DNA of 64,000 nt. Source: Lobosporangium transversale. Lineage: Eukaryota. The position numbers and the translations under genes are program-made. How positions within the stretch are numbered: position 1 is the first letter of the stretch; every line of letters begins with the position of its first letter. Below the pieces are notes generated by a model that made no database searches, was not told where the DNA came from, and was given only the letters and a program-made list of their open reading frames with translations. Below, in pieces: positions 1 through 64,000 of this stretch. The DNA lies in assembly GCF_002105155.1 (NCBI RefSeq), contig NW_019028999.1, positions 372,001-436,000 of the forward strand, in the 5' to 3' direction.

Positions 1-191
1 AGTAGATATATTGTGTTTGTTAAAGTTGAACAAATCTCCATCATTTGTTCCCAATAGTTCTACCTATCCTTGTCAAGATCAATGATGATGGCTTATTGCT
101 GACTTTATACTAGTCAAGAGCATGTGAGCCGATACAGTTGGTTCTTCTTTTTTTGTTCATGCCTAAGTCTTTACGTTCTATTGTTACTTAC

Positions 192-461
192 GGCTGTACC
201 AGCGATTCCTCCTGCAAGCATTGTCCGTGCGACATAATCGAGTGACTTTGTTTCTCTAACAGTTACTCTCGGCTGTTTGTTCTCGGTACGATAAGTAATT
301 CCAGCAGATTCGGCTTCAGGAGACGCCAATGAAGACGTGGAGGAGCTTAATTGATTCCCGTTATGGCTACTAGTAGTGTGCTGGAGTTGGCCGTTGTTCT
401 GCTGGTTGGTTTGAAGTCTACCCAAGGCCGAGTCAGAACCGGCAGAGGAGATCGTAGCCAT
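192..461 (-). CDS. Mitochondrial carrier (SLC25; Leu5/SLC25A42-like CoA carrier), first exon; gene continues past the window start
   Basis: ATG at 461. Low-complexity N-terminus, then KSLDYVARTMLAGGIAGTA, a typical first carrier helix, ending at a GTAAGT donor (191-186). Confidence 0.7.
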
Positions 462-1091
462 CAAAGAGATGAAGGAGACTGAAAAGGAATAGAATAAAAT
501 AAAGTATAGACTTTAATGGTTAAATGTCAAGCTTTACAGGATCAAGTGGGATCGTTGATTAAAAAGGGGAAGAAAGAAAAGGAAATGGGACTAGATTGGT
601 GCATGTAACGTATGCTGAATGTGGAGTCAAATATTGCGATAAATATGAATAATCATACAAGACAGGCGGAGCCCTAGAGGCTATTTTATCTTTAATGAAG
701 CTCTAATCAGTCAACGATGGGCAAAAGTCGTTGTACAATGCATAAAAAATATAATTATTAAAATGATTGTGAATGGAGAAATAAAAAAGAAACCCGAGCG
801 ACAGATGTCCGTTGTAAAGAAACTTTCACATGCATGCTTCAAACCCTTAAGAAACAACGAATTAACCAAAAGTGACTCTGTCACTCATGTAAAATATAAT
901 TCCGCTTTGCTTTATTGCATCTGCCTTGCGGCTTAAAAAATCGTCGCAAGGCAAATAAATTTGATGGGAATAATTATATATAAAAAGAGCTACTTCTAAT
1001 CAACTCCTGATCCTGATTGCTAGTTCACTCTACTAAAAGTGTGCGTTTCTCACCCAGGTTCCCTTGATGGTCGGCACGGCTTCTATGATTC

Positions 1092-2541
1092 CTAGACACG
1101 TCTCTGGGGTGGTGGTGGTGGTGGCGCTCCACGACTGATGGTTTGTGTCAACAGGAACATATACAGAAAAAAAAAAAGAAAAAAAAAAGGAGAACAGAAC
1201 GTCGGTTCCCGAAAAAAAAAAAAATCCGTCAATGCTGATTGATCTTCTGCGCAGGTTCTTCTTAATTGGAAATTGCATGAGACGCCTCTGACCAAGGTTT
1301 CATCTCGCGAAGCATTGAATCCCAAGTGCAATTAGGTCAAATACTGCCCTCCCGATCCCGCTCCAGCTCTGTATAGGATAGCCCTCCAATGCATCCCAAA
1401 AGTAGTAAATAAATAAAAGAATATGGACTCTGAAACAACTCAATCCTTAACTATCAAAGGAGTTGTAGTACCCACATGTCGCCGTTTTCATATATCATAT
1501 CTTGAGGTCACAGTGGCAGAAAACGAGCAGGAAGGAAGAGGGGAAGATTTTCTTGCATTCGAATGCTCAAAGAAAAATCAAATCAATGGAGCCTGATCAG
1601 GAATAGTCAAATGGCTATAATGTAAAGGTAACTTACCCATATGGGCTCGGCGAACGACCCCGTCCGCTATCACGGTAATAAGGCGAGGGAGATCGGCCAC
1701 GATAGCCTCCAGAATGATAAGGGGAGCGAGGGCGATAGCCGTACCCCCGGTCGGGTGATCTCGAATAGCCACGTCCACGATATCCATAGTCATATGGGTC
1801 CCTTCCATACGGTCCTGGAGAGCGCCCTCGGCCGTAGCGAGGAGGCGGGGGAGGCCCTCGGCGATAATCACTGTATGAAGGCCCATATCGCCTAGAGCTA
1901 GGGCCTCGGCAAAAGCGTGCCAAATGGCCGGGTTCGCCACATTTGAAGCACTTCCCGGATTTGACATCCATACCCTTCTCGCTCGCTTCTGGACATTCTC
2001 TCGCCCAGTGTCCAGTTTGATTACATAAGAAGCATCCACTTCCAGGACCGCCAGAGCGTCTTGACCACTCCACTGAAATCCTGTTTCCATCGAGCTCATA
2101 TCCATTCAACTTACCCACAGCATCATCAGCATCACGAGGATCTTCATATTCGACAAAAGCAAAGCCTCCATGCTTTAACTCCACAGACAACACACGGCCG
2201 TATTTTTCAAACTGATGAATAGATATGTGAATAAAATTAGTAAAATTTAATTTATCAAGCAGCCCCAATTCTATAGTCCTTTTTTTAAAATCATACCAGT
2301 TCCTCAACATCTCTACGCTCGGTTCTTGGACTCAGGTGCCCGACATAAACTGTGGTATGTGTACTACTTGGAGGAGCAGCATTATCCACTATAAATGTAG
2401 TAATGAGTAGAGTGAGTCGATTTTCGAAATATTGAATCAGACTTTTATCAATTGAAGCATCCAGGCTAATACAGCCCGCTATAATAAGCTTTTGAATAGT
2501 ATACCTGGTGGAAGAGGAGGGGGAGGAGGGGGAAGTGACAT
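1092..2541 (-). CDS. SR-family splicing factor: RRM + two CCHC zinc knuckles + RS/RSP-rich tail (SRSF7/RS2Z-like)
   Basis: Exons 2541-2505 ([12 protein letters not shown]), 2388-2297 ([22 protein letters not shown]2) and 2211-1637 ([11 protein letters not shown]1, [34 protein letters not shown] repeats). A terminal exon at 1134-1092 is the best candidate. All splice phases fit. Confidence 0.88.
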
Positions 2542-2825
2542 GGCTGCGTGAAATTGCTGATTAATGTGGAGAACGAAAAGAGGTGATGGGCAAAAGGGAA
2601 AAAAAAAAAAAAAAAAAACCTTGGCATCCGTAGATTTGTATCTGAAACTACGTCACATGAGGAAAGGAAATAATGAAGGCAATAGTGATTTGTTATTTCA
2701 TTGGTGGAGTTTACAGGAAATAGCCCTCATGCTAGCCCCAAGCCGCAATTGTCATGGACACTCTTTTGTTTTGACCACCGAGTTAACTTATTGATTTGGA
2801 TTGTGACAGGATCCAACTTTTACAA
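2542..2825. promoter_or_regulatory. Short bidirectional promoter between the head-to-head SR gene and SMARCC/SWI3 gene
   Basis: Only 284 bp separate the divergent ATGs. It contains a poly-A tract and an ATF/CREB-like TACGTCA at 2649-2655. Confidence 0.55.
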
Positions 2826-5800
2826 ATGGCTGCACGTCGCAAATCAGGCGGCGCAGATGCCCGTTTCTATGAATCACCAGATACTATTGCTCAGTTTGAG
2901 CGCATCAAGGACGAACTTGTACGAGAGCTAAACAAGAGGCATCCGGGATCGGACGTATTGCTGACTGCGAGGGAATTGTCAAATTTTACTCATGCCCTCC
3001 AGCAATTTCAGGAAGATGTCCTTGGCACCAATAATGCGCACTTATTGCCATCAGCCTCAGCAAGGATTCCTGCAAAAGTTTTTCGATGTGACGTCATCAA
3101 TGGATCTTCAGCAATATACAAGGCATTAAGAGCCGCATACGAGTATCGCTTTGCACAAGGCTGGCGTCGTTGGGATCTCTCTAGCGCAGCCAGAAGAAGT
3201 CAAAATTTGGAGTTAATCGCACATATTCGCCAGGAACTTATTTCTCAAGGCGTCATTAAGAATCCTGTAGTTGCGTTTGATGATTCGATTAGTGAAGAAG
3301 AGCGAGAGAAACTTGAGTCATCGGTTGAGCGATTAGGAGGTATGTACAAGTCTTTTAGCAAGTAATATATTCAAATATGGCACTGGTCAATATCAAACAT
3401 AATCTTACGGACAGCTGCATGGATCAATAGGAACCATAACATCAGATCTTGACCAGGCAACGCATATTATTCATCACTCATCAGAGGAACTGGAAAGTCC
3501 CGAAGGCGAAGAGTGGCTTCGCACGCTAGAAAAGAAGGATGGCAAGGTTCTGGTTCATTACTGGTATTATCCTGACTCATACGACGAATGGTTGCTCGAA
3601 ACATCAAGCGAATTTATGGACCCGGAGCCCGCACCGGAACACACTGGTGCTTGGAACATTTCTGCTAGGTGGATCAGAGACAGTGAAAAGTACAATGAAT
3701 GGATGAATGAAGAGGACTACGAGCCATCTTCAGATCAGGCAAGTGACCAAGAATCAACTGCAAGCTCGCCTGCGCCATCTAATCAACGTTTCGGCAGCAA
3801 ACGCGACAATTCTGATAAAACTGAACCAAACCCCAAGAGGTTGAAACGGAGCTCGTCAGTGACACCTTTGGATCTCCAACCCGATTACCCAGGGCTTCAA
3901 GTTGTCTCCTTGGAAGAGAATGCGCCCCGAGGACGTGGATCAAAAAAGAATGAGTATGAACCTATCATTGGGGGCGATTTAGCTAATATCCCTACAATAG
4001 ATGAGAATATCCTGCCATCTCGCTCAGTTTCCCCAAAGAATGCTGAGGCTGTTGAGACAGTGAGCTTGCAGATGGATTTAGATCAAATGGGGAAAGAGGA
4101 TAAAGGTGAAGCAAATCCTGCTATAGTAGAGGGAGGTGGGGCTACCGAGGATGTTGGGAATGCAAATCAAGTGGATGCGGAGCGTTCGCGACTCGAGGAA
4201 GAAGCTCGTCAATATCTCTCGCCACAATCTCAAGAAGTCATCATTCCTTCCTATGCTGCCTGGTTCTCGCTTTCTAAGATCCATGAGATCGAACAAAAGT
4301 CATTACCGGAGTTCTTCAATTTCAAAAACAGGAGTAAGACACCAACGGTTTATAAGGATTATCGAGATTTCATGGTGAATACGTACCGCTTGAACCCCTC
4401 AGAATACCTGACTGTCACTGCTTGTAGAAGAAATCTGGCTGGTGATGTTTGCGCAATTATCAGAGTACATGCGTTTTTGGAGCAGTGGGGGTTGATCAAT
4501 TACCAGGTATTAACAGCAACTATTACTTTTATCTCAAATGAAAAAAAAGGGGGGCAGCAGGAAGACATATCGTGGCTTACCCATTCTTTTTATCGTCTCT
4601 AGACTGATCCCGATACCCGTCCTTCGACAGTTGGACCTTCCTTCACTGGTCACTTCCGCATCGCTGCCGACACACCAAAAGGCTTACAGCCATTTCAGTC
4701 TAGGGTTATGCCTTCAGAAACAGCAGAAACAGTGGATATTAAATCAAATAATGAACATACAGGGACGACTAAACTGGATCCAAATTTAGCTCTTCGCCGC
4801 AACATTTACACTAGCAGACCGGAGCTAAGCTCAAAAGATAATGATGAAAATGCAGAAAAAAAGCATCGGTTCAACTGCTTCACCTGCGGTGTAGACTGTA
4901 GCAAGAATCGATACCATAGTATCAAAACCAAAAATTTTGAGCTCTGCTCCAACTGTTTCACACAAGGTCGATTTCCTTCCACTATGGCTTCAGGTGACTT
5001 TATCAGATTCCAGTCACAACATCATTCAGCAGATGAGCCATGGACAGATCAGGAAACCTTACTTTTATTAGAAGGCTTGGAGATGTACGGTGAAGATTGG
5101 AACATTATTGCAGACCATGTTGGGACTCGAGGTCGTGAGCAATGTATCTTGCACTTTTTACAGCTGCCTATTGAAGACCCTTATTTGGAGAGTCCTGCGC
5201 AGGATCAGCTGGGATCACGTCGCTCTCAAAAGCTACCGTTCAGCGAATCTGAGAATCCTGTTATGAGTGTGGTTGCCTTCCTCGCAAGTGTCGTTAACCC
5301 TGGAGTAGCTGTAGCAGCAGCACAGAGTGCTTTGAAGACCCTTGCATTAGCAAAGAATGATGTGAAAACTTTGACTGAATATGAAGCTACTCAAGCGATT
5401 CCTGAAAGCTCCATGGACATGGACAAGTCATCAAGAGAGGAGGACACTAATACTGACCGCTCAAAAGAAGACATTGATATGTCGGACACAAATGCTAGTT
5501 TGAAAGAGGCCAAAGCAAACGATATTGAAGGTATACCGCACTCGATACTGGAGAAGGCTGCAGCAGCAGCATTAGGCTCTGCTGCGGCGAAAGCAAAAGC
5601 ACTGGCGGATTACGAAGAACGCGAAATCCAGAGGTTGGTAACTGTTGTAGTTGAGATGCAGCTCAAGAAATTGGAGCTTAAACTTCAGCAGTTTGAAGAG
5701 CTGGAAACAATACTTGACACTGAGAAGAAAGATCTTGAACGCCAACGAGAACAACTGTATCTCAACAGATTGATGATGAAGGAGAGTATTATGTCAATGC

Positions 5801-6003
5801 AAGAGAAAGTGATATTGGCACGGCAGATGGGAGACCCACGCGTGTTTGCCAATGTTACAGTTCCTTTAGGTAACGTTGCCGGTACAGGAACGTTATTTAA
5901 AAATGAAACGATAGTGCGTCAGCAACAGGACCTTGGACAAGTAGCGAAACACCCAAGCCGTGACCAGCAGGACTTACAAGTTGTTATCCAGCCACTTCCA
6001 TAA
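2826..6003 (+). CDS. SMARCC: SWI/SNF-RSC core subunit SMARCC/SWI3/RSC8 (N-terminal chromo-like module, SWIRM, ZZ zinc finger, SANT, C-terminal coiled coil)
   Basis: Exons 2826-3339, 3431-4506 and 4603-6003 are in frame. [14 protein letters not shown]...[21 protein letters not shown]...[30 protein letters not shown]. Coiled coil: [16 protein letters not shown]. Confidence 0.95.
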
Positions 6004-6157
6004 TTTTAGATTATTCAAAAATGCGATGCTTGTCGGATGGTATCGGAGTTCAAGGAATTCCTTTTTTGGTCAAATGCGTTCTCGAATATCGCGAAAGGGA
6101 CAATTACTTCATCTGATCACAGTTCGGATGGGCGCATTGTATCACTATATCTTTTAC

Positions 6158-6198
<41 letters not shown>

Positions 6199-8133
6199 CA
6201 ATATATTCTTTTTTTTTTTTTTGAAAAATTGATGAACGCAAAAGGTAATACCAAGGAAATCAATTATTTGGCATGTTTGGAGCGTGAGAGCCGCATCGAC
6301 TCACCTAACTCGAGGTTCGAAACCGATGGTTTATGTACGCCTGTTTCTGTCCTGGCTCTTTTTCTTGTTTTTTGCATTGGTCGTACAAATTTGACAGGTG
6401 ACAAAATGGAAGGGCACAGACCCCAATTGGAAAATATTCTAAACGAACACACAATATCGATACACCATTCGCATCATCTTAGTCTGGTCTAGTCTATTGG
6501 TCTGGTCTGCGAATGGGAAAAAAAAAAAGTGGAGTTGCATATTAAATATTATGCAGCGTCCGGCATATTCAAGCATCTACCGTTTGTATGTACCCGCTTG
6601 TGGTGTTGTTACTCCTTTCATCACAAAAGAGAAGCTAACGAAGGGGGATTTCATGACATATGCCAGTGGAAAAATGTGAGAAAAAAAACATATCACAATT
6701 ATGTTTTGCTGCCCTTCGGTTTGGTGCACGACACCAAAAGGGATGTGTTTGAAGACACCCTTTGCGTTGCTTGTGGCCTCCTTTTCTTGCCTGCCTCTTC
6801 CAATTGCCCGGTTTACGATTGCTCTTTCCATCTCTCTTTCTCCTTCATTCCTTCTCTCCTATCCTATCTCCATTCCTCAACATCAGTGATACAGACATTA
6901 AGAAAGTGTGTGCCAAGAGCTTAAATTAACCGGTCGCTCGTATAAATGCAATACCATTCATTGGATTGTGGAAAAAAGAAATATCCTGCCTTGATGTTTT
7001 GATTACTGTTTTCAAATAGCAGCCTTTTTTTATTTCATTTTCTTGAACACTTTGAAGGGTTATTCTTATAGGCTTGCCATCCATGTCTCAAACATATCTG
7101 ACTGTTTAGTGTTAAAAGAAAAGGTTATCTGAATAAGGGGTGTGTGATGGACAAGCCAAGCAATTCATTTTGCTTTTGGCGAAATACAATTTCTACCCCA
7201 CATTTTTGGCAAGTTTTTTTTTTCTCATGTACACACCACACGCGACAACCGAAACATACGACCAAGCAATGCATAAAAAGGCGTCGCCTGGGACACTCTC
7301 ATCTTTCTTTTTTATTCTTCACCTTTTTTCTTCTCTTTTGATAATCTTTAATCCACTCCTCGCCTCTCCTTAGCCCCATCCCCATCTGCACTATTTGCAC
7401 TCTCTTTTCATACTGTCCTACAGTCGTCCGCAAGAAAACTCCTTGATTCCTTGACAGCTTTGTATTCGGCTCTTCAAGTTGGTCTTAACATTTGAGATAC
7501 CCAAGATACTCAAGATACTCGTTTAGGATTGCTTGTCGTCTCCCTTAGTGTTGGTCTTAATCTATCCATCCTACGACAGCTTTTTTTTTTTTTTTTTTTT
7601 TCTCCTTCCTCGAAAAAGTGGCCGCGTTGTTGCCTTTATTGACCCTCCATCTACCTCCATCATCTTTCCAAAGTTTCAAAAATGCTCTGCCAGTGAGTTT
7701 GGAGTTTGTTACAGAATCTCTCCATAAACACAACCAAGTCCTCCCACTAGCTTCTGAACATTCTCCAAACGTAGTCAATTCAAATATTTCACTCTACCTT
7801 TTCTCCGAGTGATTGATACCCTTTCGCCCATTTGTTCTACCTTACCACTTTTACCAAATTTTGAACAAAGCGACAGCCCACAAAAGGCCTCCTCATCCCC
7901 CTTTTTATCGTTTTTTTGGATCTCTATCGGTTTCGTCAGTTTTATTTCGTATTTTTCCTGTTGTGAAATCAAACGAAACATCGCCGACGAATTTGGCTCT
8001 AGCCGATACCAGGTAAAAATGGGTTCGTTCATATTTGTGTAGTGTCACGAGGAACATTCGCCCAAAGAGGCAAGCCTTGCTCGATCCTGCATTAAACTCA
8101 GACGTAATTTTTTTGCATGAAAAAAAACTTAGT

Positions 8134-9650
8134 ATGACTTTGATGCAGTCACAAGAGGCAAGTGCTACAAAACGTGCACTTGCTTTGCCCGAAATCGTCT
8201 TCGAGATTCTTGCTTGTCTTGAAGCTCAAGCTGACCTTTGCCCACAGCTGGTCCAATCCACATTGCGTGCCTGTACCTTGGTCAACTGGACATGGTTCTT
8301 TGATGCGAATGTCTTTCTTTATCGTGCTCCTTACATTCGTCATGGCCGAGGATCCGAGGCAAAGATAAATGCATTTGTCCGCACTCTAAGCACCACCAAT
8401 CGTGGTATCTATGTGCGCTCGCTTTCTCGCTGCAAAGTCGAGCTCTGGGACATTTACCCTTCGCTCGATAGGCTGTTTGAATATTGCCCACGTCTTTCCT
8501 CCCTTGCTCTGTGCTTTCGTTCAGGCGAGCAAGGCCATTTGATGGAGCCATTCGAAGCTGAAGCTTTCCGTTCGTTTAACCCGACCATTGCAAAGGGTAT
8601 GTCACATATCCATGAACTTGACCTGACTAGTGTGTCCATCAATTCGACCGATAAGGATGACGCTGCCTATGCAGATGCTGCTTTGAACTGCATCAGCGCA
8701 TGCACCCGCCTCCAGAAGCTAGTCACCACACGCGCTGACTGGACAAATATTAGAACGATCTCGCGACACCTTACAGACCTTAGTATTTCGTTTGTGGCGC
8801 CACCAGACCTCAAGACAAGCGTTATGCTGGCTCCTAACTTGGTCCAACTGACTAGCCTTCATTTGCATCATGCCTTGCACGCCCAGCCCGCTTATGATTT
8901 TACACGGGTTCTGGCCCAGTACTGCTGCTCTTTGATCAACCTCGATATCTGTCCTGAGGTCATCACAACCACCTCCCTTGAGAAGTTGGTCGAACGCAAC
9001 CCAAGGCTTACGTCAATTTACCTTCGCAACTGTCCAGACGAATATACATCGGCAGTTTTGGAGCATCCACCTCAGAATCTTAAATTTTTTGACATGGGTG
9101 TTGTTGACTCGCAGTTAATCCTCAAGGCTCTAGCCCTATGCCCCAAGCTGACATCTACTGGCAAGTCGGCACCCAGAAACAATAACACTGCTGAGTTCTG
9201 GCAGAGCTTTTTGGAACGTGCTCGTCAGATCCAGGAATTGCATGTGGAGCGCTGGACCGACTTCCACAGCAAGGATTTGTTTTTCAATACTGTCCTTCCA
9301 AAGCTCGGACCACAGTTGGTCCGACTCTGGTTTGGCTGGAGAGATCTTTTGGGATGCGACGAGTTGGAACGTGTGCTCACTTCTTGTGACCGTCTTCAAG
9401 TCCTTCGAGCACCTGTGAAGGGCAATGGCCAGGTAAACAGGATGAGCTGAAACCAAGATCTTGATTGTGATCGCGCAATTATCTAATCACTTTTATTTTC
9501 TTATAGAACTTGGTTCGATGCTTTAAGGTCGTCGCTGATCGATCTCGACTACGCGAGGTGCGTCTCTTTGGAGACAACGTCAAGTTCTGCGATGACGACA
9601 AACGACGAATGCAACGTTTCCTTCCGGTACTTTGCAGCTTCACCAACTGA
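8134..9650 (+). CDS. F-box-like / RNI-like leucine-rich repeat protein
   Basis: ALALPEIVFEIL...LRACTLVNWTW F-box-like motif followed by LRR-like repeats (CPRLSSLAL, NPRLTSIYL). Exons 8134-9432 and 9507-9650. Confidence 0.8.
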
Positions 9651-9880
9651 GTCACTGCATTTCTAGGATATAGCCAATGTGGCATACCTTATCAGCACTT
9701 GACTTTGTGTAATCATTCATTTTATCCATCTGTACATATAACCTCAAAAAAAAAAAAGAAAAAAGATATTTGTACTTTTTCAGTGCCATAGCTTGCTTGT
9801 AAATATTTGTGTAATAAATCATTATGAACTGTCTTCAATGCCATTCTATTGTACGAATATAATCGAATCTAGACTACACT

Positions 9881-11132
9881 TCAAGCGACAGCAAAGCGTT
9901 GGGCAGCACGGTCGAACAGACTTGACTTTAGGTCTAGATCTTGTAGGTAGCTGTGATTAGGTGCTACGCTCTGTAATTGTCTATTTCAAAGCATAAAAAT
10001 AAAAAATAAGCTTATCTAGCCATTGAACTGTATAGTACACATTGAAATTAAATTTTGTGGAACTTACTGGACAAGGCTGTTAATTTCCTCAATGGGCTTG
10101 TTCAGCAGGGTTGAGAGGACGATTTGGTTCACAATTGCATCTGTGTTGGTGGGTTCCTTAGCCAATGCCTCCTGTAAGATCCCTTCAGCCTCTGGATATT
10201 GACCCATTTGAATGTTACAGACCGCTTCACCAACCAATGACTTGACTGTTGGCGATGTGCTTGAAGTAGCGATTTCTTCATAGATATAATATGCATTCTG
10301 GTAACGCTCTCCTCCTCCAACACGAAGCCCGACCCATGCCTCCATCAACTGAGCCAACATAGCATCCTCAGCCCAGGACTTGCAAGCCTCAACTTCCTTT
10401 TTAGCTAGATCCAGACGATTCATCTGGAGATAAATCTGAACAACGACTGCCACGCTAAAAATAATAAGGCATTAGTTTTTTTTTTCTCTTTACTTTTTTT
10501 TTTATTTTTTTATCATATTTATATATTATATAAACTTGATGTTGAACATCACATACCTCTCTAGATGGTTGTTATGCGGCAAGAGAACAGTCAATGCTTC
10601 CTCAACCAGACCCTCGGCACCCAAGACCTGACCTACCACTACTTTAACTTCCAATGCCGTAACTTCTGGCTGTGAATCCTCTGGTGAGTGGATAAGGAGA
10701 AGTTCTCTGAGGTGTGACAGTGCAGCATCACGCCCCGTAGCATCTGCAGACTGCACAGCGTCTAAATATACAGCTTGAGCTTTCAAAGCCTGAAGACCCA
10801 ATGCATGAGACTCAGTGATCTCCTGAGCAACACGGTTATAATCTTTGATGGCGATAAGTGAACGATAGAGGAAAAGGTCCAGTTGATGAATGGTGACTTG
10901 ATTAGCTGAAGCACGCGTCCTTGATGAGGTGGTGTCGGCAATAACCTGGTTATAGTTTCCTAGAATGAAGAAAAAGAGTTCGCAAATGGTGTATTAGGAT
11001 GGAATAACTGGACTAGAAAAAAAAAAAAAAAAGTAACGCGTAGGATGAGCGCATGGTTGTGTTCTTAATGATCCTACAAAGCATACCAGAGTAGAAAAGA
11101 TTGCGAATGGCAAAGAGTGTATTTTCGTCCAT
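9881..11132 (-). CDS. COPE: Coatomer epsilon subunit (TPR protein)
   Basis: Starts MDENTLFAIRNLFYSG|NYNQVI. Contains VQIYLQMNRLDLAKKE, WAEDAMLAQLMEAWVGL and YQNAYYIYEE, and ends KSSLFDRAAQRFAVA*. Four exons with canonical sites. Confidence 0.92.
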
Positions 11133-11282
11133 GATGTACAAAGTGATGCGTGAATCTGAAGGAATGAAGTGATGTGGAAGTAGAGAGCAAAGATGGAACA
11201 GATGTCAGTCTCTGTCCCACTTTCATGCGTTGACACGTTTCAGAAATATAAGGTGGCTTTTATTACATTCGAAACGGTATCT

Positions 11283-13248
11283 TCATGATATGAGATTGGA
11301 AGCTCTTGGGCCAGCTCTCCTCGCCCAATGCTTAATGGTATGATCATTATCACCATCCTCAAAGGCCGCTTTGATAACATTCAACATCTCCAAGACTGGT
11401 TCGAGTTGCTCCTCGTCTCCCCAACCATATTGACGTAGCTGTTCCTTGGATGTGATCTGGCCTGGGGACGAAGAATTCAAAGAACGAGTTTTAAGCTCCT
11501 TTCGGATACTCCGAACAAGACTGAGCGTGTCACCGTCAACTAAAGCTCCACTACGTTGCATCTGCTTCAAAATCTCAAGACATCCTGCTCCATCATTCCA
11601 CGCATCCCAGCGGGACTTAAGAAGAGCTTTGTATGATTCTGTGCGGACTGTGCGAATAAATACAGGAAGGCCTTGTCTACGGGTATGTTCTACAAGAGCG
11701 CTGCCTAAGAATGGATGCAATGATCTCTGGCCTTCGCTATCTGCCAAGCGTGTGGAAGAGGCCGTTAAAATAGCTCGTGAGAGAAGACTATCCAAGCTAA
11801 CGCTCGAGGGCCTTACAACCTCTGATGATTTTTCTGATGAAGACTCTAAAAATGGCAAGATAAGCTCGTCCACGAATTCCTGAACTTTGATAATATCCCC
11901 ACTTTTATCGTCCAGCTCCTTTTTCATCCTAATTGCAACTTTGTTCTCTTCACGAATGGCATTGAAGATGGTGTTTTCTTGAGCTGAAGTCTGATCTCGA
12001 CTCAGCCAGTCATGGGGACCAACGGTGTTTTGCATAACCTGAAAACTGGATGTGCTTGGCTTTACGTCCAAGTAAATCGGCTCCACTCTCTTCGAAAGAT
12101 TTTCAAATTGACGCTGAAGCACTAACATTGGGTCATTCTTTGCTTTTGTATTCGATACAGTTGAATCTGGCGCCGTTGGAGGATGGCCTGCTGTGCTGTC
12201 GCTAGGGACCGCTGAAGATGTTGATTCACTACCTTGTTGACTATCTGCAATCCCTTCATGACCTGTACGATTGAAGTTGGAGAAGAGTGACTGTACCTTT
12301 CCTCCAACGCTAATTTCTGGTTTCTGTGGCTTCTTTTGTTCAAAGAGCGATGAGAATAACGCCTTGAAGGCGTCCCTTTCTGAGCTTTTCATCTTTGGAT
12401 CCTTCCAGCGATCGGAGAGCGTATGGCGGCTGTCAAAGGTTAAGGCTGACGATGGCTTCGCTGATGAAGCTGCACTTGATGGCGATCGATATTCTGAAAG
12501 TGCAGGGAATAAGGTTGAGGCTCCTGGGATCTTATCCAAAACCTCCTCTCTATCTCCATTACTATCGCCTTCCTTGGCTTTCCTTTCACCCAAGTCATCC
12601 TCATCAAATAAAAATTTCCAAGACTTAGAAATTGAAGCCTTAGTTATTTCAGTTGCGCCAGGATCTGCTTCCGTAGTCAACGGTGTCGTCCTTGCCGGTG
12701 TTGTCATCCTGAAATCTTCACCCATCTGAAGCTTCTCGAACAGTCGATTGATCCTTTCAGTACCTGTGCGTATTTCAGCTTCTCTTGATTTCCTCGCAGC
12801 CTCTTCCTCTGCTTGTTTCCTTTCCCTCTCCAGCTTTCTCGCGCGGATTCCCACCTCAGCAGATGGCTTTAATTTGAACTTCTTGACTAGATCTTCAGTA
12901 GTAATCGGCAAAGGTGTGCTATTATTGGTTGGTGAGGATATATCTCGCTGGTTCTCCAACGTATCGTTGTTCTCTTGATTTTGTGCTTTCATAGCCTTGA
13001 GTGAACTTCCCTCAGTTTCCTGCTTTCCTGCGCCCATGTATGTTGGACTCAATGTGGAGAAAGCAGGAGCCTGGCGTTGAAGACATTGGTGTACTCCTGA
13101 AAGTAAGGATGTTAATAAAACAGAAAGTAAATATCAAAACCAAAGATTGTAATGATATCGAATTTTAGAAGTTAATACTTCCATCCAGTGGTTTACCTTG
13201 TTGTAATGAGATCCTGTAAATCATGCAATGCGTTGAGATCCCTTTCAT
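11283..13248 (-). CDS. Probable mitochondrial Mtf2/Nam1-family protein
   Basis: Short exon 1 (MKGISTHCMIYRISLQQ, targeting-peptide-like) splices in frame to the 589-codon ORF. The C-terminal YKALLKSRWDAWND...LEILKQMQRSGALVDGDT resembles the Mtf2 C-terminal domain. Confidence 0.6.
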
Positions 13249-14940
13249 TGCTTTTTAAAAGTTACAATTATTGTAGTTGGCTAAGATTGCAGGTTTTGTT
13301 TACTGTGGTTTGCATTTATTGGGTGGCTGTTATCTCCACATGGCAAAGTCGGAGTCGGGCTGTGTGATCTGCACACGTGTTGCAAGACACAAAATATATA
13401 CAAGCATAGTTTGTAGTTCCAGCAGCTCTGCCACTTGACACAAGTCTTTATTCATTACCAATGTTTTATGTATTCAACTGTATAACAACAACTATTATAT
13501 TTTATTATTACTGTAATTTCTTACTTTATGACTTTTGCTCCATGTTAATCAGTCGTCTATTCAAGGACAGCACAGCTCGGTCAAGGAAGATCTGCGTTTA
13601 GCCATATGCCTCTGGATAGGTATGGCGAATCTACGGTGTATTGCTTGCTAGCGAAAAGCCCAAAGCCCTGCAGACCCGACGATATTGTTGATTAGCAATA
13701 TTCAAAGATAGTACGCAGACAACCACCACCACCAGTTCCTCCGCCATAGGAGAATTTGATCCTTCGCGTAGGAAAAGTTTGAATGAAGAACTCATGGAAA
13801 AGACAAACGTGTCAGACGTTAGAATGTTATCTTGAAATGACAGAGGACATGCGCAAAGCAATAAGCGATACATGGCTATGGTATCGAGGCCATATTCGGT
13901 TTTTGCGAAGACCGAGAGAACATATGTAAACTGCTGATAATCTTGTGTTTATACCTCGCATATGCCAGAGCTTTATTATTCTTTGGACACAGCCATTGGA
14001 ATATCTGACAGTTGGTTACCATGAGCATTACATTAGCACTAAGTTTCCACGCAATAACAGTAACTCATCTCTTCAGGATACAAACTAGTCTCACTGCTAT
14101 TACACCCACTAGACATATTTCGATTGCGACATCCCTGTACCAGAAACATAGTCCAGGTATGTTTGGCTCAGATCAGTAGAGACGGCTAAGTTCAAATCTT
14201 TAACAGGCTCATAGGGCGCGAAAAAAAAACCCCTTGAAAGGTTGTAAGTTGATTGTATTACCAGTCCTAGTATTGATACTTTCGACGGATCATTGAGAAC
14301 TGAATTATTTATCTGGAAGGCGACTCTATCCTCGGTTTTTTGAGAAGTTGCATCAACTCCCATAACCATGTGCGCAAATTCATGCAGGCAGAAGCAGGAG
14401 AGTGGCTCCGTGTATTTCAACGAAACGGATACTACGAAAAGCTTTCCTCCCCCCTGCATCATTGCTAACCTCTCTTTTGGGCGCAGACCCATCTGATCAA
14501 AAAAGCTCTTGGTCACTCCTTTTTAACTATTTCCGAATTTGTTGCTCAATGCTCTCCCAAGTCATCAACTCGTTCTCCTTTTTTTTTTTTTTTTTTTTAC
14601 TCGCTTCTTTCTATTACTACAACCAAGTGTTCGTCTTCGATGTCTTCACCTTTTCCTTTTTCATTGCCTTTCCATCATCTTTATTGCTTTCATCTTGTTG
14701 GTATCTGAAAGAAAAAGAAGTAAGCGACTTTGTGCAGAACCAGCTCTTTCCTTCTACGATATTAAAAAACTATCCAGCCAAACTTATCTTCTGGTCGACC
14801 CTCCAACCCCTCATTCGATTTTACTGTTGATCTTATTCTTAGTACTTGATATTTTGACCTAGAACTGTCTTACAACCATTATATTTTCTATTTTTCAAAG
14901 GCAATACTCGCACACAACTGCTTAATAAAATCCAAGGGAT

Positions 14941-17900
14941 ATGACATTGGCTATATCAAATTCTGTTTGGGTCGAGATTACTGACCCCGAGTCTCGCAAT
15001 ACATTCTATGCAAATCTGGTAAATGATCAAGTTGAATCGAATAATGATGAATGCGATGCAACATTGTGTTATGTAACTTGTCCGGTCACTTGGAATAACA
15101 AGTCATCATTGACTGACCAACTAATATTTCTAAACTGATTCCTACTCTCTGGTGACGCTCGTACTATAAATCCTAATACCCATTTACATGTGTCAAAGAC
15201 AAGCGGGGAGTGCGACTGGTCTCTTCCAGAAGGTGCTGTAATGTAAGTAAGATATCCTCCATCGTTCCTCAAAGACCCCTAGGAAGATATTCCAAGCTAT
15301 GAAAAACCAAGTAAGCCGGCGCTCATGTGCCTTTTTCTTTTTTTTAACTTATTTTATTTATATACTTCTAGCCAGCGACAGGACCCCGCAGGCGAATGGT
15401 GGGAGCTCTTTGATGATATTCATAATCTACCTTATTACTACAATACAAAGACAGGCCAAACAGAATGGGAACGTCCGCATGATAGCATTAATGTCATCTC
15501 GTTGACTGCAATTCAGGCAAGCAGCTTTATACACGCTTGTGTTGGATCTACCACCCCTTTTTTAATTACCCCATATGATAATAACAGAAAACAGCTGCCC
15601 AGCCGAAGCCACGACTTATGACTTTTGTGTTGATGGATTTATCTTATTACTGTAGAAATCTATCATCGGACAGCAGCTTTCCCTTCATATCACAGGCGGA
15701 GGTGGACAAGGACCACCGGAAGAAGCAACTAATGCTATCAATGGTGTCGAAGGACACCGAGTATCATCAGTTGTAGGGACCCCAACCATAAATGCATTTC
15801 CAAATATCATGGATTCTGAATCTCAAACTTGTATAGCAGCCAATTCCTTGGGCGTAACCGCTGACAAACCGAAAAACTTCTCGATCATTGCATCATCCCA
15901 GAGCGCAAGAAGCGGCAGTTCGCCAACGCTTTTTCAAAACACACAGACGTTAGAATTGAAGCCAATGCTATCATTATCATCGACGACGGGACCTATTATC
16001 AAAAGTGCTAGTCGAAAAAAATCAAGACCCTATAGCTCACAAGCACAACAGCTGTCTCAAAGCATTTCCACCAATTCAATAATGTCATCGTTCCAAAAAG
16101 CAGCATCCATGACTTTATACAGGAATTCAACGTCATCATATGGGCAGCCAATACCCATTCCGCCTCGTCCGCAGTCTGTTTCGAGCAATGCACCTCCACT
16201 TTCAACATCTCACCCTCTAACATCTACTGAATCCAAGAAATTGAGTGTTTTGGGGATATCCAATGACACACTATTTCAACCAGCACGCAAAAGCCTTCAG
16301 ATTGCAGAGCGTGCCAGAAAAATTGGTATCGGAGCACCAGTGGCAAACGATGAGGCAGCAAGGAAGATGTCACCTATGATCATTGAGCAACAGCAAGAGG
16401 CCCTCCGTAAAATGTCAGGTAGTCCTCCGCCGACTTCCTCTGAATCAGCGTCAAAAGAGGGTAGTCATGTTGTACAAGCTTATTCACAACCGACTGGAGG
16501 CGGTACCTTCCCTCTTGGTACGCACCCTGCACTCCCTGCAGAGCTTCAGTCATCCATTTCTCAATTTCGTATAGCAGGCTTTGCGGAAAAATATTTCTCA
16601 ACACATAAAAAGGGTCTATTCCGGCGAAAAGTGCCTATGGAGAAGATGTTACTTCATCAGAAAAGTCCACTTAGCCAGCCGTTAATGGTACTCAATAAGC
16701 GTGGAGTTCAGAAGGATGCTCTTAGATGCTTCAAAATCATCCAAAAATTGATGGGCGAGCGAAAAGGGAACGGATATGCAGGGCCCACAGGCGTAGAGTT
16801 AGGCGAGACGTGCGTTGACTTGTCAATCCAATCTGAAGAGGACATCAAGTTAGTACTAGAGCTAATCAAGAAGGGTCAAGATCACGGTGAGCTTCGTGAC
16901 GAAATTTATGTTCAACTATGCAAGCAACTGACACAGAATCCAAGCAGGTTAGTTAAATTCTATCTCACATGTTGACGCTATAACTACTACAGGAATTAGT
17001 ACTCATAAGTGTTTTCCATACTGTTTAATTCTAGAGAGGGAAGCATCAAGGGCTGGCATTTGTTCACAATAATCCTTATAACATTCGCTCCATCCAAGGA
17101 TTTACATACCTACCTGGCTTCATTCCTCAACCAGCATGCAACTGTATCTCTGCATCCCATCCCGGTAATGGCTCGACACTGTCTTGATCTACTTCGCCGG
17201 ATCAGTAAACGGGGCTCACGGGCAAAGCAACTTACTGTAGTCGAAATTGCACGAGCCCAAGAGGCTGCATTCAAGCCAAGCGTGTTTGAGGCGACATTAG
17301 AGCGTCTTATGGGCCGCCAAATGGCAGCAGGAGGTGAATGGGCGGCATGGCGCGTCCCTCGACTGATGGTGTTTCTGAAAGAAAGTGTATTAAATTTGGA
17401 TGGCCTGAAGACAGAAGGCATATTTCGTATCTCTGGCGATTTAGGCGCCGTTGCCGAACTGGTATGTCTATTTACAGATTTTTGTCACGCACGAAACCCA
17501 TTGGTCCGTGCCCTGTATGTCTGCGATTATATTTCGTCGTACACAGTGATTTAGCGTGTTTTTTTTTTTTTTTTTTTTTGTCTGTGTGTGTTTATTTTTC
17601 TTGCAAAACAGAAAGCACGGATAGAGCTCGGAAACTATGATCTATCAGGAATTGCAGATCCACATGTACCCTGTTCATTGCTGCGACTCTGGATCCGTGA
17701 CCTACCAGAACCCATCATCCCTTATGATATGTATCAACGATTCATCGATGCAGCACAAGATAAAGATGCGATTGCCAAGCTGATCGATGATCTTCCACTT
17801 TGGCATAAGGAGACACTCATCTATCTCGTGGCGTTCTTAAAGGTAAATATTAATCGTGTTTTGCCATCCCTGTTAATGCCTCTTATTACTTTACATGTGT

Positions 17901-18159
17901 CTTCTCTAACTTGATTGAGTTGTCACCTATCCCTATCGAAAAAAAGACATTCAATCAACCAAAGATTCGAGAAGCTACCAAGATGAGCCTTTCAAATCTA
18001 GCTATGGTTTTTGCACCAACGCTTTTGCAATTTTCTAGTGATGACATCCCTATTCAGATGGGTCGTTTACAGGCAGAGAGAACGTTTGTTTCAACGCTCA
18101 TCGCAGAGGTAGAGCTCTCAGATGAGGACCTATGTATCGTTGGAGAGTCTAGGAGTTGA
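14941..18159 (+). CDS. ARHGAP39: Rho GTPase-activating protein with two WW domains, MyTH4 and RhoGAP (ARHGAP39/Vilse-like)
   Basis: WVEITDPESRNTFYANL|TSGECDW and WWELFD...YYYNTKTGQTEWERP (WW pair). ELRDEIYVQLCKQLTQNPS (MyTH4). EGIFRISG, LRLWIRDLPEPII and KMSLSNLAMVFAP (RhoGAP). Seven exons. Confidence 0.88.
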
Positions 18160-19029
18160 GTTAGAGTAAAAAATTAGTTCACATAAAGACCTCTGGAGAC
18201 GCAAGAGATGTCTTGCCTATTTATTTGCTTTACCTGTGTTATTGGACCATGGAAAGCTCTATGTTGAACTGTAACCATCCAACAGGGCAGGGATGCATTT
18301 GTTCAAATCTTAGTGTATAGTCTAAATAGATTAGGTTATTGACGTACTGGACCTGGTGAGGTTTTCTCTCTCAGCTGTTCTCATTATAATAGTATCTTGT
18401 AGTCAAAGTCGTCGTTTGGATCCACACACCAGCCAGGTGAGTAGTAATTGATCCTTGAGCACACACACATAGAATCACTCTCGCGCGCAATAGCGTATCA
18501 CGATCTTGGATCAAAAGCATGAGACTTGGATGTTGTAATCCGCCACCTCCCTCCACTTGACAGACAGATAAGCAGTGTGGCTTTGGTAAACAAAATTCAC
18601 ACCTTCCTTCCTTGCAAATGTCGCTTTTTCAAACAGCCTTTGATTTTCTCAACTTGCATTGCCTTCTTTTATGCTCACAAATTCTATCCCTCTCTTTCTT
18701 TCTTGTTACCATCGTTATCGCCAATCTCATCCCCTCATTCTTATTACACTCCCCACTCTTCCCACTTTTCGCCTTCTCCACTCTTTAGTTTTAGTATTCA
18801 CTTTGTTCGTGAACCGAATGTCTTGACATCTAGCTCCCTTCTAAAATTCTCTTCACTCCTTCATTTAAACATTCCTGAGTATTCATTCATTTGCATTTCC
18901 TTCTGTTCATTTGTTTCCTATTACTTATATTGCTTCTGTCTTCTCACTCTTTTTTCTTCTCACTTTTTTTTCTTCTCTTGAGTTTTCCAACATCACTACA
19001 CACTTTGCTGCAATAACACGGGTTACTCA

Positions 19030-20883
19030 ATGTCCACACCACCATTGAGCCCTTCTACTAAAACCTCTTCCGGGCCTGTGTCGCCTTCAGTCTCTCGGCG
19101 GAAGCTGTCGCGAACCCAACATTCCAAACCAAATGAGTCTTGGTTCCTTATTCTTGTTAATGCCTTCAAAAGCAACTTTGAACAGACTCTTACCTACCGA
19201 GAGTCAGAACTTTATGCCTGGATCATGCAGGCCTATCCTTATTACCGTCACGATACTCACACAATGCAAACTAGTGTCAAGACGACCTTGTCTTCATATG
19301 AATGCTTTCGACAGAACGGCAGAAGTACATGGACATTCATTCCGCGGCGAGCCCTTGTCCATTTAGAAAGCCTCAAGTCACAGGAAAACCGCAGAGAGAG
19401 CAATATTTCTGGTGAAGAAGACGAGGAGGAGTTCGAGGATGAAGAACAAGAAATTCCAGATCAAGATCATGGCGAAGGCGATACAGAATCTCATTACAAT
19501 TACCGAAGTCTGTATACTGACCATCCTAACCGGCATGAGGCTCACGAAGATGGACCCAGTACTAGGATACGATATGTCGACAAGCACTTGGACCTGATGG
19601 ATGAGGATTCACCAACTTTATCAATCGAAGAGATCCAGCGTTTTAAGCAAGAACACTCTGGAACTCAATCTCGCAAGTTGAAGCGCAAGGCTTCTGGTGA
19701 ACATGGAAGTCGTCCCAGGACACGATCACCACCTGCGGCCCTTCAGGATGAGTGCAGCATGTCCATGAAGGCATGGTATAATTTGCTAGTCCACATGTTT
19801 GAGGCTTCACCTAAGCAAAAAACCATCCGTGAAATTTTTGCGTGGGTCCATGACAATTATCCAATTTATCGGGACGCTCCGGATAATACATGGCAGAAAG
19901 ATTTGACAGCCGCATTGGAATCAAACCCTTTATTCAAGGCAATGGGCCGAGGAAGGTGGCAAATGGTAACGCAAACAGCACAGCCTATCATAGTGGTTAA
20001 CGAAGGCACAGGAACGCCAGGAAGTGGCTCTGCAACTAATCCACCTTCAAAAGTCGGAGATGATGCCACCGATAGTCCTTCTGTGACAGAGGATGAGGAT
20101 TGGAAGGCCATTGGCTCAAAACGGCTACTCAACTTCTCCTTCCGACGTTATTCAATTGCGACAGATACTGTCCCTAAAAATCAATACAAGATCGGGTCTA
20201 CCGTCCCTGCTAATTCGGATGGTCAAACAGCAACAAACGGCAAAGTAAATGTGGCTATTATAGCGTCTCCTGGATCATCTCTGTCCACCACGGCATCTGG
20301 AGGCAATCTTCTACCCCTTGATCATCGAGCGACGGCATACAACACAACGGGAAGACGATTTTCTTCCTATCATCAACCAACTCCAAAAAACTCCCCTCCT
20401 CTTGCAGCTACTACTACTGGACTTTTACCAATCGAAGAAATAGGCAATCATATTAGAGGTGCATTGTCTCAGTCGGCATCGTATGAAGAAGATTCCGCCA
20501 GGAGATATATGGCACCATTACAGAATGCTATCAATTCTGCTGTCCTTGCACTCCAATCGCAACAACCTGATCAGCACCAGAATACTTTGACCACAGTGAT
20601 ACCAGCTACAGCATCTTCGCACATAGGCAACTTCCAGACAAATCGCGATTTACAGAATACATCACAGATAGGTCGTCATGAGGATCAAGGATCTACCCAG
20701 AAACCAACCACAGCCCTCGTTTCCACAGATGACGCCTCACCCACTGTGTCTTCCTCAAGAACGGTATCAAATCCTGAATCTCAAGTAGAGCCTGAGATCC
20801 TAATACCCAATAGCGAGAACCTTGCTTCTGATCAAATGGATGCCATTCATGCTTTGGCTTTATTGTGCGGAGGCGGTGTTTAG
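19030..20883 (+). CDS. Intronless protein with two divergent forkhead-like winged-helix domains and Stb3-like motifs
   Basis: 617-aa ORF. WH1: ELYAWIMQAYPYY...SVKTTLSSYECF...W. WH2: TIREIFAWVHDNYPIY...WQKDLTAALESNPLFKAMGRGRW. Also TEDEDWKAIG, several RRxS sites and a C-terminal DAIHALALL. Confidence 0.75.
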   Translation: MSTPPLSPSTKTSSGPVSPSVSRRKLSRTQHSKPNESWFLILVNAFKSNFEQTLTYRESELYAWIMQAYPYYRHDTHTMQTSVKTTLSSYECFRQNGRSTWTFIPRRALVHLESLKSQENRRESNISGEEDEEEFEDEEQEIPDQDHGEGDTESHYNYRSLYTDHPNRHEAHEDGPSTRIRYVDKHLDLMDEDSPTLSIEEIQRFKQEHSGTQSRKLKRKASGEHGSRPRTRSPPAALQDECSMSMKAWYNLLVHMFEASPKQKTIREIFAWVHDNYPIYRDAPDNTWQKDLTAALESNPLFKAMGRGRWQMVTQTAQPIIVVNEGTGTPGSGSATNPPSKVGDDATDSPSVTEDEDWKAIGSKRLLNFSFRRYSIATDTVPKNQYKIGSTVPANSDGQTATNGKVNVAIIASPGSSLSTTASGGNLLPLDHRATAYNTTGRRFSSYHQPTPKNSPPLAATTTGLLPIEEIGNHIRGALSQSASYEEDSARRYMAPLQNAINSAVLALQSQQPDQHQNTLTTVIPATASSHIGNFQTNRDLQNTSQIGRHEDQGSTQKPTTALVSTDDASPTVSSSRTVSNPESQVEPEILIPNSENLASDQMDAIHALALLCGGGV

Positions 20884-21569
20884 ACCCCACATGGAATAGA
20901 TTTTAATAAAAGAGTTTAGACTATCCCTTAAACCGTCAACCTGGCAAATTTGCCATTATAAATGGGCTTAAAATCCAGCAATTCATGGGCATTGTCTTGA
21001 AATTTTATTTCGATGTCGAAATAAATGACCGAAAACTGAGTTGATTCATTCTACCGCACCTTAGAGCTTGCTCGGCAAGACTTGATTTGTCACATCATTT
21101 ACTTGCTCGTCTTCTTGCGTTCCCTTGATGTATCTGGGTTGGTAAACACTGCTAGTAGAGTTTGTTGGGCCTGTTGAAACCAGAGGGAGCCACAGCAACA
21201 TATCATACCCAAGGTGATACAAATATCTCTGTTGGAGTGAGTGGTGAACTGTGTGTGGTTCAGATGTAGTGGACATAAACGGCGAAAGAATGCATCGAAA
21301 GGATGTGAGCGGTTATGAGAGCAAGGAAGAAGGGGTTGATATGCCTGTTCAAGTCCTTGGCAAGAGGGCATGAGTAGCAGTTGTGATCACGAGTTGATTT
21401 CGGTGAGTCCGCATAACAATGGTATAGTTTCTAGACCCTATCTTCCACGTACAGCATTGCATTATTGTTGTTTTCAGACCTGGCACCAATCATGCGAGGT
21501 ATTTCTCTTTCTGAGGGTTCCTTGTGTTAAACAGCCAGACAGAAAGCTTAGAAGAGATACAGACACAAC

Positions 21570-24500
21570 GGTGAAAAAAAAATGTATGCGAGCAAACAGT
21601 TGCTGTGTTTATTTGTTGTCTGCACATGCCTTCTTTCATCGCGGGCTTTTTTTTTATTGTTTCGCAAATCTTGTTTCCTTTTTTGTTCGTCAATCACTGT
21701 GTGCACGAATAAGCAGCTGAAGCATCTCTTTGGTTTCTGTACATGTATAAACACATTTTACATCGTGGCGTCTTTTTTTGTTCAAAACACAAGCGTTTTC
21801 CATTGGTGCTTCCAAACAAACTTTATTTTGGCGGCCACTCCACAATCCAGGACAAGGATCAGCTGGCAACAGGCCTTAACTCTGTCTTCGATGTCTGTCT
21901 GTGTGCATATGAAGCGGACCCATGCATAGGGTGCCATAATGAGGAGAATGATAGGATCGTGATGTCCCAAGACTCTGATTTTTTTGCGTACGAATGAGTC
22001 TGCTTCCTAGTGGGACCCCTTCCGCGCCGTAGACGGAAGTTTGGGGTTTACGATGTAGACAACGTTATCCAAGCACTAAGACTGCCATCACACGCGCATC
22101 TGGTGTTATTCTGTGCCATCGCAGGCAATGACTACTCAAGGAACCTCGAGACGTTAGGCCCGGTTAATAATCTTCGATTAATTCGAAACGTTGCGTGGAA
22201 CGAGAACTACAATAAAATGCTTCGGGACTACCTAAGGGAAGCTAGTAAGGTGTTGGGAAGGAACGCAGCCTCTGAAGAAGGCCGTTTCAGAGTAGCTCTC
22301 CGCATTTTTACTTCCGACCATCAAACGTCGGCCCAAGCGCTACCATTGAACAATGAGTTCGATAACTTCAAGCAGCGTCTACTCAATGGAAAGGATCTTC
22401 GTCATAGAATGACTCAGCAAAGGCGAGCGCAGCGTCGCAGAACGTAAGGAAGCTCAAGCTATAGTTTTGGCCTTGAAACCATACGTCCCCAATACTAATC
22501 GTTAGTCCCCTTCTTGGATAATGTAGAGACACACCATCATTCTATATAGCGAAAGGGTCACATAGGAACCAGTTCCGGCCCATCTTTTCTGACAAGGCGA
22601 GCATATTGAATGGGCGCACAGTTGATATCAGTAACTGCCATCAGCACGATAGGCCGGGCCTTAAGCATCCACCACGTCGGAAAAAGGCAAAAAAGAAGCA
22701 ACAGAAAAAACAAAAGCGGAAGCACAAAGGCAAGAAGCCCCACAGGGCTAAAAAAGAAGGTGCACCAATTAGGGACTTGAAGGATGCTACGAAGGTTGAT
22801 CACAGCTACAGCAGTAAGCACCTTATCAAGGCCTTAACAATTGGGTCCCTTAAGGCCTCCATGGCAAGGAAAGGCGGACTGGACGCAGATGAAAGGGATA
22901 GTATTGCAAGCCAGATCCGAGGGGCAGTTGTTGTCCTCAACCGACTACGCCGCTATGCATACTGGGCGATTGCCTTGGACATTGAGAGGATCATGTGGTT
23001 ACCAGGGGCAGCAAAGTCGAGGAAAAAGGCACTGGACGAGGTCTTGGATAGCAATGATTATTCCTTCCGTCTCGCCACCCTTCTTTTGAGTGGTCAAGGT
23101 GGCCCCAATTCAGCTTACGCGAGGGCAAAAAAACAAGGAAAGGCGGTAGAAACGCCCCATCATCACCTCGCTTATGAACATTTCAAGGCCACCACTGAAC
23201 TTTCCCCAATAAAGGATATAGACATCACATTGGGGGACGTCCAAGGCTTTGATCCCAAAAAGATCTCATTTCCAAGAGCGTCAGACTTACTAATGGGCCA
23301 AGTACAGACATCATTAAGGCAGCACTACAGGAACGCAATGGTATAGCTTGTGTAAGGGTATTTTCATGCATATTCTGCAATCAAATGCTCTTTATTCACA
23401 CCTTTTTTTTTTCTTTTTTTTTTTTTTTCTAGTTTGATGTCGAGAAAACAAATGAAGATATGAGCGACATTGAGTTTTTTCTGCGGGAGAACAAAAAAGT
23501 GAAAAAATACTCAGACTTTCCTACGTCCCCCTGGTCACCCGGGTATGTGTATCTGTCTGAACACGCCCTAGTTGACATCCTCTGGGCGAACGAAGATACC
23601 AAGCAGCTGTTGGAGCGTATTCTGCCTCTCAATAATGCTTCCAAGACTGCAATGTATGAGTGTGTACAGGGAACAAAAGGGGTTTTGATACAGGCTCTCT
23701 TTTGTGACATTGGAGGTGATCGCATGGTTCGTGGATATCAAGACAAAGTATCCCTGCAGTCACAGGACAAAGATCTAACTCGGTTCAAACTCAAAGGAAC
23801 GATTTCTACCAACGGTCTAGTTCTGAATCTACTTGCCTATGACACAACCCAGACGAAGAGACAGCAGCAGTCTGACGTAGATGAAGAAGACCCCAGCCAA
23901 GAACTGGAGCTTTCTCAGGGATTTCTCAACACGACGTGTTCAAAGGCGGCCGGTGAAGACCTGACAGATGAAGACTACGCAGACATAAACTGGAAGAGGA
24001 GCTCCAAACTGCTTGAAAACGTTGAGCTCACATTCAACAAACCAGGGCGATGCCCATCCGCAAACACCACAACTATCGTCGGATGTGATCCTGGTATTGT
24101 TAACGCCCTTACGTTTTCCTCCCTGGATCCTCACAACCCTAACTTGCGGCAAACGGTAAAGGTGAGAAGCAGGTTCTTGTACCTCCCCGTCCTCCGCTTC
24201 AATCACCTGTTGAACAAAAGGAAGCGTGAAAAAGGAATGATTGAGGTTGAGAGCGCCATCCCTGTGTTTGGAAGGGATACGTATAATGAGTACTTTCAAT
24301 GGATGAACGAGGAGTCTCAGACACAGACAGGATCAACGAATTTGGATGTGCTTCAAGAGTTCTACGAGTCCAGATGGCACCTGAAAAAAAATGGGACCTA
24401 CGAAAGGCTCAACGAGCTACGTTCGACTACGCGGTACAGCGAGTGTTGAAGATGCTTGGGGATAAAGGAGTACTTGTCGTCGGCCTAGGGTCCTTTGAAA

Positions 24501-24950
24501 GTAGTAAAGGAGTTCCCAGCAAGCACACTGCTATAACGAGACATCTTGTCACACAGGTATGGCTTTTTTTAAAAAAGTAAGCAAAGCTGGAAAGCCATAA
24601 AACCCTTGCTAATAAACGACTGCCATTTGAAACGCTTAGATCAAAGCACGAGGACACTTCGCTGTAGGAGCGCACGAATTTTACACCAGCGCCCGCTGTC
24701 CCCGACCCCTCTGCGATAGCTTTTTAGAGATGCTGTACCCTCGTTCTAAATATTGGAGGACATGTAAGGTATTCTTCGACCGTGACGCAGTAGGGGCGGA
24801 AAACATCGCAAAAATCGGTCTTGCTCAAATTGAGAGGCAAGAGAGACCTGCAAAGTACAGGCTCACGGAAGAGTCGCCTGCTCCGGCTGCAAAGCGCGCA
24901 CGATGCTAGACACAAGTATTTGGGTGCCGGCACACCCACAAAAAATTTGT
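21570..24950 (+). mobile_element. Decayed Fanzor-encoding element; boundaries approximate, left end especially uncertain
   Basis: Carries a TnpB/Fanzor-like nuclease gene with inactivating lesions, followed by a 3' hairpin. It sits between two conserved host genes. No TIR or TSD was identified. Confidence 0.7.
21840..24909 (+). pseudogene. XPG/FEN1-like nuclease fused to a Fanzor (TnpB-like RuvC + Zn finger) nuclease; disrupted
   Basis: Exons about 21840-22443, 22527-23340, 23433-24556 and 24640-24909. FEN1-like motifs: EAD (21911), SQDSD (D at 21971/21977), GNDY (22124). RuvC motifs: IVGCDPG (D 24087), HEFYTSARC (E 24676), DRDAVGAENI (D 24784). Lesions: TGA at 21995 and a frameshift in A8 at 24384-24391. 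Confidence 0.85.
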
Positions 24951-24970
24951 AAGTTCTGTTTATTTTCGTC
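24870..24970 (+). ncRNA. Candidate Fanzor omega-RNA scaffold / element right end
   Basis: Hairpin TGGGTG-CCGGCA-CACCCA (24921-24938) closed by ACAAGT/ATTTGT (24912-17/24945-50), immediately after the Fanzor stop. The position matches known omega-RNAs, but there is no expression evidence. Confidence 0.4.
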
Positions 24971-25741
24971 TCCTGTATCCTCTCTAATCTTTTGCCCCTG
25001 AATTTCTGGACTAACTTTAAAAACCGTACAGATCAACAGATAACTTTGACTTCGCCGAATTACGTAATTGGAGACGTAAGGGCTCTCGAACGATGTTACA
25101 GACGCTACAATCAGCCATCTGTGTCTGATAAGTTAAGTTTGCCACAGGGCAAATTTACTGTCAATAAATTGATCAAAAAGCTTTAGCCATATTCATTTAG
25201 TTTCCCTGCTTGATGAACAGCATCCAAGGGATACAAACTACTCATACAAGACCCATTTGAACTTGGTTTAGGAAAAAGGTCTATTTCCATCAATAAACAT
25301 TAAATCCTATACCTTGTTTACGCTTAGTCCACGTGATCATATACTGATTTTCAAAGAGAAACTTACACATCTCATCAGTTCATTGCGAGAAAATATATTT
25401 CTCATCTTTTTTTGTTGCAGCACCACGGCTCATTTACAGAATTCGCGACTGAGATTGGAGCACACAAACATTGATCTTACATTTATTTCATCCTTTGAAC
25501 GATCACACACCTCTCCTCCCTGTCATTACCACTTGTTTTGAGTTACGCAATATACAAATCACTTAAATCAAGGCATTCCTGACACTGTGGGACCACAAGC
25601 ACAGATTTACACGTTTTACGCTCGTTTTATAGCTCTCTGCAGCGCGCGTCATTTGGGGACGCCTGCTCAGAGTATCAGAGACGTCTTTAATTTCCTATCA
25701 CAGATACATTTGCACGGAAACACATAGACTTGTTTAGCAAA

Positions 25742-27956
25742 ATGAACCCAACACAGCCACAGCCACAACCTGCTATCACCCCTGAGATGGTTGCCAATCT
25801 GTCACAGGAACACATCACTAGCGTGTTGAATGTAAGTGTGTGTTGTTCATAAAGAAACAACAAAGTGCCTTTCGTTACGATGATTGCCAACAGTGTCTCA
25901 TTCTTGTAGTTTTATACTTACAATATACAATACCCTTTTGTACGATATGTCAACGTATAGGCTGTAAGGAATATGAAAGCCGCTGGCGCAACAGAACAGA
26001 CCAACCAGCAATATGCCCAGCTGATGTCCTTGCTGCGTGCTTATCAGGCTGCCCAGGCTCAAAACCAGCAGCGTGCCCAGGCTGCCCAGGGTCTTACGCC
26101 ATATCAACAACAGCAGCAGCTCCTTCAAATGCAACAACAGCAGCAGTTCCAGCAGCTTCAGCAAGCTCAACAACAACAGCTTCACCAACTACAACAACAA
26201 CAACAAGTAGGCGCTTCTGTCCTACCTCCTACTCAGGGCTCGCCATTCTCTCAGGACCAATTGGTAGATTTACGCCATCAGATCATTGCCTTCAAGCTCA
26301 TCTCTGCTAATATGGCTGTCCCCCCAAATTTGCAGGAGGCCATCTTCACTCCCAAATCAGTTGAACAGGTCTTGAGCGCCAAGGAACCTACGGCTTCGGT
26401 GGCTGGAAGAGTTGTTGATGTCGCTCGTCATCATTTGTCAGAACAAACTCCAACCGCATCAGACTATAACGCATATACATCACCTTTTTCATACCTTCAG
26501 AAGACTTTACCCTCGGCAGTACATGCGTCGCGTCAGCAGCGCTTGTTGATCCCTAGTATCTCGCCAGTTGGTATTGATCCATACGCATTGGCTCAGGAGC
26601 GCGATAATCGTCTGAAGAACCGTGTTAAATATCGTATTGAAGAGCTAGATGGTCTTCCTAGCAATATCGCCAGTGAGGCTCTTGACCCCTCTGGAGGTCT
26701 TCTGGGCCAAGAAAACAAGGCGCCACCATCTGGACCCAAGCTTAGGGCCTTGATTGAGCTCAAGGCGCTAAGGCTTCTGGAGAGGCAAAAGAAGGTATAT
26801 GCTTTGTTATCCTGTCATTATCTTTTACATTTTGGGGAAATTGATTGACTGATCGATATATATATATGCATCACTATCTGCAATACTAGCTTCGTGCGGA
26901 AATTATTAAGGGAATGTCAAAGGCAACTATGCTCGCAACATCTACTGATCGAGCCGCTTATCGTAGAATGAAGAAACAATCCTTACGTGAGGCCCGAATG
27001 ACCGAGAAACTTGAGAGGCAACAGAGACAGGATCGCGAGGGACGCGAGAAGCAGAAGCATCTAGACTACCTTCAAAATATTGTAAATCACGGACGTGATA
27101 TGATTCAATGGCATAGGACACAACAGATGAAACAGAACAAGTTGGGACGTCTCGTTCTTCAATTCCACGCTCATGTGGAGAAGGAGGAAGCCAAACGTAT
27201 TGAACGTATCTCTAAGGAGCGTCTAAAGGCTTTGAAGAACGATGATGAGGAGGCATACATGAAGCTTATTGACCAGGCCAAGGATACTCGTATCACACAT
27301 TTGTTGCAGCAGACCGATTCTTATCTCGCTTCACTCGCTGAAGCTGTGACAGCTCAGCAGAACGACTCTATTCATACAGATGCAACCACTCGTGGTGGCG
27401 TCGAGCTTATGGATGACGAATCGAACTTTGATTACGGTGAAGTACCAGTAAGTCCCATGTTTATTTTAAGACGTCTAAAAACGATTCCCTTCCCTTTTTA
27501 CAGTATTATATACCGGTTAAATTAGGCTGACCATCTATCAATGTCCGTACATTCATTTAGGACGAGAGCAGGCGTAATGACTATTACAATATCGCCCATA
27601 AGATCCAAGAAAGGATTGTTAAGCAACCATCGATTTTGACTGGAGGAACACTAAAAGAATACCAGATGAAGGGTTTGCAGTGGATGGCATCACTTTATAA
27701 CAACCGTTTGAACGGCATTCTGGCAGATGAGATGGGACTGGGTAAAACCATTCAGACTATCTCTTTGGTTACATTCTTAATCGAAGCTAAACAACAAAAT
27801 GGTCCATTTTTGATTCTCGTTCCTCTCTCGTAAGTGAGATGTCGTGGGATTATTTATTTGGATGCATATATTTGAGACATGCTGTTATGGAAGTCTGTAT
27901 GGCCTGACCTAATATTGATTTCTCTCTCTTTCTCTCTTTCTGTCTCTTTCTCTCTC

Positions 27957-28010
<54 letters not shown>

Positions 28011-30600
28011 AAGTACATTGACTAATTGGACTCTGGAATTTGAGAAATGGGCTCCTCAGGTGACCAAAGTCGTTTATAAAGGTGTCCCCTCACAACGCAA
28101 ACACATTCAACAAACAGAGATCCGACATCGTAATTTCCAAGTGCTATTGACGACTTACGAATATGTTATTAAGGATAGGCCAATTCTCAGCAAGATTAAA
28201 TGGGTTTACCTTATCATTGATGAAGGTCATCGTCTAAAGAACGCCAACTCTAAACTGTTTGTGACCTTGACTCAACATTACTCTTCTCGCTACAGACTCA
28301 TCTTGACGGGTACACCCTTACAGAACAACCTTCCTGAGTTATGGGCCCTCCTCAACATGGTTTTGCCCCGTGTCTTCAATTCTGCCCAATCTTTTGACGA
28401 GTGGTTCAACACGCCCTTCGCAAATACGGGTGGTCAAGATAAAATCGAATTGAACGAAGAAGAGGCTCTTTTGATCATTAAACGTCTTCACAAGGTCTTA
28501 CGACCTTTCTTGCTCCGTCGTCTCAAGAAGGACGTAGAAGCGGAATTACCAGACAAGGTAGAGCGCGTCATTCGGTGCAAGATGTCGTCTCTTCAGCTCA
28601 AGCTGTATAACCAGATGAAGAAGCATGGTATGCTTTTCACTCAGGCAGGAGAAAAGGGGTAAGAGTAAACTCTATTACGTAAACTTTAGGTTTTGGATGT
28701 TGAGTTTGCTGGATTTGGCAATGGCATGCTGCAAGGTTTAAAGCAAATATAACAAAAATCTGCACTCAATACCAATCCTGTTTTGATAACTACTTATTAT
28801 CAAAACGAATCACATACAAACTAATACTTATATATCCTGATTGTTTAGGCGTACTGGAATTAAGGGCCTGAATAACACTATCATGCAATTAAGGAAGATT
28901 TGTAACCATCCGTATGTGTTTGAGGAGGTCGAACGTGTTATCAATCCAGCCAAGGTGAACAACGATCAGCTGTACAGGGTTGCAGGAAAGTTCGAACTTT
29001 TGGATCGAATGCTCCCAAAGCTGTACAAAACGGGGCACAGAGTTTTGATTTTCTTCCAGATGACAGCCATCATGAATATCATGGAGGATTTCTTGCATTT
29101 CCGTAACTACCAGTACATGCGTTTAGATGGTTCCACAAAGGTAATTTGATTTTCCCATCAATGGATTGCTTAGCTTCAGCAGATGTTGGTAAATACAGAC
29201 GTCATGGATAGAATGTTGACAATAGTTGTGTGTTTTGTTACTTTTTGTAATGCTAGTCGGATGACCGATCCGCTCTTCTCAAGCAATTCAACGCTCCGGA
29301 CTCGCCATATTTTGTCTTCCTGCTAAGTACAAGGGCAGGAGGTCTTGGTCTGAATTTGCAGACGGCAGACACTGTCATTATTTTCGATTCTGATTGGAAT
29401 CCTCACCAAGACTTGCAGGCACAGGATCGTGCGCATCGTATTGGTCAAACGAAAGAGGTGCGTATCTTCCGATTGGTGACAGAAAAGTCTGTGGAGGAGC
29501 ATATTTTGGCTCGAGCTCAATATAAACTCGAGATTGATGGTAAAGTCATTCAGGCTGGAAAATTCGATAATAAGAGTACAGCTGAAGAGCAAGAGAGATT
29601 CTTACGTTCACTGTTGGAGAGCGACAATAACAAGGAGGAGAACGATGTAGAGGAAGAGGAGATGAATGATGAAGAACTTAACGAAATTGTAGCTCGAACA
29701 GATGAGGAGATGACTATTTTCAGAAAGCTCGATGCTGAACGCAAGCGGATTGAAGACGAAGCATTTGAGCGGGACGGTATCCGGCTTGAGCGTTTAATTC
29801 AAGAATCAGAGTTACCAGAGATTTATCTCCACGATGAGGATCCACACCAGAGTGTGCAGGTTGAGGAGGATCTCGGACGTGGTCAAAGAGTGAGAGCGGA
29901 GACTCGATATGACGATGGATTGACAGAGGAGCAATGGCTCGAGGCGCTTGAGGACGAGGACAAGGATGTGAACGAAGTCATTGCACAAAAGTTGGAGCGA
30001 CGCAGGAAAAGAGAAGAAAAGAGACTCCAGAAAGAGAACGCTCTTGCGGCTGGTGAGGATCTTGATGCAGAACCCAAGAAGGGTCGTGGTAGAGGAAAGA
30101 AGACCTTACGCGATGAGGATGAGGAGGAAGTGGAACCTGCAACCTCCAAGAAGGGTCGTGGCCGCGGTACCAAGTCCTCTACGTCTAATGAGATCACAAA
30201 GCCAACTGCTAAGGGTAAGAGGGGTAGGAAACCCGATGGAGCTTCCGCTAGTCAGGATACACTTGGTGAGAACGAGCGTAAGGCTCTAACAAAGATTATG
30301 GAGCAATGCTATAAAGCGCTTGAAGAATGTACTGTGGTGGAAGAGGAAGGACTCCGACGCCGCTGCGAACTATTCCTTCATTTGCCGAGCAAGAAGGAAT
30401 ATCCTGAGTATTATCAAATCATTACTCGTCCGATTGCCATGGATATCATCAAGAAGCGGATGAGATCAACGCACTACAAGTCTCCTGCTCAGTTTAAAGA
30501 GGATGTCCATTTAATGTTCCAGAATGCACGTACTTTTAACCAGGAAGGCAGTTGGGTGTATGTAGACTCGGAGCGTCTAGAGGTAACAAAATGGCTGTGC

Positions 30601-30638
<38 letters not shown>

Positions 30639-31208
30639 CTTGGTAGATGGAAATTTCTTTTTTTATAACCATTATCACCACCAATATTATTGTTATTTTA
30701 GGAGGCTTTTGATGAAAAGTTTAACGAGTTGTGTCCAGAAGGCAATATTCCAAGGAGCGAATCGAGCAAGGATGTGAATACACTGAAGCGTCCTGCACCT
30801 GTATCAGATGAGGATGAGACTGCATCGCAAGATCGCCGACAGGGTCTTGTCAAAGCTCAAGGCAAGTCCAACGGCCATGCTCGTCAACATAGTCGCAGTT
30901 CTAGTGTGGGATCACGACCGACGTCCCAGCAGAAGAGTGTTCATAAACGGCAGAAGAAGGACGAGCATGATGATGATGATGATGAAGAAGAGGCTGAGGA
31001 AGACGATGATGATGACGATGACGACGACATGGCTGTAGATTCTCTAGGAACAGACGACAGTGATGAGAGTGATGCTGGCCCTATGAGCCGGAACTCGGGG
31101 CCTCAGGCTCACATCAGCAATAACAGCAGGAATGGGGCGTCTAATTTTAAGAAGAGGATTGGAGACAGTGATGAGGAAGATGTAGAGGACGAGGAGGATG
31201 AGGATTGA
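25742..31208 (+). CDS. SNF21: SWI/SNF-RSC ATPase (Snf2/Sth1/Snf21/BRG1): QLQ, HSA, SNF2 helicase, SnAC, bromodomain, acidic tail
   Basis: [18 protein letters not shown]. Helicase: [54 protein letters not shown]. Bromodomain: [11 protein letters not shown]...NARTFN. Multiple canonical introns. Confidence 0.96.
27959..28012. repeat. T32-A22 inverted homopolymer directly before an intron acceptor
   Basis: Read directly from the sequence. The acceptor AG is at 28012-28013. Confidence 0.9.
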
Positions 31209-31339
31209 ATACAAAAATAGTTCTTATTTTTCTTTTATATTTTTTACATGGAACGCGTTTTTATTTTAAGAAATGCACAATAGTGGTACATTCAATAAAA
31301 CATTTCTAGTATTTTTTTTTGGTTCTGATTATAACTGGC

Positions 31340-31366
31340 TATGACTATGACTATGACTATGACTAT
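31340..31366. repeat. (ATGACT)n microsatellite
   Basis: atgactatgactatgactatgactat. Confidence 0.85.
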
Positions 31367-32847
31367 AAAATATGTGGAGAGCAAGAGAGACCTTTAGAAG
31401 AAAGCAAAGAGTTGGTGCCTGGCTCTTCTCTCAGCTGAGGCGTAGCTAAAGAAGAATGCAAACGAGAAGGATACCCACGATTGATATTTTGCCAGCAGGT
31501 GGACACATCCAACAATAATAAAAGTTCGATGATGGCTGTTTTAAATTTTACCTGTGACGAACTTGAAAGGAGCAATTTAATTGGCTGCCAATACATTCGA
31601 GGCTATTTAAAAAAAAAAAAAAAAAAAAAAATTATGTGAAACATCTAGACAGCCAAACCCTCTAAACGTAGAATAAAGTCGATGTTCAAAAAGGGAAAAG
31701 GCTAAGGTCAACGATAATTATCGCAAAGGAAAACAAGACTACGGAATATGAAATAGAAAGAAATGCAATTATGTTATATATATATATATATAATAACTGT
31801 CTGTATATATGATATATATATATATTATATATATATATATAATATATAAAATATTTACTAAAGTAAAAACCTATAATACATATAAAATATATAAATATAC
31901 AGATTATAAATACATTGTATTCTATATATTAAGAGGATAATTCATCATTCTTTTTCTGCAAAGAAAAAAAATAGGGTGCGTGAATAAGGTTTCCTACAGC
32001 TTATTGTTTTGCACCAACTTGTTTCTTACTGGCCATGGTTTCGGTAAAGGAAAGAGATGATGCATAATGATAATGATCTATGCTGCTGGGTTTGCTTCTT
32101 TTTCTTTTTTTTTTCTTTTTTTTTTTTTTTTTTTTTTTTTTTTATCTCTTTGTGAGGAATAAGCTATCGGAGTTCCTTGGTTCTTATTGCTACCCTCTGT
32201 CTTTTTCTTTTAAGGAAAATGGAACTAAAGAGAGAGAGGAAAGGGGAAAAGAAACTAGGAAGAAAAGGAGCGCTACTTTGACAATGTTTGTGAATCATGT
32301 CGCAGTTTAATAAGTGATACTTCAATGGTAGAAATATACCTTATTCTATTTTTTATCTTGGGCACAATAGGTTCAATAGGTTCTAGAGGAGGTTGGGTTG
32401 AAGAGATGACATGTATATATATATATATATATATACTAGGTATTGTATGTATATCAAGTATAGAACAACATTATTTATATCAATAAATTTAGGCTTAATT
32501 GACAACAAACAGAAAAGAGTAATGAAGAACCAGAAAGTGGGATTGGAGAAATCATTCGTAAAAAAAAAAAAAAAAAAAAAAAAAAGAGTCGCGTTGTCCC
32601 TTCTTTTTTCCAATGTGTATATTTAGCTTTGGCTCAATAAACTTCGTTCTGTTATGACAACACAACCATCTCTTATCCATATTGGGTCAAGAAAAAAAAA
32701 AAAAAATTCCTCAGAAGTACACGCTCACTCGGAAGATTGAGTTGTGGAAAAATAAAAAAAATAAAAAAAAAAAAAAAAAAAAAGAAGCAGGGTTGTTTTG
32801 TGAGCAGCAGCAACAACAACAAAAGCATCAAACTCTGTTCTCGAACC

Positions 32848-32880
<33 letters not shown>

Positions 32881-34900
32881 GAAGGAATGAGACAAGTGAG
32901 AAAGTACGTGAGTGAGTGATTGAAGAGAAAAAAAGAGCTTAGAGCTTCAATTATTCACATTCGTCGATGTTTTGTCATCAAGAAAATGTAGAGCAAACTA
33001 ATGGCGAGGACATGCGTTAGATTGGGATTTTTTTTTTTTTTTTTTTTGGCAAATGGATATGTGTACAGTACAGGGAGGATAGGGGAGAAGGGGAATGAGG
33101 GCTCATAGCTTGGAGAGAGTTCGGCAGAGTGATAAAGTATATAGAAAGGGTAGGAATCAACTAAAATAAAGTAAGGAGGAAGGAAGGAAGGAAGGAAGGA
33201 AAGAAGGAAGGAAGTTGAGCCTTGGATGCTAAAGAAAGAACGCGGCTCTCTTTCTCGGCAGTCAAAAAAAAATAAAAAGTTGAAGGGCTGGAGGCTCTGA
33301 TTTCATGCAACAAACCAACAATAGACGCGTGCATGGCCCATGATCACTTTTTTTCTCTCGCTCTCTCTCTCGCTCTCTCTCTCTCTCTGTCTCTTTCTCT
33401 CTCTGTTGCATTCTTGCATGACAAAAGAAATAAAAGTGATGACATAAAAAAAAATAAAAAAAAAATAAAAAAAAAAAAAAAAAAAAAAAAAAAGCGCGCG
33501 CATGCTAAACACAATCTATGATCTGAACCTGAAATCAGTTTTAAGAAATGAGCAAGTTCCTCTTTTATAAACCCTATTCATTGGAATTATGTGTACATTA
33601 TATTTACATATTACAATATTATATAATATGGTTTTTCAATGCGAAAAACAAGGGCACAAAATTAACAAACATATTCATACTTATCCAGTCAAGTCGTAGA
33701 AAATATACACTAACCATTCACCCACACTCGTGTATTGTATACAGTCCTGTATATTCCTGTATATCCCTCTTTATTTATATGTATTATAAAATACTTTGTG
33801 CGCTGTAACAATACACACATTCCATATGCCTATTACAAATCTGAATCAACCCTTCTCCATTCACTCCTATGTTCTTTATAGTAGTTTTCGAACGGAGGGC
33901 TGCCATCTCGAAAGGCATTGACAGAAAGATATGATTTGTGACATAGTCATGTAAGCAATTGGTGTGTACATGGCAACAAGATTCATACTCAACGGTCGCA
34001 TACATCAAATATCGATATACACATTATATATATATAATATATATATTCATATGTATTACATTTTAATTATGGATCTAGCGCGGAAATAAACTAATAAGGT
34101 GTTTAAACATGACTTGATCCGATTACTACTATCCTTGCAAAGGTACAGTATCCTCCTTGGCCTCCGAGGGAATTTAGATATACAACTTGATAAAAAATAA
34201 AATAAAATAAAATAAAATAAAAAAGATGGACAGGGTCCATCTATAAACTGTAATTGTAGACGGCACAACTGAGGGGATTAAGGAAGATGGGGGCACAGGA
34301 AACAGTTGAACATGTGTGCAGAGCAAGTGAATGACAGCCATCATCAAGACATTATTGCACAGATTTTTTTTTTTTTTTTTTTTTTTTATATACACCCATC
34401 CCATTACCTTTCATCTATGACAACAAAACGGCGATTTTTATAAAAGCACATTCAAAAAAAGAAAAAAAACTTTGTCCCCGTATGTTTGCATCAAGAGTCG
34501 AGCATACAAAGAGCAAGGGGGGTCGCAGCACACATCATTCTTAGTTTATATTCTTTTTCTGTTATTTATTTCTTTCTAAAGCATGATTTATAGCACTCTG
34601 TTGTAAACAAACACTGACTCTGCAGAAAAGCTCTTGATTTTCCCGCCTGTTCCTTTGTCGGCCTGTGTATTTTGTAAAGTCCACATCTCATCCCATATTT
34701 CCCTCTTCTATTCTCTATCTCAGCATTCAAATGGCACCTGATGCTATTATTTAGGGATGCGGGTCCCGAAATCATCAGAAGATAGTTTAAAAAATAAAAA
34801 AATAAAAAAATAAAAAAAACCTCTACTCCTCAGTCAACAAACCGATCAGTTTGCATTTTGGAAGCATGCTCATATTGTTCTTTACTGTTCGCAGATAGGG

Positions 34901-34932
<32 letters not shown>

Positions 34933-34953
34933 CCTCGTTAGTCTCGGGGAATG

Positions 34954-34989
<36 letters not shown>

Positions 34990-35684
34990 GACGCTGAAAG
35001 ATACAAGTGATGAATATTATCCAGGGTCATGTGCTTTCTCCAAAGAAATGAATGGTGACATCTGGATTATCGATCGAGGTCTGGAAAAACATAAAAAGTA
35101 GATCTGAGGGAAGGGAAAAAGACACTAGCAGATTACAGATGTAATGCTATGCTTTTGTATGCCATATCAATGCCTAACTACCCGAAAAGTAAAAAAAAAA
35201 AATCTACAATGCCGCTGTTCTGATTTAAGCAAGATGACAATATAAAGAAAGCCCTGTCCATTAAAACACTTGCTGGAGCCTTAATTTTCTTAGGTACCGA
35301 TTCACTCTTTGACGCCTTTTGGCCATGAGGGTACTGAGAAGAACGTTTTTTATTTCGTTTCGCATTGGTTGATATTAAATTTATTAAATGCGTACGTCTA
35401 GAAAATACTTTAGAAACATTTTGATCTGGAGAAGGAACCTGAGCCTTGAACTGATGAAAGCTTCATTTCATAGCGTGCTCAACGATCGCCTTTTGTTCTC
35501 TGGAAATATTCCGTGGTCATGGATTACATTCCCGTGCCATACTTTTATGTAAGGCTCCTTAAAATCAATCCATATCTTGACTTTAAGAAGCTTTGATCAC
35601 GAAAGAAAAGTAAGAAGAAAAGTGCCGCGTTTTGATTACTGATAATGAAGATGGACTAATCAAGCTGCAAGATGCGAGATGATG

Positions 35685-35728
<44 letters not shown>

Positions 35729-36091
35729 GATTTGATGGTGCATCACCCTCCGTCATTTGGATCTTAAGGAGTCATCTTACTTTTGCCTTAGCTTGTATAT
35801 ATTATACACAATAATAATGGGACAAAGTGTATTGGTTTAAATATAGACTTCAAGGCAGATAGAATAAAGTAATGAATAGAGTAAACTAAGTATTATGACG
35901 GCTCTTGGTAAATATGTTATGTAAGACAAGAGTAAGCGGAAATATTTTCATGGTTGCCTGTCCGGAAGGGACGCTTGTTGTTTGAGCAGTTTCAGTGTGG
36001 AAGTGTGGAAGTGCAGAAATACATCATTACTAGAAAGAGACTGAGCGGATTGTTTGAAGGGGGTATTTAGCATCTCGAAATGAATCTATTA

Positions 36092-36126
<35 letters not shown>

Positions 36127-37403
36127 GGATACTATGCACGTAATCATTTTTAATAAGAAAGACCCCAGTACCTCCTCGAAAAGGAAACCTTTTAGGGATC
36201 CATGAAAAACCAGGATATCAAGAACCACGCTTTTTTGTGACAGAGAAGATAGGCAAAAGGGCTGACAGAATATTGAGTTGAAAGGAGATTCTTTTTTTTT
36301 TTTTTTTTTTTTCCTTTCGATCAAATGGCCACTTTTTGATCCTTACGTTTGGCTCCCGGTATTATCTCCAAGCACCCTGACTCCTCTGTTTACTTCGTAA
36401 CCCTGTTCTCTGTCACCCGCCAGTTTTATTTTATTCTGTTTTATTTTATTTTATTCTATTTATTTATTTTTGTCAGCCCTGCTGCACCAAAACAACACAA
36501 GGTACAACTGACGCATGCACGATGCCACTCGTTAGTATCTGCAGCTTCGCACAACACAACATGACACAGGGTTGTCATCGCGATGCAGTCTCAAGTATCA
36601 CTGGTCTGTTTGTGTCTGTGACAGGTCCCTGTGCCTTGGAGGCAATTCATGTACTACCATGAAGATACAATTGCAGGGATACGTCCCACCGGGTACCTGA
36701 AATGCTTACTCTGTTGAACAAAATACTCTATTTCAATTCTATCTTTTAATATGTTATATATATATTTAATGTTTCTATTCTTTATTTTTTATTTTATTTT
36801 TTTCATATTCCGTTTTTAACAACATCGGATTTTCCTTCGCTCTCGCACGCTCAAACTTTTCCGCTTTGTGGGTGTGAGAGATGGCCTCATCATGTTGAAC
36901 TTGCTCTGCTCTTTTCTTGCCGCCCTTGCTCAAATTAACAACATTTCACACAGCAGGCAGATTTTTTTTTTTTTTTTTGCATTGATTAAAGCTGTAGTTC
37001 TAATAATTTATTTTGAGTATTGAATATAAATGTATAAATGTATACACTTTCAAAAAGTTGTTTACTATTCAATTAATCATATTCAATTTAAATGTTTCGT
37101 GGACCTTATTCAATAAAGTCTAATGCTCAATTGACATTCTGTTTAATGTTAGCTTGTTCTATAACAGCTTCAAGCATGTTGGCTTATTCTTTGACTTCAT
37201 TTTTGCGTTGTCGATAGACTACCAATTACAATATCCAATATTTTATACATTATAGTACAATTGTCCTGACGAAATCTGGGGTGTACCAAAAAGAAAAAAA
37301 AAAAAAAAAAAAAGCTGATGTATTTCCTTCTTCCATGACGAGACCATGTCCTTCTCTGCATGAACGCCCCTGGCATCAGTTAAAACATTTGTGCTTTTGC
37401 TTA

Positions 37404-37436
<33 letters not shown>

Positions 37437-38029
37437 TCTGTGAACCTTCCTATTTGATACTTTATTCAAGAAAACATTCAAAAGTATTAAAAGGTTTTTC
37501 TAGGACAATGCTTGGTTGTTCATTATGCTTTTTAAACATGAGGCCATTGATAATGACGGGTCGGATGATAAGGACGCTAGCAATTAGATTAACCATCCAT
37601 GGAGCAACAGCTGGAAGTGGAGATCAGGCCCTGGATCATTATAGTAATAGCAATTATGGTAACCTAATTCTTATTGATATCATAATAGGCATTACACTAT
37701 TCAAAGTCGATCTTTCACGTCGCTTCTGAATCTGGATTAAACCCGGGACTTCAATGCTGATGATGATAATTGAAAATAAGGCTTTGTTAATTGCCAGGAT
37801 CCCGAATGGCAATGAAGAGCAAGTTTGCATAGATGAGACAGTCAATGATGGAAAAGATGCGAAACGGGAGGAGAAGGTAGACGCGAATGATTAAAAAGCC
37901 GAGGCAGAGAAAGAGAGAGAGAGAGAGAGAGAGAGGAGGATCATGGCCTCTGTATCTGCACAATTACTTATTACTGCACATTCAAACGCTTCGATGGATT
38001 GTCTTTTAAAATCAAAAAAAGGCGGCTTT

Positions 38030-38385
38030 TCTGAACTGTCTTCTCCCTTTTACTTCTGTCTTTTTTATTTTTACTCTTATTTTTCTCTCTCTCTTTTATT
38101 CCCCTTCTTTTTCCTTCGTTGCTTTGTTCTTTCCTTCCTTTCATTCTTTTCTCCCGCTCTTTTTTTTTATTTTATTTTATATTTTTTTATTTTTCTTTTT
38201 TCTGTTTTCTTTCTATTTTTTCCTTTCCTTTTTTCTCTTCCCTTTCTCCCTTTTCCCCTTTCTATTCTTTTCCTATTGTCTTTCTTTCTTGTCTCCTCTC
38301 ATCTTTTGCTGCCCCCCTTCTCTCTTCCTTTCTCAACGTTTCTTCGTTTCTTTCTCTTTCTCTTTCTCATTCTCTCAGCTTTTCA
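38030..38385 (+). promoter_or_regulatory. Long polypyrimidine (C/T) tract, probable promoter/5' leader of a + strand transcript
   Basis: About 350 bp that is nearly purine-free, preceded by (GA)n and followed by CAA-rich leader-like sequence. Similar tracts lie upstream of other + strand genes in this window. Confidence 0.45.
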
Positions 38386-40660
38386 ACAACATCAACATCA
38401 TTGTCACCATCAATAACAATAGCAATAACAATAGCAACAACAGCCCCTGGCCCCTGTGATTCTTTACTTTACTGTCCTCTCTCTCTTCTCCATTGCAATA
38501 ACAACTTCGTCATCTGAAAAAGGTACTCATTCTTCAACCTACGACATATCACATCCAGGCTATAACTTCGCCTTATTCTATCTTGCACACATTGTCAAAC
38601 GTTCCTTCAGTCAGCGTTCCCGGTACAGCAGTCGTTTTTTATTCTCTCTCTATCTCTCTCTATCTCTCTCTGTCTGTCATTCATTCTTTTTTTTTTTTTT
38701 TTTTTTTTTTTCTTTTATTCTTAATTTACTTGATACTTGGATCTGCTGTTTATTACAAAATAATGTAATGCATTTCATTCAATCCAACTATTTTTTTTTA
38801 ACACATTTTCCCCCGCCTTGCTTTGGCTGGCCTTTGCTCTGAAGTATTTTATTGTATTTTATTTTTTTTCCTTCAGTGGCATTTTTCTGCTCATTGTTCT
38901 GTTGTCTTTGGTCTTTTTTTTTTTTTTTTTTTTTTTGTCGCCTACATCCAGTTACTTTGCCGCTCAGATCATCATGGCGTTGGTTGCACCACGCCCATTA
39001 CCCCTCTCAAATAGTCTTCAACGCGCACTCTGCCCTTGATTGAGGAGGTGAAGAGAGAAAAACCCAATAGATTTTTTTTTTTTTTTTTTTTTTTTGGTGT
39101 CTTTGCGCTATTCAGTTCCAACTTTCTTGAGTGGATTTCATATGTGCGTACATTTATTGCTCTCGCTGTTTGACCAGCTATATGATGCATGATGCATGAG
39201 GACAACATGGTGTCATGTCATGAGGTCTGAATTCACACTTTCTACATTCTCATTCCAATCACTCATTCGCAATAAGCGCGTTTGGTGGCGTCTATATAAT
39301 TAAGGAATACGCGGGTGATGGTCGTTGGAGAGACATAATCTATGAAACCCATGATGTCAGTAGTACTTTTATGTGTAAGCCAGGAGAATGCAAACTACCG
39401 CGAACATCTCTAAAAGTTAGGACAAAGGGTTTCATGTTCATCTACAGGGATTCAGAAACATGCTAGTTCACTTTATCCCTGGCCTGGATCACAGCCTGCA
39501 GCTGTTGAATCCTTTACCGATCTCGAATTTTTTTCCTTTTTTTGAAATAACCGTTACGCGTCACTCTTCACGTTCTTTCATTCTGCCTGCTAGTGGTGAT
39601 CGACCTGGGCTACAGTGCCAATGGTCCCACCACTGCGCTCTCTTATGACTAGACCTAACAGTCATATTGGCTCCTTCTTGCACTTTTTTAATTAGCCAGC
39701 TGATACCGGTCCTCTAGATTTTTTCTCTTTGATAGAGAACATTTTATTATAGTGAAAGTGAACCTCAGTCGCAAAGGGCAAGCACAAGTCTTATTAGCGT
39801 GCAGCAGAATAGCAAGGGTTGGAAAGGTAATTGAACAGGAATATGGAGGCATCATTTCTTTTTTTTTTCTTATTATATAATGCATTGTCTTTCCACCGCC
39901 CTTACTATCAGTACTTAACTTCTCTATGTGTGCATGATGAATCCCTCATCCCTTTTACCATCCTGTGTTTTTTTTTTTTTTTTTTCTGAAGTAAGCTTTC
40001 ATTTTCCTTTGCTTCATATTGAATCACCATTTTGATGGTGTTGACTCCTGTTACTATTGTCCCCCAAGACTTTATTTTATTGTTTGCCTCCTTTTTTGTA
40101 CTTGTTTATCTATTGCTTAATGTGCTCTATTATAAACCATTCATTCTATTCAATAATTTTATATTATCCAACGATTATTACTTTATTTTTATTTATTTAT
40201 TTATTTTTTTTGGCGGGATCATCACAAATAAAAGAGGAGATTTCCTCTCTCATTCCATGATCATAGTACAAAAAAAGCATTGCTCTTGCCCTTTTTTTTA
40301 CGTGACAACAACATCTTTTCATCACTGCCTATCATTGTCAACCTCTTCCTAACAGCTTTCTTCTTCTCTCTTCATGTTTTCCCACTCCTCATCTGCTTTT
40401 CTGTTGTTGTTTGGGTTTAGTCTGGTCAGATCATTCTGTCAATTCATTTCATCCTTTTGTCAGACCATCAGTCAGGTTACTTGTTAGCCATTCAGACCGC
40501 CAAAGTCTTTTCATTCCCATATTCTCTACACCATTGTGTTCCAGGCTTTCACGTTCCTCTTCCAAAGCAACAGGTAAACCCATCATTGCTCTTTCCCTTC
40601 ACTTCCTTTTTACAAACTATGTCATCCCTTGTCCTTCTTTCCTTTTTCCTTGCTCGTTCG

Positions 40661-40692
<32 letters not shown>

Positions 40693-42054
40693 TTTTTTTT
40701 TTTTTTTTTGAGCAGTTGATTGTTGGTCAGTCAATTGGTGATAGTAATCTCTCACTAAAGTTGGGACCATGGTGTGTTAGTCATCTTCCTAAGCACCCAC
40801 AACTCTCTCTGACCTGCATTTATACATGAAGGATGCAAGCGAGGTGCTTGCCGACAAAGCATGCTTTATGCCTCAATGCCTTTTCCGTATGATTCCAGGG
40901 AACTAGAAAATAATTGAAGCGGCATGGTGGTCAATCCTGAGAGTCTTCCCCTTCATTCTAATGATTCATCGCCTCACCCCTTTGACCTTTACTCACACGG
41001 TCTCTCCAAGTCATATGATCTTTTTTTCTATGATTTAACTTCAACAGCATTCCTACTTCTTTACTTGTACTCATTACTTTCAGTTTGCCCTTTTCTTGAA
41101 TCATTCGTTCTTTGATGATTTGGCTTCAGTCATATTTTGTTACAATTGGATGGTGGGTGTTGGTTAACAACTTTATTGATCTCCTGTCATTCAAAGATTT
41201 TAAACCATATACTAGTATTCTCCCACTTTTCATTTCGCGCCAAACTCCATTACAGTGGTGGTAGAAGGAACACATGTGTTGTCACTCAGTCTATTGTCCT
41301 TGCTCCTTTCTTGAACTTTTTTATTTATTTTTATTTTTTTATTGTATCTATTTGTTGTATTTATACCCCGTTGCAGCTTCTGTTTGTCATGTGGATAGGC
41401 TAAACATCCATACACATCAGATTGTTTAAAGAGAAGCAATAACAGAACATTTGTTTTTTGCTGAACAAACAGAAGGTGATGGGCATTTTAAGTTTACTTT
41501 TTATTACGCATTTGCTAAGGCCTGGTCACTGGATCTTCGTTGGCACGTCTAAATCCACGGTTCACTCCTACGACACAGATATTTTGATCTACCGTGCGCA
41601 TGTTGCGCTTGGTTTCTTGCTCATTTGGTTCATTTGATGCCCTTTTTGTGTGTGTTTGTTTTACTGTACTTCTTTTCTCAGACTTTGCGATCTCATATAC
41701 TCGGCCAGTGATTATACATCCTTGTGGAGCCTTTCCACTTTGTGGTTAAGATTAAATAATTTGCGATACAGCTCATTCTCTCTAAAAGGGGATATCCACC
41801 TTCACTTCACATTCCCATCCAACTGTGATTACGAGCCGCGTTCAAGACGATCGAGCCCGCACAGAAATTGCTCTTGATGCCTGCTTGTAGTTCGATCGCG
41901 AAAAGGATCTTTTTCCTTTTGTATCCTGGTCATGCCTTTTGTGATGTGACCTTGAATGCGAGCGTGCGATCCAATGTTTCCATACTCTAAGCATTTACTT
42001 TGGGTTCAAGTCACGAGAACCCGCAATAATATGAACAGTAGAATTAACGTGATA

Positions 42055-42087
<33 letters not shown>

Positions 42088-42226
42088 TTTTTTTTTTTCG
42101 TGTCGACGGATATTTAGTTTTATAGTGTGTTTGTTTAAAGGTACGAATTTAAAGAGAACTGGCGTCGTCACGAGCAAGCAAGGTTTTGTAGTAGACTTGC
42201 CATGCCACTATGTTGCTTTATTTCTC

Positions 42227-42256
<30 letters not shown>

Positions 42257-42298
<42 letters not shown>

Positions 42299-42301
42299 TT
42301 T
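42257..42301. repeat. (TTTA)n microsatellite following poly-T, just upstream of an acceptor site
   Basis: Read directly from the sequence. Confidence 0.85.
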
Positions 42302-42348
42302 GATTGTGCGCGTGTTAGGCGTGCATACGGACCTCGCCTTGGCTTGAT

Positions 42349-45300
42349 ATGGACCATACATCAAGCAGCAGAGGCCATAACACCTTCGCTCAATTGAAAT
42401 CAGAGGCAACCACCGCAGATACTTCCTCTCCCTCCACAACTGTGACCGCTGCTGCTGCCCCAGAATCATCTATCCTGGCGGTCAAATTATCAGAAGACTC
42501 TGAAGGCCAGGCAGAGCCTGGCAATCATGAAGTCGATGATAGTAAGCGCTCGGACTTTGACAGCTCGCGTTCCTCATTGAAGGAAGGCGGCTACCACGGC
42601 TCTCGGGGACAGTCGCCAGTTGTTCGACGAAGCCGATCTGGCCGACTGCTGAGATCTACAGTCCAGTATGACGAACGAAGCAGTCGCGGTAGCAGCCCTG
42701 AAACCTCTGCAGAACCACAAGGCTCCTTCATGCATCGGACGCGGTCATCATACCATGGCCGAATCGGCCAATCAGACAGTGAGGGACATCCTGATCTAGA
42801 TATCAAGGTAGGGCCGATTGCGCTTACCTTACTCTGTTGTTGCCTAAACGCCTCCTTTTTTTTTTATCGACCTCAAACTAAAGTGTCACCTCTCTTTTCG
42901 CACAAAAGGGCGAAAGGCTCTCATCAGGGAATAGCGACAATGCCGTTAATTTGCCTTCTCAGCAAGAACACGACACTCGTCAAAGAGGAGAATACGGCAA
43001 TACTAACCAGGATGAATTGGCAAGCGAGGAAGAGCACGAGGATGATGGCTTTCCAGAAGACGGCGACGATGTGAACAACGAAGGATCTGAGTCTCAGGAC
43101 GCCAGTTCATCCAAGAATGATGATGGATCTGAACCTCTTGTCGTTTCAATGTACGGTTCCCCAAGTTTGGTGAAAGTCAGGAGCATGTTTATCGACAAAC
43201 TGTACAAGTATGAGTCTTAAGGATCATGTTTTGCGTTTTTTTTTTTTTTATTTTTTTTTATTTTTATTTTTTTTTTTTTTTGATGCCAATGTTTTCTCTT
43301 TGAGGCCTAACTTATCCTCATAATTTATGTAGAATGGTGGAAGATCCCTCGATCCAACATCTCATATCTTGGGCCAAGGAGGGCGATATGTTTTACGTTT
43401 ACAACTGTATTGAATTGTCAAGTTCGGTACTGCCAAAGTTTTTCAAGCACAACAACTGGCAGAGTTTTGTCCGACAGCTTAACAGTATGTGATAAATGTG
43501 ATAAATGTGATAGCTGAAGGCTATTAGTGACTTCTACGAGCACTATTGTCTCAATTTTTATTGCTAACATTCCCCGTCCTGGGACGTCCAATATTTTCAT
43601 TATTACCTACTTCTACTGCTTCTAGTGTATGGCTTCCACAAAAGTAAGCATTAAGTCTTTGATGTAAATTAATGAAGATACAAATCAATAAGAGACTTTA
43701 CTGATTTTTTTTTTTTTTTTTTTTTTTTTTTCCTCCCTTCCGTGGACCAGTCTATAGGTATGATAGAGGTAAGTTGCTTGGTGGAGAGCATGAGTCAAAA
43801 ATTTGTTATACGATTTCATTTTTTTACGAAAGCAGAGTCAAAGCGCTTACTCTAAATTCATTCACATCTATAGAAGAATCAACGATGAATCGCAGGAATC
43901 CAGAGACACAACGATGGCAATTCTATCATCCTGCTTTCCAGAGAGACCGGCCTCATCTTCGTAATAATATCAAGAGAAAATCAGCACGCTCAGTCAATAC
44001 TGCGCCAACATATTCTCGGGTTGTATTTGAGCGTGATAAGGGATACTATGTTCAGCAGGAATCATCCACTCGACCTTTTAATGGTCAAGGCAGCCATAAT
44101 CGCTCTAATAACTCAGAGCACTCACAGGAGCAGCACAGGCCCAGCCATTCTCATGGAGCATCACAAGCTGGCTCAATACCTCATCACTACAACCCTCATA
44201 CATCCCAGGTTCACCGCTCACCGCACGAGTCTTTACAGCGCCCTCCTGTTCCCCGGCCAGACTATAGGCCTCATGCTGGCCATCCTGGCGAGCCTATTCA
44301 CCCTCGTGACGAAAAAGATCACATGGTATGTGCCCATATCTACCAAGTCGTAGAACTTTATATATATAAAGCCTCTAACAAAAGCTTCTTGTCCTTAGCC
44401 TTCAAACCACCAAATAGGTTCCCCGCATCAACATATCGCGAGAGTAGATCATGACACCCAGCATCATCAGCAGTATCCAGGGCCGCATTACCATTCACAA
44501 CAGCAGCACCAGCATCAATCTCATCCATATGCGAGCCCTCATCAACATCAGTACTCTTACAATGGACCGCCTTCCCAAGCTCACCATCCCTCCGAACATG
44601 GATACAGCCACAAATCACAAAGCTTCAATTCACATAATCCTCCCCCACCAGAATCCCATCATGCTGGGCCACCCCTTCCACATACCGCAGGAACAGGAAG
44701 GCTTACTCATCAGGGCCATGGGTATCATTCAAGTAGGGAGCCAGGATATCCTGACTATAGTCATGACGTCAAACATGGCACAACCATGGGCGGAGGACAC
44801 TTTCGAAGCCAAAGCGCTCCTGGATCGGATCCACGTAGAGTAGAAAGTTCACGAGGGCCTCATCCATTTAACCAGCAGGAGGTCCCTCGTTCGCCGCCTC
44901 ATACCGGATCTCAACCCTATTACTCGCGCGAGTCTTATCCTCCCCCAATGTCTCCACATCGTCGTCACCAAGGGTCAATCGATGAAAACTCGGGGCCCAG
45001 TCGCCGCTATTCTCCACCACCGGGCACAGGCATGGGGTTGTCTCAACCTGGCCAGCAGCAGCGCCCTCCATCAGGTTTAGGTGCGGTTGAAGAGGCTCAA
45101 TTGGCAGCTCCAAACATGGATCCCGCTTCGAATCCTAGCTCACATGATCTTATACCCCATGGTATAAAGCAAATGGAAAGCCGACTTCATTTCGTTGAGG
45201 ATGCCTACATGTCCTTGAGGCATTTTGCACAGGAGCTCCAAAATATTCAAGTTTCTCAGGAGCAGACCATTGCATGGATGCGTGATCGAATCGAGCAACT

Positions 45301-45836
45301 TACCGAAGTTGGTACTCCAAGAGGTAAAAACTATTTATCATTAAGCTATCAGCGCGTTTGTAACATTCAGGATACCTCTCGAAACTCACATGAGCTCCTA
45401 TTTCGGTATAATATATAATACACAACATCTAGATATGATAACGTCTCCACCTCTTGGTCAAGGAATGGTTCCGTCCAAGAGGAAGGCAGAGTATAGTTCA
45501 GTGGATTCACGCGATTGGCCTAGGCGACCACCAGGGGAGTACCAGTCTGGTTTCTCAAGGCAAGCAAATTCTCCTGGCCTGTCCCCAACCCAGCAAGAAC
45601 GACAGATTGGTGGACCGGACACAATATCTAGTCGTACACAGGGCTCAGGGGCTCGTTACGAATCTTCAGGCTTTCATCCATCGTTTCATCCTGCTCATCA
45701 TCCATCACAACCACAGCAACCTACGCCACCTTCGCAGGCATCCCAGCAACAACAACCAGCCTCATTGCCGTCATCAACATTCCTTCCCCCCAATGAATTC
45801 AAACAACGCCTACTACCACAAGGACTCCATCAGTAG
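42349..45836 (+). CDS. HSF-type DNA-binding-domain transcription factor with His/Pro/Gln-rich regions and a coiled coil
   Basis: Spliced DBD: FIDKLYK|MVEDPSIQHLISW...VLPKFFKHNNWQSFVRQLN|MYGFHK|IYRYDR|EESTM...WQFYHPAFQRDRPHLRNNIKRK. Coiled coil: IKQMESRLHFVEDAYMSL... Confidence 0.9.
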
Positions 45837-46648
45837 CACGTTTCACATTTGGTCACCCATTCACTTATTAATTTACTAGAGTATTTTAATTAACTTAAAC
45901 CCTAATTTTAACTGATAAAAAAATGTACTTCCAACAATCCAGTTGGTAAAGCACAGATTTCCCAATTTAAACACACTGCCACAGCCACAATTGTGTTTGT
46001 CGTACGAAATGTAACCCTCTCCCACATCTATTTGAATAAAATGGAGCTGCTCTGTGCACAAGCATCGCTTTTTAGGTTTGTTTTATGGATAACTTGCAGT
46101 CTCACTCAAAAAGCAAGGTGATATCTACAATGTCGGGTTAAGCTATGTCGACAGACAACATTGCCTATGTCTTAATCTGTAAAGCGTCAAGTTATCTCAA
46201 TACTTCATGGGCAGCTTAGTTATTTCGATAGCCATAGGACAAGAAATATCAATTGGTTTCGCTTACAACTGGTATAAGAAGGATCGTATTCTCCCAATCA
46301 GTGTCGGCCACTGACACCCATCGCTATACGAGTAAGAGACTGCTGATACGATGTACCTGTAATTGTCAGGCTCATTTGGAAGAAAACCTATCTCAAGCGG
46401 ACACAAATGATCTCTTTCGCCCTGACCACCTCGCAGTCAAAATAGATATAGGCAGCTGCAGCAGTATTTCGAGCGTGGAAAATGAAAAGATGGTTTTGAG
46501 AGAGTTCAATGCACGCTGGTAAAAAAAAAAAAAAAAAAAAAAAATAAGAATAAAAAAATAAAAAAATCGTAGGTATCCATTGCCTGATGGTCAAGAGATT
46601 ATATCTTTTCGAACCATTGTCATTGTTAAAATATCAAGCTTTCAACAA

Positions 46649-46649
<1 letters not shown>

Positions 46650-46683
<34 letters not shown>
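46650..46683. repeat. (AAT)n microsatellite
   Basis: Read directly from the sequence. Confidence 0.85.
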
Positions 46684-46686
<3 letters not shown>

Positions 46687-49600
46687 TAAAAAAGTCAACA
46701 TTCATTTATTACTATTTGTTTATATACATCTATAATAAGGTGTAAATAACTAGCTTGTAACGTACGGCGTCCTACAACGAGAATAATTAAAGTATAGCCA
46801 TGCACATGAACGAAGATACAAAGATGACTCTCTCAACATCAAAAAGCATACCTGAGGTGAAGGTTGTAGAGCTAAATATGCCTATGGTTATAAACAGAAA
46901 AACTTGTGCTGACATTTGCTACTAAGGAGCAATGTACTGGCTATAATGCAGTGCTTGTTGTCAAAATTGATCTGATTCAGATGAGATCGACACCGCCACA
47001 GCGCCGAAAAGCATTTCGCTCAATCCCTAGGACCACCACCATCCTGCCATTATCGGCAATTTCTTCTATAGGCCTTACGCGCATTTTCACTGGTTATCAC
47101 AGCTGTGCAAAGAACAGGTTGGTATTGGTGATAGAGTCAATAATCCCATCTATGACTCTAGAGATACTCAGGTAGCCAGCGAGTGCCTTAGCGCATGGCT
47201 AGGCTTTGTATCTCTTATGAAAGTATATACTTCATCTACAAGGTCTGGGACATGCGTGGGGCACAGAGGATTGTGACCGTACCTATTACACAGGGCTGGC
47301 AAGAGTGAACCAAAGAAGCACAATGATGTTAGACCAAAGAGTTCATTTAGCACAAGGATACCTCTATAAAGGTGTATTATAATTACAACTATTCCTTTCT
47401 TTCGAGGCGATCCAAGCATTGTTATAGCTGTGAGACATACATTGGTAGGTTCAGATGCCTGCTGCGATGGCCTCGGAGAGCTGGAGTATAAGTCACAATG
47501 AAATCATCTGAAAGTTCACAGCCTCTGGTATCCTATTGATTTTTGGAATAAATATTAGAGAAATTAATTTTCTTTTTTGGTGTATGTAATCAAAGCATGC
47601 TATGGAAATGTATATTTGGAATATATCTGTGGTATATTAATTCAACTTTCAAATAAAAGTAAAGACGGGAATTCGTCTTGGCTTCTGCCCAATGATTCAA
47701 ATGTTCTGGTCAAAGAGTTGCTAAATATTTTAATTCCACTCTGAACAATGATACTAATGGTGTCTAAGTTACATCAGTTACTACTTGAGTAACCAAGTTC
47801 CGGATGCGATATGAATGAGGACAGAAATACTTTAGGATGCGGTATAAAGACCCATCGCCAGACAACTAGGTAGGCTGATAGACTGGTTCCTGTCCAAGGA
47901 TTAACAAACAGCAACCACATCCATGCTTTATGTTATTGGGGATATGACATCATGCACGACGAGCTACGATGTTGCCAGGCAGGACCGTCGCTGACGCTGT
48001 CTTCTTCTATCCTGTCATTCCCATGAACGTGTTACTCTCTTTCATCCTTTCATTACTGTCTTTATTGTTCTTCTATTGCTTTAGGCGATGTTGTACATTT
48101 GAACATTCCTTTCTGTCGCAGCACGCATACAAGAAATGAGTCATTCTATAGCTCAGTTTTTTGAAGTAAACTATCATTTATGGCCCGATGATGTCTTTCA
48201 TCCATACTTTCCTCTCCTTTTGCGCCGCCCTTTATGTGAATATTGGTATCTATTGTGTACACTTTGTGATCACCTTTGTGTGGCTTCCAATGTTCTAGTA
48301 AAAAGATTCTTTTGAGTAATCGTCAACAGATGCACCATCGATACCATCGGTGGGTACATTTTGCCTCCTAAAAAAGAGGTGTCAATACCGCAGTGATCAG
48401 GTCACTGCTCCTTTGGTTTGATCTATGCCATATACTTACGTGCCGATGTCATCATGTCATCGGATTTGAGTGCCTGAGTGTTCCTCAGCTCTTTTTCTGA
48501 ATGTGTAACAAATATGCCAAGTTATTTTCAGGTCAGCCAAAAGGGAAAATGGGACAATGTGCACAGATCATACCGTGAGAAGTCAACTATTGCCGCGGCT
48601 CTTTTCGTTTCCGATCCTTCCTCTCTGCTTGATGAAGACTGTTGCTCCTTTCCTTCCTTGTATCTCTCTCTGTTTGAAACGAGTATAGAAGAATGACACA
48701 AATGGATATAAAAAATATAAAAATAAATACGATATACTGATAGTCTTGACCCGAGATGATCCAATCGAGTGTCTTTGTGCTTTCCCCTGTGTTTGCCGTG
48801 TCATGCATTGGCATGTTGAACAAAGCATCCCATCCTTGTGAACCATTTTTTCAATAGAACACTCATGCGGACAATACCCCTCCTCTCTCTTGTGTTGTCT
48901 CCTGGTCCTTTCCTTAGTCTTTTCTCCCACTATCAGCATGCAATAACCTGCCAGTCTTGCAGAATAGCACCCCCTCTTTTTTTTTTATTTATTTATTTCT
49001 TTATTTTTTTATTTCTTTATTTATTTTCTTCTTCTTCCTCCTCCTAATCCCCATTCTTGAGCTTGTTCCTATTCAAATCTACCATTCTGTCTCCTTTTTT
49101 TCAAATAATGCATTTGCTTAATGATCTTTTTATCGAAGTAAAAGCATAATCTAATTCGACCCAAGAACATAAACAATATCTCTCTTTCGCTTGTTCTCAC
49201 TCATGGGACGAAATGTTATGTCACTCTCATATCCTTGGCCTAACCACATCCGCTACTAATGACCAGAGCTCTTTGAACTATAGAAGATCTGGTCCAAAAA
49301 AGACAGCCAGATCTGTATCCATATTCAAAACACAGAATACAGAATAAATGTTTACACAGAGAAATATATTCAGACATCCCATTCAGGCAATCCCTCTTTG
49401 CGGGAAATGTTTGTGTATTTTTATATGTTTACAAAGAGGCTGGAAGTTCAAGTTTTTTTTTTTTTTTTTTTTTTCTTCCCTCCCAACCCCTTTTTGTTTC
49501 TGCAGGCAGAAGCTTGTTATTTTATTCTATGAGCACATCTTTCCTTTCGTATTCACGCGCTTTCTATTGCTGGTAACTTTTCATCTCTCGCAGAGCTTTG

Positions 49601-50637
49601 TACGCTGTATCCAACTAAAGTTTTTTTTTTTTTTTTTTTTTTTTTGGTATTTCAATCCTTGACAGTATTCTCTTCTACCTTCAACTGTCCTTGTCTTTCC
49701 TCTCAGTCTTTCTTCTCGCTCTATTTCCATCTCTTTTTTTTTCTCTTCTCACTTCCTTCATTTTCTTTCTCACACTCTCTATCCTCTCCGTCTCGTGCTT
49801 TTCTACAGTTTTTGTGCTTCGAATACCTAGTTAACAACTGCTCCCCTTCTTGTTAATAAATAATAACTATCCTACTTCACAACATTTTATCTCCACATCA
49901 CCGTTTCTGATAAAGAACTTGAAGGTATATCCTTTACATCCTCATAGCAATGGCTGTTAATCTTGGCTGAGCAGAACACGGACCCTTTGTTCGCACGTTC
50001 CTTTTCATGTGTCCTGTACGACTGTACGACATTCAGAGCAAACCCGACATGAACTACTCCACTTGGAACCCAAATGAAGAATTCCTGTATCTGAATGTAA
50101 CATTCCTCCTTATATTACCCATTTCCTTAAACGAGACAATGTCTGGATAATCGTGGAAATAACCTTCCTGCATATTCACTTTTTTTTTTTTTTTTTTTTT
50201 TTTATAAAAAAAAAACTGTCTTGCAGTCTTTTAGTCTATTTATTTATTTCGCTATGTTTCCTTACTTATCCTTGGCACTTATTTGACATACTATCCATGA
50301 CCAATGGTTAAAAAAAAAAAAAATAAAAAAAAAATAAAAAAAAATAAAGAGGAAAAGAATCAATGATGTTAATTTCTTCGTAAACCTTCCACTTCCTAGC
50401 GATACATCTCGAGAAACGGCTCGGCGCTGTCAGTGGCTACAACTCATTAAGGACGGGAGATAATTATCAGCACAGCCAAAGAGTACATCATTTCTACTTT
50501 CTTCTTTCCTTCTCGTCCCAGCTATCCTCTGTGTTTCCAGAAGGTCACTTGGTGTCATTCTGAATTGTCCTGAAAAAGAAGGTGTCCGCATATTCATACT
50601 CTCACTCTTGTTCAGACACTGCACTCAATACGCAACA

Positions 50638-52268
50638 ATGAACAGCATCGTACGGGTCGATTCTTATCAGGGACTGATGATGAACATGAAGAAGAAGCCC
50701 GCCACAGCGCATTCATCACCCTCAAAAGGGCATCATGCTCCTCGAGCCATCCGTCCTACACTCAACAGTACCACAGTTAATGCACAGCCTGTAGTATCAT
50801 CTCTTGTCAGTAAGGCCATGACAAGCACTCTTGGCTGGACTAAAGACGAAACAGATAACCTGCTTGAGTTAGAATACAAGGAAGAGATCTTTCAATATAT
50901 GAAGCAAATGGAGGTATGCATAGAATGACTTGCTATGAAAGCCATCATGAAAATTTACTGCTCTGGTATTGTCTTCCTTCGCTTCTGGTTGGATATTCCC
51001 TGACCCCATATTCTGCATCAATCACTCCAACTATAGAAAGAGACTATGGCCGTCCCGGAACACATGGACCTTCAGCCTGAGCTGACGTGGGATTTGAGAC
51101 CACTTCTTGTTGATTTCTTAATCGAGATTCATAACCACTTTAGTCTCCAGCCCGAGTCATTATATTTAGCCATGAATATGATGGATCGTTATCTCTCGAA
51201 ACGCGTTGTATACAAAAAACACTATCAACTTGTGGGTATGACCTCACTTTGGATAAGCAGCAAATACGAAGATTCGAAGGAGAGATTGCCATCTGTCTCA
51301 CAGCTATGCAAACTCTGTAGCAACACATACGATGAGGCTGCATTTATTACCATGGAAAGGCATATCCTCAAAACACTCGACTATAGCCTTGGACATCCAA
51401 CAGCCGAAGCTTTCTTGAAGAAGGACCTAGAGATGTCCGGAGAGAATGATCAAAGACTGCAACACGTTGCTCAATTCTTGATGGAACTTACAATGTTCCA
51501 GCGATGCTTCCTGTCATTTGGATCTTCCACTATTGCAGCTAGTGCTCTGTTCCTTGCTCGCAGCATCTGCCGTAAGCAGATTGTGGTAAGATTCCAGGCC
51601 TCTTGCTTTTTAGAAAGGTATTAATGTTATAATGAGATAGTTCTGCTCCTTACCAATAATATTAACTTTTTGATAACAGATGCCAACCGATCCCAACGTG
51701 GTTGCATGCATTCAGCACTTGGACAACAGCCTTACGAATGTCTCTAAAACTGTACATGAAAAGTATTCACGCTCAAGGTTCTCTCAGGCAAGCATTATAG
51801 TCAAGGAGTGGGTCGACAATGGTGGAAGGGCGCTCATCCAACCTATCTCGACGGAGTGCTCTAATCCTTTGTGGACCCTCTCCAACATGTTGTGGCAGCC
51901 TCCATCCCCTATCCCAACCACGTTCCCAACAACCCAAGTAGGCGCCGGGTGCCAGGCTGAACCACAGCCAGCATACAGCAATCCCGGATATGCTGCAGCT
52001 GTCCAACAAACGTATCCACAACAATCACAACAACAACCTAAACAGCAACAATCTGGCCGGCACCACAGCCATTCGATCTCATCATGTCATTCGCAGTACA
52101 TGACTGGCCATCAACAACGTATAAATTCTGGATCAGCGCATCATATGTCCTATGCAGCATTACCACAGCAGCCACAGCCAGCGGTTATCAGTCATCAGAC
52201 TACATATGATATTCGACCAGCAGGGTTAGATTGCGGAGCAAGATGGGTGGATATCAATATGGAGGCAT

Positions 52269-52270
<2 letters not shown>
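50638..52270 (+). CDS. Fungal G1-type cyclin (Cln3/Puc1/Ccn1-like)
   Basis: Cyclin box MDLQPELTWDLRPLLVDFLIEIH...DRYLSKRVVYKKHYQLVG...SKYED and MERHILKTLDYSLGHPTAEAFL. Q/P-rich tail, three coding exons, and a probable 5' UTR intron at about 49925-50615. Confidence 0.9.
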
Positions 52271-52299
<29 letters not shown>

Positions 52300-52975
52300 C
52301 TTCAACGGCGAGCACCATTCCATCGCTATAGCTTTTTTCTTTTTCTTTTCTTTTTCTTTTCTTTTGTTCTTTATTTGATAGCCTACAGATTATACTTGTA
52401 CATTATTTTTGTTTGCATTATGCTTTACTATACCCTAATCATTGTATACTTCCAAACTGATCGACTGCAATTCCCCTTTCAACCTTTATCGTTAACCATT
52501 CCTTACCATTCTATGATCAAATACAAGCAGTAGAATCCGAACCTAATATAACAATAGTTAATAAGCGACTGAGAATGAACGTGATGTAGCTTTTTGATCA
52601 AGTTTTGTCCATACAATGCATAGTTGTCCGGCTTTAGTGTTCGGGCTTCCTAGATTTGAGAAAGCTATTTTTTTGAGGCCAAAGCCAGCTTTATGAAGGC
52701 AACTTTAACTGGAATTGAAAATCATGGTCTCTTTTATACATCCCAGCCAAGACAGGGACTTCTTAATTTCAGCAGCTTTCCTCTTTTGTCACTCGCCAAT
52801 ATTTGTCCTATATTCCTAAGATAGGGTACACAGAGCTTGAGAAGGCTCGTAAAGAGATAAAAGGTTTTCCACTCATATCTTGATCTGCTTGGTATTTATG
52901 TGAAAGTATATTTCTACTTTATAAATTCTAAGGATATCATGATGACCATCTATTCTATATAAAGTCTATGTGTTT

Positions 52976-54801
52976 TTATGCTTGGTGTGAAGCCTTGTGC
53001 TTTCCTCCAACTTTGCATTTGAGGTAAACGAATACGACGGCTCCTAGTGCCATAATGCCACCAATAAATCCAATGGTCCCTTTATATGCATGCAGATTAA
53101 CAGGTCCCTGTGCAGTACCATCATCACCGGACGATTCACCGCCACCCAAGCTTGCCAAAATGGCAGCTGCAATCGGTGTTCCTGTAAGAGATCCGAACCC
53201 ATTGACTCCAAAGGTGACTCCAACCAAAATGGTTAGGGACCCCGTTCCAAATTGCTCAGCCAAAACTGGTGCAAGCAACGAAATGAACCCACCGCCCATA
53301 AGGCCATATAGGATGACATAGACGAGCAACACAGGGAGGGTTGTTGCAAACATCCAAATGAGCAGCGTTGTCAATGCACTTGTTGCGACGCAAAATAGCG
53401 TCAAGTTGACGAGCCCGAATCTGTCACCAAAGATTCCGCCAGCAAACCGGCCAAAGAATGATGCACCATTCAGGAACGAGTTGATCATAGCGCCCTGACT
53501 TTGTGAGAGATTATGATCTACAGCATAAGCTAAGTAATGATAATTTAAACTCTCAGTGGATTAGAACTATTGAAGAAAAAAAAAAAAAAAAAAGTCCAAC
53601 AGTTGCAACTTACATGGTAAAAGATTGAGGGGAGCAAAGTATCCAAAAGATGTCAAGAGAACACCAGTGATCATGATTAAAAATGCAGGTCGCCTCATGG
53701 TTTCAATATCCTTCATCGATACATTCACTGCTCGCGCTCCCGTTGCAGAAAACTGTCGGATCAATATCCCAGAAATGACCATTGAACACCAGACAATGAT
53801 CGCCAGAACTCGCAGGCACCATCGATAGCCGATTGAAGCATTTAATTTTTGGATCAGTACAGAGAACACTAGCCCGCCGATCCCAGAGCCTGAAATACCA
53901 ATGCCAGAAGCCATTCCACGACGCTTGACAAACCATTGGGAAGGGGCAGCCAAGATACATGGATTTGCCATTGCGGCACCCAGCTGGAGTTAAAAAAATA
54001 TATAAAATGTAAACACGCGATGAAGATTAAATATTCGATTATCCAATGGTTTTGCAGGAATGGCCTTGATCATCCAAAGGAATATTACTTACGCCATACA
54101 GGAAGCCCTGACTCAGATATAAATGCCAAACCTATTCATTTTATTTTACTTTATTTTAATAATCTGCTTCTTCATGGGAGGAAGCACAAGTCTTCGTGCT
54201 TCTGTATGTTACTTTTTTTTTTTTTTTTTTTTTTTTTTACCTCAGTCGCAAATGATGCTCCGACACATCCTCCAGCAACAAGAATAGATCCTATTAAGAT
54301 CATCTTACGATATCCAATCTTAGCTGCAAATAAAGAGAACACACCCCCAATGATGTACATAGATCCAAAAGCCAATGTGCCGATCCATGAGACTGCAGAC
54401 ACTTGACCTGGAAAAACCTCAGTCTTGTATAGTTGTTGAAAAATGCCCCAGGAAAACATGATTCCTAACATTGAAAAATTATTCAAGAAACAGGCACCCA
54501 CCACAACCCATCCATATCCACCATCAGGCGGCTCTATCCGCGTAATTTCTTTTTCTTTCGTGGATTCCGGTACTATGACCGGTCCAACTGGTACAGTAGC
54601 AGCGATCTCCGATCCATTTGTATGAACAGTCGATGATGATGCGGATAATGCTGTTACTGATGGTTTTGATGACAATGAAGATGGGTGTGTCTGCTGGGTC
54701 TCATGCACGAGCCCTTCTAGTTTGCTACCATTCTGGTCCCCCTGGTGTGGAGATTTTTCATCAACTTCTGTTTTATGAAGAGACGAAGTTATTTCTGACA
54801 T
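52976..54801 (-). CDS. MFS monocarboxylate-porter (MCT/Mch) family transporter
   Basis: PPDGGYGWVVVGACF signature, PSQWFVKRRGMASGIGISGSGIGG and GRFAGGIFGDRFG. Four exons, including a 39-nt exon encoding VWHLYLSQGFLYG. Confidence 0.92.
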
Positions 54802-54919
54802 GAATAGAAAAAGAAGTGGTAGGGATTATGTGATTAAAAAGATCGCAGGTATTTATATTTTATATTCATGAATAAGGAGAAAGAAAAGAAAAAATGAGAG
54901 GAGAGAGTTGGGAGTTGGA

Positions 54920-54954
54920 GAGAGAAAGAGAAAGAGAAAGAGAAAGAGAAAGAG
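54920..54954. repeat. (AGAAAG)n microsatellite upstream of the MFS gene
   Basis: Read directly from the sequence. Confidence 0.8.
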
Positions 54955-55312
54955 CGTGAAGAAGTGAGTGAATGAGTAAAGAGCTCAATGGAGGCAAGAA
55001 TGAGTTACGAGATGCAAACTCATTATAAACCCGAGAAAAAGTTTAAGCATAACATATTTCACATATCACATCAATTTGTTTATTTGAGACGGGGCGGATG
55101 CTTGTTTAACCTCTCTTGAATTGAAAAGGATCCATGTCCTGCAGCACAAACCTAAATATCTCATTTGCCATTTGTTAAAAAAATAAAGCGGCCAACTATG
55201 GATAAAATGGATAAATTCATTTACGGATGAGGGAAAAAAAAAAAAAAAAAAAGTGGATCCTTTGTCGCCATGCTATTCATACATATGAGTAAAGTGCATA
55301 CATATCTTGTTC

Positions 55313-55344
<32 letters not shown>

Positions 55345-55628
55345 TGCCAACAAAGCCTGACGAGCAAGATTTGCGGGGAAGCTGCACATCGAAAAAAAAA
55401 AAAAAAAATTCGCCTTAGGGTAACACACGATATTAGTTCAGTTTAAGATATGCAGCAGGATAGGGCAACAAGCATAGCATGAATAATTAAGCTTTGTTTA
55501 TTATCACAAAGATTCACGAGCAAAAAAAAATTCAAAGTAGAAAGACATTAAAGAAACAAACATATAAAAGAGATTGCAATGCCAAATTAGGGGAGAATCA
55601 TGGTACATGTATGTTTTCGAACTGAGAT

Positions 55629-58600
55629 TCAACTTGCGAATAGACTGGATGTCATGCGTCGTGGAGGGCGATATGCATCAGGAAGGAACTTGAGTTGAAC
55701 CTTATTGAACGCAAACTTGCCTCTCTTGTTCATTACCACCACAGTATGTCTATCATTCGATTTACCCTCACTTGATTCCTCTTCTGCTACCAGTCCGGAC
55801 GCCGTTATTGAAGCTGAAGCACTGCCTGAGCTTGGAGGACTTGGCATCTCTGGTGAGCTGCCAAAGTCCACGCTCCCCTGGCTCTGACGACGAGCGCGAA
55901 TATTCTTTGGTAAAGCATGAGAATCCTTTGCTAACGAGAGCGTGGGTCTTCCCATCTTCAGTACCAAGCCTAAGCCTTGCCCAAGAGATAAGAGATTTTT
56001 TGAAAAGCGTGGCGTAATCTGACTTTGGGGCAAGGCTGCTTGCTGCCGGAAATATATGGATTGCTGGGATGACCATGACGGAATAGATCGATATATAACT
56101 GAAGACGTGGAAGGACTCAATGGCGAAGAACTCTGAGCGTTCGTCTGCCGCTGATGTCGATCATCTGATAGAGTATCAGAAGTGAATGGTCGTCCAAGCG
56201 TGTCCAATCCCAAAGATCGTGCAAGACGGGTAGCCAATTGAGGTTCGTCAAATGGGTCAGGGAAGGAGGTATAATGTTCCTCCTCCACTGGTGTCTCCTG
56301 TTCGTAAGAGGACGCGACTGGAATTTCCGTCGATGTGGAGAGGGCTTCATGTGATTGAGAAGTAAGACGTGACCTCCGAAGGTTGTCATCTGCTGAGTTT
56401 AGTTTTGTATCAAAAGTAACAACTGGAGCCAGTGCTGTACCACCCGAAGACTTGACCAATTTTTGTGGAGGAGGATAATCTAACAATGTCGAAGAGACAA
56501 GTTGGATCGGGTTTGATAGATCATCAGACTCTTCCAAATATGTAGGGATATTGGGTTCTACTAGAACGGCGTTTTCTTCGGATGAATCGACCGAATTGGC
56601 AGTTGCTTCGGGATCAGTCATGCTAGCCACAGATTCGACCACGGCCAGACTTCCTGAATCTGACACGTCTGCACCTGAGAGTAGTGTACGGATAAGAGTG
56701 AGAGCATCAGAGGAGAAGGTAGACTCCTGATTCGCTGCAGCGGTGAAATCAAAAATGGGCGTTAATTGCTGAGGCAATGGTGGCTTAACTGCAGGGATCC
56801 ATACCACACCCTGGGCAAATTCTCCCAGTTTAAGGTTTCTCTCCACGTTTTTGATCCGAACTCCAGTCTCGCTTCTCATAGCATCCAAAATAGCCTTCCA
56901 GTCATCTCTTCCCTGTTGCTCAAGAGCAGTCTGTAGGTCATGACATGCTCTCAAAAGATTTGCTTGTGAGAGAGTAACCGACATGGAAGTTCTATCTTTG
57001 GCACTCTTGCATGACACGATGTGACTAGTTACCCAAAGACATGCGAAAGGTAGCTCTTCATCTAATTCATATATCTGTAGAGAGCAATCGCAGCATTCTA
57101 TCTCCTTTGCGGGCAAGCCATCGCCTCGGGTCCTCTCAAATTCACTCTTGTTTGGTAAGGCAGGTGTAGACTGAAGACTAAGAGATACGTTGATTTGACC
57201 CAATGCGCGTGTTAATGCTTCCGCGCTCTCCAAAACGCTGGTATCTTTCGATCCCTTGAAGTTCAAAAGCTTTGTTGTACCGAATTCCATCATGGATCCA
57301 AATATACCTGAGGCAGAGCCGGACACACTCTGCCCTGAAGTAGAGCTTAATGGGGTATAAAGATCACGCTGTGAGATCCTCAGCGTCTGTGCGCCCACCG
57401 CATCCAACGAAGAGTCAGATGATACACCTAATTGAGGTCTCATTTCATCCAAATGACCCAGTACTGCTTTTTCAAGATGATCCGCAAGCTCAGACACCAA
57501 AGATTCGCCACTCCATATCTCCGATCTGGACGATGGTACTATATCCCAATCTGAACTGAGATTCGTCATCAACGATACCGATGATAGATCAACATTGCTC
57601 TGTGGTGTGCTATAAGGTCCATATGAATGATTTCTAGACTTCATGGAACGCATCTCGTTGCGTCTTTTTGCCACTTGGATCTGTGTATACCATGCATGGT
57701 ATCGTGAAAGGTAAATCTGCATCTGACGGAGACTCTCCTCATTAATGGTTCGCTGAACAGGTGATTTTCGTGTCAGGTTGGAGATGGTCTGCATTTCGTT
57801 AATTCCTTGGGTGAACAGGATTGGCAGCACCTGTATCTTCGTCGTGCCAGCTTGAAGCGAGTCAGGAAGGAGCGAGAACTGACGCGGGTCCAGTCCAAAA
57901 GATAGCGTCCATTTACCTCGCCGTCCAGAGATTTGTACAAGGCTATCGCCAAATTCATCTAGATCTATTTCAGCTGAGGCTCTTGCTATTGTTGGAGGAC
58001 TGTGCGCACTAGTGCATAGCGGTAGCGCATGAAAGCTGATGGTGAGGCACTCGCGTGCATCTGCAACCGCCTGTGCGTAATCTAGCAGCATCCCAAGTTC
58101 GTTGCCTTGAGTAGACAAAAGGCTACTAATTTGAGCAAGCCACCCCAGGTTCATTAGTTGGTCCCAGAAGATATCATTTTGAACTTTAGCTCGAGGCGCA
58201 TTCTCTAATGGATGGCGGGATAAAGGCTTTCGTCGGGAGTTAGTCGCATGCTGTTCTTCCAAGGGCGGTCTTTGAGAAGAATTGTTTGGTTTCGTAGGAT
58301 GCAAGGATGGGCATTGATACTCTGTATCCTTGTTTTTATGTTTATCTGATCTATCGTTCTCTCTGCGTATTTTCACCGCGTCCGCCTCTTCGAAAATAGA
58401 ACCTATCCTTCCTAAGGCACTTGTTGCGTTGCCCTCGCTTGAGCCCTCCTCACCAATCGAGCCCATGTTGCGGCTAGTGGAACGCTGGCATTCAGGTCTA
58501 TGCTGTCGCTGTTGATGTCGCCCGGCCACTTCTAGATTCTGAAGGGCAACAGCCATATTTGTCCACCAATCCTCCAGGAGGGCCAGAAATGAGGTAGTCA

Positions 58601-60936
58601 GCGTCGTAATAATTTGCGAAAGGCAGCATTCGCGAGTTCTCTTCACCATCATCCATTCCGGTGTAGCTACTAAAGTTGCATCTGCGATAAGGCACTCGTA
58701 CTGGATTGCAATGACGATAAAACTGTGCAGATCTTGCGCGCAGCTCACAATTTCTCTAATTGAGCGCTTTGAGCACGATAGCCAATCAGGAGATATTTTT
58801 TGCAACGGATCTTGAATTTGATTTTGCACCTCATCCGTAGCAAGGTTAACTTGCTTCAATCTTTCGATGATGCTTCTGATTTCCTCACACACAAAGCGAG
58901 CGCTAACTTCTGTGGACTGAGGCGTCAAGTACTCTATAAGGAGGAATTCACCAAAAGAAGTCATTTCATCCACGAGAAACTGCGCCTCTCGCACCAGCAC
59001 TAGCAGCCGCGCATTATCAATATCCTCGGAAGTCACCATTATAGAGGTGAACTCGGATAAGCAACTATCAAGAACATCTCTTAGAGCCTTGAAGTCACGC
59101 ATTAAATCATTTCCGCGTTCCTGTTTGCTCCAATAGGCGCCAAGTGATGGTGGATTACCGAGTGTTTGCGTATTAGCCCACCGAGTAAATCCAGCACCAT
59201 GGGCTGCCGCCGCTCCCACTGTTGTTGACTGGTAATTTGTTTCTAATACCACATTACACAGAGAGCAAACATCAGATTTTAATCATAAAGCCGGGTCAGC
59301 AGCCATTATCAAGACTAGAAGCTTACGGTATCCGTCGTCATAAACAAGGAATTCTTGAACACAACAATTCAGCGGGATCCATTGAACAGCTTCCTCTTTC
59401 TTCTCAGGACTCCTGCGGAAAGCCCCTTGACCAGACTCTATATTTTCTTTTAGTTTTTGTTCCACCTTTGAAGCCATGTTTTGGTAATAAGCTTCGATAT
59501 TTCGATGAGTGCTAATCTGCTGTCTCAGTAGTTTTTGAAATTGTGAATCTTCCTCAGTCAGTCCAGTTTGCCGAGCCCTTGTCGATTTCAATGCCTGTTC
59601 TCTTATGACAGGGTTTGTACGCGCGGCGCCTCTACGCAATGAGTCCATGAAACTTGCTCCTCGCGTGATTGGATTGGGACGATGGTCCAGAGGTACAGCC
59701 TGAATCATATCAGCTAATGTCACGCTTGGTTCCTTCTCCAGTTCATCAAGGACTCTCCTTTCGTCCTCTGCAAACAACTGTAGCAGTTTCAGGGGAACTG
59801 TGAACGCCACAGGGGATTCATAAAGGTGCTCACGACCATAAACAATCGTCCCGCGTGTTGTGTGCCCGTGATATGTCTGTGAAAAACAAGGTCCGATACG
59901 ATGCTGTTCTGCAGCCACTTTTGAAGCAGGCATAGCTGGTAAAACCTAGATCGATAAATAACAATGCGGGAAAATTAAGATTCATATTCTCTTCGTCATC
60001 CTCTCCCTTTTTCAATGTACTCACCTCCTCAACAACCACATCCAATGTCGCTATTATTTGCTTGCTCTTCCTAGTTCCCACTTCTGGTAGCAACAAAGCC
60101 TCCGCGAGAATTGTTGTAAAGGATGACAATTGAGTAAGGTTACTCCGTTGCTGGCGCCCACAGGTGTACTGGGTACTTAATTCCATAGAAAAATGCTCTA
60201 TCGCAACCGATGTTTCTGCCCAGGGTAATAATCCATCAAGGGTTGGAAATGCTGCTATTAGCTTTGGACTTGTGCTCGACGAAGGTAGTGCTAATAGAGT
60301 GAATCCGATGACCAGGAAATTCTCACGGATTTGGAGTGTAAGAGTCTTGACAAAGTGCCCCTCCAAATGCCCCTACTCAACAAGACCGTTTGTTAGTTTA
60401 TCTTCCTTACCAACATTTTGTTCTTTCCGAACACTAAACGTTGACGCAAGCGAAAAAAAAATAATAATCACCTTCTCTAATGATACGAGCTCCGTCCTAT
60501 CTTGCTCGAACCATGCCTCTCGCCCATCTGGTAATTGCAATAGAGCGGTTAGGACCAGTACTACGTGAGCACTTCCTTTGACAAGTCTTGTGTGCTGCTG
60601 CTCTGGATCAATTGATATGGAAACACGCAATTGGACAGGAGGTCCCAAGATTGGCGCTGGAGTATGGGACGGGTCATAGGAGCTTATCTCAGGGACAGTC
60701 AATGGCTCTATAGGAAGGTTAGGTGGTGACTGCTCGACTGTGGCCTGAGCAGGAGAGCCAATCCCAAAGTTGGGGCCGATACGTGAGCTTGATGCAATTG
60801 AGTCAGCTATGCTCAATGCTGGGTTTCCAGGTGCTGCTTCAAAGCTAACCACAGGCGCCAGAGTAGATGCACCTTTGAATTGGATCTGAGAAGATAGTGG
60901 TCGAGCGTGTGAATAAGTTGCTCGATTACTGTCCAT
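55629..60936 (-). CDS. INPP4: Inositol polyphosphate 4-phosphatase (INPP4A/B-like) with N-terminal C2-like region
   Basis: CX5R catalytic motif SCKSAKDRTSMSVT. Also TTVGAAAAH, ILFTQGINEMQT and the C-terminal KFAFNKVQLKFLPDAYRPP. Four consecutive ORFs are joined by canonical introns. Confidence 0.88.
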
Positions 60937-61232
60937 TTTTTTTTTTTTTTTTTTTTTTTGGTGTGTTATAGATTAATAAAAGTGATGAGAAAGAGGACCA
61001 AGCCTATAATGTTATGATCATGAAGTGATCAACCTAAAGTTAGTTAATGTCCAATTTAAGGATGAAAAAGAATGAATAGATTGGTTCAGGCATAAGAAAG
61101 GCGAGATGGGGGTTCATCTTTCTTGGCCACACAACCGAAATAGCCCTTTGTGACAACCCAAACCAATATGCCAAGATTGTCTTCTTTATTAGAAAATAGG
61201 GTGAAGACCACGTTGCTATTAAATGATCGATG

Positions 61233-63578
<2,346 letters not shown>

Positions 63579-64000
63579 GACAGTTTGTATTTTCGCCCTT
63601 GTCTTTAATCGAATAGTGACTGTGCAATTAAGTGATATGAATGGTCTTGGTTAGAAAATGTCAAGAGCCAAATACCCTCTGAAAGATATATTGATATCAA
63701 AGCTCTACGAGCTTTCACCAGCATAAAAAAATAATGTAACCACTTCGGCTCCGAATTGAATGCTCAGTCTTTTTCAATCGCATCACTCAATTTCAGCTTC
63801 AGAATTTGAGTTATCCATCCATTTCTCCAAAATGCACTGTCCACGAATGAAAGTTCTTTACCAACTATTTCTAATGAAGAAAGTCAGAATAAGTTCATAC
63901 AGTAAGAAGTGACGATAATCCCAGTCAGTAGGAATATTATGTCGAGTGCCTATGCTATCAAAATGCGCTTTGTGCTAGAGTACGCGAGACTACAGCAAAT

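Follow-up and report, generated by a model that had tools for sequence, protein, structure and literature searches.

The locus considered here raises the question of whether two nucleases whose motifs lie side by side in fungal DNA belong to one protein and, if so, what such a protein could do for the DNA that encodes it. The window, that is the whole stretch of 64,000 nucleotides of Lobosporangium transversale DNA that was analysed, had been described in an initial annotation as holding a single spliced gene in which an XPG/FEN1-like nuclease is fused to a Fanzor/TnpB-like RNA-guided nuclease. At this locus lies a dead copy of a multi-copy fungal mobile element of Mortierellaceae type; the one gene of the element combines an EXO1/FEN1-type nuclease with a Fanzor1, and the two-nuclease fusion is real, resides in one gene and is family-wide.

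Gene structure and lesions of the window copy

21848..22443, + strand: remnant of exon 1, with the XPG-I half, the H3TH and the EAD, DSD and ND motifs; premature TGA at 21995-21997
22444..22526, + strand: intron 1, in the nuclease-to-Fanzor linker; 83 nt, phase 2, spliced in run X7
22527..23340, + strand: exon 2, with the linker, a basic patch and the start of the Fanzor WED/REC; 54% identity to the relative P0001
23341..23432, + strand: intron 2; 92 nt, phase 0, GT..AG; a phase-0 intron lies at the same position in locus L002
23433..24556, + strand: exon 3, with REC/WED, RuvC-I (24075-24095) and RuvC-II (24479-24496); Gly at the canonical Glu place
24557..24639, + strand: intron 3; 83 nt, phase 0; an X7 contig skips 83 bases
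24640..24909, + strand: exon 4, with the alternative catalytic Glu, the zinc finger, RuvC-III and the stop; Pfam Cas12f1-like_TNB match (E 6.7e-5) below cut-off
24949..25031, + strand: intron 4, in the 3' UTR and inside the candidate scaffold; 83 nt, GTAAGT..CTAAC..TACAG

The first three introns had been proposed at these same coordinates and stand as described, all being GT..AG with phases 2, 0 and 0, so that the frames join once spliced; the motifs named for both nuclease parts are likewise all present in the window. The extent first given, 21840..24909, is to be widened: the whole feature reaches from about 20924 to 25040 and includes the fourth intron, which had not been recognised. Splicing was followed in run X7, which is read as RNA by its behaviour only, because the intron of a neighbouring gene (25831-25961) is spliced and the intergenic bins 25125-25486 are without cover; the other runs are DNA. 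The expected splicing of introns 1 and 3 is found there. In one X7 contig 22443 is joined to 22532 with 5 letters between, which is the exact removal of intron 1 in a copy with two substitutions, and the skip of intron 3 occurs in no DNA run, a second X7 contig covering part of this intron unspliced. Intron 4 is also spliced, since 24948 is joined to the letters of 25032 onward and then to the flank of another copy. Intron 2, which lies in a masked poly-T repeat, is not seen spliced, and an X7 contig ends at its donor (23340). Intron 1 has the same phase and lies within two codons of the same position in L002, and is missing from the metagenome locus L001. Its retention is followed by an immediate in-frame stop both in the window (22444-22447) and in L002 (1481-1484), and the product could be a free-standing nuclease of about 345 aa.

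Two lesions had been recognised in the read-through, and both are present: the in-frame TGA at 21995-21997 and a frameshift in the A run 24384-24391, which is one A short; the extra A (position 24383) is carried by most of the other copies (139.9 of 168.1 depth in X2). A third and larger lesion had escaped notice, namely the loss of the start codon and of about 143 N-terminal codons corresponding to the XPG-N half. Nothing homologous to the ~143 residues with which intact relatives begin was found upstream of the exon 1 remnant, a search for a hidden exon was empty, and loose contig ends in X2 and X4 show extra DNA of other copies at 21846/21847, so that the window copy has suffered a deletion of its start codon and XPG-N half. 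The pre-junction letters of this extra DNA are in frame and encode, by hand translation of a low-agreement consensus, a peptide that resembles P0001 over the corresponding stretch; the letters that follow the left arm in other copies open with ATG, again in a low-agreement consensus. The length of about 930 aa originally given to the protein must be revised, as the intact protein of the element would measure about 1,080 aa. The codon of the third zinc-finger Cys, at 24756, encodes Trp in the window copy and Cys in the other copies.

The exon 1 remnant shares 42% identity with residues 144-330 of P0001 (E 8e-41). The basic patch of exon 2 (22681-22737) resembles a nuclear localization signal by appearance, and the model of an intact relative aligns to SpuFz1 from residue 444. 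Synonymous to non-synonymous counts of 11:14 and 12:22 were also considered as a sign of selection and discarded as evidence, as they come from 59 hand-picked variant rows of several hundred.

Folds and class of the two nuclease parts

Profiles were needed for the assignment of both parts, because Pfam gave only weak matches on the six gene pieces of the window (XPG_I_2, E 0.081; TNB, E 6.7e-5) and the relative P0002, searched as a single sequence, found nothing relevant in the PDB. A profile of 139 sequences matched FEN1 (5e-13), Rad2/XPG, EXO1 (1e-6) and SpuFz1 (2.5e-9) in the PDB. The structure of the intact relative P0004 was predicted with AlphaFold2 (pLDDT 86.8, pTM 0.70); an earlier model from 6 sequences (pLDDT 47) had no structural match at E<=0.001 and was not relied on. 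The top Foldseek ranks of the P0004 model are SpuFz1, FEN1, PpFz1 and EXO1. In VIA-align, residues 2-315 of the model superpose on human EXO1 with Z 22.5, rmsd 3.1 and 282 aligned residues (FEN1, Z 21.3), and residues 444-1120 on SpuFz1 with Z 17.8, rmsd 3.4 and 467 aligned residues within 18-633 of SpuFz1 (PpFz1, Z 17.7). Both folds are thus shown by the predicted model of an intact relative, and the FEN1/EXO1 and TnpB/Fanzor assignments of the initial annotation are borne out by profile and structure matches.

The N-domain positions follow FEN1 numbering, the aligned FEN1 letters being those of the profile match. The hallmarks given for FEN-like (Rad2/XPG) nucleases in the text of PMC5499597, that is six acidic residues of the PIN core, a helical arch and an H2TH/H3TH, are found in intact relatives; the window copy is without the N-terminal half. 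For the C-terminal part, the Fanzor1 motif D-X(125-275)-[TS]-[TS]-X-X-C4 zinc finger-X(5-50)-RD, as described in PMC3627910, is found in P0004 (D883, TS-A-K-C1063, four cysteines, RD1093), and the read-through of the window has the same motif with the private Trp in place of the third Cys. According to the text of PMC10530073, the canonical RuvC-II Glu of Fanzor1 is replaced and an alternative Glu lies about 45 residues downstream. Here the RuvC-II Glu place holds G, A or S in 23 of 25 aligned rows and never E; the alternative Glu occurs in 16 of the 25 (the rest being 8 gaps and 1 Ala), 35 residues downstream in P0004. The Fanzor1 architecture with enlarged REC is also present, in agreement with the 467 residues that align to SpuFz1, and the family belongs in the Fz1 branch, to judge by the relatives entered as FZ1 in the Saito table.

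Distribution and conservation of the fusion

The profile search returned 1,455 proteins at E<=0.001. Both parts are present in 21 of the 22 homologues of at least 900 aa among the matches listed (154 proteins were collected, the profile matches being the best 150 of the 1,455), which agrees with the initial placement of the two domains in one gene. Full-length relatives were found in Mortierella, and 16 of 20 looked-up relatives belong to Mortierella, Linnemannia, Benniella, Entomortierella, Dissophora, Actinomortierella or Modicella, the remaining 4 coming from taxon-less metagenomes; in viral and prokaryotic contigs a pattern search of low sensitivity found no relative. In L001 one intron-free open frame of about 690 codons opens with the start codon, crosses the junction and continues into the Fanzor part. 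The three outcomes named beforehand as counting against the fusion (no fold match, domains always separate, intron 1 never spliced) did not come about.

Conservation was evaluated on an alignment of 25 rows with a median identity of 22%, comprising 24 hand-picked long relatives, some of them near-duplicates, and the window read-through. The N-terminal acidic and arch positions are kept as D 19, D 21, K 21, R 21, E 23, D 24, D 24, D 25 and D 24 of the 25 rows, the misses being nearly all gaps from truncated gene models. In the RuvC triad the first D is found in all 25 rows, the alternative E in 16 and the final D in 17. Judged from this alignment, both active sites are under selection, the catalytic residues persisting at a median identity of about 22%. 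In addition, of the 7 clades starred in the N-domain tree, 6 are found again in the tree of the Fanzor part (22 rows each), the clade P0012 + P0160 being the one that differs; such largely congruent trees fit a single ancient fusion that was passed on as one unit.

The mobile element and its ends

~20924..25040, + strand: multi-copy mobile element; the window copy is internally deleted and intact copies would be about 0.4 kb longer
20922..20923, + strand: TA at the left end, likely target-site duplication, which would end the target-adjacent motif; placed where unique contigs end
20924..21847, + strand: left arm, apparently non-coding (promoter/5' UTR), ending at the deletion junction 21846/21847
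25041..25042, + strand: TA at the right end, divergence point of other copies

The copies of the element were observed through the contigs of sequencing runs rather than through a whole genome. The depth of X2 rises from 8.7 on the flanks to 108-780 across the element and that of X1 from 122-130 to about 4,000-20,000, with the same step in X4; the step and the divergent flanks, found in 3 DNA runs from 3 studies, make this a multi-copy element, which is one of the features of Fanzor1 membership. An 857-nt contig with a depth of 162.7 against 8.7 implies, as an estimate, about 19 near-identical copies in the X2 strain. Single-copy contigs end at 20947-20949 and resume at 25017; the left end is placed within a few bases and the right end comes from loose contig ends. 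The last position shared with other copies is 25042 (4 contigs of X2, 3 of X4, 1 of X7) or 25043 (3 and 3), at least one copy is without TA after the end and one diverges at 25038. The probable TA duplication is deduced from one left junction, and most other copies keep the TA at the right end; no empty allele was seen.

In the left arm none of 6 ORFs has a Pfam match, the collected proteins give no tblastn match, and the arm as a whole folds no better than shuffles. A perfect 10-bp hairpin lies at 21003-21024, about 80 bases inside the left end. Neither the repeat search nor local alignment found terminal inverted repeats longer than 2 bases (only TC..GA), such as belong to Tc1/mariner elements. 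No transposase was found in the element DNA and no Tc1 transposase in the window, and the loose ends of the deleted stretch read as the missing nuclease codons.

Some further observations concern the surroundings of the element. The 10-mer GACTAACTTT is common to the rebuilt empty site (20918-20923 + 25043-25047) and to the branch region of intron 4 (about 25006-25017); two X7 copies also continue TA-ACT, and the sharing of GACTAACTTT may reflect target preference or chance. Two relics of the same family are present in the window: the decayed C-terminus of a divergent member at 13978-14330 (E 6e-5), which like the main copy has a GTAAGT donor (14244) about 30 bases past the stop, a hexamer found 7 times on the window + strand, and a decayed RuvC region at 46974-47269 (best E 7e-8). 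No similarity to the element ends was found at either relic. The element is flanked by a forkhead-domain gene (18982-20883) and by a gene for a QLQ-domain SNF2-like remodeller (from about 25744), both X7-covered. In L001 the fusion gene is preceded, 0.65 kb upstream, by an apparently broken Tc1/mariner element (163-1791) with HTH and DDE_3 domains and inverted repeats of its own.

Right end and candidate guide RNA

24896..25042, + strand: right-end segment, candidate guide-RNA scaffold, apparently kept in many gene-less derivatives
25043..25062, + strand: host flank that would supply the guide of this copy

In X2 the summed depth of the right-end segment is about 780-1,600, against 130-300 in most of the nearby coding bins; such over-representation is expected if gene-less derivatives keep the last 147 bases, and it suggests that they do. 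Transcripts of X7 cross the right end into different flanks. The candidate guide is placed by the Fanzor1 rule, in which the scaffold includes the duplication and the guide comes after it (as described in PMC10711439). The candidate scaffold, spliced or unspliced, folds no better than shuffles (z -1.6 to +1.0) and matched no Rfam family. Intron 4 lies inside the most conserved right-end segment, and with this intron removed the candidate scaffold would measure about 64 bases instead of about 147.

Proposed role and alternative explanations

The proposal starts from what is observed, that is the fusion, the conserved catalytic residues, the multi-copy element with TA ends and the transcription and splicing of its right end, together with both predicted folds; to these it adds a guide RNA, a target, a DNA substrate for the N-domain, a coupling of the two activities and a transposase in trans, which we infer. 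In intact copies a guide RNA from the right end of the element and its flank would direct the Fanzor part, which would cut the element-free version of the site; the tethered EXO1-type nuclease would then trim the 5' ends or strands after the cut, so that the break would be mended from the element-bearing copy by recombination and not by end joining, movement to new sites being left to a transposase supplied in trans. We hold a guided cut of the empty site with tethered 5' trimming, favouring recombinational copy-back, to be the probable role, by a modest measure. As described in 10.1101/2023.03.14.532601, TnpB cleaves donor joints left empty and increases the retention of the element, and SpuFz1, in the text of PMC10432273, leaves 5' overhangs and cuts 16-21 bases from the TAM. 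In a eukaryote 5' trimming would be advantageous because end joining would scar the target and stop the copying. An engineered EXO1-based editor reportedly raises HDR and lowers NHEJ.

FEN-fold enzymes act on RNA as well, and the substrate of the N-domain may therefore be DNA or RNA. As these enzymes also remove RNA primers, the N-terminal nuclease could trim the transcript from its 5' side to free the guide, or remove the guide from the R-loop for enzyme release; a spliced, read-through transcript carries the candidate guide at its 3' end and must somehow let it go, and a weak XRN_N match (E 0.011) occurs in one member. This is unlikely, since the family has preserved the arch K/R pair and the H3TH typical of 5' nucleases of duplex DNA, structural comparison of the N-domain points first to EXO1 and FEN1, and other Fanzor1 proteins, as described in PMC10432273 and PMC10711439, make guides without such a domain. 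A different possibility is that no transposase is involved and the two nucleases mobilise the element themselves, the guided cut together with flap processing initiating copy-in at new sites: the window copy has neither transposase nor terminal inverted repeat, yet many near-identical copies are implied in X2, and several relatives lie on contigs of only 4.0-5.5 kb. We regard it as improbable. The ends are sharp at TA, as left by DDE transposases, the Fanzor cut falls 16-21 bases from the TAM, away from the junction, and the Tc1 element upstream of the L001 gene has its own repeats; moreover, Spu-1 is likewise without internal transposase in the text of PMC10432273, and the absence noted here is that for the DNA of the window alone. 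Just as improbable is a self-contained RNA-guided element with one cutting and resecting protein that spreads without transposase or terminal inverted repeats and whose guide would be made or switched by the splicing of the scaffold intron.

Long deletions would be expected where a processive 5' exonuclease acts at a guided break, and exonuclease fusions are said to enlarge Cas12a deletions, so that the protein might destroy the DNA to which it is guided, be it that of rival elements, of viruses or of competing nuclei, and not serve repair. No spacer array or defence context was seen, however, and guides drawn from each insertion's own flank would make the host's empty alleles the targets; this role, too, is held to be improbable. 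That the fusion is an artefact of gene prediction or an inert captured passenger might be supposed from the fact that most relatives are automatic gene models, that many short matches hold one part only and that intron 1 retention would release the nuclease alone; it is largely refuted, and very improbable indeed, given the continuous frame of L001, the RNA splice at the junction, the residues kept at 22% identity and the congruent trees. The short matches, for their part, often end where intron 1 begins, P0049 ending like exon 1 of L002.

Comparison with known systems

SpuFz1 of Spizellomyces punctatus, encoded by Spu-1, and PpFz1 of Parasitella parasitica have the same WED-REC-RuvC-zinc-finger body with the rearranged RuvC glutamate. 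In contrast to them, the fusion family adds in front a domain of about 330 residues with the EXO1/FEN1 fold and a basic linker, and reaches about 1,080-1,500 aa. Spu-1 is likewise multi-copy and without its own transposase, with gene-less derivatives that keep the right end (as described in PMC10432273); it differs in its 30-nt inverted repeats, none of which were found here, and in the spliceosomal intron that lies here inside the candidate guide region.

Human EXO1 and FEN1 share the fold of residues 2-315 of the relative, and the acidic set, the arch Lys/Arg and the H3TH Asp align with human FEN1; the identity is however 13-17%, and the domain here, rather than depending on recruitment by host factors, is supplied by a mobile element in one piece with an RNA-guided nuclease. 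The homing of IS200/IS605 TnpB, described in 10.1101/2023.03.14.532601, resembles the proposed role in that the empty site is cut so that recombination restores the element. It differs in that the fungal element has no TnpA, resides in a eukaryotic host with competing end joining and brings its own candidate end-processing enzyme. In IStrons, which combine a group I intron with TnpB, splicing and guide-RNA sequence reportedly overlap at the right end. The likeness is confined to this overlap, as here a short spliceosomal intron of the 3' UTR is involved and the element itself is not an intron.

The family in the literature and its meaning

No paper joining Fanzor with XPG or Fanzor with Mortierella was found among those searched, and the combination of Fanzor with flap endonuclease gave reviews or unrelated work. 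A word search of the main texts of PMC10711439, PMC10530073, PMC10432273, PMC3627910 and PMC13565253 returned no mention of an extra nuclease domain, as did the available portions of PMC11423790 and 10.64898/2026.06.03.729735. 'XPG' is absent from the searchable supplements of three Fanzor papers. Three of six tested accessions are FZ1 rows in the Saito table, where a fourth (P0149) is also present, and three of the six occur in the Yoon table. In a sample of 37 rows of the Saito table, all Mortierellaceae and all FZ1, nuclease motifs are visible by eye in 18 of the 19 proteins of at least 1,000 aa, and these motif-bearing proteins are nearly all described there as hypothetical. The family is therefore already catalogued as Fanzor1, and its extra nuclease domain is apparently unremarked in print.

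An EXO1-like end-processing domain kept with a guided nuclease across several genera is a pointer to the purpose of the breaks made by Fanzor. The two-domain family is also a clean system, in which one domain can be mutated at a time and the repair outcome read, and the fusion is a natural counterpart of the engineered nuclease-exonuclease fusions meant to favour precise repair. The spliced right end, in turn, raises a new question on the making of eukaryotic guide RNA.

Follow-up and report, generated by a model that had tools for sequence, protein, structure and literature searches.

The hairpin that follows the stop codon of a Fanzor1 gene in the 64,000-nt stretch of DNA analysed here (the window) is probably stem-loop 1 (SL1) of a Fanzor1 guide RNA whose scaffold DNA is split by an 83-nt spliceosomal intron, and whose two-stem form would arise only after splicing. 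On the best reading of the comparisons and foldings, the omegaRNA scaffold would measure about 50 nt, contain two stems and be made by splicing, with a guide predicted to begin at position 25043 (all features lie on the plus strand).

The hairpin belongs to a multi-copy DNA element of about 4.1 kb (20922-25042) that carries a broken FEN1-like/Fanzor1 fusion gene and was delimited by contig depth and loose contig ends. The copies of the element were seen through Logan contigs, and runs X1, X2, X4 and X7 were compared over 24850-25120; X1, X2 and X4, which share their variants and their flank, do not count as independent runs. Summed contig depth, a measure that is not equal to copy number, was about 100-fold higher over the element than over its flanks; in X1 it amounted to about 18,000-26,000 across 24950-25029 and to 122 past 25050, X2 and X4 gave similar values, and beyond 25042 it dropped to the level of a single locus. 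Loose ends with mutually unlike flanks were located behind 25042/25043 in 7+2 contigs of X1, 6+3 of X2, 5+3 of X4 and 1 of X7. The depth drop and these loose ends place the right end of the element exactly at the TA at 25041-25042, 133 nt past the stop, where a conserved non-coding right end switches sharply to variable flank. The left end is approximate, at about 20916-20925 as given only by the mean of the bin 20771-20941, and a TA is also present at 20922-20923. The earlier note had ended the scaffold near 24950, where it saw the sequence turn AT-rich. The shift in composition is there but modest (GC contents of 20%, 35% and 45% in successive 20-nt blocks after 24950), and it is not an element boundary, since the copies stay alike for 92 nt further, to the sharp end at 25042, and nowhere in the element is the depth higher than over the common stretch 24950-25042. 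Conservation running well past 24950 is what the note itself had named as speaking against its junction.

Two subterminal repeats (20974-20991 and 24993-25010) match each other in inverted orientation at 16 of 18 bases, a score reached by 12 of 2000 shuffles, and the right one falls inside the intron; in the related locus L008 a left-end repeat was looked for and not found. Internally deleted copies join 23947 to 24920 and keep the hairpin. A depth peak within the gene, at 23849-24019, corresponds to a piece retained by the deleted copies that join 23947 to the right end. Some contigs skip the hairpin or a portion of the intron (24921-24993, 24957-24999), one of them at depth 214 in X7, and C>T and G>A transitions make up most of the differences among copies across 20600-25700. 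The left end contains a 14-bp palindrome and a 9-bp hairpin (20942-20955, 21002-21024). The genes on either side of the element (19030-20883 and 25743 onward) encode a Forkhead-domain protein and a QLQ-domain protein, the latter presumably SNF2-like by its motifs. No second copy of the element was found within the 64-kb window and no transposase within the element; no empty site was seen among the Logan contigs, and no match for target-site duplications was obtained in metagenome contigs. The viral contigs searched contained no relative, and the prokaryotic genomes searched gave one weak locus of 27 residues.

The gene, of four exons from 21842 to 24909, codes for a FEN1-like domain with Fanzor1 behind it. 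The first exon (21842-22443; tblastn, loose ends at 21846/21847) encodes the remaining C-terminal half of a FEN1/XPG-like PIN domain with an in-frame TGA at 21995, and no tblastn match to the N-terminal half was found before 21842. A GT/AG intron at 22444-22526 joins it in frame to the Fanzor part, in agreement with an X7 joint from 22443 to 22532 with 5 letters between; this joint favours the acceptor at 22526 over an alternative one at 22505, with which the frame would run into a stop at 22519 that the favoured acceptor eliminates. The second exon (22527-23340; tblastn, and an X7 contig that departs from the stretch at 23340) encodes the N-terminal part of Fanzor, the third (23433-24556; sequence, contigs and tblastn) contains RuvC-I (CDPG) and a frameshift in an A-run at 24383, and the last (24640-24909; sequence and homologue alignment) contains RuvC-II (HEFYTS), a zinc finger, RuvC-III (DRD), a basic C-terminal tail and the stop. 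At 24883-24906 lies the code for the basic PAAKR end of the protein, which resembles a nuclear localisation signal. The RuvC triad, with its glutamate just before the zinc finger (D..E-x-x-TS..C4..RD), is present and aligned with that of the homologues; one zinc finger Cys reads Trp in the window copy, and other contigs have C at 24756.

The identification of the window gene as a Fanzor1 is supported. The last exon matched PF07282 with an E value of 6.7e-5, below the cut-off, and the proteins P0002 and P0004 matched above it. In Foldseek comparisons, which rest on the model of the homologue P0002 (pLDDT 71.5) and not on the window's own protein, SpuFz1 was the top match (E 1.5e-10) and FEN1 the fourth (E 2.8e-9), and GtFz1 and PpFz1 were also matched; a profile of 13 homologues compared with solved structures matched FEN1 (E 8e-5) and SpuFz1 (E 0.016). 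The named homologues are Mortierellaceae proteins, several of them of 998-1502 aa; P0001 is matched by 446 representatives, 24 of 160 proteins match both the FEN1-like and the Fanzor ends, and a FEN1-like region lies upstream at 21 of 64 metagenome loci, many contigs being too short to reach that far. The FEN1-like acidic motifs are retained in the homologues, and the domain likely serves in the processing of ends at the cut or during insertion. The protein of the window copy is dead, because half of the PIN domain is missing and the TGA at 21995, the frameshift at 24383 and the Trp in the zinc finger interrupt or alter the rest; other contigs differ from the window at these damaged places. 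The RNA of the window copy could therefore act only with the protein of another copy.

The hairpin itself (24921-24938, with stem arms 24921-24926 and 24933-24938 and loop 24927-24932) starts 11 nt after the stop TAG (24907-24909); the hairpin, the stop, the outer arms that surround it (24912-24917/24945-24950) and a potential GCCGG/CCGGC pairing were all found where the earlier note had placed them. Taken alone, the hairpin is mildly unusual (z = -1.3, with 23 of 200 shuffles equalling its folding), and perfect stems of its class number 13 in 64 kb, 1 of them inside the element. The outer stem was rejected as a conserved feature, as it is not conserved across families. The pseudoknot that had been proposed between 24926-24930 and 24883-24887 did not hold up: the two segments are complementary, but G24926 is already paired in the hairpin stem, a 5-nt complement of the loop is common near such stems (3 of 9) and was present in 2 of 8 families, and deleted copies retain the hairpin without its partner. 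Stems of 4-7 bp with differing sequence, chosen by our own stem search, recur 10-15 nt before the splice junction in 8 of 8 families. Each of them is weak alone, since 4 to 62 of 400 single-family shuffles score as well, and the score of SL1 is reached by 31 of 186 other donor-like sites, so that the case for SL1 lies in its recurrence across families. Because a GC-rich stem of differing sequence occupies the same place in 8 families, the hairpin very likely belongs to the omegaRNA of this Fanzor1 gene, as the earlier note had suggested, even if the scaffold does not end where that note supposed.

After the hairpin, an A-rich linker (24939-24948) runs to a splice donor, and the AAxTT in front of this donor is the same in all 5 families aligned. 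Sequence, clade comparison and an X7 contig define an 83-nt spliceosomal intron at 24949-25031, with donor GTAAGT, branch site at 25010-25015 and acceptor CAG, signals of the same kind as those of the coding introns of the element and of a host intron. One X7 contig aligned to 24948, then to 25032-25042 and then to a foreign flank, which is an exact GT-AG join, and an X7 contig terminates at 24948. The spliced contig derives from another copy of the element and reads across the element end. Run X7 was labelled RNA by guess; the joint at the coding donor 22443 and the contig departing at the coding donor 23340 indicate that it holds spliced RNA. X7 also has unspliced contigs spanning the intron, it has no cover across 25046-25558, and the joined 24948/25032 form was absent from X1, X2 and X4 among the loose ends listed. 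One contig of one run, from another copy, indicates removal of the right-end intron in RNA at its exact GT/AG ends, although a DNA copy without the intron may also account for it.

The right ends of relatives were compared in a metagenome scan that gave 64 loci, 4 of which were discarded because they lacked the RuvC-III pattern; the counts of 40 and 33 exclude loci with short tails. A tree of 46 distinct last-exon rows, built on few columns, separated 13 rows, including the window, from 33 others with a split of 100/100. A donor-branch-AG array starting at most 75 nt past the stop was present in 7 of 13 loci of the window's clade, in 0 of 33 sister-clade loci and in 8 of 1700 window tiles. Downstream of the stop, the window's clade carries a short GC-rich hairpin, then an A-rich linker and then GTAAGT, a donor that does not vary among the 5 families aligned. 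Three loci (L001, L002 and L004) have two introns flanking a micro-exon of 6 or 12 nt; in L003 the first junction is contiguous in the DNA, the first intron being absent, and a donor occupies the second position. In L003 and L006 the donor is present and the contig ends before the rest, L011 shows no clear acceptor, and L005, L007, L009 and L010, in which hairpin and donor are both absent, were read as truncated. Downstream on the contig of L005 (8253-8588) there is a second, weaker Fanzor-like match. Sister-clade loci (L012-L062) show a short hairpin after the stop and a recurring GTCAC-TTCG-GTGAC hairpin, and the L028/L033/L044 family has 27-bp terminal inverted repeats that start with G.

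Removal of the intron brings the linker next to a terminal exon (25032-25042) that ends with TA at the element boundary and is predicted by folding to form stem-loop 2 (SL2), a 4-bp stem pairing 24948 with 25042 and 25032-25034 with 25039-25041; the flank contributes a fifth pair. The pair probabilities of SL2 in the window are 0.93-0.97 in the spliced form and at most 0.2 in the unspliced one. After splicing, the predicted SL2 of L001 has 5 bp and closes on 1892, where L001 and L002 diverge, and that of L004 has 7 bp and closes on the homologous base. In two families, those of the window and of L001, the stem obtained by removing the intron or introns closes on the mapped element end. With fixed TA ends, the chance of such a stem is 13.6% for 4 bp (random 12-mers), 5.0% for 5 bp and 0.8% for 7 bp, and sliding the acceptor gave a 4-bp SL2 at 4 of 67 positions. 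In L001, L002 and L004 the stem forms even with intron 2 retained, and in L008 and L015, where element ends are unmapped, a stem also crosses the junction. An SL1-linker-SL2 arrangement is predicted post-splicing in 6 loci. RNAalifold gave no consensus pair on the MAFFT alignment because the stem arms are unaligned in it, and model R1, which was therefore sequence-only, recovered nothing beyond the 9 sequences used to train it. Among the 40 rows listed out of 46, changes in the stems of old single copies of this genome were not compensatory.

An unlikely, though the best surviving, alternative is that what is spliced out is an ordinary intron in the 3' UTR of the transposon mRNA, the omegaRNA being the unspliced right end of about 130 nt with its guide from 25043. 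The unspliced X7 contigs agree with it, as do the intron-free right ends of the sister clade, which extend 127, 136 and about 177 nt past the stop, near the 133 nt of the window, and the GtFz1 omegaRNA, of 150 nt in the accessible part of PMC11423790. However, the unspliced right end folds only at shuffle level (z +0.5 and +0.9), whereas the sister-clade ends fold at -30 to -46 kcal/mol, values given with no shuffle comparison; the intron interiors vary between 78 and 106 nt across families and align poorly; and the exons are contiguous in L003. Much less probable is a role of the hairpin at the level of DNA alone, as an end signal of Helitron type or as a transposase site. The retention of the hairpin in internally deleted copies, its perfect 10-bp palindrome (24924-24933) and the existence of a subterminal inverted repeat would fit such a signal, but it lies 104 nt from the element end, which also disposes of the Helitron alternative raised in the earlier note, relatives retain the stem and lose the palindrome, and the window contains 99 palindromes of at least 10 bp. 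PMC3627910 describes Helitron2 repeats at a distance of 0-2 bp from the 5' end and on the upstream side of the hairpin, unlike in the window, where the left repeat is about 50 nt inside, and no Helitron family appeared among the Pfam matches of 7 ORFs. The version of the earlier note, with a scaffold ending near 24950, a pseudoknot with 24883-24887 and a guide from 24951, is scarcely credible. Its pairings are possible on paper, and folding of the unspliced RNA predicts the outer stem for the window and for L001, but the 20 nt proposed as guide are the 5' end of the intron, beginning with the invariant donor and common to the copies, and have no second match in the window, and the loop complement is no more frequent among families than by chance (2 of 8 vs 3 of 9).

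Under the preferred reading, a guide RNA assembled by splicing, the steps of transcription, splicing, binding, trimming and cutting are modelled on known Fanzor1 biology. The transcript would run through the gene and across the right end into the flank, and the spliceosome would join 24948 to 25032, placing SL1 and the linker beside SL2, whose stem would be closed at the terminal TA. Fanzor would bind this SL1/SL2 scaffold of about 50 nt and the RNA would be trimmed, so that about 15 nt of unique flank (25043-25058), a length taken by analogy with the 14-15 nt that the accessible part of PMC10432273 gives for SpuFz1, would guide it to the empty site left by excision. The empty site would be cut behind a TAM ending in TA, and repair from the occupied sister would restore the element (restorative homing). 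Judged by position alone, the intron may keep a DNA recognition site, the subterminal repeat, at the right end of the element and out of the RNA. For a whole clade of fungal FEN1-Fanzor elements, we slightly favour a model in which the host spliceosome builds the guide RNA through one or two introns that were gained or lost at two fixed positions. In this model the nuclease would be armed only by splicing, which might also act as an on/off switch, and the DNA end signal would be kept in the intron.

If this reading is true, the spliceosome would put together a transposon guide RNA, a route to Fanzor RNAs that is specific to eukaryotes and the reverse of bacterial IStrons, whose splicing destroys the guide, and the predicted natural scaffold, of about 50 nt, would be very small. 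Fungal Fanzor RNAs predicted or expressed from genomic sequence may then be the wrong molecule, and, if splicing is clade-wide, mapping the guide RNAs of such Fanzors in cell-free systems, E. coli or yeast would lead to misreading them. The published PpFz1 omegaRNA (Table S3 in the accessible material of PMC11423790, mapped in S. cerevisiae) contains a donor-like CAG/GTAAGC after SL1 and the linker, and to judge from its sequence it could be the unspliced form. Neither a spliced Fanzor guide RNA nor a FEN1-Fanzor1 fusion was found in the literature searched, which included 10.1101/2023.08.09.552727; Repbase, subscription papers and most supplements lay outside its scope and may contain one or the other. 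No paper on Fanzor together with Mortierella was found in the literature search, and the terms "splic" and "intron" were absent from the accessible text of PMC10711439.

In the accessible parts of the published work, Fz1 omegaRNAs are organised as SL1, linker, SL2 and guide and measure 75-150 nt (PMC11423790), and Fanzor1 omegaRNAs include the 3' TSD in the scaffold and have no 3' pseudoknot (PMC13565253). As far as those of PMC10432273 and PMC11423790 describe SpuFz1, PpFz1 and GtFz1, the window element resembles them in its RuvC D-E-D triad and zinc finger, in the fold match to SpuFz1, in a right-end RNA with SL1, linker, SL2 and a guide from the flank (all predicted here), in a predicted scaffold ending in a putative insertion-site TA, and in deleted copies that keep the right end. 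In contrast to these systems, the window's clade has a putative scaffold split by one or two spliceosomal introns, a predicted mature scaffold of about 50 nt from the stop, an N-terminal FEN1-like domain and proteins of about 1000-1200 aa vs 600-850, and the window element lacks a long terminal inverted repeat. CrFNuc of Chlamydomonas is likewise a Fanzor1 with spliceosomal introns and a guide RNA in the 3' UTR, but its introns lie in the coding pre-mRNA and none is described within the guide RNA in the accessible parts of PMC10530073 and 10.1101/2023.06.13.544871. The FEN1/EXO1/XPG 5' nucleases share profile, fold and acidic motifs with the homologues, whereas in the window the domain is fused to Fanzor within a mobile element. 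Finally, IStrons (a group I intron with an IS605/IS607 TnpB) also bring splicing and guide-RNA formation together at the same transposon end, and there, according to PMC10690162 and PMC13565253, the self-splicing intron takes in the entire element, and its splicing is in competition with the omegaRNA. The intron of the window, on the other hand, is short (83 nt), internal and GT-AG, a search of 24400-25400 against Rfam gave no match at E values of up to 5, and the splicing of this intron would build the omegaRNA.
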